Shown here in pieces: positions 1 to 64,000 of a stretch of DNA of 64,000 bases (the stretch's first letter is position 1; every line of letters begins with the position of its first letter). Both the position numbers and the translations under genes were made by a program. The DNA comes from Trypanosoma brucei (taxonomy: Eukaryota). The stretch covers positions 640,001-704,000 of the forward strand of contig CP000071.1 in the NCBI GenBank assembly GCA_000002445.1. Reading direction: 5' to 3'. The notes beneath the pieces are model-generated. The model saw nothing but the letters and a program-made list of their open reading frames with translations, did no database searches and was not told where the DNA came from.

Positions 1-2
1 AA

Positions 3-119
3 GAGAGAGAGTTCGAGACGTTAATGTCACATGTGGATTATATGAAGGCGGAGTTTGATGAAGAATATAAAAGGCTTACGAAGGAAAACGCTGCACTTGT
101 AAGTAAGTTGGGTAAGTAG
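3..119 (+). CDS. 3' end of an upstream gene (partial; ...EREFETLMSHVDYMKAEFDEEYKRLTKENAALVSKLGK*); function unknown, heptad-like charged sequence
   Basis: Open frame 3 runs from the window edge to TAG at 117-119; no domain recognised; partial. Confidence 0.3.
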   Translation, partial: EREFETLMSHVDYMKAEFDEEYKRLTKENAALVSKLGK

Positions 120-604
120 TGTAACTGTGCGCTCACCCTTCCCGTTTACTCTTTCGTATATTACTGTTATCGCACCTCTTGAACCAGTGAAATGTGACCG
201 CAACTTGAGGGGGGAGAGAGTAAAGTAGTGAGTAAAAGGAAGAGATCAATTAGATGTGAACAGACTCACGCTGCCCAGCAGCCGCTGCTGGACACGTATT
301 ACTTCAGAGGGTGTAAAAAGTATTTTTATTTTTGTATGTGTAACCCCTTTGGTGTTTACCTTTTTTTTTAAAAAATGCTGCCCTCCTCGGCATTGCACTT
401 CCGTTCGGATGCCACTCTTTTGTCGGTTCCTGTTGTCCAGTAGCCTTTTATCCCCCCCTTTCAGCATCATTTTTTTCTCCCACACGTTGTTATACGGTTG
501 AATTTGTATTACTTCTCGATCACATGGACTCTGAATATGTCTTCCCTTCTCAATAACTTCTCTTTGCATGCCTTTACCCCCAATATCTGTAGTACGTCCC
601 GGCG

Positions 605-1360
605 ATGGCGGCTCTCCACGAGGAAGTGCGGACTCGCTACCACATCGCTGTGTGCACGCGGTTTGTTGAACGAGTTTGCGTAGATACCCCTAGTCCTACA
701 GCGGAGTTTATTTACAAGATGGCTCTTAACGAAAACCTGAAGGATATTACGGATGTATGCACACTTCCTCGTGTGTCTCTTTTGCAGCTTAACTCTCTAC
801 CCTGCTCTTTAGTGTTGCAGGTGAGCAGTTCCAGGGACGTGACTCAGCCGCTGCGGCCCTGTTTGGATGCAAGCGAGGAGGAACCGATCTTGACAGCAGC
901 TTTTCAAAAAAACCTCAAAACACGTCTTCTGCGGCTTGTTCTAAGTGATGGGCACTCTGAGGTACCCGCTGTTGAGTTGTCTACGCTCAGCGTGTTTCGT
1001 TCCATACCAGTTCCCGGGGAAAAGCTACTCGTAAAGGAAGGTGCCGAAATAAAAAATGGTGCTATTATAATGACAGACGATTGTGTTGTGCCCCTCGGTG
1101 GTGGGGTACAACAACTGAAAAAGGAGGTACTCATCCAACAGAGCAGAAGCGACGCGCCACGATTCCAACCCCTGCGGTTTGGTGTTTCCACACCAGCAGG
1201 GGCCCGTGCGGCAGCTGGGCCACTCTCCGATTCTTTCGATAGGGATCGTGGGGGAAATGTTGGGCGTGCGAGGGGAAGAGGATTAGGCTACCGCGGGGGA
1301 AGGGGGTCAGGGTATCGGGGCCAACGACCTCATAACCACCACTATAACCGACCTCAGTAG
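605..1360 (+). CDS. hypothetical protein with C-terminal RGG/RG-rich low-complexity tail (possible RNA-binding)
   Basis: 251-aa ORF; C-terminus GRARGRGLGYRGGRGSGYRGQRP is a typical RGG box; N-terminal globular part not recognised. Confidence 0.45.
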   Translation: MAALHEEVRTRYHIAVCTRFVERVCVDTPSPTAEFIYKMALNENLKDITDVCTLPRVSLLQLNSLPCSLVLQVSSSRDVTQPLRPCLDASEEEPILTAAFQKNLKTRLLRLVLSDGHSEVPAVELSTLSVFRSIPVPGEKLLVKEGAEIKNGAIIMTDDCVVPLGGGVQQLKKEVLIQQSRSDAPRFQPLRFGVSTPAGARAAAGPLSDSFDRDRGGNVGRARGRGLGYRGGRGSGYRGQRPHNHHYNRPQ

Positions 1361-2644
1361 TGATCACCAAACTAATTGAATGCATGATTGCATTTGCGGT
1401 TACCGTGGTGATGCTTGACCTCTATCTGGGAAATGGCGTGTTCGTGAAGGAGACTTTGTCTAGAAACGGATGTGTCGTTCTAAAGAAGGGGAAGGGGGAC
1501 GACCGGCCACATTGCTATGTCTGGGCAGTATCCCCACTGCGGCACTGCGGCAGCCCAGTCCTTGCCATTTTGCATGTTGTTCTTCTCACACATACTTCTG
1601 ACCGTGGCCGAACTGAGGTGGAGGAAGCCACTGGGGCATTTATTGAAGTAGCTGGATTATCCGTTACGTGGTGCTCATCGTCGCTAGATGGAACACAGTA
1701 GCGAAGGTGAAATAATTTGATTCTGAGGGCAAAAGGTTACCCTCGTTACCCTTTGTTTCCGGTTTGGACGTTCTGCGCTTGTTCTCCTCGGTACCCGAAC
1801 TGTAAGAAGCTTTCAAGGGGCTCGCTGCCTTGGAGGAACACAAAACCCGGCAACTAAAGCCTCCCCAGTGTGCGGCGCTTTTGATGGAGAACTGTCAGAT
1901 TATCGATGCGGTCGCTTGACTTCACCATTGTTTGTGGAGGTGTGGGGGTGATGGGCCAATTAAGTCGGTTGGCCGCGCAGCATTACACTACGTTCGCTTA
2001 CAGAAGTGCGACACATACGGGGTGTCGCGCAAGCGTTAGCACATCCATTGAGGTTGTTGGTGTAATGCGTGTATGCTCCTTTCTTGGGTGTATTGCCCCC
2101 AAGTGTTGAGACATGTAGTTTTGTATGACCAAACGCTTACGCATTGGAGGGAGGGGGTGCGACATGTTCTGTGCGATAAGTGGAACGGAGACCGAATAGA
2201 GCCTGGTGCGATGCGTGATCGATGGGATAGTTCTGGTTCTTTCTTTCCCCGATCATACAGTCATCCTGCGGTGGGCAGCAGAGCCAACATGAAGGTTACG
2301 CTCGGACTAGCCCCCTGATGGTATCACCATCTGAACTGTTCCCCAGTCTTTTGGTATGCTTTCCTTTCCTTGCAAGCGCTTTTGCGTTTGCTGCTGTAAC
2401 TGCATACTTTTGTTCGCGTGGGTGATACACACCACATAATTGTTGCCAGCACTCTGTCTTTATCTTCTGTTTGCCCAAGTCGGTGAGCTAAGTGAGGCAA
2501 TTTGTTGCAGGTAAAGTGACAAAAAGGCAAGCAGAAGGGTAGGTGTCTAATAAGGTGAGGTAATTCTAAAATTGGGTTGGGAAGGCTTTATAGGACGAAC
2601 GGGCTAAATAAATACCAACTGAACGGCCGTTTTGTTCCCCCGGA

Positions 2645-3754
2645 ATGAGGGCCGTCATTCTTGTTGGAGGATATGGCACCAGGCTGCGGCCGCTAACCCT
2701 TACCACACCGAAGCCCTTGGTACCATTCTGTAACAAATCCATAACCCTCCGGCAACTGGAAGCACTCCGTGACGTTGGCGTTACACAGGTGGTGTTAGCG
2801 GTGGCTTATCGGTCAGAGGTGATGGCGGAAGTTACCCAGAAATGGGCACGAGAGCTCGGCATTTCCGTCGTATGTTCCCTGGAGGTGGAGCCACTTGGCA
2901 CCGCTGGGCCGCTGGCTCTTGCTCGGGAGTACCTTTTGCAGGACGACAAACCGTTCTTCGTCTTCAACGCCGATGTTATCTGCACTTTTCCGCTTCAGAA
3001 GCTTCTCGATTTCCATCTGAGTCACGGGAGGGAAGGAACCATTGCGGTGACGAAGGTGAAGGATTGGAGAAAATATGGGGTCGTGGTGCACGACGAGGTC
3101 ACGGGTGCAATCAAGCAATTTGTGGAGAAGCCCCCCGAGTTCGTTGGAGACAGGATAAACGCCGGCATATACATATTTAACAAAAGCATCCTTAACCGCA
3201 TCAAGCTAGAGAAGACGTCCATCGAGCGACAAGTGTTTCCAATGATGGCAAGCGATTCACAACTAAGTGCTTTTCACCTTGAGGGGTTTTGGATGGATAT
3301 CGGTGTGCCAAAGGACTACATAGAAGGTATGGGTAAGTATCTTGATTCACTTGCTGGTACGTCGACCGAAGTGGGGTTCAGCTGTGATGAGCGCAGGGTA
3401 TCCGATCGGAGCTACGTGCTCAAGGGCTGTGTGATGATTCACCCCACGGCGAAAATTGGTGAGGGATCCGTTATCGGTCCGCACGTTTCGATCGGACCAG
3501 GTTGCGTCATTGGGCCCTGCTGCCGCATCCAGCGTACCGCCATACTGGATAACAGCACTGTTGGTCGCGGGACTCTAATAGAGTCCAGCATCGTGGGATG
3601 GAATGGAAGGATTGGTTCGTGGTGCAGGATAGTCAACGATACGGTACTTGGTGAGGATGTCCGTGTGGATGATGGAAAGTACCTGAATGGTGTTAAAGTG
3701 CTTCCAAACAAGGAAATTACCCAAAATCACCCCGAACCAGAAGTGGTCATGTAA
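2645..3754 (+). CDS. GDP-mannose pyrophosphorylase (mannose-1-phosphate guanylyltransferase)
   Basis: 369 aa. N-terminal nucleotidyltransferase motif MRAVILVGGYGTRLRPLT..KPLVPF. C-terminal left-handed beta-helix hexapeptide repeats (IGEGSVIGPHVSIGPGCVIGP). Length and motifs typical of eukaryotic GMPP. Confidence 0.9.
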   Translation: MRAVILVGGYGTRLRPLTLTTPKPLVPFCNKSITLRQLEALRDVGVTQVVLAVAYRSEVMAEVTQKWARELGISVVCSLEVEPLGTAGPLALAREYLLQDDKPFFVFNADVICTFPLQKLLDFHLSHGREGTIAVTKVKDWRKYGVVVHDEVTGAIKQFVEKPPEFVGDRINAGIYIFNKSILNRIKLEKTSIERQVFPMMASDSQLSAFHLEGFWMDIGVPKDYIEGMGKYLDSLAGTSTEVGFSCDERRVSDRSYVLKGCVMIHPTAKIGEGSVIGPHVSIGPGCVIGPCCRIQRTAILDNSTVGRGTLIESSIVGWNGRIGSWCRIVNDTVLGEDVRVDDGKYLNGVKVLPNKEITQNHPEPEVVM

Positions 3755-4202
3755 GGGCAGTGCGTGGAAAGTGGTACTTGCCTTTTCGAAAAGCTCCCTG
3801 AAGGCAAAGTTGTCTCTGGATTAACACAAAAGACGACGCCGAAAATATTTACGTCTACTGCGCATCTTCTACATAGACTGTCACCCAATATTTTGGCTTT
3901 CCGTGAGAAGTGCTACCTGAGACGACCCCCGCTGATCGTTTGGAAGCGGTTTCGGCTTTTACCCCTCCATTTCATAACATCCATTTCGTTGTCGGGGGTT
4001 TTATCTTCCATCTTCTTCTTGTCCTCCCGAGCAATCCTTATTTCGGCCGTGAAAGAACGCTCTTCCAAAAAGAGAGGGTCTTCATGGAACGTTTCAGAAC
4101 TCTGGCTCGCCTAACACAAGTTTCTCCGTTAAATATTTACTTTCTATCTGTGCTGTTTAGTAGGTACCACCAACTATTATTTCGTCAAGTGCAGACGGAA
4201 GC

Positions 4203-7200
4203 GTGGGTGGTGGCGAAGGTGCCACCCCGCTTCTCTATCAGCTTCATGAGGTGTTGCAGGAAAAACAAGCAGACCGCCGTCTTCAGCTTCTTTGCTTGTT
4301 TCTGGAACATTTCCTGGCTGAGTGCCCAAATGCCGGCGCCGCGCCATTCAAAAAATACTTTGGCACAGGAGCCACGCTTATCGAGTCGCTTGTTTGTTTG
4401 GTTACGTCGCTTATCGAGTCTGTTCTCTTCGGCGCACATGTGCGTGAGGGTGTCACCATGCTGGCGGAGAGTCCTGGTTTCGCAAAGGCCCTTTCTACAC
4501 TGACACTCCTAGGAACGGAAAGTTTCTACAGCACAACTTTGGAATGGAGAAAGCGCGTTACGGATATTATTCACATGACCTCCGATGAACAACTTCCAGC
4601 ACTACTTATGAGGGTATACGATGTACTCTTGCAAGTGTTGCTTGATGACGGAAGGAAGCAGCCGAACTACCTGGAGCTTGCTTCAACAGCTGTTGCTGTA
4701 ATGTGCTTCGTTCATCGGCTGTTCCTACACTACAGGGAAGAACGGCTGTTGTTGGATGAGTATCGCCGCTGGGTATTTCTCCGCGCAGTTGTTCGTACTT
4801 TTGAGTTCACGCTTTCTAATCACTTCGAAGGAAGTGCAGCACTATCAGATGCATCTCGGGGGGTTATTGCTTTGATGTTTTTACCAGATGCAGATTTGAG
4901 CAGACTTTCAGTGGGCGAAGCTGAGTTCAGCGCGGAGGACGCATCTTTTCAACGGGCGCTTCATTTGGCCCATTCGTTTATGCCCTCTGCGAAAGATTTA
5001 GGTGCGTTTTTGGAATGTTTGGTGTGTTGTATCGAAAGTTTGCTAAGCGTTCGTAGTGTCTTGGGCCACCCGGAAGTGGAAACTACAGACTTCGGGGTTG
5101 TGTTTTCAGTTCTTTTCCCTCTTCAAAGTGCTATGGCTCAGCGCTATGAACACGCAGAGAGGCTGTTTCGGTCTATTTGTTCAATAGCTTCCGCGATACG
5201 CGGGCCGCCTTCGGCCACAACATCGTCGGGAACTGCGAAAGGTGTGGCTAATTTCTTCTCTGCAGTCTTCACACCGTCACAGGTTAACACGATACAGCGG
5301 TTTGTAAGCTCCGTTGGTGCATCTGGATCACCGAAGCGTAGTCCTATCACATGTCGCGAGGCTGTGGAATGCGTAACGAGCTTTTTCGTTTGCGCAACCG
5401 AAGAAATGGCTATAGAGGCATGTGCTCGCCCTCTGTTTGACTTGGTTTGTCTTGATGATGTGGAGGAGGAGCTGGTCCGCTTTGTGCTCTATTCATGCAC
5501 CGAAAATCTCCTATTACTCAAACCGTGTCAACTACAACGTGTAACGCAGTTGCTGCTCACCGCCGTAAAGCGCGGCATTGCCATCTCAGAGACCGTTTCC
5601 TCGGTTGCAGCAGTGCTAAGGAAGGAATCCAAAGCGGTGGTTGAGGTGAAGATTTTTGTGCTAGAGTTTCTTAGCTTTTATTCAACGGCAGTAAGTCATG
5701 CATCTGAGGTAGAAACACTGCATAGCGTCTTCAAGTGGACGCTTGAGGAGGTGACATCGATAAGCGACTGGGTCCAACCGCAGGCAGTTTCATATCTGGC
5801 AGCGGTGACGCAATTCGTGAGATCGGCACTCGCATCCGCACCGTTGGTAGCACTACTGGCAAGGCTTGAATGGCCCCACGAGGTGCTGCTTCTGCTGTTG
5901 CGTGCTCATGGTGATGGTGTAAGGGAAGTAGCAGTCACATTTCGGAATCTCTTTTGTTCAATGGTATTCAACGAGGGGCAGTTTGTGGATGTTCTTATTA
6001 GCGAATTGAGGGCAATGGGCGGCCAGAGCCCCTGGCCTTCACAAATTTCCATCCTGTTGTGTGTATTCGTGTACCTGCTGCAGGATAAACGGGGTGCATG
6101 GGCTGCGATAAGAAGTAACGACATCTACGTGTGCCTTTACCTGCTTCACTACCTGGACCAAAGTACCTGCATTGAGGAGGATGCGCATCTTATTGGAACA
6201 TCGTTGGCATTGTTGTTGTCGCACCTGCGGTGGAGTGAAGCTGGAGGAATTGTCGCACACTATGTTGATGCTGTCAGAACCCCTTGGATGGTCCAACTTC
6301 TGGTTGATCTTGCCACAGGGTTTTACACCACCACAAAAAACTTGATTGCTGCCGATGCTATGCGTGTAGAAACTGTAAAAACGATGACGCCGGGCAGTCG
6401 ACTGTGCTGTGAAGTAGTGGGGGGGTTTTCCATACCTTTGTCCTGCCGCTTCGAGCACACCTTTCCTTTTGGTGTGCTTCTTCGTTGGATAGTGGAACCA
6501 GGAAATCAATCCGGCGATTGGCAGAAAAACTTGATGGAGCTCCTATCTGGCATGCTCCACCGCCGCTGCCTACCTCTCGTTGACGACGCGTTCACCTCTA
6601 CGGTGGTGAAACAAAAACTTTATGAGCTGCTTCCATACGTGGCCGATGTTTCGAGAAGGGATGTGCTCGCATTGCTTTCGTCTTCGAAGGAGTATCTAAC
6701 ACTTGAAGATGTCTCGAACGCTCAAGCCATCTGGGAGAGACTAGCATACGGTAGAATCGGGGAAGGTTTGCAGCATGAATTCCACGATTATATCACATGG
6801 TACGGAAACGGCGCATTGCATGGGGTGCTGCGGGGTGTGCAAAAGGGTTGTTCTCTCAACGACCGCTTCACGACGGCTGTGTGGGTGTATTGGGAATCAT
6901 GCATAGGGACGGATACGGGTTCGATGATTCAGCTTTGGGAGTTGCTCTGGCCGGGCGCTGAGGGCTCTACGAAAGTGTCATTGTCGGTTGACACGATGCA
7001 AAGAAAGGTCATTTTTGCAGTTTCCCCGGCGGACGAAGCGCAACAAGTTGTCACCCTTCCCTTCATTCCGCCAGGCCAGTGGATGCACGTAGTAGTGAGC
7101 TTTTTATGCAACCGATTATTTTCCTCCACTGTGACGGCGTTCTACGATGGAGTTCGCACCCTTCAGACCGATATAACCGTACCTGGGTCCCACACATTCC

Positions 7201-10200
7201 TTCCGTACCCTGGAGGCCCCTCATTTATGGCAAGGATTCTCTCTGAAAGCACCTATGATTTCACTTGCACCGTGGGGTTTTCACACGAAGGGAGCTCTGA
7301 GGGCTGCATGCAGCGTTTTGTGTCGTTTCAGCTGTTTAATGCAGCTTTATCACAATTGGAAGTAATGTCGCTTTTTTGTGTGGACCCGTATTCGCTCACA
7401 GGTCTGAGGGCTGCGAAGAGGTGCCCGCTGGAGTTGCCGCTGCTGAGACCAGAGGCGCTGCGGTACTTAGTTGCTAGCGCTGCCCATGGGGAGCTTCAAG
7501 AACTTACTAGCTCAAGAGCGCTTAATTTCGCTCCGTTTCCTGCAGAATTCCTGATATTATCATTACATGTGCAGAACGCGGAGTTGGTCGAGTGCTCCCA
7601 GTTACAGTCCCTCCACAATAAGAGGTGGGTGGTCCCTGACTCTGCGGGGAGAAATGGAGTGACGAACTTTTTATTACACGGCTCACACAGCGAGCCCGTG
7701 GCTACGGGTGGAAACATAACCAAGGTGCTTATCTCACATAACGTCCCCTGCGAGTGGCTGCGCTGGCTTTGTGTAATCTCCTGTGCATACGATGAGGTTA
7801 CAATGCCTAACACAAAAAACGTGCTTGATAGTGCTGACGCGAAGATGGCTGTTCTGCAGAGAATAGCAGCAACGACACTGAGAATAATTGCCACGTATTA
7901 TTGGAAGGCGGAGGAGGTAAGTGACGGCAATGTGGCAATATTCATCAATTATGTAACTCTGCAAGTGAAGCAACGGCCACAGGTTTATCTGGCTACTACG
8001 GACGGGGTGGACGCAGTTTTTGGTCTTGGTGCAGCGAAGGAATCCACAGGTGAGCACTGCGTCGTGTATAACACAGTACCGGTTGAGGACGTCTTTTTTA
8101 ACTGGAAAGTTACTTCGTTTCTCCCGGAGCAGTGTCAACAACGTATTTTGTTTCATCTTACTGCACTCCTACAAAAGAGCAACCCGTTTAGGGCGGTAAA
8201 TGCCTTACGTTTGCAACATTCCAGTTTTTTTGACGGTTTCATATGCGGACTTGTGAGGGAGTATGTATGGCCCCCGGTACTAGAATCCGCTGTTGCTGTC
8301 ATTGCGCTGTACATTGAGTGCATCGCAGGCGATGCTGTTGCGCTCCGGGAGGTTCTCAACTTATGTGCGTCTATAGTTCCCGTGGAGCGTGATGTGCTAA
8401 CCGTTGCCAAGCGCCTTGTGTCCAAGATACCACTGGTAGCATTCGAGTGCATAGTTGTTGTTGTGCTCAACCACCTGCTGAAAGTGCTCTGTGGCGCTTG
8501 TGTCAGTCTCCACAATGAGGGACTAATGTTTGCTGAGGCCCTGTCGCACGCAATGCCGCAGTGCTGGTTTCACATTTTGACGAGTGAGTGGGCACATCCA
8601 GTTTCCGTAACCATGGCGATGCACCTCTTTACTCTTTGTTACAAACGGAGTGAAACGTTTAGAAGACGCTTCGGAGACGTCATCCCTTTATTGTACGAAA
8701 ACTTGCGTCACCACGCACACCAGAGTGACCTGTTGATTGTCCTAATCAGTGGCTTCTGGGGGAGCGACTGGGACCAACAGAAACCTCCATATGCTTTGCT
8801 AAACCAATTGTATACCACTTCTGAAGGGACAGTGCCGTCCTTCTTGCAACTTGCTATGCATCTGCTTGGTAGGAGTGCTTCGTTGTTGCTGCGACCTGAC
8901 GCGGCGGTGAATTACCCTCACATCACATGCGCTTCATTCTACGCTGCGATGGGCGCAGCTGCCACCGCTGAACATTGTAGGGCACGGTCACAACTAAGGT
9001 GCTACATCTCTGTGGTTGTGTTCTGCGCACGGCTGCGTCGGGGACAGAAGATACCCGACGACGGCGCGAATAGAATTTCGTTCACAAAGAGGGAATCGGC
9101 TGATCACGGGGAGATGAGGCGGACTGTAGTTGCCATTTTGCAGTGGGTTGCGCGCAGATACCCGAGCGACCGCCGCGTCTCGAAGGCTATGTACGTTTCA
9201 CAAAAATCATACAACCCAATGGATATGGCGCTGCTTTGTCTGTTTCCCGCATTGCCTATGGACAAGGATGTGGGGAGCGTTGGGAATATGCCGTTGCCTC
9301 TTCTTGACGTGGTAGAGGGTTTAGGAACCACTGTTGGGCATCGAGATATTTTTGATGGAGGCTACTCTGGCACAGGCGGCTTTGACTTCGATGACTGTGA
9401 CGACGAGAGGGAGGAACTAGTCTGTGATGCGCGGGGCCCTAATACCTCACCGGCTACCGAGGCACGGGACTGTGATTTCGATGCTCTACTGCATCAACCA
9501 GAAAGTGAGCTGTACAATGCTTGTCGTGCGCTATTTGTTGCGCACATCAAGCGATACGCACGTAGTGCCAAATGTCAGCCCTTCGTGACGGGTAGGAAGT
9601 CGGTGCGTTCTCCGCCAAAACTCGTGCTCGCGCTGCAACGGGCGCTTGCTCTCTGCCCAAGCGGCATAGGACTCAGGGCAAGATATATGTTCTGTGTGGC
9701 GGTTTGTTGTTTTTGTCTTAAGGCTCTAACGGATATGCTTCGTGAGGAGCAACCTGGTGAGACCGGCCAGTGCGTCCTTGACAACATGGTAGCCACGGGG
9801 AAGTACCTTGCTGATCGGTTGGTAAGCGGGGCCGCTACCCCCACAATGGCGGTGACGAAGTTTTTGCAGCACTTACTCAAGTTACATCTTAACACCGAGC
9901 AAGTCAAAGATTTGTGTGAATCTCTTTCTGAGTGCTTACTTCTTTTAATGGACTCAGTAAGCTGCGGGAGAGATGCTCGGTCCGCAGCATCGGTGATTGA
10001 TTCTCTGCACGACGAGCACATTGGTGTCTTCGGCTACCGGATTCCGTCTGAAGAGCTTCTTCGGTTGACCACGCATAGGTTGTTAGATATTTCAGAGGTG
10101 TTATTAGCCTCAGACGTGGACAGGCATTCCGTTAATATGGAAAAGTTGGTTGGTTTGTGGCGCACATTTTTGGTTGCCAACAGGGAGGTCCCCTTCTTTC

Positions 10201-13200
10201 GCTTGGTTTGGAATACGGAGGAGAAAGCTGCACGCGTTTTCTACATGCTCACGGAATCCACTGATGGAGGAGTGGGGGATTTGGTTGCATGGGTAATGGC
10301 AGATCATAGTAATTTCAAGCAAAGCTTATGCAAAGACGAATGGACTCAGATGACGTTGAGAAAAACATTTCTCCAGAAGAGGGACCGCCGCTGGGCGGCG
10401 TGTGCGGTGGAGCAGAGGGACCGTGAGTGTGCAGACCTGATGAGCTCTTGCAAAGTGAAGTGCAATGCGATGAACGAAGAGTGGTCGAAACTTACTGATA
10501 CCTCAACTTTTGTGGACACAACGTTGTTGGCACGCAGAATTGAGTGCTGCGATGTACTGCACCGACATTTACAAGTTCAGCTACTCCCCAACTATGGGAT
10601 GGAAGAAAAACCGGGCACTTTGCACCTTCACCCCAGTGGCGCCGTGGGGTATCCTTGTGGCGTGCCTTTTGATTTACTCCACAATTTGACAAATGCACAC
10701 ATACGCTATCCATCGCTTAGGTGTCGTCTTGCCGCAAGTACTGCAAGTGACGATGGCTCCGTCAGTTCCCATTCGCGGGCGAGTGTGCCCGCGGCTCTTC
10801 TTCGTATTGTTGGTTCCCACTTCACCAACCCTGTCCTTTTTGTCGGTAATGTGTATTATCTTCATGGTGATGAGTGCTCAATTAGCGTAATGTCTGTGAC
10901 TCCAAGGGAGGTTGTGATCGTTGGTGATAGCCAGTTTTCGGCGAGCGGTGATTTCTCCATCGGGGTTCTTAATCCCCGGGACGCATGGGGGACTTTATCA
11001 CTGGACAATGGCTCGCCTTCCTGCGATAACCGCAACTTTCTCCCGTGGCTATCAGAAAGGGGTAACACAGAAAAACTGGAAATTGCCCGCCATTCCTGCT
11101 GCTTCCGAACGATATGCGTTGAGTCGCGTGTGCCAAACTCTCCGTCGTTCACATGGCGCTTCTCCACAGGCAGTATACTGAAAGTGCACCAGCGCTTTTT
11201 TCAGCACCGTCCCGTTGCTTTGGAGTTTCAACTGGAAAACGGTGACAGGTGTTTCATCGCGGCTCTTGATGAAAGACTTTGCTTTTCGAGGGCAAAACAG
11301 GAGGAAATCATGTCTGCAGTGTCGCGTGTAGCCCCACAAGCGGATATGGAGACGTATTCCCAAAAGGAGTCTCGGATGTCTGAACTTGGAGAACGATGGA
11401 AGCAGCGCAGAATCAGCAACCGCATGTATTTGCTCCAGCTCAACGACATTGCTGGGAGAACGGTGGCTGACATGGGTCAGTACCCTGTGATGCCGTGGGT
11501 TCTTAGCGACTATGAAAGTTCTACGATCGATTTAAGGGACCCAGGTGTTTATAGGGACTTGGCAAAGCCGATCGGTGCTCTGAATGAGGCGAAGGAGAGG
11601 CAATTACGCGATCGGTACGAGCAATGGTTTGATAAGTCTCAACCCCCATTCCATCACGGAACTCACTACAGCAGCAGTGCAGTGGTAATGTATTATTTAA
11701 TTCGCCTTCAGCCCTTCACGCAGCGCTCTGTTAGGTACCAGGGGGGCCGACTTGACATTGCTGGACGCATTTTTCATAGTGTTTCTGAGGCATGGAACAG
11801 CTGTGGTGGAGTCGGTGATGTGAAGGAGCTTGTCCCTGAATTTTTTTGTCTTCCAGAGATGTTCATGAACAAGAGTAGGATCGACCTTGGCGTGCGCCTT
11901 GACGGTGTGCAGTTGGGGGATGTCGTACTACCTGAATGGTGTGGCGGTGACGTGGAGCGGTTTGTTCATCTGCATGCAGAGGCCTTGGAGAGTGACGTCG
12001 TCAGTGGCAAGCTGCACGAGTGGGTTGACCTCGTATTTGGAAACAAACAGCGCGGAAGGGGAGCAGTGGATGCTATCAACGTCTTTCTGCACCTTTCGTA
12101 TGGTCAAGCCGTTGGAAGAGCCATCGCCGAAGCCTCCAGTGAGGAGGATTGCAAAGCGATTGTGGCAACAGCGGCGAACTTCGGGCAGACACCTCGGCAA
12201 CTTTTCAACCGTGCCCATGCTCGCAGGTTCGACAACCGATACGGGCCAACCCCCCAACAAGCCTTCATAAACGAAGCGGGGAAACTCTTCGTCAGGTGGA
12301 GGTCAGTGTGTTATCCATGGGGTAACAAGCGTTGCTGCACGCCTATAACGTCGTTGCGCATCGTGGACTCTAGTGCTATCGCGTCCACTCGGTTCAGCCT
12401 CATACTTCCAACGACGCCGATGCAGGTTTGCCACTACAGTAATGTCACTAGGGAGCTATCTTGCCATGAATACGGCAAGCCGACGCTTCTATGCGTTCTC
12501 CCTAATGTCTGGCATCAAGGATATGGGGAACTTACAACGATGTGTACTTCATCACTCGGGGGGATCATATGCATAGGGACCACCAATGGAAAGGTGGTTA
12601 TCTGCAGCCGTGTGACATCAACGGCTCCATTTACTATTATGTCGATTCTCAATGCATGCAGAAACGACGATAGCGCGCCTGTGAAACTCTTGAAGATGTG
12701 GAACAGTGGTCACCTTTCTGTTGTATGTGAAGATGGTCCTCGGGGGTCGCTTTGGCACGTTGCGCACTCTGGGGTAATGTTCTGCTTCAAATTTGATATC
12801 AGTGATGTTGTGGACGAGTCCTCTACTATCCGTGACATTACTCGGGACGAGCAAAGCAACTGTTACTTTATTGCTACTCACAATCATATTGTGCAGTTGT
12901 CAAGCACCGGCAGAGTTCTTGGTGTGGCAAGCGTTTCCAAAGCCAGCACGGCCACAACCGCAAGGAAGGGAACAACGGCACCTCCCGCGAACAACGACGC
13001 AGCGGCTGATGGCCCCAAACAGCATTTTTGCGCAGCAGAATACATTAACTTTGAAAGTTATAGTAAAACCAACATCTTGCTTGCAGGACACGAGGATGGA
13101 ACCATTTCTTTTTGGACAGTACGGCCATTGTTAGGATTCGATCAAAATACGTTTGCTACAGAAATCAAAATGTTCCATTCGTTCACAGTGGATGGTGACA

Positions 13201-13307
13201 CAAGAATTACTACAATAACGCATGACGGTGCAGGTTTTAGCGCAGGTACGGCAAGTGGAGAAGTACATACATACAGCGTACCTGACCCATTTGCAGACGA
13301 GGAATGA
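4203..13307 (+). CDS. BEACH-domain / WD40 protein (neurobeachin/LYST-like), 3034 aa
   Basis: BEACH signature block ...PVMPWVLSDYESSTIDLRDPGVYRDLAKPIGALNEAKERQLRDRYEQW...PFHHGTHYSSSAVVMYYLIRLQPFT...; C-terminal WD-like repeats (HEDGTISFW, TTITHDGAGF); giant ARM/HEAT-like N-terminus. Confidence 0.9.
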   Translation: MGGGEGATPLLYQLHEVLQEKQADRRLQLLCLFLEHFLAECPNAGAAPFKKYFGTGATLIESLVCLVTSLIESVLFGAHVREGVTMLAESPGFAKALSTLTLLGTESFYSTTLEWRKRVTDIIHMTSDEQLPALLMRVYDVLLQVLLDDGRKQPNYLELASTAVAVMCFVHRLFLHYREERLLLDEYRRWVFLRAVVRTFEFTLSNHFEGSAALSDASRGVIALMFLPDADLSRLSVGEAEFSAEDASFQRALHLAHSFMPSAKDLGAFLECLVCCIESLLSVRSVLGHPEVETTDFGVVFSVLFPLQSAMAQRYEHAERLFRSICSIASAIRGPPSATTSSGTAKGVANFFSAVFTPSQVNTIQRFVSSVGASGSPKRSPITCREAVECVTSFFVCATEEMAIEACARPLFDLVCLDDVEEELVRFVLYSCTENLLLLKPCQLQRVTQLLLTAVKRGIAISETVSSVAAVLRKESKAVVEVKIFVLEFLSFYSTAVSHASEVETLHSVFKWTLEEVTSISDWVQPQAVSYLAAVTQFVRSALASAPLVALLARLEWPHEVLLLLLRAHGDGVREVAVTFRNLFCSMVFNEGQFVDVLISELRAMGGQSPWPSQISILLCVFVYLLQDKRGAWAAIRSNDIYVCLYLLHYLDQSTCIEEDAHLIGTSLALLLSHLRWSEAGGIVAHYVDAVRTPWMVQLLVDLATGFYTTTKNLIAADAMRVETVKTMTPGSRLCCEVVGGFSIPLSCRFEHTFPFGVLLRWIVEPGNQSGDWQKNLMELLSGMLHRRCLPLVDDAFTSTVVKQKLYELLPYVADVSRRDVLALLSSSKEYLTLEDVSNAQAIWERLAYGRIGEGLQHEFHDYITWYGNGALHGVLRGVQKGCSLNDRFTTAVWVYWESCIGTDTGSMIQLWELLWPGAEGSTKVSLSVDTMQRKVIFAVSPADEAQQVVTLPFIPPGQWMHVVVSFLCNRLFSSTVTAFYDGVRTLQTDITVPGSHTFLPYPGGPSFMARILSESTYDFTCTVGFSHEGSSEGCMQRFVSFQLFNAALSQLEVMSLFCVDPYSLTGLRAAKRCPLELPLLRPEALRYLVASAAHGELQELTSSRALNFAPFPAEFLILSLHVQNAELVECSQLQSLHNKRWVVPDSAGRNGVTNFLLHGSHSEPVATGGNITKVLISHNVPCEWLRWLCVISCAYDEVTMPNTKNVLDSADAKMAVLQRIAATTLRIIATYYWKAEEVSDGNVAIFINYVTLQVKQRPQVYLATTDGVDAVFGLGAAKESTGEHCVVYNTVPVEDVFFNWKVTSFLPEQCQQRILFHLTALLQKSNPFRAVNALRLQHSSFFDGFICGLVREYVWPPVLESAVAVIALYIECIAGDAVALREVLNLCASIVPVERDVLTVAKRLVSKIPLVAFECIVVVVLNHLLKVLCGACVSLHNEGLMFAEALSHAMPQCWFHILTSEWAHPVSVTMAMHLFTLCYKRSETFRRRFGDVIPLLYENLRHHAHQSDLLIVLISGFWGSDWDQQKPPYALLNQLYTTSEGTVPSFLQLAMHLLGRSASLLLRPDAAVNYPHITCASFYAAMGAAATAEHCRARSQLRCYISVVVFCARLRRGQKIPDDGANRISFTKRESADHGEMRRTVVAILQWVARRYPSDRRVSKAMYVSQKSYNPMDMALLCLFPALPMDKDVGSVGNMPLPLLDVVEGLGTTVGHRDIFDGGYSGTGGFDFDDCDDEREELVCDARGPNTSPATEARDCDFDALLHQPESELYNACRALFVAHIKRYARSAKCQPFVTGRKSVRSPPKLVLALQRALALCPSGIGLRARYMFCVAVCCFCLKALTDMLREEQPGETGQCVLDNMVATGKYLADRLVSGAATPTMAVTKFLQHLLKLHLNTEQVKDLCESLSECLLLLMDSVSCGRDARSAASVIDSLHDEHIGVFGYRIPSEELLRLTTHRLLDISEVLLASDVDRHSVNMEKLVGLWRTFLVANREVPFFRLVWNTEEKAARVFYMLTESTDGGVGDLVAWVMADHSNFKQSLCKDEWTQMTLRKTFLQKRDRRWAACAVEQRDRECADLMSSCKVKCNAMNEEWSKLTDTSTFVDTTLLARRIECCDVLHRHLQVQLLPNYGMEEKPGTLHLHPSGAVGYPCGVPFDLLHNLTNAHIRYPSLRCRLAASTASDDGSVSSHSRASVPAALLRIVGSHFTNPVLFVGNVYYLHGDECSISVMSVTPREVVIVGDSQFSASGDFSIGVLNPRDAWGTLSLDNGSPSCDNRNFLPWLSERGNTEKLEIARHSCCFRTICVESRVPNSPSFTWRFSTGSILKVHQRFFQHRPVALEFQLENGDRCFIAALDERLCFSRAKQEEIMSAVSRVAPQADMETYSQKESRMSELGERWKQRRISNRMYLLQLNDIAGRTVADMGQYPVMPWVLSDYESSTIDLRDPGVYRDLAKPIGALNEAKERQLRDRYEQWFDKSQPPFHHGTHYSSSAVVMYYLIRLQPFTQRSVRYQGGRLDIAGRIFHSVSEAWNSCGGVGDVKELVPEFFCLPEMFMNKSRIDLGVRLDGVQLGDVVLPEWCGGDVERFVHLHAEALESDVVSGKLHEWVDLVFGNKQRGRGAVDAINVFLHLSYGQAVGRAIAEASSEEDCKAIVATAANFGQTPRQLFNRAHARRFDNRYGPTPQQAFINEAGKLFVRWRSVCYPWGNKRCCTPITSLRIVDSSAIASTRFSLILPTTPMQVCHYSNVTRELSCHEYGKPTLLCVLPNVWHQGYGELTTMCTSSLGGIICIGTTNGKVVICSRVTSTAPFTIMSILNACRNDDSAPVKLLKMWNSGHLSVVCEDGPRGSLWHVAHSGVMFCFKFDISDVVDESSTIRDITRDEQSNCYFIATHNHIVQLSSTGRVLGVASVSKASTATTARKGTTAPPANNDAAADGPKQHFCAAEYINFESYSKTNILLAGHEDGTISFWTVRPLLGFDQNTFATEIKMFHSFTVDGDTRITTITHDGAGFSAGTASGEVHTYSVPDPFADEE

Positions 13308-13499
13308 TACAAAGAAAATAAATTGCATGTGATAAGTAAAAAAAAAAACAGCACACAACCTACCCCAGAAGAAGTACACTGTAACCGCAACCATTTACCA
13401 CTACAACTAAAAAACTTATTCACCATTAAGAAAATGGTAGTGATACTTCTTACAAAACAACTCGTGAAGGCAGACGGGTACGTTAAATACTTGTGAGGG

Positions 13500-13915
13500 T
13501 GCCAGTGATTATACGTAATGTCTTTGCTACAGGTGATTGTACGATATGACCATACCGACTAAACCAACCGAGATCAATGAGGCATGAAATGTTCCCGCCC
13601 TGTTTTCAATTAAGTGACGGTGTGATTACAGACAGGACGTAAGTGAGTCAATGTCAATATCTCCGTATTACACCATGAGGACTATTGTCCCCCGTGTCTG
13701 ACCGCCGCTTCCACCTCCTCTCTCCCTTCTTTTCTCCTTTCTTGTTTCTTCTCTTTCACTTACACATGATGTCATTTCGTATTCTGCAATACTGACAATA
13801 ACTTGAGCGAGACAAGACATATTTGACTACTGGCAACTGAAACCCGCCACCCTCTCGGATTCTTTGGTCCTCCACTAGTTACTCAACGGTATTTCACTTT
13901 AGCTCAGCGTATATA
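13500..13915 (+). repeat. X element copy 1 (about 416 bp non-coding repeat containing a 64-nt polypyrimidine tract)
   Basis: tgccagtgattatacgtaatgtctttgctacagg ... ctttagctcagcgtata recurs at 17194-17607 and 51294-51710. Confidence 0.85.
13702..13765 (+). promoter_or_regulatory. long polypyrimidine tract (candidate trans-splicing/polyadenylation coupling signal) inside X element
   Basis: ccgccgcttccacctcctctctcccttcttttctcctttcttgtttcttctctttcacttacac; essentially pure pyrimidine for about 64 nt, followed by AG dinucleotides; same tract in all three X copies. Confidence 0.4.
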
Positions 13916-14364
13916 TGAATATAACGTCCACGGAGCTATAAGATGTTCCCATTACCTACCTTTATTGTTATCACGAGGCTCAAAAGAACACACTGAGCGT
14001 GTACCAATGCCCAGTGAGTGGGACAGCCATCGAAGATAAGTGTTTGTTTTACGGCAATGAGGTTCGAATGCGCCTGACGGTTTTTGTCCGACGTGGTGTG
14101 GGAAACGCCTCAAAGAAGTTACTGCACCTACACCTTCATTTTCACGGGTATATATTATCCCTGGTCACTAATTGATGTTTGGTATGTTTAATCTGTCACT
14201 GAACACTACTCACTTGTTTCCCCAGTGTAAGTGTGTTATCTTTCCCGTCTGTGCATTCACATGAATTTTAACTTTTATTACTCATAAATTATGTTTTGCC
14301 TCAATTATATAGACACCGCTTTATACGCAATTTTAAGCAAGGAAGTCCAACAAGGTGAATTATA

Positions 14365-14964
14365 ATGGGTTGTGGAGGTTCAGCTCCTGCTAACAAAGAC
14401 AAGCATGTGGGTGCAGATCCACCAAAACCTTCAGAGCATTCGGAACATTCAAAACCTTCAGATCCTTCAGATCCTGCTGATGCTACTCGATTTAAGCAGT
14501 TTTGCACACTTCCACTACATGACAAGGATAAGCCAGTTGCTGCTGCAGCAATTAGGGTTACCGACCCCAAGTGTATTTCGGATATTTTACCTCCGGAATT
14601 CCTTGAGGGAAAGAAGGTGCATAATGAATTTTGTGCAATTACTCTCTCCTTCGATGATGGAAAGCCGGAGGATGAAGGCCTTTTTGAGAAGTTGAAGGAA
14701 TTGGAAGGTACTTCCATCGAATTGAAACCAACCCATATTGTGATGAATGAAAAAGTCGCCGCCATTGGGGTGTGTAATAATGATGAATTCCCCTGCCAGG
14801 ACGCACACCCGCATATCCTCGTTGCAACTGCTCCAGATGCCACACAGGAAGATATTGATGATGTAACCAAGAAAGGAAAGATTAAGATATTTTGCGCGAG
14901 AAAACTTCCCGATCTGCCACCTGATATCACCATCCCAGGCGAGTTTCGTTTCATGCACTGGTGA
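14365..14964 (+). CDS. acylated 2H-phosphoesterase-like protein, A-type (degenerate H-x-T-x motifs), copy 1 of 4
   Basis: 199 aa. N-terminal MGCGGS has Gly2 and Cys3 for acylation and Ser6, and is followed by a P/S/D/E-rich linker. Clear homolog of gene B over its full length, but motif 1 is FCAITLSFDDG (catalytic His lost) and motif 2 is HPHILVATAP (Thr to Leu). Confidence 0.75.
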   Translation: MGCGGSAPANKDKHVGADPPKPSEHSEHSKPSDPSDPADATRFKQFCTLPLHDKDKPVAAAAIRVTDPKCISDILPPEFLEGKKVHNEFCAITLSFDDGKPEDEGLFEKLKELEGTSIELKPTHIVMNEKVAAIGVCNNDEFPCQDAHPHILVATAPDATQEDIDDVTKKGKIKIFCARKLPDLPPDITIPGEFRFMHW

Positions 14965-16023
14965 GTATTTCCCTGTTCCTTGTGTTTCAATGGTTTCACA
15001 AGAGTACATATGAATTGTTGTAAGTGTGCTGGCAGTTGCTGTTACTCTGATCGATCAAAGAGTTAGTGGTACTGCGCTTCATTACTTTATTACTTTTGCT
15101 ATTTTGTTTTACGAATTTACTTGCCTTTGTCCCTTCTTACTTTCCTTTTGATAACCTTTAGATATTTGCGTGTGGAGGTTTTGGTTTACTGTTATCCACA
15201 TCTGGGGCTATATTCCCTTCATTTGAATTTTATTATTGCGGTATTGACTTTTTCTTTCAAAGAAGATGATGAACATTGGAATAACGAATAGGGACGATAC
15301 GAGGGGAATGAAGAAAAGGCAGAAAAATGATACGGAGAGGAGGGAAAGACAAAATACAAACAACATGTGGGAGAGATATTTTTGCTTTGCTTTGGTTTGA
15401 TATCTGTTTTGTTTGTTTTTTTTCGTTGTGTTCGATGTTTTTTTGATCTTATTTTCCGAGACTTTATTATACAGGATTTGTTTAACTTATGTACTTTATT
15501 ACCTATTGCTTGTGTGCCATTGTTGTGTTACTATGAAACATTTATTGGTGTGGCAGAATAAAATGTGTTTTGGCATTGCTTTCCACAAGTAACCGAAGGG
15601 CACCAAATATTTGCTACGGGAGAGCACTGAAATGAAAGGAAACAACTGAACACACTGAGCGTGTACCAATGCCCAGTGAGTGGGACAGCCATCGAAGATA
15701 AGTGTTTGTTTTACGGCAATGAGGTTCGAATGCGCCTGACGGTTTTTGTCCGACGTGGTGTGGGAAACGCCTCAAAGAAGTTACTGCACCTACACCTTCA
15801 TTTTCACGGGTATATATTATCCCTGGTCACCAATTGATGTTTGGTATGTTTAATCTGTCACTGAACACTACTCACTTGTTTCCCCAGTGTAAGTGTGTTA
15901 TCTTTCCCGTCTGTGCATTCACATGAATTTTAACTTTTATTACTCATAAATTATGTTTTGCCTCAATTATATAGACACCGCTTTATACGCAATTTTAAGC
16001 AAGAAAGTCCAACAAGGTGACTG

Positions 16024-16584
16024 ATGATGGGTTGTGGAGGTTCTAAATTGTCTGCTAAGAGCAAACAAGCGGATGCGGATCCACCAAAGCCTTCAGATCC
16101 TGCTGATGCTCATCGATTTGAGCGGATTTGTACACTTCCACTACATGATGGTGAGAAACCGATGATCTTCGGTGCAATTATGATAAATGATCTTGCCGCG
16201 GTCAGATCCCTTGTGCCTGCAGATTACCTTGAGGGCAAAAATATGCAGGATGAATTTCACATAACTACAATTTATCTTGGGGGGAAACCGCCACAAGACG
16301 ATGAACTTTTCAAAAAGTTACAAACGTTGGAAGGTACTTCCATCCAGGTGGCACCTGTCCGTATCGCGTCCGACGCAAAGGCAACAGCAATTGAAATTCG
16401 TAACAATAACGAATTCCCATGCCAAAATGTACACCCGCACATTACCATTGCTACTGCTCCCGGTGTACCAGCGAAGTATAGCAATGAGCTGCTAAGCAAA
16501 GTAAGCACTGAAACAAGCGACATCAAGGTAATGGAGTTGTCACCTGATGTATCCATTTCAGGTGTGTTTCAGTTTGTGCGGTGA
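16024..16584 (+). CDS. acylated LigT/CNPase-like 2H phosphoesterase, B-type (both H-x-T-x motifs intact); true start probably the second ATG at 16027 (MGCGGSK)
   Basis: 186 aa. MMGCGGSK N-terminus. Motif 1 EFHITTIYLGG matches the canonical 2H pattern h-H-h-T-h-x-[FY]-L-G. Motif 2 HPHITIATAP, about 62 residues later, matches p-H-I-T-h. From LQTLEGTS to the stop it is nucleotide-identical, apart from 3 SNPs, to the 3' end of the 48146..50689 gene. Confidence 0.75.
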   Translation: MMGCGGSKLSAKSKQADADPPKPSDPADAHRFERICTLPLHDGEKPMIFGAIMINDLAAVRSLVPADYLEGKNMQDEFHITTIYLGGKPPQDDELFKKLQTLEGTSIQVAPVRIASDAKATAIEIRNNNEFPCQNVHPHITIATAPGVPAKYSNELLSKVSTETSDIKVMELSPDVSISGVFQFVR

Positions 16585-17193
16585 TGAACACCTCTTTCTT
16601 CATGTTCTTTTCGGTATAACCTACAGAAGTAACGATGAGTACATTAACGGTTGTTGTTTGTTGTGCTCATCGATGAGGCATTAATACCACCCTTTGTTTT
16701 TCCTTTTTTTCTTCTTTGAATCATTAATAAATTTTATCTTGCTTTGTACAAACAATTTTACGTGATTTATTTTGTCCTTAGACGTAGACAATAATTTTGA
16801 TGATAGTGTTTATGTGGACGAATATATTTCTCTCCTTTGCAATTCACGATTGGATCCAAGTATATTGATGGGAACTTGTGACTTAGGGGAAACGAGTGGT
16901 GTGCTGACATGCTCTCGCAGCACTGATATTCCCCCATAATGCTATGCACTCTGAACTGCATGTGTTGTGTCTGTGTGTATGTGTATACATGGTGTGTCGT
17001 ATGTCCTTTTTGTCTCTGTACAACAATAACCTTATACTACGCATCTTGTTACATTCCAACTTTTTCTCTCTAAAAATATACCTAATTTTACAACAAATTA
17101 GGAGGAGGAGGAGTGTGTCTTAACATTGTTTATGTGCCGTATCGTGATGACAGATATTCAGCTGACGCCACACTCATCGGATGTAAGAAAATG

Positions 17194-17607
17194 TGCCAGT
17201 GATTATACGTAATGTCTTTGCTACAGGTGATTGTACGATATGACCATACCGACTAAACCAACCGAGATCAATGAGGCATGAAATGTTCCCGCCCCGTTTT
17301 CAATTAAGTGACGGTGTGATTACAGACAGGACGTAAGTGAGTCAATGTCAATATCTCCGTATTACACCATGAGGACTATTGTCCCCCGTGTCTGACCGCC
17401 GCTTCCACCTCCTCTCTCCCTTCTTTTCTCCTTTCTTGTTTCTTCTCTTTCACTTACACATGATGTCATTTCGTATTCTGCAATACTGACAATAACTTGA
17501 GCGAGACAAGACATATTTGACTACTGGCAACTGAAACCCGCCACCCTCTCGGATTCTTTGGTCCTCCACTAGTTACTCAACGGTATTTCACTTTAGCTCA
17601 GCGTATA
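17194..17607 (+). repeat. X element copy 2
   Basis: Same sequence as 13500-13915 and 51294-51710. Confidence 0.85.
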
Positions 17608-17708
17608 CGTGGTTACCTTGGTGTCGTGCGTGCTTCCTTTCTATGTGTGTGGATTTGTGTTTGTATTCTTCTGTGGTAATAGAGTGAAGTTAAATTAAGG
17701 GGTATTTC

Positions 17709-18335
17709 TTGGTTTTATTATCTTCTTTGTTAGGTCGTAGTGAATTGGAGATGAAGGTGGTGGTCAATGAAATGTCCCAAGTTGTTGAGATTATCACCAA
17801 TGAGGGCGTTATTTCTGTTGAGCTTTATGATACCTTTGCACCCCGTGCTGCCGAGTCGTTTCGCCGATTTGCCGAAAGTGGTCAACTTGATGGTGCTGTT
17901 TTCGACAGAATGGTTCCCACATTCTTGTTAGAGTGCAGACTTTCAGAATTTAGTGTGTATGGTGAACTGGTAGGGAGAGAGGAGAATAATCATTTGCATC
18001 ACACTGGTGCAGGGATTCTCACTTGTTTTGGAACTGTCCTTGAGAGTGGCGCTTTTTTTATTACTCTTGGGCCGCAACCTGAGTTGGATAACGTTTGCAC
18101 CATATTCGGTCGTGTACGGAGTGGTATGCGTGTAGTGGAGAAGATTAGTCGGTCTCGTGTAGCTGAAAAAACGTTTCGTCTTTATACTCCGGTAGTGGTT
18201 GAGCGGTGTTTAACGCGAGTCTTGCCAAAGGAGCGGAGACCTGAATGTGTGGGAGGGGAACAGTTGGACGTCCTGCCGCAGTCTGTGAGTCGACACTGTG
18301 GAACACAGAGTAGTATCTTGAATGATTTGGAGTGA
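17709..18335 (+). CDS. divergent cyclophilin-like (PPIase-fold) protein; true start possibly internal Met at 17751
   Basis: VELYDTFAPRAAESFRRFAESGQLDGAVFDRMVPTFLL matches the cyclophilin N-terminal pattern hELh.D.hP.TA.NF..L......Y.G..FHRhIP.F. The QGGD motif is replaced by ECRLS, so it is probably not an active PPIase. Confidence 0.5.
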   Translation: MVLLSSLLGRSELEMKVVVNEMSQVVEIITNEGVISVELYDTFAPRAAESFRRFAESGQLDGAVFDRMVPTFLLECRLSEFSVYGELVGREENNHLHHTGAGILTCFGTVLESGAFFITLGPQPELDNVCTIFGRVRSGMRVVEKISRSRVAEKTFRLYTPVVVERCLTRVLPKERRPECVGGEQLDVLPQSVSRHCGTQSSILNDLE

Positions 18336-18651
18336 TGAGGACGAATATGCGGGTTTTTACGATCTGGTGAGCCTTTAGAGTCCCTCACCTTTGTTTTGTT
18401 CCCTTTAAGATTGTCTTGGGTAAATTTAAATGGACACCATGTGACTGCCTTGGTTGATGAAAGCAATACCGGTTGTGCTTTCCGTTGTAGAATTACACGA
18501 AACTAATCATTACTTCTCCTTTGTTGCTTTCCGTTTCCTTTATTGCTTGGCTTCTACACCCTCGCCGTTGGAGGTGAGTGAGCAGAGTTGGACACTTCCT
18601 ACATATATATATTTTTGCTTCCTGTTTGCTTCTTCTCTCGTGTGAAGCCAT

Positions 18652-19149
18652 ATGCTAAGTGACGATACCTGTCAACCAGAGGCGGTGCTCTTTGGCATGC
18701 TGGGTGCGGCTGCCTCTTTGGCGCTCTCCAACATTGGGGCCGCTTACGGTACAGCGAAATCTGGCGTTGCCGTTGCTCATCTCGGCATTGTGGAACCATC
18801 ACGTGTAATGCGTGGCATTGTGCCTGTTGTCATGGCAGGTATTCTTGGTATATACGGCCTTATTGTCTCAGTTATTATCAGCAACAACCTCAAGCTGTCG
18901 GGCTACGCAATGTTCTCCGGCTTCATGCACCTTGGCGCTGGTCTTGCCGCCGGCTTTGCTTCTCTGGCGAGTGGTTATGCTATTGGTATTGTGGGTGACA
19001 TTTGTTGTTTTGCATACGCCAAGACAGAAAAGATATTTGTCCCAATGATTTTGATGCTCATTTTTGCTGAGGCGCTTGGGCTCTATGGGCTCATCATGGC
19101 CCTCTTAATGAACAACCGTGCCACATCCTATACGGGTGGTTGCTCTTGA
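18652..19149 (+). CDS. V-type H+-ATPase 16 kDa proteolipid subunit c
   Basis: 165 aa with four TM helices, [10 protein letters not shown] and [11 protein letters not shown] motifs, and a conserved Glu in TM4 ([11 protein letters not shown]); classic Vma3/ATP6V0C. Confidence 0.9.
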
Positions 19150-19960
19150 CCAAGTTAGACGGAGCGAGGGCTAACGGAGAGAATAACCCCCCTAGGAAGA
19201 ATGGGAAAGAAAGAAAGAGAGAAAAGGTTGGATGAAGAATAGTTGCTCTGGTGCCAAACCATGCGACACAGAGTGGAGGGGATTTGAGTGGCGGGCTGAA
19301 GCACGAGAGGTAAAGTTCGTGAAAAGGATGACCAACAACTTGTGAGAATGTATCAATAAAGGTGTTGGTCCCGACAGAAGGTGAAAAAACTGGGTGTATC
19401 TGATTCGGGAACAGCACCGAAAGAAGGGGGAAATGCATTACTTTTGACAGGTTTCCGGGATGGTTAGAGGAAAACAACACTGTAGGAGAGTATTTTTGAG
19501 TGAATTCTGCAAAGTGTGTCATCTTTGTTGGCATGACCGCGTGGCTGCCTGTTTCCCCGTCTGTATCTACTTTTTGTGTGCGTATGTGTACATGTGCTTT
19601 TCTTCACTCCTATGTGCTTGTGCTGACAGTGCTGCTCGCCCCTTCACTTCCCGAGAAAAGGAATGTTGTACACCACTTGCTCGTTACCCAGATGTGTGGC
19701 TAACTTCTTCTTCACTCAATATTTGATGCGAAAGTCTATGCCATATAACGGGAAGTAAAAATTTACGTAGCAGCCCCGTGAGAGAACTTTGCATCGTGTA
19801 GTATATTAGGAGAGGAGGGGACGGGAGGCAATAAATCCGCAAGTTCCTCACAGAGTGGAAAAAAAACAAGGGGAAGGGAAAGCGAGAACGCAAGGACACA
19901 CGTGGGGAAGCGTGCACGGTTTCTCCCACGGTTATTTCACCCTTGTGTACAAGCTGAAAT

Positions 19961-21034
19961 ATGCAGGGCGCGACAGTCAGCGCGCCGAATTTTCGCCCGC
20001 CGACGGAGCTTTTGGATGAAGTACCGCAACCAGAAGGCTCCTCGTGGTGGCTGCAGACAAGTGCCGCACGGCTTCAATCCTTCGAATTACGCATGCTGCA
20101 CGCCATAAAATATAGGCAGGGGTTCGTCGCTGGATTGAACACAATTACGACACTGGGACTGCAACAGAGCGCTGCTAACAGCAGTAAGGAAATCATGGTC
20201 CTGATTCATGGTTTTGCAGGAGGATTAGCCTGTTGGGCACAGAATTGGGAGTTTCTCTCTGAGCATTATATTCTTTGTGCCCTCGATTTACCCGGTTTCG
20301 GCCGAAGTATGCGGCCTAATGTGACTGCAAGAACCCCGAGGGAGGTACTGGATTTTTTCTGTCAGTGCCTTGATGACTGGTTTGGTGAGATGAGGTTCAA
20401 AATTCCTGTCATTTTGGTTGGCCACTCCTTTGGTGCCTATATAGCGGCGCATTATTCCATGCGTCGTGGCCCATCTTGTGTGCGACTGTTAGTGTTTGTG
20501 GATCCGTGGGGTGTAAACAGAAGGGACCAATCTGGATCCAAAAGGGTTCCATTCACGTGGCGCCTCGCCCTCAGTATTGCTAATAGAATGAACCCGCTTA
20601 CACTCGTACGTGCAGCTGGTCCTTTGGGTCCACTTTTCTTCCGGCTAATACGACCGGATTTCGCAAACCGCTGGCGTGGTTATCTGCCGGACCCCGTTAC
20701 CTTCTACGAGTATACATATCACTGCAACGCGCAGCTGCCGCCGCTTGGAGAAGAACTATTTAAGATTTGCTATCATCATGACATTACTGCTAAGGAGCCG
20801 CTGGAAGATGAACTACCATCATCTTTGTCTAAAGATATACCGTTGGTACTGCTGTACGGAAGTGAGACGTGGATGGACGCAGAGCGGGGCACCACCATGG
20901 CCGACAAAATGGAAGGCATGGGTTTCAAGGTGGAAGTAGACACAGTGATGAGTGCAGGCCACCAGGTGTTTACAGATAATCCGTCTGAGTTCAACAACAA
21001 ACTTTTGCTGGCACTTGCTGAGTTGTTGGCCTAA
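19961..21034 (+). CDS. alpha/beta-hydrolase fold protein, ABHD4/ABHD5 (CGI-58)-like
   Basis: VLIHGFAGGLACWAQNWEFL resembles the ABHD5 HGFGGG..W motif; nucleophile elbow GHSFGAY; 357 aa. Confidence 0.7.
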   Translation: MQGATVSAPNFRPPTELLDEVPQPEGSSWWLQTSAARLQSFELRMLHAIKYRQGFVAGLNTITTLGLQQSAANSSKEIMVLIHGFAGGLACWAQNWEFLSEHYILCALDLPGFGRSMRPNVTARTPREVLDFFCQCLDDWFGEMRFKIPVILVGHSFGAYIAAHYSMRRGPSCVRLLVFVDPWGVNRRDQSGSKRVPFTWRLALSIANRMNPLTLVRAAGPLGPLFFRLIRPDFANRWRGYLPDPVTFYEYTYHCNAQLPPLGEELFKICYHHDITAKEPLEDELPSSLSKDIPLVLLYGSETWMDAERGTTMADKMEGMGFKVEVDTVMSAGHQVFTDNPSEFNNKLLLALAELLA

Positions 21035-21501
21035 ACAGGTAGTGACGGTCTCAGAGTAAACTGCGCTTCCCAATGAAGGGGTGAAAAATGCTGTGCACGT
21101 AGATGAAAGGTGCAGCGCGATGAGGCACATTCGATGCAGAAACTTCAACCATGATGTATTGTACTTGATCTACTGCTAGTTTCTGTCATTTTTATCCTTA
21201 GCTTTCCTTTTTTATTATTATTCCCGTTAGTTTTTGTTTTATAGCGGGGTGGTAAAAAAAAAATTGTGTGTGTTCACACCTCTTCCCAGATCATTTTATA
21301 TCATTACTTGCACAGCCGAAGCTAATTTCACAGTTCCGTATTCCATCATTCTTGCTGCCGCCACACCGGAAAAATTGAAGTTGCAAATACACTTATCGTC
21401 TTCTTTTTTTTTCAGCAGCTTCCCCTTACGCAACAAATAGAAGCATAGGGCATACATATATCACTGTTTGTATATAGAAGTTGCAGGGTTTATTGCCTTG
21501 A

Positions 21502-22602
21502 ATGTGGGAAGAAACGTACGTACGCGCCTGCGCGAACCTCGGCGTGCAGCCGCGAAATGAGGTTCTTGCGGCTGTGGGTGGCACTGCGCAGTTATGTGGA
21601 AACACATTTGCGAACTTTGAAAACCGCTTAACCGATGAGGAGCTCGCTGCCCTATGCGAAACCTGCCGTCAGATTTCTCTTGTAGCCGTCGTCCGCCTTC
21701 CCTACAATAACATCACTTGTCGGGGCGCGACCGCTTTGGCAAAAGCTATGAAAGAAGGGTTCAGTACACTACAGTACCTTGACTTGTCCTACAACTCTAT
21801 TAATGAAGAGGGTGCAAACGCTATTGCCGCGGCGGCAACTAATTATGAAATGTTGTCAACACTGTTACTAAATGGCAATCCCATTGGCGGTGGGTCAGGT
21901 CCATGTCTAAAGACTCTTCTGGAAAGCGAGAATACCCAACTGGTGACACTTGACCTCGAACAAACTGACCAGGGCTTAAAGTCGCTCGTCCACATTGCGA
22001 GAGGTTTGGTCCACAACACGACGCTCACTACGTTGAACCTTGGCCGCCCCCTCATGACGAACCCGATGGATGTGAGCTACGTCGTGGAGCATCTTTCTCT
22101 CGCCCTGAAAGAAAACCGAACACTACGGTTTTTGGGGTTGAGCCACTTCAATATGGCAGATTGTGATCTGGCATTATTACTCTCTACGCTGCGCGACTCG
22201 GCGGTAACAACACTCTCACTGAAAGGCAACAAATTATCTCAAGCTTCAGGTGAACCTCTCGCCCAACTACTGGCGCACAGGCCTGACTTTCTTTCGCTGG
22301 ACGTAACGGCGAATCGGCTGCGGGATGTCGGCGCACTCGCAATTGCTGCAGTCATCGCCAATCATCCAGGGTTGCGCGAGCTGCAGATTGGCTTTAACAC
22401 AATCGGTGGAGTCGGCATTTCCGCACTCGCTCAGTCGCTGGCGGCAAATGCCTCAATCACTACATTAAAGCTGTGGGGTAATGATCTCACCGATGAGTCG
22501 GTGAGGGACCTATATGCTATACGAGGCCGATTCGAATCGATGGAAGTTACAGACTTCAGTTTCTATGTTGTGGATGGTTGTCCTATGGTGGCAAGGGAGT
22601 AG
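21502..22602 (+). CDS. leucine-rich repeat protein (ribonuclease-inhibitor/NLRC3-like LRR)
   Basis: Repeating about 28-aa units L..L.L..N.IG..GA.ALA.AL..N..L (LQYLDLSYNSINEEGANAIAAAA, LRELQIGFNTIGGVGISALAQSLAAN, LKLWGNDLTDESV). Confidence 0.7.
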   Translation: MWEETYVRACANLGVQPRNEVLAAVGGTAQLCGNTFANFENRLTDEELAALCETCRQISLVAVVRLPYNNITCRGATALAKAMKEGFSTLQYLDLSYNSINEEGANAIAAAATNYEMLSTLLLNGNPIGGGSGPCLKTLLESENTQLVTLDLEQTDQGLKSLVHIARGLVHNTTLTTLNLGRPLMTNPMDVSYVVEHLSLALKENRTLRFLGLSHFNMADCDLALLLSTLRDSAVTTLSLKGNKLSQASGEPLAQLLAHRPDFLSLDVTANRLRDVGALAIAAVIANHPGLRELQIGFNTIGGVGISALAQSLAANASITTLKLWGNDLTDESVRDLYAIRGRFESMEVTDFSFYVVDGCPMVARE

Positions 22603-23074
22603 CGGGGTGATGTAGTAAAGTGTTGAGGAACAAGTAGATTGGGGACCTTACAGGCTTGAGTTTTGTTCTCCAAAGAAAGAAAAGGAGAAAGGAGTTCAGA
22701 AAAGCGGGTCTCCTCCTTAGTTATGTTCCACCCGTGTGTACATTGCGCTGCGCCATACCTGAAGAGGCGGTAGCGTCCCCTCTGGTTGCGTTTTCTCTTT
22801 ACTTTACCTCTAAAGTTGTCTTGGAGACCTTTGTTCTCGTTTTATTCATTACTGATCGTCACTACACTGTCCCATGTGATCCTATTTCTTTTGTGCCTTT
22901 CTCCTTCCTCCCCTGTGAATACTGCCCCCTGCCATCAACTCAGGCCCCTGGAGCTGCTGGTGCTTTCAATATAGTACTTTCCGTTACCTGGTCGTATATA
23001 TATATATATATCGTTAGAGGAGGCCCCCCGTCTTGTAGTCGTTCTCTCGGTCCATCTATACTTGCCGTCAAAAC

Positions 23075-24613
23075 ATGTGGACTGTTTTTGCTCCAGATCA
23101 AAATCAACTGTATGCGCTGTATATGCATCGCTGCGGTGCGCATGGCGTTGGCAAGCCGAGTAGGGAGATGCTTGCATTACTCACGGAGGATGACAAGGCG
23201 TGGCAATCGCGAGTGACGGAAGAGGCCCATCAGCGCGGCGTAAAGGTAGAAGATCTACAGGAAATAGAGGGCGATACGGTGGAGCGCCAAAGAGAGCGTG
23301 AGTCGGTTACACCACTGGCATTTCATCGCGTGTTTCGGTTGACCCCTTTCATTGCAAATAACGAGAGGGACGGCTCAGCTGCCCGTATACATGTGGGAGC
23401 TCGTGGGTTGTTAGCTATATTAGACGTGGTTCGTGAGTTACCCTTCCTTGAAGTTCTTGACCTTTCGAACCTCACTTCACTGTTCCTCGCGGACACGTAC
23501 CAGTATGACGGTGTGAAGGGGAACGATGTGATCTCTGCGTTGTGCTCAATAGCCGCGACGCATCCGTCACTTCGAGTGATTGATGTACGGGGCCAACCAC
23601 TCGGAACGTTGGCTGCCCATCATTTTCTAGAGCTACTGAAAGAAAATACCCGTATTCAAGAGGTACACTATGATACCGATGCAGTTGCCTGCCACCTCGT
23701 TGCAGCCATTAACAAACAACAGGAAAAAAACGCTGCCACCCCTCGGCAGCCGCCGAAACTTCCGCAGGAACCTTCGGATATGATACGGCGTATGCCTTTT
23801 CTTGATCGTAAGACCGTTAAAGAACAGCAATTGCTGAGGCGCCTTGTGGAGTCGGAGACCGGCATAGGTGATGTGATGTCTGAGGAGGAGGTCAGCACGT
23901 TTGTGCTGTATGCTCGCACGATGTCCACAACGGAAGTTATTACGCGCAGTAGGGGACTACTCGGCGACGGCATTCACCTATTTCTGCTTAAATCTGGTGT
24001 CATCCGCGCCGCAGCTGAAGCGCGTGGCTTCGAGATGCGTCGTGGTGACTTTTTCGGTGATACACACGGTGACATACTCTTTAGTCAAAATCTTCTTCAA
24101 GAGGTTGAGCGTGGCGTGGTGTACGCCATTCCTATTGAACACTGTGGCGCACTGCGTGCTGTTTGGGCACGCCGTGTGGCTGCACACTATAGCACACTAA
24201 AATACAACACATTGCTTCAAGCAGTCGATGTGTGGACGAGGCTACGCACCTGCTGTTGTTCTGTGTCCCGCGTGTTCGAAGAAGGGGAGGAAGTTATTGC
24301 AAAGGGTGATCCCTTCAAGGGGCTGTTCCTCGTCGTCTCGGGTGTTTTTAGTGTTATTGGCTGTGCAGGTGCTCGAGTAGGTGGGAAGGAATTTACCGTC
24401 GGGGATGCCTTCGGTGAGGAGCCGCTATTGACTAGACGTGAATGCAGCTCTGTGACGATTGTTGCTGGCAAAAATGAAAGCAGCGGTGAGAACTGCTGTT
24501 TAGTTGTGGAGGGGTGTGCGGCTCGAATACTCTTCAATTACCTTCGGCCGGTGCTGCTGACGCTCGTCTCGGCATATTCCCAACATGAGGAACTGCAACC
24601 CGTCCAAAAGTGA
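23075..24613 (+). CDS. RNI-type LRR protein with C-terminal cyclic-nucleotide-binding-like domain
   Basis: N-terminal LRRs (LEVLDLSNLTSLFLADT.., LRVIDVRGQPLGTLAAHHFLELLKENTRIQEV). C-terminal cNMP-binding signature (GDFFGDT..., FKGLFLVVSGVFSV...GGKEFTVGDAFGEEPLL). Confidence 0.6.
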   Translation: MWTVFAPDQNQLYALYMHRCGAHGVGKPSREMLALLTEDDKAWQSRVTEEAHQRGVKVEDLQEIEGDTVERQRERESVTPLAFHRVFRLTPFIANNERDGSAARIHVGARGLLAILDVVRELPFLEVLDLSNLTSLFLADTYQYDGVKGNDVISALCSIAATHPSLRVIDVRGQPLGTLAAHHFLELLKENTRIQEVHYDTDAVACHLVAAINKQQEKNAATPRQPPKLPQEPSDMIRRMPFLDRKTVKEQQLLRRLVESETGIGDVMSEEEVSTFVLYARTMSTTEVITRSRGLLGDGIHLFLLKSGVIRAAAEARGFEMRRGDFFGDTHGDILFSQNLLQEVERGVVYAIPIEHCGALRAVWARRVAAHYSTLKYNTLLQAVDVWTRLRTCCCSVSRVFEEGEEVIAKGDPFKGLFLVVSGVFSVIGCAGARVGGKEFTVGDAFGEEPLLTRRECSSVTIVAGKNESSGENCCLVVEGCAARILFNYLRPVLLTLVSAYSQHEELQPVQK

Positions 24614-25113
24614 GGCAAGCGCACCTCTTGATTGGTGTAGCCGGTGACTGTTGGGGCGGGTGGTGAGATGGAAGGGAGGGACATGTATATTTCTCGGCGT
24701 TTTTGTTTTCACTCCATGGATGAATGAAGCGTTTTTGTTGTTTATGCTTCGCTGCCTAAGATGCGTATTACCCCTCCCAGCGCGTGCAGGGGCTCGGGAA
24801 TGAATTACGCGGCGCACGGTTTCTCCGCTGTCCGCTTTTTAATTATCTCTGGAGCCAGTCGTTCTCGTGGTTGCCTGTTTCTGTCGACCGCATTCCCGCT
24901 GACGGCGAAGGGGAATTGGGATATGTGTGGGTGGGTAATCTCGCCACAAGATGCGTATATGTAGCTGTGAAGTCTTTTTTTCAGATTTGGATCGTGAGTA
25001 ATTTGAGAAAATTCCTGGTATTTAACTTTAACCTCTCCCCGTTTGCGAATCTCACGTTTGCCCCTTATCCCGTTTGTACCCCATTTTTTTTTTTGTTGCT
25101 GAGGCCGCACATC

Positions 25114-25812
25114 ATGGCTTGTGGTGCGATTGTGCTCTTACAAGACTCGTGCAGTGCCATTGCCGTACTTGAGGAGGTGCGCAAGCATGTCAGAATGAGG
25201 GGTAACGAAGCTGAGGCGATATGCAGCAACATCAACGACTACGTGTACCATTCTCTAGCCGCACAGGCAACATTTGTGTTAGGTGAAACGGAGGTGCCGC
25301 GCATGTTGGCGCGCGCAGGCGTTGGCGAGTTGCAAGCATACACAATTAACTGTAGTGGTGGTAAAGCGGAGCTGTGTCTTTTCTGCGTGGGCACTTCTTC
25401 CACAGTCTTGCCATGTTTTGTTGCGTTACCCTCGTCGCGTGGTCGCGTATTTTTGGACATGTGTTTGACCTGGGCGTTTCGTGCGCATTATGAGCAGGCG
25501 CGCCAATGCGCCTCACGCTTTAAATTAGCGTTGCTCCAGACAATTGGTGGTGGATGGGCATCACTTCGTCGCGTGGATAAAGCGCTGCGGTGCGCTTTGC
25601 TTCTTCGTGAAACCGCCGCGGAGCTTAATGACGCTGTGACGGAGCGAAAGTCCCGCGTGTTTGTTGGCTGGGCTCTTTTGTGGAGCGGAGATGTGCGGCA
25701 AGCGGTTACCATATTTGAGCAAGAATGCAAGGAGGCGCGATGTGAAGGCGACACCGCGCAGGAACGGAGGTGTGTGGCAGCTTTACATTACGTGCGTCAC
25801 AACGCGTTCTAA
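25114..25812 (+). CDS. hypothetical protein (232 aa from MACGAIVLLQD...); the longer ORF from 24784 is probably a 5' over-extension
   Basis: An ATG directly follows a poly-T/pyrimidine tract plus AG (25083-25113), the typical trans-splice acceptor context; no domain recognised. Confidence 0.35.
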   Translation: MACGAIVLLQDSCSAIAVLEEVRKHVRMRGNEAEAICSNINDYVYHSLAAQATFVLGETEVPRMLARAGVGELQAYTINCSGGKAELCLFCVGTSSTVLPCFVALPSSRGRVFLDMCLTWAFRAHYEQARQCASRFKLALLQTIGGGWASLRRVDKALRCALLLRETAAELNDAVTERKSRVFVGWALLWSGDVRQAVTIFEQECKEARCEGDTAQERRCVAALHYVRHNAF

Positions 25813-26461
25813 GCACAGGTGAAGGAAGCAGGGGCAGCGTGGAGAGTCCTTCACTCTTCGCCTAACAGCGAATGTTGTTGCGGTGAGAGCACTAATGACG
25901 CCTCAGAGGGACATTGGAAGCACAGTTGCTTTCTAGCGAGGTGGTGGTGGTGATGCTGGTAAATGTTAAGAAGCGGAGAGGGAGAGAGTTGCTCGTGCAT
26001 GTTGCCAGTGGTAATGTTCCACTGTCATCGGTCGTGAAGTCTTGCATTTCTTTGGCCGAACGTGATCTCAGTGGGATAATGGTTGTTATGGAGAGATATG
26101 CACTTGGTTGCGGCTGCCGTATTGGTTGTCTTCAGTGTACTCTCGTTGCTGATGTCTGCACGGCGGGTAGCTCAATATGATAACTGATGTGTGAGGAAGA
26201 GAGGAGATAAGTTAAGCGCTGAGACCTTTTCTGTTCGAGGTAATTCTCCTCTATTATTTTGTTCGACTCTTTGATTGCAAGTGCTAGCTCAGTAGGACAG
26301 CATCTTCCTCAAAGGAATCAAGAGAAACGCGGTGAAGGCGCGCGGGACGGCGTGAAACGACACCTAGTTGCACTTCCTAAAGTGCCGACCTCCGTGTGTG
26401 TTTAGTCTCAAATAAACCGAGTAAACGACCGAGAAACGGCAGAGCTGGTATTTGCACGTAA

Positions 26462-26827
26462 ATGACATGTAATGTGACGCCAGAGCAGGAGCTACAAGTG
26501 CTGCAGATGATATTGAAACTTTGTGCTGCAGGTGCTGAAGAGTCTGGTGAAAAGTTTCGCCTTAAAGTTCGAAAGGCTCTGCAAGAGTCAGCAAATGACG
26601 AGGCAGCCATTGAAGCAGTAGCATCACTGTTACGTCACTACGGAAAGGTGCTGAAGAAGCTCGATGGCTCTTACGAAAAGGAACGTGAGTTGAAGCGGCT
26701 CCGATCCGAACGTGGGGCTTTGCGAGCATCTCGGTTTGTGGATGATCAAGCGGAGAGCGGGGACGAGGACGAGGACGAAGATGTAAGTGGGGATGAGGAG
26801 GTCGAGGACGTCGAGGTGGAAACATAG
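26462..26827 (+). CDS. small acidic hypothetical protein (121 aa, D/E-rich C-terminus)
   Basis: ORF with coiled/acidic tail ...SGDEDEDEDVSGDEEVEDVEVET; no recognisable domain. Confidence 0.3.
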   Translation: MTCNVTPEQELQVLQMILKLCAAGAEESGEKFRLKVRKALQESANDEAAIEAVASLLRHYGKVLKKLDGSYEKERELKRLRSERGALRASRFVDDQAESGDEDEDEDVSGDEEVEDVEVET

Positions 26828-27834
26828 AAATGTGAGTGGTAATGAAATGGTGAAATGGGTGTGAAGGGATATTGAAGATAGGACGCAGAGGCGCTTGCAG
26901 TGGGCGACCCACAGCTACGTTCCCCCGTGACCAACATTCTTTCACTTTTGCTTTAAAGAAGGAATGCGTTACATATTAGAGGCTCTTATCGATGTACAGA
27001 AAAAGGGGTATCACTTGCAACTTATCATTGGCCCGTACGGTGGAAACGAAGCCTACTGTGAAATTGGAGAAACGTTAAGTGCGTGTGCGTACGCCGCACG
27101 CCGCACGAGTGGTTGTGTGTCATGCAGAGACTCGAAAAACAACTCGTGTAGGTTCCGGTAGTGGCGGCAATAAGCTACTTCTCCTCTGATAGGCAGTGTT
27201 TTCCCGTCGTCGGACCACCTTAATACCCCAGATGTGCATCACCAATTTCTTCTGTTCGCTAAACTGGAGATACCTTACGAAAGGCAAATTCTGTTCACCT
27301 GCGCTAAACAGTACTTGTAATGATGCTGACCCCACTTTGAGGCGGTGAGGGGAGTGAGAGCAATACGTCCTGCATTTGTGTGCAGTTTCCCCTCTCGTAT
27401 ATCAGTCTATGGATAGTTGCGGGGTGCACTCTCTTTGGACTCACATGCCGATGCAGCACTCCCCAGCTGTTGTTGTTGTTTCGCATCCCCGTCGCATGGC
27501 GCGCCAACGTTTTTGTTTGCTTGTCATCAACGTGGGTCTCTTCCATTTCATTGGCGGAGGAACGATACGATTCTCGTATAAACTAATATGCTCTTCGTTC
27601 TTTTATTTCTCGTATTATCATTATTATTATTATTGATTTTTTGGAGACACAACTCGCTGTAGTAAAGAAGTAACTGAGGAAAAGGAAGAAAGAGGAAGCG
27701 TATACTTCTTTTGGGGCGTCCTGACTACTTTCCGTTTGCCCATCAACTAGCAAAAAAAAATATTGAAGCATCCATTGATTATCATTGTTTGCTCGTTAGG
27801 CAATTGCGTCGGAAGTTTGTGAAGTCGACCGCCT

Positions 27835-30800
27835 GTGCATATGACCCCCAATAAAACACCTGTGGGTGACATCAAGCTAGACGATAACACTGAGACCAAT
27901 TATCCGATCAATACGTCTGGCGGGGAGCCAACTGAGAATCACGCAGACACCGACCTCGACACACAATACAAGATACATGAGTATGATACTCGACATGCAG
28001 AGTTGAAGCAACGGCTGATGCAAATATGGGGTGATGATGTTGAGTATGTTGCTCGGGGTGAGGAGAATGCGAATTGGCTTCAGAAGATAACGTACACATG
28101 GGTAAAGAAGTACATCCGCACGGCCGTCAAAGAAGAGTTAACGTTGGAGGGCCTTCCCACAGCTCAAAGTGATCACAGAGCACATAAATGCGGTCGGCAA
28201 CTTTCAGCCGTAACGGCCGAAAGCTACTACCGCCGCCATCTGTGGGATCCCATTGTGGGGGCTGGGGTTTCGAGGAGAGGAGATTCTCAGAGCCGTGGGA
28301 CGCTACGATGGGTTGGTGTACTTCAGTCAGGCCGATACAAAGAGGTAATGGCCGCAGTGACCTGGCAAACACCACCCCTGCAGCGGCTTTCCGAGCACGA
28401 GAATGGTGTGTCACCTTTCTTTAGCGGCGCGGTACACGGTGAAGTGCTTTTTCCTCCGGAAGCAAGTAACAACTCCACAATGGAGAAACCGGAGGATTTG
28501 CAGCTGCTCGGTTGTGGGTCGGTCTCAGCTAACGTTGTGGATCAACTCGCATTCCCTGGGCGAATATCAGCTGCACGCAACCTTTTCAATGCAAAACGGG
28601 GAATCATACTATGGCAGTTTCCTCTCAGAGTCCTTGGTGACCTGCTAACCCTCACTGTTCCGTTGATTTTAAAGGAATACGTCCGATACCTCGATGCCCC
28701 TTCACACACGTGGGGGAGAGGCATGCTTCTTGCCTTCGGCCTATTCGTGGCTCACTGTGTGCAATCCGTTGTGTTACACTGGTTCTACCACATGGGCATA
28801 AAGGGCGGACTGTGCTGGCGGAGCGCCCTGTCGGCTGTCATACTGGAGAAGTGTTTCGTTATATCTCCCAAGGCGTTAGCTCTTCCAGAGATGAACACAG
28901 GGCGTATCCTTAACATGCTGACTACTGATGTGGAGCGTGCCAACGAGTTCGTGCAGTTATGCTTGTACCTATGGAGCTCACCCGTCATATTCATTGCGTC
29001 GACATTTCTCTTGTACAGTTTGGTTGGGTGGAGCGCACTGGTTACTGTTGTGGTTCTCCCACTAACATTGACCCTAAATGGATACATCGTACGGCAAGCC
29101 ATGAAAATACAGCGGAAAATTATGAAAGTTGCCGACTCTCGCGTGAAGGCCACTAACGAATTTATTTCTGGTATTCGCATTGTGAAATTCATGGCATGGG
29201 AACCTTCCTTCATCGCGGCCATTGAGAAGCAAAGGGACACGGAGCTGAGGTACCTCAGGCGGCTGCAGCGGTGCCACACACTTACGTCCTTCCTTAACAA
29301 TGCGATGCCACCGCTTACGATCGCCATCGTGTTTGTTACGTACCATCTTCTCGGTAACAAGCTCACACCTGAAGTCGTTTTCCCAACACTGATGCTTCTT
29401 TCAGTGATACGCATGCCATTCCTGTTGCTCCCCATGACGTTGAGGACCGTCACGCAGTTTGTCATTTCAATGAAACGTGTTTCTGTCTTCCTCGAGTGCG
29501 AGAACACCGTGAAGGGTGTGGGTGACGTTACTGAACTTCTTGCCACACAGAAGAACGCCCCTCCGTGCTGGTGCGAAGCCGCTGCCGTGTTTGACAACGC
29601 GGAGGTAACAGCGCTCTTTCCAGTAAAACTACCGCGTATTCCCACCGTCGTTACCTCACTTTGTGGTCGTATAATGGCGCGGCTATGCTGCTGTGGAGCA
29701 TGCCAACCTAAACGGCATTCACTTTCACCTCTGGAGGTGATTGACAGCGAGGATGAGGGAGAAGGCTCCGCACAAGCAGGGAACGAAAAGCCTCCGGGGC
29801 GACCCGGAGGTAACCAGAAACAACCGTCGCCTGAAGAAACTCCACGAGGCGTCAATAAAAAGGTTGGAGAAGCGCGCTACCAGCTAAGGCCGAAAAAACT
29901 CCTTAGAGACATTAGCATTGAGGTGCCAAAGGGAAAACTTACTGTTGTGCTTGGTGCCACGGGAAGTGGTAAGTCAACACTACTAGAGACGCTGTTGGGT
30001 AACTTTGAGGTGACGCATGGCAGTGTGTTAGCAGCGAAGAGCTTTGCATACGTTCCACAACAACCGTGGATCATGAATGCAACGCTACGCGACAACATCC
30101 TTTTTTTTACTCCGGAAAACGAAGAACGACTGCATAAAGCCGTGCGTGTGTGCCAACTGGAGGCAGATTTGCAGCAGCTCCCTGCCGGGATGGAAACAGA
30201 AATTGGAGAAAAAGGAATCAACCTGAGCGGCGGTCAAAAGGCGCGGGTAAGTCTTGCTCGCGCAGTATACGCTGACCGCGACTTTTATATACTGGATGAT
30301 CCTCTTTCCGCACTCGATGCGCATGTGGGCGAACTAATCGTACGGGATTTGATTCTGGGCCATTTGGCATGTAAGACTCGGGTGCTGGCGACACATCAGT
30401 TGCATGTCTTACCACACGCTGATTTTGTGGTTGCCATGGAGGATGGCACCGTGAAATTCGCTGGGGAGAGCAAGGACTTTATGCGATCACCTTTATGCAA
30501 AAAGCTTGCTGCTGAGGGCTGTGAGAGAAAACACGAGGGATCAAGTGACAGGGAGGTAGACGAAAGTGATATACTGGATGGCAAGCCGGTACACTCGAAT
30601 GGCAACGAGCCCACGCAAGATGGTGGAAATGAGGGTGGTGAAAAGAAGAATACGGAGGCTGTGGATGGACGGCTCACCCTGATGGAAGAGAAAGCTGTTG
30701 GGTCTGTGCCGTGGAAAACATACAAGAGGTATGTTGGTGCATGTGGCGGCGGATGCAAAGCTTTGTTGGTTATTTTTACCTACTTCTTCACAGAGTTACT

Positions 30801-32586
30801 TACCGTAGCAGCTAATCTGTGGTTGTCTATGTGGTCTACTAATAAGTTCAAACTTGATGAAACAACGAATTTGTACGTGTACTTGGGCATTGTTATCGCT
30901 GGGACTATTTCCGTACCACTGCGCTACACAACGACGTTTGGTTCGATGCGCCACGGATCACGTACCCTCCACAGGTTTCTTCTACGATCTATTTCCACTG
31001 GAAAAATGTCATTCTTCGATACGACACCTCTGGGCCGCATTGTAAACCGATTCAGCCGTGATATTGACCGGCTTGACAACTCACTTCCAATGACGTTCAT
31101 ATTTTTGATGCAGGTGACATTTTCGATTATATCGGCGATAGCGGTGTATATCGGATCACAACCCTACGTCCTTGTTGCCCTAATCCCAGTCTGCTACGTA
31201 TACTATAGGCTAACTTTGTTCTACAGTGCTTCCAACAGGGAAATCCGGCGTGTTGGAAGCACCGCAAAGGCGCCCTTAATGTCATTAGTGGGTGAAGCGC
31301 TTGTCGGCTCTAGCACGATATCGGCATATGGTTGTCAGACTGCGATTATGAAGAAAGCACTAGCGTACATCGACCTTGTCTACGCCTCCTCACTTCTAGA
31401 GAATGCAGCAAATCGGTGGATTGGCTTGCGTGTGGAGTTTCTGAATACTGTGGTTATTCTGGTCATCGCTCTTACTGGTGTCATTGGAGCGATGTTGGGT
31501 GTTGATTCACACGACATTGCCCTCGTGTCTCTCAGTCTTACAATGGCGCTGATGACAACAGCTGCTCTGAACTGGCTCGTGCGTATGTGCGGTTCGATGG
31601 AGGCTGATATGAATAGCGTTGAGCGTATCCTATACTATACAGACAACATTGAAAACGAGGACATGCCTGAACTAGACGAGCTCGTTCGGGCGGCGAAGAA
31701 AGCGGAGGAAACGACACCGAGACCAAAAGCGTCAAGTGCCACGACGACTGCGGTACATGTGCCAGTAAATGGTCCAGTCGAAAGAAACGTAGTACCAGGC
31801 TGGGTGGAGTTTCGTGATGTGGACCTGCGCTACCGTGACGGGTTGCCGCTTGTGTTGAACAAAGTCTCTTTTCGTGTGAACCCTGGGCAGAAGGTGGGCA
31901 TCGTTGGCCGCACTGGGAGTGGCAAGTCGACCCTGCTGCTCACTTTTATGAGGATGATTGATACGTGTGGTGGTGAGATTATTGTTTCTGGCCGCCCAAT
32001 AGCATCGTATGGACTGCGCGAGTTGCGTCAGCTGTTCTCAATGATCCCACAAGATCCGGTGCTGTTCGATGGGACGGTGGCATCCAACCTCGATCCCTTC
32101 AGCCAGGCTACACCAGAAGAGGTGTGGCGCGCACTGGAGTTGGTGGGAATGCGTGGACACGTGGCTGCGGAGAGTGGTGGTATTGAAGCTCGTGTGCAGG
32201 AGGGAGGTTTGAACTACAGCGTTGGCCAACGTCAGCTTCTTTGCCTTGCCCGTGCCCTACTGAAGCGTGACAGTGCCTTCATTCTCATGGACGAGGCAAC
32301 CGCTAATATTGATCACGCACTTGACAAGCAGATCCAGAACACCGTGAGGACTGCCTTCGCTAACCATACTGTTATAACAATTGCCCACAGACTTCACACT
32401 GTGGCGCAGTATGATAAGATCATTGTCATGGATAATGGCGTGGTTGCCGAGTGTGGTGCCCCCCGTGACCTTGCCTTGAGCACCTCTTCGAAGTTCAGGG
32501 AGCTGCTCAACTCTCTAGGGACTAATGAAGTGAAAAATTTCATGGCAGTTGTGGAAGGGGCCGCTGCTTCACGTAGCAGCGGGTAG
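27835..32586 (+). CDS. MRPA: ABCC-family multidrug-resistance-associated ABC transporter (MRPA/PGPA-like)
   Basis: 1583 aa with the order TMD, NBD, TMD, NBD. NBD1 has Walker A GATGSGKST, signature LSGGQKARVSLARA and Walker B FYILDDPLSALD. NBD2 has GRTGSGKST, YSVGQRQLLCLARALL and ILMDEATANID. N-terminal MRP-type extension. Confidence 0.9.
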   Translation: MHMTPNKTPVGDIKLDDNTETNYPINTSGGEPTENHADTDLDTQYKIHEYDTRHAELKQRLMQIWGDDVEYVARGEENANWLQKITYTWVKKYIRTAVKEELTLEGLPTAQSDHRAHKCGRQLSAVTAESYYRRHLWDPIVGAGVSRRGDSQSRGTLRWVGVLQSGRYKEVMAAVTWQTPPLQRLSEHENGVSPFFSGAVHGEVLFPPEASNNSTMEKPEDLQLLGCGSVSANVVDQLAFPGRISAARNLFNAKRGIILWQFPLRVLGDLLTLTVPLILKEYVRYLDAPSHTWGRGMLLAFGLFVAHCVQSVVLHWFYHMGIKGGLCWRSALSAVILEKCFVISPKALALPEMNTGRILNMLTTDVERANEFVQLCLYLWSSPVIFIASTFLLYSLVGWSALVTVVVLPLTLTLNGYIVRQAMKIQRKIMKVADSRVKATNEFISGIRIVKFMAWEPSFIAAIEKQRDTELRYLRRLQRCHTLTSFLNNAMPPLTIAIVFVTYHLLGNKLTPEVVFPTLMLLSVIRMPFLLLPMTLRTVTQFVISMKRVSVFLECENTVKGVGDVTELLATQKNAPPCWCEAAAVFDNAEVTALFPVKLPRIPTVVTSLCGRIMARLCCCGACQPKRHSLSPLEVIDSEDEGEGSAQAGNEKPPGRPGGNQKQPSPEETPRGVNKKVGEARYQLRPKKLLRDISIEVPKGKLTVVLGATGSGKSTLLETLLGNFEVTHGSVLAAKSFAYVPQQPWIMNATLRDNILFFTPENEERLHKAVRVCQLEADLQQLPAGMETEIGEKGINLSGGQKARVSLARAVYADRDFYILDDPLSALDAHVGELIVRDLILGHLACKTRVLATHQLHVLPHADFVVAMEDGTVKFAGESKDFMRSPLCKKLAAEGCERKHEGSSDREVDESDILDGKPVHSNGNEPTQDGGNEGGEKKNTEAVDGRLTLMEEKAVGSVPWKTYKRYVGACGGGCKALLVIFTYFFTELLTVAANLWLSMWSTNKFKLDETTNLYVYLGIVIAGTISVPLRYTTTFGSMRHGSRTLHRFLLRSISTGKMSFFDTTPLGRIVNRFSRDIDRLDNSLPMTFIFLMQVTFSIISAIAVYIGSQPYVLVALIPVCYVYYRLTLFYSASNREIRRVGSTAKAPLMSLVGEALVGSSTISAYGCQTAIMKKALAYIDLVYASSLLENAANRWIGLRVEFLNTVVILVIALTGVIGAMLGVDSHDIALVSLSLTMALMTTAALNWLVRMCGSMEADMNSVERILYYTDNIENEDMPELDELVRAAKKAEETTPRPKASSATTTAVHVPVNGPVERNVVPGWVEFRDVDLRYRDGLPLVLNKVSFRVNPGQKVGIVGRTGSGKSTLLLTFMRMIDTCGGEIIVSGRPIASYGLRELRQLFSMIPQDPVLFDGTVASNLDPFSQATPEEVWRALELVGMRGHVAAESGGIEARVQEGGLNYSVGQRQLLCLARALLKRDSAFILMDEATANIDHALDKQIQNTVRTAFANHTVITIAHRLHTVAQYDKIIVMDNGVVAECGAPRDLALSTSSKFRELLNSLGTNEVKNFMAVVEGAAASRSSG

Positions 32587-34369
32587 CACATGATTAACTT
32601 CTCCTTTCTTATACTCCTTTTGGACGTAAAGGTGGGGCATGTGCATCTAATTTCCACCCGAATGTTCTCTCTACACCTGTCTGTGTATGCGTGTGCTTTG
32701 AACTCCTGATTCAAATGAGTGTGGAACCAAGGAGTCCCATCCAACTCTTTGCTGGTCAGTGTGTCCGGCGTTTCGTCCTCCACAGATATTTCTTACTCCT
32801 TCTTGCTCATTGCTTATATTTAGGTTCATATTTCCTGTGTTGGGTGGCATTACGTGTTTGCCTGTACTGTACCAGGGTGTGCAGAGACGAATGGGGCTTC
32901 TGTTGATAGCGCTCTCGGTGCGGAGATGAGTCCGCACCTGTTATATTTCCTCTTATATTATGTGTAGCACGTAGAACAGACGAATGATTCAACGTATTGT
33001 TATAATGGTTTCCATGACTTGTTGTATTCCTGATTATTATTATTATTATTATTTTTAGATTAACCTTGACGTGTGCATGCGCCTCTGTCGTTCTCCCGGG
33101 CCTGCAGTGCATTAGCTTCTGCACCCTCCGTTTTTTTCTTTTTAGCGCACAGATCTTCCAATGTCACGCCGTTTCCGCCTATTTTTTTTTTTTAACTGCC
33201 GCCGCCACTACTGTTATATATATATATATATTTCTCGTGGCCGCAGGTCATGTGTGTGAACGTAACGATGTTAAAATTTTTTTCTGCTACAGGAAACTTA
33301 GCGAGACATTTAAAAATATATATGTATATATTTTGACACACACGGCAAGAAAGTCGGTTGTCGCGTAAAGCGTTGGTCACCACTAGCGGACGGATGAAAA
33401 GGACGGAAGCAGGCTTTACAAACTGCCGCTCCAGCTGACTTTTATGTTTTTCATTTCCCCTTTCCTTCCCCCTTGTCCCTTCTTCAGCTTTCTATTGTTT
33501 CAATGAACTCTTTTTTTTTTCTTTTTTTTTCAGTTTTCCTCCCCTGACTCTCCTTCTCTTCTTCCCATTCGCAACATATCAGTGTGGTTTTAACAACCGC
33601 GAAGATGAGGCGATGTGCTTGTAAGATGACGGCGTCATGGTTACTTATCTACAGGCACGGTGCACGGCGTCCATTCGGCAATGCCCCCAACCGCGTTCGT
33701 CCCGTTGAAACCCCGTGTGATTTCTCCAGTTGGCAAAGTAGTCGCGAGGTGAGTGGTTTTTTGGTCATCGTGGCGGTTTTTGCAGTACCTGTGTGGTTCA
33801 TTGTTCTTTCTGGAACACAGGAGGAACGTAAAAGAGAAGTTGTGCTTGAGTGGGCGCGGAAGCAGGCGGAGCGACATGGACACGAGAGCAATAATAGTGG
33901 TGCTGAAGAAAAGGTGTGAGGAGGAGCAACTGCTAGCTTGTATTCTTATGCGTGTTGTTGTGACTTCGCGCGAATGGAAACACTCTGGCTGTTTTCCTTT
34001 TCTGATGTTGGAGTGGCTCGTATTCGCAGTGTTGTGGGAGCCATAACGACCCCCCCCCCCCCATGCCTCGGGGAGTTGCCTCTCCCCTCATATTCCTTCG
34101 TTGTCCCTCTGCACTGTTTTTACGCATCGTGGTTTTTGGCTGTTGTCAATTATAACTGATCCTAATTTCTTCCCGCTTCTCACTCCTTTACCGTTTTCAA
34201 TCCACTCTTTGCATACAGTTGGAGACAGGGCGGTGGCGTTTAACCTTGCACTTCACCTTCTTATTTAGGTGGGTTCTTCCAGCCGTCACCACCCGTGGGC
34301 TGAAGGCCACAGAGGCTGCATCTCGACGCAGGAAGAAACGCAACGATTAACGCTAGTTGGAAGCACCGA

Positions 34370-34867
34370 GTGATGCGACGCCGTGGGTCCACACTTTTCT
34401 GTGAGGGTGCAGTTTTAACGTGGAGGCGCTCTTTTGCTCGGGGCCGGCCGTACACACCACTCGGTACTGTACAGGACTTCACATCTTCTCCACACCACGC
34501 ACAACTCGCGGAGAAGCAGCGCGAGTTGGACCGGATGTGTGGCCGGCCGCCCTCACATCTTTACGAAGGGCCCACCATCACAACCCCTCACGGGGCCCGG
34601 CCACTCTTCGAGCGAGACATGCGCGACGACCCGCGAAATGACGAGCTGCCGGAGCATTACGTGGCGGCGCAGCAGCGGATGGCGGTGTTACAAAGTGACA
34701 GCTATGGAGAATCAATACGTGGAGTGGTGGCACCGCCGCCTCCTCTGGGGGAGTTTGATGCGGTAAGGGCATATCAAACGCCGCGGGTGGAACTTGGGAC
34801 GGTTTGGTGGACTGCCATGGCGACGATTGTATTGATATTTTTGCTGATGGTGAGATATGGACATTAA
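34370..34867 (+). CDS. hypothetical protein with C-terminal TM segment (tail-anchored-like)
   Basis: 165-aa ORF ending in a hydrophobic WWTAMATIVLIFLLMV stretch; weak support, GC-rich region with overlapping alternative frames. Confidence 0.25.
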   Translation: MMRRRGSTLFCEGAVLTWRRSFARGRPYTPLGTVQDFTSSPHHAQLAEKQRELDRMCGRPPSHLYEGPTITTPHGARPLFERDMRDDPRNDELPEHYVAAQQRMAVLQSDSYGESIRGVVAPPPPLGEFDAVRAYQTPRVELGTVWWTAMATIVLIFLLMVRYGH

Positions 34868-35665
34868 GCGGGGGTGTCTGCGGAATAAAGCGCATGAAGG
34901 TGTTTGGCTGCCCTACTATGTACACACATTTGTGGATATGTGCTGTACCGTATTATCTTTCTTTGCGTTATGCTGTAACTTGCTACTGTTAAACGGGGCC
35001 CCACTGTTGCTATTGTGCAAGCGCCTGCTAACGCGTTTCGCCTTTTGACCATCGGTTGTCTTAATCTGCATTCTGCGGTTTGTTTCTCCCCCTGTGAGGT
35101 GTAGCAAACATTGACGCCGCAACTGTGGTCTTTGGCGTGTTACGCAAAGAAAAATGACTCGAATACCTGGGGTCATCACATCATTGTCGCAAGGCAAATG
35201 TTTATCGTTCGCATCTGCCGTTCATTACTCTACCACAACTACTCCCGTGCTCCAGAGTAAATTGACTCTAAGCCAGAAGCGGCTCCGCCCGAAACGGAAG
35301 CCAAAACTTGGGCCCTCCGTGCCACTCTGCATTCTGATCCTACTAGGCGCATCATACATGACGTACACCACGCGAAAGTCGTCCAACGACGACAGGATGT
35401 TTCGGTGAGACGCAACAGTGAGTGGATAGTCCGTTTCGTTAATTCGGTTGACACGGGTGGTTTAAAGGAATGGAGGGTAAAAGCTGTAGGATGGTCGTAA
35501 GCAGGCTGTAGCATGATGAGGGCTCATATATATATATATATATATGTTGTATGCATATTGTATATATTCGTCGAATATTGGTGCCCCATTGCCCCATCCG
35601 CCTTTTTTCTCTCCTCTTGCATTTTGTGTTTGGGTGAGATATTGCCCTGGTTTTAGTAGTAACCG

Positions 35666-36235
35666 ATGAGGCAATGCAGCAGAACAATAAACGGATTGGG
35701 GGTATCTTGTTTCAGCCCGTGTATGTGGAAGGAATGCACTTCACGTAGAGGCAAACACACGATTGCAAAAGGAAAGCAGGTGATTACAGAAGAAAGGGAA
35801 GTGAGGAGAGAACCAACAGCTTCCAAGGCTAATTTGCCTCTCCGGGAAGCGTCTTACATAACTCGCAGCGTGAAGCGGTTTCTCACCACATCGTCCAGAG
35901 ACCGGTGGAACCGACGAGATGTGATTTGTCCAAGACAATACGCACGGGAGTATCGAAATCGTTTCCAGAAGGTAAATGATGCCTTTCACAGTGCCGGAAA
36001 GAAGGGAAGAATGTACTCATTTGAAGCTATAACGCTTCAGTTCAGTGGTGTGGAGTGGTCCTACTTAATTCTCCCTGCAACCTTGGCACTGTTTGTCATT
36101 GTTTTTATCGGTATTGTTGAGAGAAGGCGGCGGGGAGGGGAACTGTTGGTGCTTCAGCAGCAGGTGGAAGCATGGGCTGCAGAGAGAAGCAGAAGCGACC
36201 CGTACCTAGAAACAGTTGGGAGTACAAGAGGATGA
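35666..36235 (+). CDS. hypothetical protein with one predicted TM segment
   Basis: 189-aa ORF with TM LILPATLALFVIVFIGIV followed by RRRRG; no domain recognised. Confidence 0.25.
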   Translation: MRQCSRTINGLGVSCFSPCMWKECTSRRGKHTIAKGKQVITEEREVRREPTASKANLPLREASYITRSVKRFLTTSSRDRWNRRDVICPRQYAREYRNRFQKVNDAFHSAGKKGRMYSFEAITLQFSGVEWSYLILPATLALFVIVFIGIVERRRRGGELLVLQQQVEAWAAERSRSDPYLETVGSTRG

Positions 36236-36673
36236 TACTCTCGTCTGCTTGTTTACTCACTCACTCACATCTTTAAAAACACTTTCCTTTTTTGTCTCTT
36301 CTTGGACTTTCAACCTTACCCATAACTTTCTGTTCGTAATATTTATCCTTTTTTTTTGCTCCCACGGTTTCAACAGTCATAAGCGGTGCGGAAGGGAGAA
36401 GTTTAAGAAGAATTAGATAGCAAAAAGGAAGGAGTGAAAGTTTGCATTAGCAAACAGGCAAACAAAATAGACGATTAGGTCCAATTTTTACGCGTAAAGC
36501 AGTACGGGAAAGAGGAAATTTGAAAAGGGAATAAGAGTTATCGACGGTAGTGGCAAAAGCACAGGCGGCGCGACGACACACGCTTACATATACATATTTA
36601 TTTATTTATTTGCAAACGGTGAAAAATCTAAAAGAGGGCAGGAGAGAAGAATAAAAAGAAGAGGAAGGGGATT

Positions 36674-37243
36674 ATGTCACAGCAGGTTGGAGAGGTTCCT
36701 TCACCGTATGCCCACTCCACGCTGGACGAACCCGTCCTTGAGACCATCAAGCGGGACTTCTTTGCTATTGGACGAAAGCTGCTTGCCGTTCTCATCCCTC
36801 CGTTGGGATCGAAGAGTGACTTGCGGGACTGGGAGCTCTGGGGACCCTTGTTGTTCTCCTTAACACTTGCCATTATATTGGCTTTATCCGCTGGGGAGCA
36901 TCAGGGGGGGCTCATATTCTCTGCTGTGTTTGTGCTCGTTTGGGTGGGTGCCGCGCTCGTAACACTCAACGCGAAATTTCTAGGCAGTCCCATCTCCTTT
37001 TTCCAAACGGTATGTGTGATGGGTTACTGCATGGCACCACTTTGTGTTGGTGCTATCATTGGTGTGTTGATTCCAAGCTTTTGGGTTTCATTGGTTGTTT
37101 CGTCCTTTGTGTGGGTTTGGTGCTGCTGGGCCGCGCTGTGCTCCTTCCGCGGTTGTGTCTCGCCTGATCGCGAAATGCTAGTTGTATACCCTGTTGGTCT
37201 CTTTTATCTTTTCATGACCTGGATGGTGATGGTTGGATCTTAG
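36674..37243 (+). CDS. Yip1-domain family membrane protein (YIPF6-like)
   Basis: RDWELWGPLLFSLTLAI motif typical of the Yip1 domain, followed by 4-5 TM helices; 189 aa. Confidence 0.65.
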   Translation: MSQQVGEVPSPYAHSTLDEPVLETIKRDFFAIGRKLLAVLIPPLGSKSDLRDWELWGPLLFSLTLAIILALSAGEHQGGLIFSAVFVLVWVGAALVTLNAKFLGSPISFFQTVCVMGYCMAPLCVGAIIGVLIPSFWVSLVVSSFVWVWCCWAALCSFRGCVSPDREMLVVYPVGLFYLFMTWMVMVGS

Positions 37244-37936
37244 CTGGTGATTGTGTGCGTGTGTCTGTGTCTCTGTGTAACGAAGGTGATTGAATCACGT
37301 AGGGGATCGAGACGAAAGAAGAAAACAAAGGGGATAGAAGCTGGGGAGAATGTGTAAGGATGGAGGGGGAGAGGGGGGAAATGGTACCAAAATAAAATGT
37401 TGCTATACGGAATGTGAGAAAAGGGATGTTCTCTTTTCCTTTGTCCTCTTTACTTCGCTATTGCTTGCGAACACCTCTACTTCGCTAAATGCCCTCATCT
37501 GGTCATTCATTTCGTTGACTTAACCTCAGTAACCATATATCATTTTTGTATTCGTGTGCTACCTCTCACCAAAGAGTTGTTGTTGGTGCGGTTTCTACTT
37601 TGCTTCCTTTTTGTGCTTTCGGTTTTTTTGAACATGTATTGCACTGAATATAAATTCCCTTGTTTCCGACACACACACACAATTAAACTCGTGCTGCTAC
37701 ACCTACGCGAGTGCAACGGTGTGCATCCACCCCAGTTTTACAGAAGAATGTATGAGTGGGTTGGTTCTGTTGTTATATTCTCACCTACTATTATTTTCGC
37801 TCCTATACACGACCCCTATTTGGAAGGTGGAGAGAAGTGGCGCATAAATAATATCGTTCAAGGAGCCAGTATCTCTGTGGCTGTAAAAAAGAAGAGAAAA
37901 AGTCCAACATACCCCTTATTCCGAGTCAAAGGCGTA

Positions 37937-38743
37937 ATGGAAGCTCCCGCTGCAGTTGTCACCGGGGCAGCGAAGCGCATCGGGCGGGCGATTGCCGTGA
38001 AGCTCCACCAAACAGGCTACCGTGTTGTGATTCACTACCACAATTCTGCTGAAGCTGCGGTGAGCCTCGCAGACGAGCTGAACAAGGAGCGCAGCAACAC
38101 AGCTGTGGTGTGTCAGGCTGACCTCACAAACAGTAATGTGTTGCCTGCGAGCTGCGAGGAAATTATAAACAGCTGTTTCCGTGCCTTCGGCCGCTGCGAC
38201 GTGCTGGTCAACAATGCCTCAGCATTCTATCCGACACCACTCGTTCAAGGGGACCATGAGGATAATTCAAATGGAAAAACAGTCGAAACGCAGGTGGCAG
38301 AGCTGATTGGCACAAACGCCATCGCACCGTTCCTACTAACAATGTCGTTCGCCCAAAGGCAAAAGGGTACAAACCCGAACTGTACGTCGTCGAATCTTTC
38401 CATTGTGAATCTCTGCGATGCCATGGTGGATCAGCCATGCATGGCCTTCTCCCTGTACAACATGGGTAAACACGCATTGGTTGGTCTGACGCAGTCGGCA
38501 GCGCTGGAGTTGGCCCCTTACGGCATTCGTGTTAACGGTGTGGCACCCGGCGTGTCCCTCCTTCCAGTTGCTATGGGAGAGGAGGAAAAGGATAAATGGC
38601 GGCGAAAGGTTCCTTTGGGACGACGTGAGGCATCAGCAGAACAAATCGCAGATGCTGTCATATTTTTGGTATCTGGAAGCGCGCAGTACATCACCGGTTC
38701 CATCATCAAAGTGGACGGTGGGTTAAGCCTTGTGCATGCCTAA
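37937..38743 (+). CDS. PTR1: pteridine reductase 1 (short-chain dehydrogenase/reductase)
   Basis: 268 aa from MEAPAAVVTGAAKRIGRAIA (Rossmann TGxxxRIG). Catalytic Y-x3-K in NMGKHALVGLTQSAALELAPYGIRVNGVAPG. Matches trypanosomatid PTR1 almost residue for residue as I recall it. The ORF-track extension back to 37556 is an over-call. Confidence 0.9.
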   Translation: MEAPAAVVTGAAKRIGRAIAVKLHQTGYRVVIHYHNSAEAAVSLADELNKERSNTAVVCQADLTNSNVLPASCEEIINSCFRAFGRCDVLVNNASAFYPTPLVQGDHEDNSNGKTVETQVAELIGTNAIAPFLLTMSFAQRQKGTNPNCTSSNLSIVNLCDAMVDQPCMAFSLYNMGKHALVGLTQSAALELAPYGIRVNGVAPGVSLLPVAMGEEEKDKWRRKVPLGRREASAEQIADAVIFLVSGSAQYITGSIIKVDGGLSLVHA

Positions 38744-38808
38744 CAAAAAAGAATTTAAATGTCGTAAGGGAGAGTCATGTGTAAACGTTTATAGCTGACT
38801 CTTACATG

Positions 38809-38809
38809 C

Positions 38810-38854
<45 letters not shown>
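38809..38854. repeat. (TA)10 followed by (GT)13 compound microsatellite
   Basis: tatatatatatatatatatgtgtgtgtgtgtgtgtgtgtgtgtgt. Confidence 0.9.
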
Positions 38855-38857
<3 letters not shown>

Positions 38858-39739
38858 TCCCTCGTTCGCAGACGTGGAAGGCCCCGCAACCTACGTTGGA
38901 ATACTTGGTGCGTTTGTACGATGGGTGGCAACACAGTGTGCCATAATAATTATTATACTAACCATTATCATTGTTGTGCTGTTTCTTTTGTCGGCTATAC
39001 TCTTATCTCTTAGCGTAATGCCCATTGGGGTGGTTTGTGTTGGATGGGCAACCAGTGGCTGCGGGTAACTGTTTTGTTACATGTTCTGCTGCCACAGTCG
39101 GAACACCTTTTTTAAAATTTTCCTCACAGGCACAGTTACACAACGCAAAGTGGGGAGCGTGGTACATCCGAGGAAAATCATGATTGTGTATCTGCGGGTG
39201 CATGACATTGCATTTACCAGTGCTGTAGTGCAGATCGTAGTGCTCATTCTTCGCACTTGAGGCTGTGTGCTTTGTTTGAGCTACTCGCAGCGCGAACCGA
39301 AAGGAAAACAATGGTGTCTGCCCTTGCGTTCAGCAGAATGATATAAATAGCCCATAATGTGGTTTCTTTTTATTTTGATTTCTTCAACCTTATGTTCGTG
39401 TTAATACCTGTTTCTTCTTTGTACCCAACGAGTTTACCAGGAACCGTGGTGGTGAAATCAGGAGGTGGGCGTTGGAGGGTTCCGCTTATTTTCCTGCTCA
39501 TTCCCCTTGCAGTGGCCCTGTGCTCTGTTTATTAACCCGTATTGTCGCGACACCAGTTTGGAGGGTGTCTCGGTCCCGAGGAGCGCTCACGCATGCTTTC
39601 CACGGTGCGCGATCGTTGTTTTGATTTTATTTTTTCCCCCTTTTTTCTGTTCTCTTTCGCTACTCTTCGTACCCTCCCCTTCTTTTAAAGTAAACACACT
39701 ACTTGAGTGTAGCGTAAATTGTTAGTCTAGGGGAACGTT

Positions 39740-42700
39740 GTGGCTCACGCCATGGATACAACCAATGGCGGTGGGAACTGTAACGTTCGGGGCCTTGGGG
39801 GAAGTCTCATTCGGCTGTTGGAACTTTACCCTGTTAAGCAAGTAGCTGCCGATGAGGGAACCACGGAAACGGAGCAGGGTATGAGCAAAGAAGAAGTTAA
39901 CTCACCGTCACCGGTGAAATCGCAGAGGGAAGGGAACATGAAAAGGAATCGTGTGGTGAATTCCCATCCGCCCAAACAAGATGTACTAGATTGTGCCGAA
40001 GTGGGTCAGTACCTGATTGCGACGGGAAGTAAGGACAAGGTGTCGGCAATGCAAGCAAACGTTCTTGAGGTCAGATCGGCGCTCAGTGCTCCGTCTCCTG
40101 TGGCCATACCGAACGCGAATCAGTGTCCCTCGAACGTTCTCCTGACTCCTCTAGTACCTACCGGCGAGTATGTACCGTCCTATGACACGAAGGAGCAAAT
40201 AAAATATTCACTCGTCGGCGAGCCGGGCACTAGGTGCCAATCTCCTTTGCCTCTCTTCCGCGGGAGCCGTGTCGACGACCAGGTGCGGGAAGCAACGATG
40301 TTCTTCAGTAACCTCCTCGCAGCTCGGCAACACGAGTGTGCCGATCAGGAAATGGGGCCGCTTCATGGCGGCTCTGGTGCGCCGTATCAGCTGCCAGCGT
40401 TTTATGACATCTTGAGCCGAACCATCGGTACCTCCCGTAGTCGCGAGGCCGGCCAAGAATCGAGGGAAGCGGGTGGTTATCTTCCTCTAATTTCACCAGT
40501 TCATGCCGGTGCAACCTCCTCTGGGCGCCTGTTTAGAGGTGTGCGCCACAGTAGTGCTCGGTTGAGGTCAAATACGCCACTCGGCAATGACTTTTGTGTT
40601 GGTGGAGTATGCGGACTGATGGGTAGAAGACTGATAGGTGTGCCCGTGCATGACCGCAGGCTTAACGCGCATTTGATGTCATCGTGGGAAAAGGGCGTTA
40701 AGGCAAGGTTACCCGCGAGAAAGGCGTTCAAGGCCATAAAGTCCTCATGTTGGTGGCGGCTGGCGGGCTCACGTGAAGGATTGTTGCTGGCTGCGCGGCT
40801 CGTCAACCTCGATGCTGATGTTTACGAAAGTTTGCTGACACGCTGGGTGGATGGAATCCGCCACTCCTATACCCGGTTTGTGACCGTGAATGTTGATGCT
40901 TTTGTCTCAGAGGACATTGGCCAAAATTTAATTACTGGGCCAAGGGGGAGAAAGTTGGGACCTGTATTGCCCTTTAGTGGTTCTGAGGCGGTGATGAACT
41001 CGTTGTTCCCAGGTGACGTCGAATTGAGTGATATGTTGGGTGTGGCTCGACAACTAGGTTATTTGCAAATGGGAGGGGCCCTTTGCGAAGATGATGTGGC
41101 GCGAGTGTTGCAATGTGACACAAGAACTATCCAACGGGAGCTGCGTCGGCTCATGCTCCAGCGAAGTGGAGGGACCGTGCAGCCACTCGGTGTATTACCC
41201 ATATTTGAAGGGAAGGGATGCCGTTTATACGAACCTAATACCGCTATCAGACAGATTTCGAGGGCAATTCTGCGTGCGAGACGGAGGGCTGCAGCGGAGG
41301 AGGCCAAGAAGAAGGGCAGGAAAATTAGATTCAGCCTGCTTCCGGACGTTACGACGTGCTCTAGGGTTCTGCAGCGCCGTCTTCAAAAGATCGCCGCCAG
41401 CAGGCCAGGGGATGTTCAGGCTCTACTTGAGCAACTGGGGGTGCTTGCCGACGCCGTTAATAGCGGAGGATTAGAGAGTATAAAAAGCTGCCCCGAAGTG
41501 TTGAGTCGTCTCCAGGAAATTATTGCGGACATGCCCCCCGATGTGCAAGCTTCACTTCAGCAGCTGGGGTTCCTCACTGACGATAGCGGTAGGATTTCGG
41601 TGAGTTCTGACGGGCGGCCTCGTGTTTCCCGGGGCCGTTCCAGGAAGGCAGCAAACGTTGTGCCTAGCAACGTTCACAAATTTTTGAAGAAGCTGGACAA
41701 TATTTCTCGAACTATCACTGGTGGTGGCCCCCCGGAGTCGGATGGCTCCGCTGAACTTCTGCAGCGCGGTCTTCAAGAGATCGCCGCCAGCAGGCCAGGG
41801 GATGTTCAGGCTCTACTTGAGCAACTGGGGGTGCTTGCCGACGCCGTTAATAGCGGAGGATTAGAGAGTATAAAAAGCTGCCCCGAAGCGTTGAGTCGTC
41901 TCCAGGAGATTGCTGCCAGCATGCCTCCCGACGTACGAGCTTCACTTCAGCAGCTGGGGTTCCTTCCAGATGGTGACGGCGTAATTGGCGTTGAAAATTT
42001 GTGTGAAGTGGCGAAAAGACAGCAGGAACTAAGTTCTGGTGCTCCTCACCCGTCGGAGGGAATGCGGGGTGCGACAACTGAGGGGTTGAAGAGTCCAACA
42101 GAAGGCGCCTCGTTCAGTGTATCTGCACGCCGCAAAATTCGAAGGAGGACACCAAAAGTAGTGAAAATGGCAGCAGCAGACGAGAAGGGACCTATTGTAC
42201 ACAACGTGCCTCCATCTTCTGTGAAGGACCAAGGCGAAGGTCCCGCTGCCAGGGATAAATCGGCACTCTCCGCCTCCTCTCCGTTAGGTGACGAAGCAAC
42301 TGCCTGGCCCGGAAACCACGCGGCATTCGCCGTCGATGAGTCGGAGGCCGATGCAAAAGACCAGAGTTGGGAAGATACCGCATTTGGGACCAAAAAGGGG
42401 CTGTTGAAGAAGAGACGACGGTTGAGAAGTAAGACGTCCAGCGAGCTCGAGACCCTCACCGATGACGATGCAGAGAGGGCACTCTTTGCGGACAAGCATG
42501 CCAGTTTCGGCAAGCGGTCGTCCCCTGGAAGGTTTAGAGGGCGTACATCGCCCATGGGGGTTTTGGGAATTGAAAGTTTTCCAACTAGTGGAGATGCTGA
42601 TGATCCATTATCGGGCTTCGTTGCATCTCAGCTGAAGGAAAGCTATTCGGGGCCTCAGGAGGGTGAAGAAACAGACGATTACGAGTATACTCCGCGCGAG

Positions 42701-44239
42701 AGGAGCAGGATGAATCGATCAAGAGCACAGCCTGTGTTTTCTGAATGGGACACCGAACAACTACCCCCACAGTTGCCTTCTGGTGCCAAGGATCCCAGGC
42801 TCTTATCGCAGACGGCGAGCATATTGGTGTTTCCTAACAGCGGGAGGAGAGGAAGCAGAGCAGCATCCGTTGCGTCGCGAACGGCATGTAGTGATACTGA
42901 AAGTGTTCGAGGCGTGGAGGACCCGTGGGAGCTCAGCAGCATGTTCAGCAACGATGATAATGAACTTGCGCTGTTTCTCGCAACATTCCCTGATGAGGAA
43001 CGCCACGTACAATTGCGTCGGGAGGCGCACCGTGTCTTGGATGACATCAATGCCGGAAGCAAAGTTCTGGAGGAGTACGCGATAAAATTGAAGGTGCGGC
43101 CCTCGAGCATGGGCCCGTCTGCCGGAGCCGGAGGTGGAATGCAGCCGTGCGAGCAAGAGTGGACTGAACGGGACGAGCAGATGGAGAAGCGTATGCTTGA
43201 GTGCAGAGTGGACATTCAGAGCATGGTGGAGCGCTTCAAGGCAGAGGCGCAGGAGGAGTATGCCGACCTCTGGCGTACGCTTCAGGAGCTTCGGAAACGA
43301 GTGGAGGTCCAAGAAGCTTTGCTTGAGGAGACCAAGTTGGATATAAACCGTCTTTCGTATCCTATGGAGGGTGAAGACACTGATGCCTTCGCACTGAGGC
43401 TGACGCGCGAGGTGAATGCATTTGCCGAACAAAACAAACTGGACCCGCAGCAGCTGAAAGATTTGACAACCGCGAAGCAGGACCGTGAAGCCGCCGTGCG
43501 CAGCTTTCTAGAAAGCTTTGCGCGAACGCGCGGCCGACGGGGAGGTGTAAGTGTTGGGTGCCAATGCACACCAAAAGATCTGGGGTACATCGACACGGAA
43601 GTACTAGAACTTAACAAACAAATGGAGGATCTACAATACCATGCACGTGGCCTGCTTAATTCGATTAAGCTTGTTGTTATATCTATGGGGAATGTACTAA
43701 GTTTCCACTCCGCACTTGAGCTGGAGTCGACATGCAAGCGTTGCTTTTGTATCTTCGAGGAACCCCGGACCTTATGGCCCTGTGGACATTCGTTTTGCTT
43801 GCATTGCCTTACGCAGATGATCTCCAAGGGAGGCGAACTTATATGCGATGAATGTGGGACGCTCTGCCTGGTTGGTTACACACCGAACTTTGCCATTGAA
43901 ATGGTGGCCGGCTACCAACTTATGTGGATCAACTCCGCTGAGGACGATGTGAGCGAGGATTCCTTGTGTAGTTCACCTTCCCCCAAAAGCAGCCTCACGA
44001 GCAGTAACAGTAAAGGCAGTAAACCCTCATCTCATGCAGGGCAAAAGCGTCGTACAGTTGAGAAGGTGCTGGCGGGTCTGCTAAAGGACCTTCTTAGTAC
44101 ACAGGGCTCAGGCAAAGCCACAAGGAAGACAGAGCGGAAGTCAAAGAAGCCCTCCAAGTCAACCTCTGGCGAGTTACCTCTACCGCCGTTGAAAGGGGGC
44201 CTTCCACCGTCGGCGGCAACTAAGGTTCAGTGTGCTTGA
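39740..44239 (+). CDS. large RING-finger (C3HC4) protein with coiled-coil and an internal 130-aa repeat; putative E3 ubiquitin ligase
   Basis: C-terminal CKRCFCIFEEPRTLWPCGHSFCLHCLTQMISKGGELICDECGTLC is a RING-HC. Long coiled-coil before it. Two copies of LQ(R/K)IAASRPGDVQALLEQLGVLADAVNSGGLESIKSCPE.LSRLQEI..MPPDV.ASLQQLGFL. Confidence 0.75.
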   Translation: MAHAMDTTNGGGNCNVRGLGGSLIRLLELYPVKQVAADEGTTETEQGMSKEEVNSPSPVKSQREGNMKRNRVVNSHPPKQDVLDCAEVGQYLIATGSKDKVSAMQANVLEVRSALSAPSPVAIPNANQCPSNVLLTPLVPTGEYVPSYDTKEQIKYSLVGEPGTRCQSPLPLFRGSRVDDQVREATMFFSNLLAARQHECADQEMGPLHGGSGAPYQLPAFYDILSRTIGTSRSREAGQESREAGGYLPLISPVHAGATSSGRLFRGVRHSSARLRSNTPLGNDFCVGGVCGLMGRRLIGVPVHDRRLNAHLMSSWEKGVKARLPARKAFKAIKSSCWWRLAGSREGLLLAARLVNLDADVYESLLTRWVDGIRHSYTRFVTVNVDAFVSEDIGQNLITGPRGRKLGPVLPFSGSEAVMNSLFPGDVELSDMLGVARQLGYLQMGGALCEDDVARVLQCDTRTIQRELRRLMLQRSGGTVQPLGVLPIFEGKGCRLYEPNTAIRQISRAILRARRRAAAEEAKKKGRKIRFSLLPDVTTCSRVLQRRLQKIAASRPGDVQALLEQLGVLADAVNSGGLESIKSCPEVLSRLQEIIADMPPDVQASLQQLGFLTDDSGRISVSSDGRPRVSRGRSRKAANVVPSNVHKFLKKLDNISRTITGGGPPESDGSAELLQRGLQEIAASRPGDVQALLEQLGVLADAVNSGGLESIKSCPEALSRLQEIAASMPPDVRASLQQLGFLPDGDGVIGVENLCEVAKRQQELSSGAPHPSEGMRGATTEGLKSPTEGASFSVSARRKIRRRTPKVVKMAAADEKGPIVHNVPPSSVKDQGEGPAARDKSALSASSPLGDEATAWPGNHAAFAVDESEADAKDQSWEDTAFGTKKGLLKKRRRLRSKTSSELETLTDDDAERALFADKHASFGKRSSPGRFRGRTSPMGVLGIESFPTSGDADDPLSGFVASQLKESYSGPQEGEETDDYEYTPRERSRMNRSRAQPVFSEWDTEQLPPQLPSGAKDPRLLSQTASILVFPNSGRRGSRAASVASRTACSDTESVRGVEDPWELSSMFSNDDNELALFLATFPDEERHVQLRREAHRVLDDINAGSKVLEEYAIKLKVRPSSMGPSAGAGGGMQPCEQEWTERDEQMEKRMLECRVDIQSMVERFKAEAQEEYADLWRTLQELRKRVEVQEALLEETKLDINRLSYPMEGEDTDAFALRLTREVNAFAEQNKLDPQQLKDLTTAKQDREAAVRSFLESFARTRGRRGGVSVGCQCTPKDLGYIDTEVLELNKQMEDLQYHARGLLNSIKLVVISMGNVLSFHSALELESTCKRCFCIFEEPRTLWPCGHSFCLHCLTQMISKGGELICDECGTLCLVGYTPNFAIEMVAGYQLMWINSAEDDVSEDSLCSSPSPKSSLTSSNSKGSKPSSHAGQKRRTVEKVLAGLLKDLLSTQGSGKATRKTERKSKKPSKSTSGELPLPPLKGGLPPSAATKVQCA
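41371..41967 (+). repeat. Intragenic tandem duplication with 390-bp period: about 207 bp at 41371-41577 is near-identical to 41761-41967
   Basis: gcagcgc(c/g)gtcttcaa(a/g)agatcgccgccagcaggccaggggatgttcaggctctacttgagcaactgggggtgcttgccgacgccgttaatagcggaggattagagagtataaaaagctgccccgaag... present twice. Confidence 0.85.
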
Positions 44240-44927
44240 AAAAGCTGTGACGTGCGACATATGTTCCCAGAAGTGTGGTATGCCGGACCAAGGTGTTAGA
44301 CTATCGAGACTTTTAACTTTTTTTCTTACTCCTTCATACCTCTGTTCCTACTTGCCAAAGTCGAATCCCTGTTTGCTGGATTGCCCCACCCGCGCAAAGA
44401 GGGGTACGCGGCAAAAGGGCAAAAATCGCTTGCTGGTGACCAATGAGATGAATGTAATTGACTGCCGGATGATAGCGCAGGCGCCGCCCTTGAGATGACG
44501 GTAAAACATGGACATCCACGTGTCTGTGCCTTTGTAACGTCGCGCTTTGCTGTCTGGGCAGGCATTGTGACCGCCTGCAGTTGTCTAGTTGTTGATATGT
44601 TTCCAGTATTCAGGGTACGCGTTTTTATCCATTTCCCCCGTCATTTGTTTGTTTTTCTCTATTCGTTCTTGCAACTGTTCCCCTCGCAAGTATCTTCCCT
44701 GCTGATTTGGAAGCCGGTGACCTATTTCGGTGCACTGGGTAGCGTGAAGACAACGATGCGGTGACCAGTATACATGTATATATGGATCTGTAGAAGATGT
44801 AAATTTGAAAAGGATGCATTTTTTTCTTTTTGATCAAAACATTACCCATTACTTTGCTTGGTTGGTTGTCCTTTCACTTTGTTCACCATTTTCTCCCACT
44901 TTTTATCAGTTGTTTGAAGGAAGTACA

Positions 44928-45950
44928 ATGAAATTCAAAGCAACAGTACGAGATCGCCGGATGTTAGTGGCCCTGTGTGAGGCATGCCGCCGCTCGGAGA
45001 ACGGTGGTGTCGTTTTAAAGCTTCACGCATCACGGATTCGTGTTTTCACGCGCACTCGGGCCGGGAGCGACATACAGGTTGTTGCTGTTTGCCGCACAGA
45101 TGTTGTTTTTGGTGAATTCAAGGCGCAGCTTGCTGGAAGGAACTCTAGATCCAAGGCTGCGGCAGAGGACGATGCAGATGATGGCGATGCGATATACTGT
45201 GAAATAGCGGACACAAGACGGCTGACACACGTGTTACGGCAGTCGGAACGTTGCCAATTAATCTCCATCAAACTGTCGACCAACCAAAAACGTCGACCGG
45301 TACTTCGAGTGTCTCTGGGAGACACGCAGACAAACCTCGACGTAAGTCACGACGTCCCCGTGGAGGTGTTAGGGTCCAATGAGGCAAGAAGCCTTAGTGC
45401 TCCCTCGCTAAGCTGTGCCGCGAGGCCGCTGGTGCTAGACGGACTTCTTGAACTGGCAACATTTGTGGATAGGGCCCGGTGCGCCTCCTGTGAGCAGGTT
45501 ACATTCTCCGCGTGGAAAAACAAAAGCAGCAGCAAAGGTAGTAAGGACTGCAACAATGCTGGTTCACCTGTCTACACTCTCCTCATTGAAGCAGAATGCT
45601 TTCTCGGTAGTTTTGCTCTTGAATACAATTCCCTAACAGTGGCGAAGGAGGGCGAGGAAGAGGAAGAGGAAGAGGAGGAGGAGGAGGAGGAAGAGAAAGA
45701 AGGAGCCGAGGGGGCTCCAGGAACACCTGGCGACACCGAAAGCTTTGTGGAAGCGCAAGGAAGTAAACAGGGGCCTCTTTTAGCCAGCGTTACGGTAGAG
45801 GCGAGGGCGCTCGCACGGTTTTTGCCCATTCGTGATTTGACAGTGGATTTCGTATGGTTGTACCTCGATCACCAAAAGGCAATTGTCATGTACATCTGTG
45901 CCTCCGGATGCACAAAGCTTTTGGGTTGCATACCGGCTGTAACAAATTGA
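44928..45950 (+). CDS. HUS1: HUS1-like checkpoint clamp (9-1-1 complex) subunit with an inserted poly-Glu acidic stretch
   Basis: [14 protein letters not shown]... start matches the HUS1 N-terminus MKF(R/K)A..VD. [42 protein letters not shown] parallels HUS1 [47 protein letters not shown] parallels HDIPIKVI. Start chosen at the ATG after the pyrimidine tract. Confidence 0.55.
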   Translation: [340 protein letters not shown]

Positions 45951-46482
45951 AAATCCAATGAATGGACACATTCAACCTCTTGTTGGCTAACAAGTGGCTT
46001 TACGGGAGCCCTTTTGCAAACTTTTGAGTCCCCGTTAATCACGTCCTCACACTCGTCTTGCGACTCCAACTGGGAATCACGTTGTACCACATTTGCTTTA
46101 CGAGTTGGTTGGGGGAAGGCGGCCGCCACACAATATCCCCTCTTTCGTGTTACTTAGTGAAGGGAAATTCGAGGTGCATTGTCCTGATTCCCAAATTTGC
46201 GCGTACGTGGTGTCGTGACCGTACTTCCCCCTTTTCCTTTGCCCCTCTTAAACTCTCCTGATTTACTTCCCTCTATTTATTATCGAGCCCCTCATCTGTA
46301 GTCCTATCCAATTTTTGGTGTGACATTTGTACCGCAGAAATTTCCCTCTGCCTGAATTTTGCTACGTCGTTTTCTTTTTTTTTCTTATTTTCAATCTCCG
46401 ACGTCTCACCATCCTGTGAACCTCTACTTGCACCCACACACGTTTCCATGCAACAGGTCGCGGTCGCATAAACCTTAAGGGA

Positions 46483-47904
46483 ATGCGGCGGGCTTCGCAT
46501 GTTTGCACGTCGTGTGAACTGCTGGGTTTCCAGAAGCAATTTCTCATGCTCTCCAACCGCGGTAATAGCAGTGGTGATAATGACGTCATCGATACAAGTG
46601 GCGGCAAGTTCCGCAACGGCAATGGGGATGGAAAAGACGACGATGTTGTGACACCATGGAATGTTTCTGCCACCGGAGTGCGGGGTGTCAACTATGATCG
46701 TGTGTTGGTGCGATTTAAGTCCCAACCTATCGGTGAGCCACTGTTAAAAAGGATGCAGGATGTTTGTGTTGAAAGAGTGAAATGCAATAATAGCGAAAGA
46801 GGACACAATGCGGAAAGGAGTGCAGTGGGTGAAGAGGTGCAGCCATTGCATCACTTCTTCAGGCGTGGCATAGCCTTTTCGCACAGAGATTTTGACATCG
46901 CACTGACCAACGTGCAGGAAGCCTTAAGATCGGGAACTCAGGGAGCGTATTTATACACTGGTCGCGGTCCGAGTACGCGGACAATGCATCTTGGACACGT
47001 GATACCCTTTATGCTTACGCGCTACCTGCAGGATGCGCTCGGGCTGCCGCTAGTCATCCAAATCACCGACGATGAGAAGTTTTTTTTTCGCGATGTACCG
47101 TTGCATGACAACCGATGCTCGGACGGAATTGATATTGTAACCGAAAACATAAAGGATATTATTGCATTTGGCTTTGACCCTAAACGGACGTTTATTTTCC
47201 GGAACACCTCCTACATGGGTAGCATGTATCCTACCGTTGTTCGCCTGCAGCGCACAATGACACTCAGTGCCGTGAAGAATACGCTGGGATTGATCGATAA
47301 TGACAATATCGGGAAAGCCTCCTTCGCTGCTACTCAAGCAGCGCCTTGCTTCAGTAGCTCCTTTCCGTGCATCCTTGGAGAACAAGATTTTGAAAAGCCT
47401 CTACAGTGTATTGTGCCATGTGCCATTGATCAGGATCCGTACTTCGTTCTGGCGCGGGCATCGGCATCCCGCATGAAGTATCGAGCTCCCGCACTACTGC
47501 ATACAAAATTCCTTCCAGCTTTGAAGGGGATGAGACTAAAGATGAGTAGTAGTGCCGAGGAGAGCGGTGTGATAACATTGCACGACTCACCGGAGCAAGT
47601 ACAAAAGAAGATGAAGAAGGCTTTCTCCGGCGGTAGTGGGACACTGGACGACATGAAGACGAAAGGCGTGGATTTGGAGGCCGATGTGGCCTACCAATTC
47701 ATTCGGTTTTTCTCTCCGGACGACGAGATGGTTGGGGAGGTATCGGCAAAGTATGTGGTTGGTGAGATGAACAGCTGTTATGTGAAGAGCTTAGCCGCAG
47801 ATGTTGTCGTCCGGCATGTGCTGCGCAACTGGCAAGCGAAGCGAAAGCTGGTGACAGATGAGGAGGTTCGGCGGTTTACGGAGGTGCGCAACATTATGGC
47901 GTAG
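46483..47904 (+). CDS. tryptophanyl-tRNA synthetase (class I), with N-terminal extension consistent with the mitochondrial isoform
   Basis: HIGH-type motif TGRGPSTRTMHLGHVIPF; KMSKS-type motif KMSSSAEESG; about 90-aa Arg/Ser-rich N-terminal presequence-like extension. Confidence 0.85.
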   Translation: MRRASHVCTSCELLGFQKQFLMLSNRGNSSGDNDVIDTSGGKFRNGNGDGKDDDVVTPWNVSATGVRGVNYDRVLVRFKSQPIGEPLLKRMQDVCVERVKCNNSERGHNAERSAVGEEVQPLHHFFRRGIAFSHRDFDIALTNVQEALRSGTQGAYLYTGRGPSTRTMHLGHVIPFMLTRYLQDALGLPLVIQITDDEKFFFRDVPLHDNRCSDGIDIVTENIKDIIAFGFDPKRTFIFRNTSYMGSMYPTVVRLQRTMTLSAVKNTLGLIDNDNIGKASFAATQAAPCFSSSFPCILGEQDFEKPLQCIVPCAIDQDPYFVLARASASRMKYRAPALLHTKFLPALKGMRLKMSSSAEESGVITLHDSPEQVQKKMKKAFSGGSGTLDDMKTKGVDLEADVAYQFIRFFSPDDEMVGEVSAKYVVGEMNSCYVKSLAADVVVRHVLRNWQAKRKLVTDEEVRRFTEVRNIMA

Positions 47905-48145
47905 GGAGGTTTCGGGGGCGGAAAGGTAGTACAACACCGAGGTCGGTGGGTTCTGAATTTCCCGCATGTTTTTATCGTTTTTTTTTAAATTTGTTGGCCC
48001 GCCATCTTGCTCGGAGTTTTTAAAAAAAAAGTCAAAAGTTTGCGTGTGTGAGCCGGAACGCCCCTCCATTTTTTTTTTGCGGATAGTATCCCCCTGATCG
48101 ATAGGAATCGATAATTTTTGTGCGCAGGTTAATCATAGAGAGGTA

Positions 48146-50689
48146 ATGGACGCGCAAGTTGGAGTTGTTCAGCAACCGGTGACCACTAGTTCAACGATTT
48201 GGGTTGGGGAATGTCAATGTCCAAAATGGAAAAAATCTACCCACCGTGCGGTTGAGCAAAACCTGACGACTTCACTAGAATGCGGTGGAGAAAGAGATGC
48301 ACTCCTTGATGTTGCTTGCGGAAGTGGCATTGACATAGATTCTTTCCTTAGAGAGAAGTGGATTCGTGTAGCATTTACTTCTAGTTTCGGAAGTAACAGT
48401 AGGGTCCGCGTGCGGGCGAGAAGGGTGAGGATAGGTAGCCATGAGTTTGTCGTGGTGGAACGGAACGTTTTTGGGTGTGATGACTCGGTATATCGAAAGG
48501 ATAACAAACTTTGGGAGGGTTTGCCCCGTGGGCAGGCCTGCGTATTTGTCGAATCGGGCGACAGGGCTGGGTTTATACCCATAGGTAGACTTCAAGGCCT
48601 GCGGAAGTTCAATTCCTTCGACGGACCATATGGTATTAGGGGAAGGCAACCCGTTAGTGCTGTTGCGATGGAGGCCATCGACGGGGACTGTGGTCATATC
48701 TCTGCGTTCGTGCACACTGGAGAGCGGTATTGGCTTGTTGGGAACAAAGATACTCACCTATTAGTAAGCTTCAGTGTACCAGAGAAAGATATATTCTCCA
48801 ACACCGCCGAAGGTGGTGCCATAACGAATGAGGGGGACAAGCCACTTCAGGGGGCTAACTATTCACCTCCGTCGCTAGCGGTGCGGATAGCAAGGCTCTG
48901 GGGTCAAACGCTTCGAGCACTTCCCGATGAAAAATCATTCGGTTTGCATGAGTTTTTGTCTTCAAACAGGTACACGGCTTGCTTCGACGCTGTGCTACAG
49001 GACTGTGGACACCTTGTCGACTACGGTGAAGATGAACTTCTACAGTTTTACGCTCTGACCCAAAGTGGTGAATCGCTAGCAGAGGGCTTGTGCGTGGATC
49101 CAGTTAGCGCTATAGTAAACCTGCAGTCCTTTGGTCTTCGTGTAGTCCCCTTCCATAGTGAGCAATGCTCATCAGTACCTGAAATTCTGGATCTTGGAAC
49201 GGACGAGTATTCGCAGTACGGGGGCCAGGTTGCGCGTCGTCTGAACTGCAGAGGAGCGGTTATGTACGGCTTGGACGCCCAGGGCATTGTGGTTCGGTTG
49301 TGGAAGTTACCTTCGCACGCATACGTGGTTGAGCGTGCGGCACAGGAGGCCATTGTGACGCATCGCCTGAGCGGTACCGTCTTGCGCGACAAGTTGCGGA
49401 GGAAGTTAGACCGCTTGCCGAAAGAAATACGACGATGTGTCACTGAATGGAGTTCAGCCCGTCTTGAGCCATTGTTGAACCTTGCAGCGTGGTTGCACAT
49501 TATGGGGAAAGTAACACCGGAGGTTGGCCTCGATGGATTGCAGGAGGTCCGTCGCAGTTGGATAACACTTCAACAGCAACTTGTGAAGCACACAAAGGAC
49601 ATGCGTGAGCACTTACAACTGTACGAGCCCCCAGTGGCCGAGGCAGCTATCAATAACCCGGACGTCATCATGTGTGTGGGGCCACAAGGTTGTGGCAAGT
49701 CCACGTTTTGTCGCGCTTTCTGTGTCTTACTCCAGAAGGTAGGTCAGAAGCCTCGTTGGATCAACCAGGACGAAGTGGGTGGTCGAAATGAGTTTATCGA
49801 GGCCATCCGACGTGCCAAGGAATCCGACTGTACACATATTCTTATAGATAAAATGAATCTTGACGATGCGGCACGAAATGCTGACTACGCCTCTTTCAAC
49901 CTAAAAACGATAACCGTCGCTTGGGTACATCCTTGTGATGTAGACGTTATGGTAAGTACGTGCCTAGAAAGAGTATGCCATCGCGGCAATGCACATCGCA
50001 CATTCAGAGGAACCGTCTCCCCGGGGAAAAAGAGGAAAATGATGACAATTATCCGTGGGTGTGTACAGCGATGCGAACCACCAACAACAGGGATTGTTAT
50101 TGAGGCCAATGTCTTGGACCCCCCGGCCATAACCATAGAATCTGTGTGGAAAGGTCTCTGCCGACACACAATGTCTGAACTTCCAGATATTAAAGATCTT
50201 TCCGTTGCCGACGCGTTGGAAATTGCTCGTAGGTACGAATTACTCTTGTCACACTCATCGCGTCCCTTCAATTGCGGCATCATAAAGGTTGTGAATTCAG
50301 AACTTCTTGTCGCCCTTGTGCCTGCAGATTACCTTGAGGGCAAAAAAATGCGCAAGGAACTCGACATCAGCACAATCTATCTTGGTGACAGATCCCATTT
50401 CGATCTTACGCTTCTGTCAGAGTTACAAACGTTGGAAGGTACTTCCATCCAGGTGGCACCTGTCCGTATCGCGTCCGACGCAAAGGCAACAGCAATTGAA
50501 ATTCGTAACAATAACGAATTCCCATGCCAAAATGCACACCCACACATTACCATTGCTACTGCTCCCGGTGTACCAGCGAAGTATAGCAATGAGCTGCTAA
50601 GCAAAGTAAGCACTGAAACAAGCGACATCAAGGTAATGGAGGTGTCACCTGATGTATCCATTTCAGGTGTGTTTCAGTTTGTGCGGTGA
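48146..50689 (+). CDS. multidomain protein: about 480-aa N-terminal domain, then polynucleotide-kinase-like P-loop, then C-terminal LigT/CNPase-like 2H domain. The architecture resembles CNPase and the kinase-CPD module of Trl1-type tRNA ligase
   Basis: Walker A VIMCVGPQGCGKSTF at about aa 510, with downstream D-x-x-N-L-D (HILIDKMNLDD). The C-terminal 150 aa are homologous to genes A and B: motif 2 HPHITIATAP is intact, motif 1 is ELDISTIYLGD (His to Asp). The last about 260 nt and the 3' flank are identical to gene B. Confidence 0.7.
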   Translation: MDAQVGVVQQPVTTSSTIWVGECQCPKWKKSTHRAVEQNLTTSLECGGERDALLDVACGSGIDIDSFLREKWIRVAFTSSFGSNSRVRVRARRVRIGSHEFVVVERNVFGCDDSVYRKDNKLWEGLPRGQACVFVESGDRAGFIPIGRLQGLRKFNSFDGPYGIRGRQPVSAVAMEAIDGDCGHISAFVHTGERYWLVGNKDTHLLVSFSVPEKDIFSNTAEGGAITNEGDKPLQGANYSPPSLAVRIARLWGQTLRALPDEKSFGLHEFLSSNRYTACFDAVLQDCGHLVDYGEDELLQFYALTQSGESLAEGLCVDPVSAIVNLQSFGLRVVPFHSEQCSSVPEILDLGTDEYSQYGGQVARRLNCRGAVMYGLDAQGIVVRLWKLPSHAYVVERAAQEAIVTHRLSGTVLRDKLRRKLDRLPKEIRRCVTEWSSARLEPLLNLAAWLHIMGKVTPEVGLDGLQEVRRSWITLQQQLVKHTKDMREHLQLYEPPVAEAAINNPDVIMCVGPQGCGKSTFCRAFCVLLQKVGQKPRWINQDEVGGRNEFIEAIRRAKESDCTHILIDKMNLDDAARNADYASFNLKTITVAWVHPCDVDVMVSTCLERVCHRGNAHRTFRGTVSPGKKRKMMTIIRGCVQRCEPPTTGIVIEANVLDPPAITIESVWKGLCRHTMSELPDIKDLSVADALEIARRYELLLSHSSRPFNCGIIKVVNSELLVALVPADYLEGKKMRKELDISTIYLGDRSHFDLTLLSELQTLEGTSIQVAPVRIASDAKATAIEIRNNNEFPCQNAHPHITIATAPGVPAKYSNELLSKVSTETSDIKVMEVSPDVSISGVFQFVR

Positions 50690-51293
50690 TGAACACCTCT
50701 TTCTTCATGTTCTTTTCGGTATAACCTACAGAAGTAACGATGAGTACATTAACGGTTGTTGTTTGTTGTGCTCATCGATGAGGCATTAATACCACCCTTT
50801 GTTTTTCCTTTTTTTCTTCTTTGAATCATTAATAAATTTTATCTTGCTTTGTACAAACAATTTTACGTGATTTATTTTGTCCTTAGACGTAGACAATAAT
50901 TTTGATGATAGTGTTTATGTGGACGAATATATTTCTTTGCAATTCACGATTGGATCCAAGTATATTGATGGGAACTTGTGACTTAGGGGAAACGAGTGGT
51001 GTGCTGACATGCTCTCGCAGCACTGATATTCCCCCATAATGCTATGCACTCTGAACTGCATGTGTTGTGTCTGTGTGTATGTGTATACATGGTGTGTCGT
51101 ATGTCCTTTTTGTCTCTATACAACAATAACCTTATACTACGCATCTTGTTACATTCCAACTTTTTCTCTCTAAAAATATACCTAATTTTACAACAAATTA
51201 GGAGGAGGAGGAGTGTGTCTTAACATTGTTTATGTGCCGTATCGTGATGACAGATATTCAGCTGACGCCACACTCATCGGATGTAAGAAGATG

Positions 51294-51710
51294 TGCCAGT
51301 GATTATACGTAATGTCTTTGCTACAGGTGATTGTACGATATGACCATACCGACTAAACCAACCGAGATCAATGAGGCATGAAATGTTCCCGCCCCGTTTT
51401 CAATTAAGTGACGGTGTGATTACAGACAGGATGTAAGTGAGTCAATGTCAATATCTCCGTATTACACCATGAGGACTATTGTCCCCCGTGTCTGACCGCC
51501 GCTTCCACCTCCTCTCTCCCTTCTTTTCTCCTTTCTTGTTTCTTCTCTTTCACTTACACATGATGTCATTTCGTATTCTGCAATACTGACAATAACTTGA
51601 GCGAGACAAGACATATTTGACTACTGGCAACTGAAACCCGCCACCCTCTCGGATTCTTTGGTCCTCCACTAGTTACTCAACGGTATTTCACTTTAGCTCA
51701 GCGTATATAT
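51294..51710 (+). repeat. X element copy 3
   Basis: Same sequence as 13500-13915. Confidence 0.85.
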
Positions 51711-52158
51711 GAATATAACGTCCACGGAGCTATAAGATGTTCCCATTACCTACCTTTATTGTTATCACGAGGCTCAAAAGAACACACTGAGCGTGTACCA
51801 ATGCCCAGTGAGTGGGACAGCCATCGAAGATAAGTGTTTGTTTTACGGCAATGAGGTTCGAATGCGCCTGACGGTTTTTGTCCGACGTGGTGTGGGAAAC
51901 GCCTCAAAGAAGTTACTGCACCTACACCTTCATTTTCACGGGTATATATTATCCCTGGTCACTAATTGATGTTTGGTATGTTTAATCTGTCACTGAACAC
52001 TACTCACTTGTTTCCCCAGTGTAAGTGTGTCATCTTTCCCGTCTGTGCATTCACATGAATTTTAACTTTTATTACTCATAAATTATGTTTTGCCTCAATT
52101 ATATAGACACCGCTTTATACGCAATTTTAAGCAAGGAAGTCCAACAAGGTGAATTATA

Positions 52159-52758
52159 ATGGGTTGTGGAGGTTCAGCTCCTGCTAACAAAGACAGGCAT
52201 GTGGGTGCAGATCCACCAAAACCTTCAGAGCATTCGGAACATTCAAAACCTTCAGATCCTTCAGATCCTGCTGATGCTACTCGTATTCACAAAATCTGTA
52301 CACTTCCACTACATGACAAGGATAAGCCAGTTGCTGCTGCAGCAATTAGGGTTACCGACCCCAAGTGTATTTCGGATATTTTACCTCCGGAATTCCTTGA
52401 GGGAAAGAAGGTGCATAATGAATTTTGTGCAATTACTCTCTCCTTCGATGATGGAAAGCCGGAGGATGAAGGCCTTTTTGAGAAGTTGAAGGAATTGGAA
52501 GGTACTTCCATCGAATTGAAACCAACCCATATTGTGATGAATGAAAAAGTCGCCGCCATTGGGGTGTGTAATAATGATGAATTCCCCTGCCAGGACGCAC
52601 ACCCGCATATCCTCGTTGCAACTGCTCCAGATGCCACACAGGAGGATATTGATGATGTAACCAAGAAAGGAAAGATTGAGATATTTTGCGCGAGAAAACT
52701 TCCCGATCTGCCACCTGATATCACCATCCCAGGTGAGTTTCGTTTCATGCACTGGTGA
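52159..52758 (+). CDS. acylated 2H-phosphoesterase-like protein, A-type, copy 2
   Basis: 199 aa; differs from copy 1 at a few residues (ATRIHKICTLP vs ATRFKQFCTLP; KGKIEIF vs KGKIKIF). Confidence 0.75.
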   Translation: MGCGGSAPANKDRHVGADPPKPSEHSEHSKPSDPSDPADATRIHKICTLPLHDKDKPVAAAAIRVTDPKCISDILPPEFLEGKKVHNEFCAITLSFDDGKPEDEGLFEKLKELEGTSIELKPTHIVMNEKVAAIGVCNNDEFPCQDAHPHILVATAPDATQEDIDDVTKKGKIEIFCARKLPDLPPDITIPGEFRFMHW

Positions 52759-53821
52759 GTATTTCCCTGTTCCTTGTGTTTCAATGGTTTCACAAGAGTA
52801 CATATGAATTGTTGTAAGTGTGCTGGCAGTTGCTGTTACTCTGATCGATCAAAGAGTTAGTGGTACTGCGCTTCATTACTTTATTACTTTTGCTATTTTG
52901 TTTTACGAATTTACTTGCCTTTGTCCCTTCTTACTTTCCTTTTGATAACCTTTAGATATTTGCGTGTGGAGGTTTTGGTTTACTGTTATACACATCTGGG
53001 GCTATATTCCCTTCATTTGAATTTTATTATTGCGGTATTGACTTTTTCTTTCAAAGAAGATGATGAACGTTGGAATAACGAATAGGGACGATACGAGGGG
53101 AATGAAGAAAAGGCAGAAAAATGATACGGAGAGGAGGGAAAGACAAAATACAAACAATATGTGGGAGAGATATTTTTGCTTTGCTTTGGTTTGATATCTG
53201 TTTTGTTTGTTTTTTTTTCGTTGTGTTCGATGTTTTTTTGATCTTATTTTCCGAGACTTTATTATACAGGATTTGTTTAACTTATGTACTTTATTACCTA
53301 TTGCTTGTGTGCCATTGTTGTGTTACTATGAAACATTTATTGGTGTGGCAGAGTAAAATGTGTTTTGGCATTGCTTTCCACAAGTAACCGAAGGGCACCA
53401 AATATTTGCTACGGGAGAGCACTGAAATGAAAGGAAACAACTAAACACACTGAGCGTGTACCAATGCCCAGTGAGTGGGACAGCCATCGAAGATAAGTGT
53501 TTGTTTTACGGCAATGAGGTTCGAATGCGCCTGACGGTTTTTGTCCGACGTGGTGTGGGAAACGCCTCAAAGAAGTTACTGCACCTACACCTTCATTTTC
53601 ACGGGTATATATTATCCCTTGTCACTAATTGATGTTTGGTATGTTTAATCTGTCACTGAACACTACTCACTTGTTTCCCCAGTGTAAGTGTGTCATCTTT
53701 CCCGTCTGTGCATTCACATGAATTTTAACTTTTATTACTCATAAATTATGTTTTGCCTCAATTATATAGACACCGCTTTATACGCAATTTTAAGCAAGGA
53801 AGTCCAACAAGGTGAATTATA

Positions 53822-54421
53822 ATGGGTTGTGGAGGTTCAGCTCCTGCTAACAAAAACAGGCATGTGGGTGCAGATCCACCAAAACCTTCAGAGCATTCGG
53901 AACATTCAAAACCTTCAGATCCTTCAGATCCTGCTGATGCTACTCGTATTCACAAAATCTGTACACTTCCACTACATGACAAGGATAAGCCAGTTGCTGC
54001 TGCAGCAATTAGGGTTACCGACCCCAAGTGTATTTCGGATATTTTACCTCCGGAATTCCTTGAGGGAAAGAAGGTGCATAATGAATTTTGTGCAATTACT
54101 CTCTCCTTCGATGATGGAAAGCCGGAGGATGAAGGCCTTTTTGAGAAGTTGAAGGAATTGGAAGGTACTTCCATCGAATTGAAACCAACCCATATTGTGA
54201 TGAATGAAAAAGTCGCCGCCATTGGGGTGTGTAACAATGATGAATTCCCCTGCCAGGACGCACACCCGCATATCCTCGTTGCAACTGCTCCAGATGCCAC
54301 ACAGGAGGATATTGATGATGTAACCAAGAAAGGAAAGATTAAGATATTTTGCGCGAGAAAACTTCCCGATCTGCCACCTGATATCACTATCCCAGGTGAG
54401 TTTCGTTTCATGCACTGGTGA
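53822..54421 (+). CDS. acylated 2H-phosphoesterase-like protein, A-type, copy 3
   Basis: 199 aa; ANKNRHVG variant, KGKIKIF. Confidence 0.75.
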   Translation: MGCGGSAPANKNRHVGADPPKPSEHSEHSKPSDPSDPADATRIHKICTLPLHDKDKPVAAAAIRVTDPKCISDILPPEFLEGKKVHNEFCAITLSFDDGKPEDEGLFEKLKELEGTSIELKPTHIVMNEKVAAIGVCNNDEFPCQDAHPHILVATAPDATQEDIDDVTKKGKIKIFCARKLPDLPPDITIPGEFRFMHW

Positions 54422-55484
54422 GTATTTCCCTGTTCCTTGTGTTTCAATGGTTTCACAAGAGTACATATGAATTGTTGTAGGTGTGCTGGCAGTTGCTGTT
54501 ACTCTGATCGATCAAAGAGTTAGTGGTACTGCGCTTCATTACTTTATTACTTTTGCTATTTTGTTTTACGAATTTACTTGCCTTTGTCCCTTCTTACTTT
54601 CCTTTTGATAACCTTTAGATATTTGCGTGTGGAGGTTTTGGTTTACTGTTATACACATCTGGGGCTATATTCCCTTCATTTGAATTTTATTATTGCGGTA
54701 TTGACTTTTTCTTTCAAAGAAGATGATGAACGTTGGAATAACGAATAGGGACGATACGAGGGGAATGAAGAAAAGGCAGAAAAATGATACGGAGGGGAGG
54801 GAAAGACAAAATACAAACAATATGTGGGAGAGATATTTTTGCTTTGCTTTGGTTTGATATCTGTTTTGTTTGTTTTTTTTTCGTTGTGTTCGATGTTTTT
54901 TTGATCTTATTTTCCGAGACTTTATTATACAGGATTTGTTTAACTTATGTACTTTATTACCTATTGCTTGTGTGCCATTGTTGTGTTACTATGAAACATT
55001 TATTGGTGTGGCAGAATAAAATGTGTTTTGGCATTGCTTTCCACAAGTAACCGAAGGGCACCAAATATTTGCTACGGGAGAGCACTGAAATGAAAGGAAA
55101 CAACTAAACACACTGAGCGTGTACCAATGCCCAGTGAGTGGGACAGCCATCGAAGATAAGTGTTTGTTTTACGGCAATGAGGTTCGAATGCGCCTGACGG
55201 TTTTTGTCCGACGTGGTGTGGGAAACGCCTCAAAGAAGTTACTGCACCTACACCTTCATTTTCACGGGTATATATTATCCCTGGTCACTAATTGATGTTT
55301 GGTATGTTTAATCTGTCACTGAACACTACTCACTTGTTTCCCCAGTGTAAGTGTGTCATCTTTCCCGTCTGTGCATTCACATGAATTTTAACTTTTATTA
55401 CTCATAAATTATGTTTTGCCTCAATTATATAGACACCGCTTTATACGCAATTTTAAGCAAGGAAGTCCAACAAGGTGAATTATA

Positions 55485-56084
55485 ATGGGTTGTGGAGGTT
55501 CAGCTCCTGCTAACAAAGACAGGCATGTGGGTGCAGATCCACCAAAACCTTCAGAGCATTCGGAACATTCAAAACCTTCAGATCCTTCAGATCCTGCTGA
55601 TGCTACTCGTATTCACAAAATCTGTACACTTCCACTACATGACAAGGATAAGCCAGTTGCTGCTGCAGCAATTAGGGTTACCGACCCCAAGTGTATTTCG
55701 GATATTTTACCTCCGGAATTCCTTGAGGGAAAGAAGGTGCATAATGAATTTTGTGCAATTACTCTCTCCTTCGATGATGGAAAGCCGGAGGATGAAGGCC
55801 TTTTTGAGAAGTTGAAGGAATTGGAAGGTACTTCCATCGAATTGAAACCAACCCATATTGTGATGAATGAAAAAGTCGCCGCCATTGGGGTGTGTAATAA
55901 TGATGAATTCCCCTGCCAGGACGCACACCCGCATATCCTCGTTGCAACTGCTCCAGATGCCACACAGGAGGATATTGATGATGTAACCAAGAAAGGAAAG
56001 ATTGAGATATTTTGCGCGAGAAAACTTCCCGATCTGCCACCTGATATCACCATCCCAGGTGAGTTTCGTTTCATGCACTGGTGA
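55485..56084 (+). CDS. acylated 2H-phosphoesterase-like protein, A-type, copy 4
   Basis: 199 aa; identical to copy 2. Confidence 0.75.
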   Translation: MGCGGSAPANKDRHVGADPPKPSEHSEHSKPSDPSDPADATRIHKICTLPLHDKDKPVAAAAIRVTDPKCISDILPPEFLEGKKVHNEFCAITLSFDDGKPEDEGLFEKLKELEGTSIELKPTHIVMNEKVAAIGVCNNDEFPCQDAHPHILVATAPDATQEDIDDVTKKGKIEIFCARKLPDLPPDITIPGEFRFMHW

Positions 56085-57134
56085 GTATTTCCCTGTTCCT
56101 TGTGTTTCAATGGTTTCACAAGAGTACATATGAATTGTTGTAAGTGTGCTGGCAGTTGCTGTTACTCTGATCGATCAAAGAGTTAGTGGTACTGCGCTTC
56201 ATTACTTTATTACTTTTGCTATTTTGTTTTACGAATTTACTTGCCTTTGTCCCTTCTTACTTTCCTTTTGATAACCTTTAGATATTTGCGTGTGGAGGTT
56301 TTGGTTTACTGTTATCCACATCTGGGGCTATATTCCCTTCATTTGAATTTTATTATTGCGGTATTGACTTTTTCTTTCAAAGAAGATGATGAACGTTGGA
56401 ATAACGAATAGGGACGATACGAGGGGAATGAAGAAAAGGCAGAAAAATGATACGGAGAGGAGGGAAAGACAAAATACAAACAATATGTGGGAGAGATATT
56501 TTTGCTTTGCTTTGGTTTGATATCTGTTTTGTTTGTTTTTTTTTCGTTGTGTTCGATGTTTTTTTGATCTTATTTTCCGAGACTTTATTATACAGGATTT
56601 GTTTAACTTATGTACTTTATTACCTATTGCTTGTGTGCCATTGTTGTGTTACTATGAAACATTTATTGGTGTGGCAGAATAAAATGTGTTTTGGCATTGC
56701 TTTCCACAAGTAACCGAAGGGCACCAAATATTTGCTATGGGATAGCAATTTAAATGCAGGGAAGGTGAAGGAGGGCAATAATTGGACAATGTAATTTTTT
56801 TTTACTGTTATGTGTTCGATTTGGGTAGGAAAATGTGATTGTGGGAGCTTGTCCTGGGGTGATGGAGGTATTTTTCATTTTTTTGTGATGGTAATGATTT
56901 TTTTTTTTTTGGTCGGCCCTTTGTGTCAACTAGCATCTTCTTTGGAGTAGGTGCATATGTGCGTGCAGCTGCTTTTTAGTGAGCACCTCGTGTTTTAAGT
57001 GTCTTTTTTTATTATACCTTTTTGCTATTACCTTCTTGTTTTTTGCTTTTGAAACGTTTTTGATAATACACTAAAAGAGTAGACAGAAAACAGTAGTTGG
57101 TATATAGAAGAACTTATTAGTCGCTTCTCGAGTT

Positions 57135-57848
57135 GTGATTCTTGTTTGTAGAATTTTTTTTTGGTTTTCTCCTCCTGTGTTGTTGGTTATGTTGATGTTT
57201 CATCTTAACGCCAATAGGCACCTTCTCCAGCCTCCCACGAAGAATCGGCGGGGGGAGGTGGTTTCTCAGACTCAAAGGAATCGTGTGTGTCCCGCTGCTA
57301 TCCGCGCTTACAGATTTTTATCTGATGATATTTCCTCGCAGCTTAACATATGTTGTGCTGTTCTGCAAGTTCCCTTTTCGGGGATCCCCGGCGCCCCTCC
57401 GTCTACAGTAGTGACGAAGGAGTCGGTTCACCCATCGTCAATGCTCGTCGTTTGGAATGATACAACGGCTGCCGAGATCGCCATGTCGTTGCTTCGTGAA
57501 GTACGAGGTGATGTCGATAGTGCTTTTGCTGCTGCAGAGAGTGCTACAAAGGCGGAAGGGGCTGATGAAGTGGTGGGTGCAGCAAACCCCGAAGATAATT
57601 TGGGCGCGTCTCGTGACGATTCCGCCACAGCGGTTTATGTAATCAAGTTGTCCGTGGGCGCCGTGAGCGCTGATGGCAACGCGACGCTGTCACCAATTGC
57701 GTCTGTGGAACTGCGGCAAGTGATTAGGGGGGAGCCGCTGGTCTTTCCCTCGCGACGCGCCGGCATGCCAGCTGTTGATGTACCCATTTCAACTCTCCCG
57801 TACCGTTTGGGTGATCCCATATTCTTTACGTGCAAACGGCTGCGTTGA
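57135..57848 (+). CDS. hypothetical protein (start uncertain; Ala/Ser-rich)
   Basis: 237-aa ORF; the 5' part is pyrimidine-rich and probably UTR; no domain recognised. Confidence 0.2.
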   Translation: MILVCRIFFWFSPPVLLVMLMFHLNANRHLLQPPTKNRRGEVVSQTQRNRVCPAAIRAYRFLSDDISSQLNICCAVLQVPFSGIPGAPPSTVVTKESVHPSSMLVVWNDTTAAEIAMSLLREVRGDVDSAFAAAESATKAEGADEVVGAANPEDNLGASRDDSATAVYVIKLSVGAVSADGNATLSPIASVELRQVIRGEPLVFPSRRAGMPAVDVPISTLPYRLGDPIFFTCKRLR

Positions 57849-58274
57849 ATCTGCCTTTTACTCCTTCCTACACTTAGAGAAGGATGTTGTGTACATGTAC
57901 TATTATTGTGGACTGCTGCGCATGTAAATCGCTGTACTACAGAGCAGGTCCGTAATACTCTAAGGGGAAGCACTTTACTTTTTCCTCGTTGTCCAAGGCA
58001 ATTAACCACTGACTTCGCACTCGTGGAACCCCCTCAAAGGTTGTACATATTATGACGACATGGTCGGTCGCTCATTCTCTCTTTTCTCATTTGGTGCCTC
58101 TTGTCTGGCGTACTAATAGTAGTAGTTTTCCTGAATAGCTGCGCAGGGGCATCCATCACTTCGAGTTTGACGCTTGCGTATAATCCAGCACCCCGTGGCT
58201 TGCTTTAGCTGTCCCCGCGGCAACTGGTAGTGAAAGGAAGGATATATATATATATATATATATCAAAGAAGTAA

Positions 58275-58940
58275 ATGGATGATGTGAAGAGGAAGTCCGC
58301 GATGTTGATGACGAAGGGTATCATTGAGCTTAGGCAGAGTCCACCCGCTTTGGTCTGTACCATTCGGCGTTTCAAGCATCCGATGAGTGGCAAAGAGGTT
58401 ACGTTGTATCCGGTTCCAAACATCGCCGCCCCTCATTACTTTCGCCGCGTTTTGGACGCGCACCATCTGACAAATAATTTTGATAAGGTCCTTTGTGAGG
58501 ATGGTAGGCTGCCGTTTCAGGCTGGCACTGCGCTGGCCAGAAGGCACGAAGTGTTCAAGCGGCTGCTGCCCTTCTTATCCCTTCGCCCAGTTGTTGTAAA
58601 TGGGGATAAGTTTGATGGCATCGTTGAGCGTGATCCCTTGGAGTCTCGCATGGCCTACCAGATGCTGTTGGACGGGGCCGATCCGCCAGTTGACCCACGC
58701 GCGCGCCGTGCCATTGAGCGTATAGAAGGTTACGCAGATGCTACAAAAACAGTTTGCCCATGGGGAGTCTATCACCTGGTGTATATGACGTACAGACTGC
58801 GAACTCTTGGTTACACCGTGGAGAGCGAGGAAGAGTTAGAGGTTGTGGGGATGAAGGAAGTTATGGTCCTCGGTTGTTTCATGGGCATCACTACCTTCTG
58901 GATGATGTACGCCTTATACAGAATGTTGTTCGGCTTTTAG
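58275..58940 (+). CDS. hypothetical protein with C-terminal TM anchor
   Basis: 221 aa; ATG follows a (TA)n tract; C-terminal hydrophobic MVLGCFMGITTFWMMYALYRMLFGF; no domain recognised. Confidence 0.35.
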   Translation: MDDVKRKSAMLMTKGIIELRQSPPALVCTIRRFKHPMSGKEVTLYPVPNIAAPHYFRRVLDAHHLTNNFDKVLCEDGRLPFQAGTALARRHEVFKRLLPFLSLRPVVVNGDKFDGIVERDPLESRMAYQMLLDGADPPVDPRARRAIERIEGYADATKTVCPWGVYHLVYMTYRLRTLGYTVESEEELEVVGMKEVMVLGCFMGITTFWMMYALYRMLFGF

Positions 58941-59387
58941 TTGCTCTGTGAGCTGCGCAAGCACCTAATGGTGAAAAGATGTTGCATCGTTGCCAGCAAG
59001 AGTTTGGCGCACGAACCAACAGAATCTGGAAAAGGAGTAATACGTGCCACATGAGTTTCGTGGTGGCGCGTCACCCCTTTTCCGTTGCCATAAGATCGTA
59101 TCGTGTTGCCTGGATTGCTCCCCCTCATATGAATTTGAGTGTTTCATTACACAGTGGTATCATCTGTTATTGCTATCGTCGTAGTTTCTCACAACTTTAG
59201 ATGTGCTCGTTTGAGGCGACAACCAAGTGCCTTGTGGGAGGTTCTTCCATTTTTCCACCCCCCCACACGGAGTTGCGGCACAAGCTCATTGAAAGGGGTG
59301 AAAGAAAAAAGGAAAGGAGAGGTACAGTGGAGGATAAAATTGTGTTTAAAATGGCCCCCTTCACTTTTCTTCCTGTCTTCATGCCTT

Positions 59388-59414
59388 TATATATATATAT
59401 ATATATATATATAT
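59388..59414. repeat. (TA)13 microsatellite
   Basis: tatatatatatatatatatatatatat. Confidence 0.9.
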
Positions 59415-59548
59415 TCCTAGCACACTAATTGATCCCTTCACTTCTTCCCTCTACTTAGCAACTTTAGGAAAGGTAGAACGTGAAGCAGAGAGAAGCACCA
59501 AGTTATTCCTCAGAGGGTTTTCTCACCCGGTGTAGCATAAATTAAGAG

Positions 59549-59878
59549 ATGCCTCCCAAGTATGACAATGTCCAGCGGCTCCTCGATGCTGAAAGAAGGC
59601 GGAATGAAGTTATTGCCAATGCGAAAGCTCAGAAGCAGGCGAAGGTGAAGCAGGCTAAAGTTGATGCCGAACGCGAAGTTGCTGCTTTCCACGCGGAGAA
59701 GGAACGCGAATATGAAGCATACCGCCAGCAGCAGGAGGCACTTACCGAGAAAGAAAAGGAACAATTGCGATCTGATACGGATGTCTGGTTACAACAGCTC
59801 AACGCCATGGCGGCCAATCGCATGCAGGCGGTTGAAACTATGATGACTGGTTTGATACTGCGATGTCAGGACAACTGA
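59549..59878 (+). CDS. V-type H+-ATPase subunit G
   Basis: 109 aa. N-terminal QRLLDAERRRNEVIANAKAQKQAKVKQAKVDAEREVAAFHAEKEREYEAY matches the Vma10/ATP6V1G pattern (IQQLLQAEKRA...AR..K..RLKQAK.EA..EI..YR..RE.EF). Confidence 0.7.
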   Translation: MPPKYDNVQRLLDAERRRNEVIANAKAQKQAKVKQAKVDAEREVAAFHAEKEREYEAYRQQQEALTEKEKEQLRSDTDVWLQQLNAMAANRMQAVETMMTGLILRCQDN

Positions 59879-61685
59879 TGGGTGTAGGAGCAAGATAAAA
59901 GGGAAAGGCAGTTGAATGAACGGATTTGTGGTGTCGGTTAGGCTCAGGGAGGGGGAAGAAGTAAAATAAAATGAAAGGGAGAAGGTAATGGTGAGAATGA
60001 TGGTGTGTATAAGGAAGAGGGAGGGTGAAAAGTGAAGGAAGGAAAAATGAAGAAGGAACTGTAAGGGAGATGAAGAGGTGAGAATTGGAAGAGATTATGT
60101 CGAAAAGGAGGAGAAAACGGGCTTGAGAGGTAGGTTGAGGTTCTAGCATCCAGTGAAGGAACAAATTTGTTAATTTGCTTTTCCCCCAATCTCATATCAT
60201 CGCACTTTGTAAACCTTCTCTGCCGCTTACGCGGTTGAAGGGAGACAGAACGGGGTGACACCAAGAAAGGAGACATTTCTTCTTTCATTTTTTGTGTGTT
60301 TGTTTGTGTGGACGATGCGAGGGGGGGGGACAAAAAAAAAAAAGCGACTTAAACCTGGGGGCTGGGCGTGTAATCGTGCCGCAGTGGCCTTCTCCTGAAA
60401 CCAGTATCTCCCGTTCGCCCACAAAATGTCTCTTTTTATCATTTCCTGCACGATCACATTTGCATACTTTGGCTTCTACCAAATGCGTTTGCCCCGCACC
60501 AGTTTCTTTCTTTTTGTTTTTTTTCGTTATTTTGTTGGCGCTGTTGATCTTATTTTTGTGTGTTTGTGCTTCTCCCCCTCTCCTCTCTCTTTCCCTCTTT
60601 TGAATGATGCGATGTGTTTTGTGTCTTTGCTTCAACCCATAACATTGCTTTCATTCAACATCCTTGTTCCTATATACGGACATGGCACCTTTGTGCCCCT
60701 TCTTTTCCATTCTCTTTCCAAAAAAAGACAAAACAATAAAAATGTGCAACTCCCTGTTCCTGTGTTGGTTGAATTGTGGGACAGTTCTTGCTATTCATTC
60801 AAAATATTACGTTTCTTTAAACTGAGGGGAGCGACGTTGCCGTCATTTGCATCAGTCCCTTACCCTCCTCCTCTCTTCCATGTTGTTAGACTTTCATGGA
60901 GTAATGAAGCTCAAATATTCTTATTACGCATGTGTCTCCGGTACGTTTCATATGTTTTTCGTTTCTCTCCGTCTTTTTCTTTTCTTTTTTCTCCCTTTTC
61001 TTTTTCCCCATGCGGGTGTGACATGGCTTTGTCGCGTTGAAGGAACGTTAAGCATTGAGCCATTCAGTAGTCCACTACACTGGCTGTACCAATTATTATT
61101 TTTCTTTTGATTCATACATTTACAAATACATAAGGGAGAAATTAATAATTTAAAAAAAATAATTGATCAACAGTAAGAAAATAAGGATAAGTTAAATTAA
61201 CAAAAAGTGTGGAGGAGACAGCTTTTCTCCCCCTCCCTTGTGGTGCATCTGTGCGCCTGTGGACGGTCTTTACACATTTTTTTGCCGCGGGGAAATATCT
61301 CCCCTTATTGTTCTTTGTTTGCAGCCAACAATTAATATAATTCATTTGGTGCTATTTTAGTCGTATTAGTTGGCAAACTTCTTCACCTTCGGAGAAAGCA
61401 GCACGAAAAGGGAAGAGTCCCGGCGGGAGATTTACCCTCCTGTATTTTTCTTCAGAAAAAAAAAGAGAACAGGTCTGTCTGATAACGAATACGGTTGCAG
61501 GGGTAAGTAAAGAAGTATATATACATAGAAAGAGCAGTTTTGAGGTGAAGCTCATCTGGAACAGGGCAAAGTGGATAGCACCACACAATTAAGATAGAGT
61601 GTTTTAGTTATTTGTCGCTGGTGCCACTTTTGTCGGTCTTCACAATCTTTATTTTGAGCAGTTACTCACTGCCTTAAGTAACACC

Positions 61686-62390
61686 ATGAGCTCTGCTGAG
61701 CGGCATGCGGTTATGCTTCAGGATTGGCTCTTCGCGTGGGAAATCATCGCATCTTTCAGCTCCCCACGAACAGTGTGTGACCTTGAGACCTTATCACGTG
61801 ATGTTCATAAGGTGATACGTGACAGTTCCACTGGCACACGCCTTATGCAGAGGTATTGGAACGTGCAATACCACCGACTCGTATGGGGAGATGAAGACCT
61901 TGATATCGGGAAACGTACACTTCATTTCTCCCTACCGCGCGCCTCCGGGCGAAAGAACTGGAAGAAGTTGTATCGGGAAGAGTATCCGCTTTGGCTCGCT
62001 CGCACCTTTCAGGGGATGGGCTCGCGTAACAATGATATCAATGAAGCAAAGGTGCGATTTCAGGTGGAGCCGGCGAATGAACTGCTAAGTGGAGAGGCGA
62101 TGGAAAGCCTGGAACTTACGCAGGAGGAAACTGTCGCACGGCGTGTAGCAAAAGGTTTTGTCCGTGTGGAAGAAGGAAGCGGTAGTGGGCCCAACTCAGT
62201 GGATCGCAGGGGCAGGCGGAAGAGTGGTGGCAGTCAAAACCGCAAAGAGAAGCTGGTGGCCAAAGATCCGGCGGAGGGTCTTCAGCGTGAGGACTACAAA
62301 AATGACCGGCGCCTTCAGAAGCACAGGACAAAACATAATAAAGGCAAGGGGGGCACATGGGACGGGTACGCAGATGGTGAGTTTGATTAG
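61686..62390 (+). CDS. hypothetical protein, possible F-box-like N-terminus, basic C-terminus
   Basis: LQDWLFAWEIIASFSSPRTVCDLETLSRDVHKVIRD loosely fits the F-box hydrophobic pattern; K/R-rich tail; weak. Confidence 0.3.
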   Translation: MSSAERHAVMLQDWLFAWEIIASFSSPRTVCDLETLSRDVHKVIRDSSTGTRLMQRYWNVQYHRLVWGDEDLDIGKRTLHFSLPRASGRKNWKKLYREEYPLWLARTFQGMGSRNNDINEAKVRFQVEPANELLSGEAMESLELTQEETVARRVAKGFVRVEEGSGSGPNSVDRRGRRKSGGSQNRKEKLVAKDPAEGLQREDYKNDRRLQKHRTKHNKGKGGTWDGYADGEFD

Positions 62391-62782
62391 TGTATGCAGG
62401 AATATGATAGTGTTGATGCGTTTTTTCTCCCTTGGATGGTCCACTTCCGCACGCGAATCCCCGCCCCACTCCCTCCCTCTTTCTTTTTCTTTTTTTGTAT
62501 CTTACAGTGAAGTGTTTATCGTATCATTTGCCCCCCCCCCATACACACGCACACACCTGATAGTTTTCGTTTTTACTTTTCTGACTGGAAGTTGTGACAA
62601 CTGCCTTTAATATTGAGGCGGGTATTAAGACGGAATGAGTTAAGTATCCACTGAAGGCCGGTACAAACCAGGTAACGGCTCCTCAGGCAGTGTTTTTTTT
62701 TTTTTGTCTTTTGTTGTTGTTGTTTTGTTGGCGGTGCCTGCATTGACTGAAGGCGTCGAAGTAACTCGCAAAGGAAAAAGAT

Positions 62783-62810
62783 GGAGGAGGAGGAGGAGGA
62801 GGAGGAGGAG
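62783..62810. repeat. (GGA)9 trinucleotide repeat
   Basis: ggaggaggaggaggaggaggaggaggag. Confidence 0.9.
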
Positions 62811-63249
62811 TGATTGTTCTTATTATATGCTAGCGAAGGTATCGGACTAACTGACAAGGGGCTTCCACACAACATAATTTTTTTTCTTTGGTGGTTAAAA
62901 GTTCTGTGTGCTGTGGGCTTATTCGCGATCGACAAACTACAATGGTTTGGGGTGTACGAGTTGATGGAAAGTTATACATGGCTATCACCAACTTTTCCCT
63001 CACACTGAGCCGTTTCCGCCCATGCATTCCTCTCACGTCTTACCATGCGTGCTTATCTACGTCTATTCCTCTTTGATACTGTGAACCAATGTTACCATGA
63101 AGATAAAAGATATATATATATATATAGTACGCAGGAAAGCAGGGGAACGAAAAAGAAACCCCGGATAAAGTGGTGAAGATAAAGTTGGTTATTTATTATT
63201 ATTTTTTTTTATTTTTTTTGTGTGTGGGAACCCACATTAGTGCGTTGGG

Positions 63250-63636
63250 GTGTTACCAAGCAAACGTAGAAAAAAAGGGCTGATGAACCGGTTCTGCCGG
63301 CCATTCGCCGCAGCAACTTCATTACGTGTCGGTTCATCTGAACGCTGCAGCAGTCGAGCAGCGCTTATGGTATCGACACGTGGAAAATATGTGAGGCAAC
63401 CCAGTCCTCAGTGGGACCCCGTACATGAAGATATAAATGCACATGTGAAGAAGCGGATTCCGGGCGAAACCCGGGTGGACCGCGTGCGGCGATTTGCCCG
63501 GGAGTGGCGTAATGTAGAATTGGAGCTTGGGGTCTACAAGGACTCACGAGGTCGTGAAATTAAGTACCGCAAAACGTTTGTTTACCGTTACACGTACCCC
63601 AACGCATTCGATGAGTTTTGGTGGCCGTGCAAGTGA
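63250..63636 (+). CDS. hypothetical protein (128 aa)
   Basis: ORF only; no domain recognised. Confidence 0.25.
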   Translation: MLPSKRRKKGLMNRFCRPFAAATSLRVGSSERCSSRAALMVSTRGKYVRQPSPQWDPVHEDINAHVKKRIPGETRVDRVRRFAREWRNVELELGVYKDSRGREIKYRKTFVYRYTYPNAFDEFWWPCK

Positions 63637-64000
63637 TGAAGCAAAAGAAAGTATTTATATACATATACATATATGTGTGTGTGTAGAAAATACTTCGTTG
63701 CAACTTGAGCAACGGAGTGTTGTTGTGGAGGGGAGAGGAAGTGATCGCAATTGGAGAAGCTCAGGAAAGAGGAAAGTCGCGTGTGTTCTGATTTAAAAAA
63801 AAAAAAATAGAACAAACCTATATCAGAGATAGTAGTGTACAATTGTAGGAGTGAAAGTTGTAGTTACAGCTGTAGGCATTGTGGGGAGAAGGGGTTTTAC
63901 ATTCGATATAGTTTCAGTGTGTTGATCCGATGCGAATGTGGCGCGGAAAGAATAAGAAAGGGAGCGGGAAGGATAAGATTATTGCTTCGAGCATGCGCAT

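Follow-up and report, generated by a model that had tools for sequence, protein, structure and literature searches.

A predicted lineage-specific pseudo-enzyme family derived from a Trl1-type CPD domain and tandemly amplified in Trypanosoma brucei

We have characterized a family of four small paralogous genes in Trypanosoma brucei, here called A, and conclude that A is a lineage-specific pseudo-enzyme and not a decaying gene. A is very probably a retained, expressed and catalytically dead paralog derived from a CPD domain, and we lean modestly towards the composite view of a dually acylated, non-catalytic, CPD-derived membrane protein that was amplified for dosage. Tentatively, A may act as a non-catalytic membrane scaffold or binder, a reading for which we infer acylation, membrane attachment, inactivity and the scaffold role itself.

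The window analyzed is a stretch of 64,000 nucleotides from T. brucei TREU927 chromosome 8. Its four A open reading frames (ORFs), each of 199 aa on the + strand, are Tb927.8.2070,.2260,.2270 and.2280, annotated POMP39-1 to -4 (names and gene IDs from supplementary tables of PMC10361982, PMC10998879 and PMC7861527), and the proteins match XP_847040 and XP_847059-61 exactly. Copy 1 (Tb927.8.2070, POMP39-1; 14365-14964; XP_847040) is dispersed and belongs to a unit spanning 13987-15647. Copy 2 (Tb927.8.2260, POMP39-2; 52159-52758; XP_847059/XP_847061), copy 3 (53822-54421; XP_847060; Tb927.8.2270 by gene order, a gene present in the orthogroup table, and POMP39-3 by inference) and copy 4 (Tb927.8.2280, POMP39-4; 55485-56084; identified as an ORF) lie downstream in head-to-tail orientation, with start-to-start spacings of exactly 1663 and 1663 bp. 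ORFs and repeat spacing thus bear out the original prediction of four 199-aa copies, three of them on exact 1663-bp units. The predicted repeat block at 51783-56736 is also present, although by direct-repeat spacing and self-BLAST the array is slightly wider (51781-56763, + strand); each of its three units takes in intergenic DNA besides one A gene. The units are 99.3-99.5% identical by self-BLAST, and their coding and non-coding parts are homogenized to an equal degree. The coding sequences at 52159 and 55485 are identical, and the other A copies differ at 4-15 nucleotides. All copies are full-length with intact ORFs, as had been claimed, but their differences are not only conservative: K174E is a charge reversal, and codons 42-47 encode RIHKIC in all copies but one, which has RFKQFC.

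A paralog with an intact 2H site, here called B (Tb927.8.2080; 16024-16584, + strand), was delineated by ORF, alignments, Pfam and self-BLAST. Its ORF has one extra upstream Met, and the true start is likely 16027, giving the N-terminus MGCGGS. B is a mosaic: A-like in its 5' flank and first 24 codons (95% identity between A and B units by self-BLAST), it matches Tb927.8.2250 in the last ~90 codons and 3' flank. The latter gene (48146-50689, + strand; 847 aa) encodes DUF7920 (ligase-like), Trl1-type kinase and CPD domains according to Pfam and alignments. About 1 kb of 3' flank is common to Tb927.8.2250 (50690-51707, + strand) and B (16585-17607), and self-BLAST aligned 16208-17607 with 50313-51707 at 96.9% identity; the last 415 bp of this flank (51293-51707) recur upstream of A copy 1 at 13499-13913, which is 99.8% identical to 17193-17607. 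The proximal motif of Tb927.8.2250 is D-I-S (50363-50371), as it is in T. b. equiperdum, and T. brucei has its bona fide Trl1 in a separate 870-aa gene with two HVTV motifs (PMC4931112). Both B (E 2e-11) and the C-terminus of Tb927.8.2250 score above the Pfam threshold for PF08302, whereas A, which matches B at about E 1e-40, falls below it, scoring 13 bits where 23 are required. The MGCGGS leader is common to A and B, which, as predicted, align over their whole length, at 42-45% identity and with a 12-residue indel in the linker as the one exception. As small genes, A and B trace back to the CPD domain of the neighboring Tb927.8.2250.

Nine active-site positions were defined by the Candida Trl1 CPD crystal structure, and their roles were taken from that structure and accompanying mutagenesis (PMC7145591). 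B keeps nine of nine, whereas eight of nine are replaced in A and the distal His alone is kept; the original view of A as a full-length paralog of a 2H enzyme with lost catalytic residues is therefore supported, with deeper degeneration than proposed. The features that follow were placed by alignment on the + strand of copy 2. Motif 1, predicted to have lost its His, is degenerate and has lost its Thr too, reading Cys90-Ala-Ile92 for H-x-T (52426-52434; also at 14632, 54089 and 55752) where B has H-I-T. Motif 2 (52606-52614; also at 14812, 54269 and 55932) is half-degenerate, with the anticipated replacement of Thr giving His150-Ile-Leu152 versus H-I-T in B. The family-wide Y-S-N motif is Asp163-Ile-Asp165 in A (52645-52653); the equivalent of its Asn in Candida Trl1 is Asn782, a residue with a water-mediated contact to the phosphate (PMC7145591). 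Among 30 other CPD domains of the family, 26 to 30 keep each of the residues H, T, N, H, T, Y, S and N (87-100% conservation), and at these columns A carries C90, I92, D146, H150, L152, D163, I164 and D165. Both nucleoside-stacking positions are lost (Ala60 for the Tyr647 equivalent and Ser95 for the His687 equivalent). Of the four phosphate ligands only one remains, all three Asn/Gln that bridge through water have been replaced, and the surroundings of the former phosphate site have become more negative through Asp146, Asp163 and Asp165. Because a Candida Trl1 mutant with the proximal His changed to Ala is sick but viable (PMC7145591), loss of that His alone is no proof of inactivity; it is the joint replacement of eight positions that supports the predicted dead-enzyme status of A. 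With the distal His as sole remnant and three Asp in the cleft, A is predicted to lack 2',3'-cyclic phosphate hydrolysis, and the same losses predict the absence of canonical nucleotide-phosphate binding.

The A protein consists of the MGCGGS N-terminus, a Pro/Ser/acidic linker of ~45 residues and a 150-residue domain. The leader (52159-52176, + strand; also at 14365, 53822, 55485 and, in B, 16027) fits the PROSITE PS00008 N-myristoylation pattern and is a predicted signal for N-myristoylation (Gly2) and palmitoylation (Cys3), through which A is probably lipid-anchored. Tandem Repeats Finder identified a 9-bp periodic repeat encoding the linker (PSEHSEHSKPSDPSDP; 52220-52269, + strand; also at 14426, 53883 and 55546). 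The linker differs in length between alleles and is disordered in the first structure model (pLDDT <50 for residues 1-52). The domain is predicted with confidence to adopt the CNPase/Trl1-CPD type of 2H fold, in a model driven by the alignment of active homologues, and contains five Cys versus one in B.

An exhaustive HMMER search found no A-type proteins outside the T. brucei clade. T. congolense has only a B-type gene, single and adjoining the Tb927.8.2250 orthologue, and the OrthoFinder table holds one T. congolense member and none from T. vivax or T. cruzi. When T. congolense serves as the outgroup, 47 substitutions are unique to A and 10 to B (chi-square 24), which marks a strong acceleration of the A branch. 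The dN/dS of A versus B is ~0.3, a value that averages the two branches at saturated dS. Despite this synonymous saturation, A and B have both kept the block NNxEFPCQxxHPHIxxATAP, which includes the distal His150; around motif 2 pS is 0.86 and pN 0.18, and the amino-acid conservation there therefore does not stem from gene conversion. Compared with one another, the A copies show no signal of selection, because homogenization has affected their coding and non-coding DNA to the same extent. A is full-length in all four TREU927 copies and in the T. b. gambiense, T. equiperdum and Logan assembly copies, and all known A sequences are 97-99% identical. As to frame-disrupting polymorphism, which had been named as a potential refutation, A is intact in other subspecies except for one T. 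b. equiperdum copy (P0009) with a C-terminal frameshift.

Published proteomes answer the suggested check of expression, as POMP39-1 is highly abundant in them, with 84% sequence coverage, 14 peptides and an iTop3 of 0.4-1e9. Compared with about 1e10 for beta-tubulin and 4-5e7 for B, this places POMP39-1 within about tenfold of tubulin and roughly 20-fold above B. POMP39-1 is described as bloodstream-form specific, and POMP39 is among the more abundant proteins in stumpy-form proteomes. Together with the intact ORFs and the dN/dS, this abundance upholds the claim that A, at higher copy number than B, does not reflect simple decay. The POMP39 name suggests an outer-membrane fraction of mitochondria; one supplementary table lists a predicted 'cell membrane' location, the GO term 'axoneme' and no TrypTag localization. 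POMP39-2 and Tb927.8.2250 are both among the Alba4-proximal proteins under starvation, and POMP39-2 also shares one Alba4-proximity list with the metacaspase paralog MCA4.

We propose that the C-terminal CPD domain of Tb927.8.2250 gave rise to a small B-type gene, which would survive as Tb927.8.2080 and in T. congolense, and that A arose from such a gene by fast evolution in the T. brucei lineage with loss of the 2H active site. A would then have been amplified to four copies, which gene conversion would keep nearly identical. Its function would not involve catalysis: encoded in high copy and attached to the membrane by a lipid anchor, it would act as a structural or partner-binding protein, and its amplification would serve dosage. 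Among the structural, regulatory and substrate-sequestering roles first suggested, sequestering appears the least compatible with the residues present, because the stacking aromatics and water-bridging Asn/Gln are gone and three Asp surround the cleft.

The main rival is a prozyme-like role, in which A binds an enzyme and activates, stabilizes or positions it; this enzyme, on the membrane where A resides, would be B or the Tb927.8.2250 CPD, itself partly degenerate. The predicted acylation leader and the linker are common to A and B, and this leader and the 95% identity kept across the 5' flanks and first 24 codons would predict co-targeting. B retains nine of nine active-site residues beside one of nine in the far more abundant A, the Alba4-proximal set includes POMP39-2 and Tb927.8.2250, and dead-paralog activators are documented in T. 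brucei (PMC5201418, PMC3663545, 10.1101/776112). However, a stoichiometric activator would not normally outnumber its enzyme 20-fold, and the presence of only a B-type gene in T. congolense argues that B-type function is independent of A. In addition, 2H enzymes are monomeric with an internally pseudo-symmetric active site, and we know of none that needs a partner subunit; we consider this reading unlikely. A decoy that binds but does not turn over 2',3'-cyclic nucleotides, 2'/3'-phosphorylated nucleotides or RNA>p ends, buffering or localizing them at the membrane, would be consistent with the conserved block around His150, the 2H fold predicted for A and the occurrence of AKAP18, an AMP-binding 2H-fold domain, among its structural neighbors, but the loss of both stacking positions, most phosphate ligands and every water-bridging residue, with a more negative phosphate site, makes it very unlikely. 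Still less likely is a Cys90-His150 pair in the old cleft that would use thiol chemistry to catalyze some other reaction, with a substrate close to the membrane. In the alignment Cys90 falls precisely on the column of the proximal His, and the distal His150 persists; both His side chains contact the same phosphate in Candida Trl1 (PMC7145591), so the two positions face each other, and the gain of Cys in an abundant protein under constraint is in keeping with such a site. Yet the idea is purely geometric, Ile92, Leu152 and three Asp are unlike any known Cys-His hydrolase site, and the conservation of Cys90 is uninformative because known A sequences are all nearly identical. To our knowledge, the 2H superfamily offers no precedent. 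That A is a recently dead family heading for loss, its array a functionless by-product of ectopic recombination in a recombination-prone region, is least probable of all: branch acceleration, restriction to one clade, indiscriminate homogenization and one frameshifted copy would fit, but full-length copies across the assemblies, the dN/dS and constrained block, the confident predicted fold and a stumpy-form abundance that would be costly for a useless product speak against it.

As a putative non-catalytic membrane protein, A can be compared with several known systems. Its family of origin, shared with B, is the Trl1-type CPD (PF08302; Candida albicans Trl1 KIN-CPD, PDB 6TZM/6U00); the family profile matches 6TZM over both HxT motifs and the downstream SN motif, and the models suggest a common fold class. 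In A the domain, of 150 residues, stands by itself after a predicted lipidation leader and is not embedded in a ligase-kinase-CPD polypeptide, and A differs from the Trl1 CPD in its eight missing crystal-defined residues and sub-threshold Pfam score. Mammalian CNPase is a very abundant 2H protein that associates with membranes through a lipid anchor; structural functions in addition to catalysis have been discussed for it, and its combination of a kinase-like and a 2H domain resembles the kinase-CPD portion of Tb927.8.2250. The CNPase anchor is C-terminal, however (isoprenylation and palmitoylation), in contrast to the predicted N-terminal myristoyl/palmitoyl signal of A, CNPase is catalytically active with both HxT motifs, and sequence identity is only 13-15%. 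AKAP18/AKAP7 has both HxT motifs intact in its central domain and uses them to bind the phosphate of AMP; A lacks them, and in the models the similarity of AKAP18 to A is much weaker than that of CNPase. The pairing of dead A with intact B follows the same genetic logic as the trypanosomatid prozymes, although these act by obligate hetero-oligomerization with naturally oligomeric enzymes, while 2H enzymes are typically monomeric. The AdoMetDC prozyme, DHS paralog and PRMT1 prozyme are dead paralogs beside an active or weak enzyme (PMC5201418, PMC3663545, 10.1101/776112); such prozymes are conserved across trypanosomatids, whereas A is limited to the T. brucei clade and greatly exceeds B. T. 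brucei MCA4 is an inactive metacaspase paralog, mainly of bloodstream forms, that reaches the flagellar membrane via myristoylation and palmitoylation and is retained for a non-catalytic role, and its inactivity, acylation, localization and role in virulence have been shown experimentally (PMC3220528). Its fold and enzyme family are unrelated to those of A, and it is not tandemly amplified in the manner of A; as a dually acylated pseudo-enzyme of the same organism, MCA4 provides a precedent for the traits predicted in A.

Four near-identical 199-aa genes of the POMP39 family, here called A, lie on the plus strand of the window at 14365-14964, 52159-52758, 53822-54421 and 55485-56084 in the ORF listing. 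They correspond to Tb927.8.2070 (POMP39-1), Tb927.8.2260 (POMP39-2), Tb927.8.2270 (POMP39-3, a name that is inferred) and Tb927.8.2280 (POMP39-4), respectively. Gene IDs and names were taken from the supplementary tables of PMC10361982, PMC10998879 and PMC7861527, and the assignment was anchored on GDP-mannose pyrophosphorylase and on orthogroup tables. The proteins encoded by A and by B (Tb927.8.2080; 16024-16584), a single-copy small paralog, match TREU927 chromosome 8 entries exactly (XP_847040, XP_847041 and XP_847059-61). An 847-aa ORF located 5' of the tandem A copies (48146-50689) is Tb927.8.2250, whose description is identical to that of B. Direct-repeat analysis spaced the three tandem copies at exactly 1663 and 1663 bp, start to start, which bears out the 1663-bp units noticed originally. 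Self-BLAST of the window placed the array at 51781-56763, with units 99.3-99.5% identical; the array is thus present as predicted, and its proposed borders (51783-56736) were slightly too narrow. The units run head-to-tail on one strand and are near-identical in coding and intergenic DNA, as expected of trypanosomatid tandem arrays. One T. b. equiperdum entry is named "Proteasome maturation protein 39A", in which POMP has evidently been wrongly expanded.

The coding sequences of A copies 2 and 4 are identical, and the remaining copies differ by 4-15 nt. Nine of the inter-copy differences fall in a single 18-nt patch spanning codons 42-47 (14488-14505 versus 52282-52299, 53945-53962 and 55608-55625), which looks like a micro gene conversion. 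The patch reads RFKQFC in the dispersed A copy, in other subspecies and in T. b. equiperdum B, and RIHKIC in the three tandem TREU927 copies. Homogenization of the A units has been equally strong in coding and intergenic DNA, and therefore the two A-bearing loci, 34-38 kb apart, exchange sequence by gene conversion. For the same reason, dN/dS between A copies, which had been suggested as a check on selection, is uninformative, most coding differences being confined to the conversion patch.

The first locus consists of a putative BEACH-domain gene, element X (415 bp, 13499-13913), A, B and a 1-kb flank ending in X. The second consists of Tb927.8.2250, then that same flank, again closed by X (51293-51707), and three A genes. 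Directly upstream of the first locus is a 3034-aa ORF (4203-13307), read from its motifs only as a BEACH/WD40-type protein, and X starts ~190 bp past its stop codon. B is a mosaic gene (15648-17607 compared with 51780-52229 and 50313-51707). At its 5' end, the flank and the first 24 codons match the start of an A unit at 95% identity; at its 3' end, the last ~90 codons and ~1 kb of flank match Tb927.8.2250 at ~97-100%. B and Tb927.8.2250 consequently have a 3' UTR in common, and A has its own. A simple, recent chimera of A and Tb927.8.2250 was ruled out, since the central ~85 codons of B are distinct from both; more aptly, B is an older gene whose two ends have undergone conversion. In T. congolense, the small and large genes have been homogenized independently, to 95% protein identity. 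Elsewhere in the window, a 1499-aa ORF (39740-44239) contains a direct repeat of 223 nt (41367-41979; 91% identity, spacing 390 nt), which implies an internal protein repeat.

A and B align over their whole length from a common MGCGGS start, with 42-45% identity and one 12-residue indel in the linker, as originally proposed. B matches the Trl1-type cyclic phosphodiesterase domain (CPD; PF08302) above threshold (E 2e-11). A queried directly falls below it (E 0.061; 13.2 bits versus a cut-off of 23), but A matches B at ~E 1e-40, and homology of A to the PF08302 family is therefore solid by transitivity. A profile of A, B and the CPD, run exhaustively by HMMER against 1.84 billion representatives, found 59 proteins, nearly all of the matches being C-terminal domains of ligase-like/kinase/CPD proteins from kinetoplastids and other protists. 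A 25-domain profile matches the Candida albicans Trl1 KIN-CPD structures (6TZM/6U00) across both HxT motifs and the downstream SN motif. An initial AlphaFold2 model of A, built on a 6-sequence alignment, was poor (pLDDT 57), but still pointed to CNPase; it was replaced by a model of residues 49-199 built on a 25-sequence alignment (pLDDT 88.2, pTM 0.83), with which Foldseek agreed (TM 0.60-0.69). The model contains the characteristic central concave antiparallel beta sheet with pseudo-twofold symmetry, and A is accordingly predicted to retain the 2H fold of the CNPase/Trl1-CPD clade.

The Candida Trl1 structure sets nine active-site positions: four phosphate ligands (His682, Thr684, His767 and Thr769), three water-bridging residues (Gln678, Asn763 and Asn782) and two aromatics, Tyr647 and His687, to which stacking on the terminal nucleoside is imputed (PMC7145591). 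These were mapped by alignment, with B numbered from its MGCGGS start. B retains all nine in kind: F48 and Y83 for the aromatics, Q74, N134 and N153 for the water-bridging residues, and H78, T80, H138 and T140 for the ligands. A keeps only the distal His (H150); the other eight are replaced, by A60 (Tyr647), H86 (Gln678), C90 (His682), I92 (Thr684), S95 (His687), D146 (Asn763), L152 (Thr769) and D165 (Asn782). The two H-x-[TS] motifs that define 2H enzymes read H-I-T twice in B and C90-A-I92 and H150-I-L152 in A, confirming the motif changes noticed initially. Each motif His is present in 29 or 30 of 30 other family domains. Conservation across these domains is 87-100% in the columns H, T, N, H, T, Y, S and N; A differs at seven of these eight. 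Three replacements (D146, D163 and D165) bring Asp into the surroundings of the former phosphate site. No single change is decisive, because the Candida Trl1 H682A mutant is sick rather than dead (PMC7145591). In combination, the replacements make catalysis and canonical nucleotide binding by A very unlikely, and both are predicted to be lost. A is thus a homologue of an enzyme whose catalytic residues are gone and whose fold is predicted to be kept, as is expected of a pseudo-enzyme, and the proposal of a catalytically dead paralog holds as a prediction. That A acts as a ligand decoy is very doubtful, given this predicted loss of binding. The A domain contains five Cys residues (C70, C90, C137, C144 and C177) and that of B one; the extra residues could be acylated, respond to redox state or contribute to a new active site. 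A Cys90-His150 neo-enzyme would draw on the last of these options and on the retained distal His; we regard it as very unlikely.

The large neighbor has lost part of its own site. Tb927.8.2250 comprises DUF7920, a Trl1-type kinase and a C-terminal Trl1-type CPD (Pfam). Its proximal His is gone, with D-I-S (Asp740 and Ser742; GAC) at 50363-50371 in place of the H-I-T (CAC) of B. D-I-S also occurs in the T. b. equiperdum orthologue, and H-x-T is kept in those of T. congolense, T. vivax, T. theileri and T. grayi. Two further changes affect the N-terminal lobe of the site, namely Cys for the beta1 aromatic (Tyr647) and Arg for the Gln (Gln678) four residues before the His; Tyr at His687 retains the aromatic, as in B. 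The C-terminal lobe, which is the portion homogenized with B, is intact (Asn763, His767, Thr769 and Asn782 all kept). Within the subfamily, B may therefore hold the sole fully intact CPD site in T. brucei. TbTrl1 as published has 870 aa and two HVTV motifs (PMC4931112), and on this basis the 847-aa protein was ruled out as TbTrl1. DUF7920 (48146-49400) resembles the nucleotidyltransferase domains of RNA ligases: EKENGE, a KxNG motif similar to ligase motif I, is conserved in most of the family, and PF09414 RNA_ligase is matched weakly by one member (E 1e-4). At residues 176-181, Tb927.8.2250 reads EAIDGD. The motif Lys is replaced in all Trypanosoma sequences examined (EAIDGD or ELIDGE), suggesting that the ligase-like domain is also inactive in the genus.

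All A copies and B share the MGCGGS leader, a Met-Gly-Cys N-terminus. MGCGGSA fits the PROSITE PS00008 N-myristoylation pattern and places a Cys at position 3 for predicted palmitoylation. The plasma or flagellar membrane and the mitochondrial outer membrane are candidate compartments for A. A published Alba4 table gives POMP39-2 the prediction "Cell_membrane", the GO term "axoneme" and the TrypTag entry "ND"; POMP39 is absent from the lipid-raft proteome supplement. The leader is followed by a disordered Pro/Ser/acidic spacer, the PSEHSEHSKPSDPSDP linker, encoded by a 9-bp-periodic DNA repeat (14426-14475, 52220-52269, 53883-53932 and 55546-55595). Its length is polymorphic, being 12 residues shorter in TREU927 B than in T. 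b. equiperdum B and lacking four residues in one T. b. equiperdum A copy, which is consistent with repeat slippage or A/B exchange.

A and B form one orthogroup in the OrthoFinder table; T. congolense contributes one member, which adjoins its Tb927.8.2250 orthologue, and T. vivax and T. cruzi contribute none. This T. congolense member, P0011, is of the B type and carries both motifs in intact form. It shares 95% identity with the C-terminus of the large protein encoded next to it and, as annotated, is without an MGC start. The A-type proteins among the matches of the exhaustive HMMER search all belong to the T. brucei clade. When T. congolense serves as outgroup, 47 substitutions are unique to A and 10 to B (chi-square 24), an excess that persists more weakly with four other outgroups. 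Between A and B, dN is 0.41 and dN/dS ~0.3, with dS (~1.3) saturated. In the NNxEFPCQxxHPHI block pS is 0.86 and pN 0.18, and its conservation therefore reflects constraint, not conversion. Look-ups with the A proteins and the T. congolense small protein found no orthologous-locus DNA in other assemblies; one 1.4-kb Logan contig was recovered, with two synonymous and two non-synonymous differences from A copy 1. A T. b. equiperdum A copy of 212 aa (P0009; DPX39_080021200) has a frameshifted C-terminus and could be a genuine pseudogenized copy or a long-read indel error. The likely history is that the CPD-encoding 3' end of the large gene was partly duplicated before the T. brucei/T. congolense split, and that A then arose from a B-type gene in the T. 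brucei lineage, diverged rapidly with loss of its active site, and was amplified.

Expression had been proposed as a further check, and A is found in existing proteomics. In the stumpy-form proteome, POMP39-1 reaches 84% coverage with 14 peptides and an iTop3 of 0.4-1.0e9, compared with ~1e10 for beta-tubulin, 4-5e7 for B and ~2e8 for Tb927.8.2250 in the same table. From these published intensities, A is expressed and far exceeds its intact paralog B in abundance. The stumpy-form proteome paper treats POMP39-1 as bloodstream-form-specific. The ORFs are full-length in all four copies and in other subspecies, and together with dN/dS of ~0.3 relative to B and abundant protein, this agrees with the original view that A is retained above the copy number of the intact enzyme rather than simply decaying; a decaying family is highly improbable. 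The initial observation is real, and its interpretation as an amplified dead 2H paralog is supported.

On balance, A is probably a non-catalytic protein of the 2H fold that is tethered to a membrane by its predicted dual acylation and has been amplified for dosage; its role is most likely structural or in partner binding. It is less probable that A is a prozyme-like partner of B or Tb927.8.2250, an idea favored by the leader common to A and B and by the joint presence of POMP39-2 and Tb927.8.2250 in the published list of Alba4-proximal proteins under starvation. We consider it improbable that Tb927.8.2250, B and A form one membrane module with redistributed competence, or that Cys90-His150 of A performs new chemistry. 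In such a module, Tb927.8.2250 has lost the ligase-motif Lys (genus-wide) and the proximal CPD His (in T. brucei), B would hold the sole fully intact CPD site, and abundant A would recruit or regulate both as a prozyme-like or scaffold partner. Either outcome would be a first of its kind, whether as a functional pseudo-2H subunit or as a neo-2H enzyme, and would bring the independent trypanosome "dead paralog" cases to four, this one on a lipid anchor.

The gene family is already catalogued as POMP39. The literature searched contains no account of A as a gutted, putatively lipid-anchored CPD derivative originating from a neighboring gene, and the only two searched papers that name POMP39 do not discuss its fold. 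POMP39 is among the more abundant bloodstream and stumpy T. brucei proteins and is annotated only through its discovery proteome; reading A as a non-catalytic, predicted lipid-anchored protein derived from a CPD gives it a structural identity. The locus would record stepwise domain capture, through partial duplication of a multidomain gene, gain of an anchor, loss of the active site and amplification, with continuing gene conversion linking the paralogs throughout. Confinement of A to the T. brucei clade and its bloodstream enrichment could, speculatively, matter for host adaptation specific to this lineage.

A originated within the Trl1-type CPD family, whose fold it is predicted to share but whose catalytic motifs it lacks; judged from its sequence, A is a derived pseudo-member of that family and not a working one. 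Its closest structural likeness is CNPase, which it also resembles as an abundant, predicted lipid-anchored 2H protein. POMP39 would join the short list of retained trypanosome pseudo-enzymes, prozymes and MCA4, as a 2H-fold case. A is similar to T. brucei MCA4 (PMC3220528) as a predicted dually acylated, bloodstream-enriched pseudo-enzyme, and to the trypanosomatid prozymes (PMC5201418, PMC3663545, 10.1101/776112) in its genetic logic.
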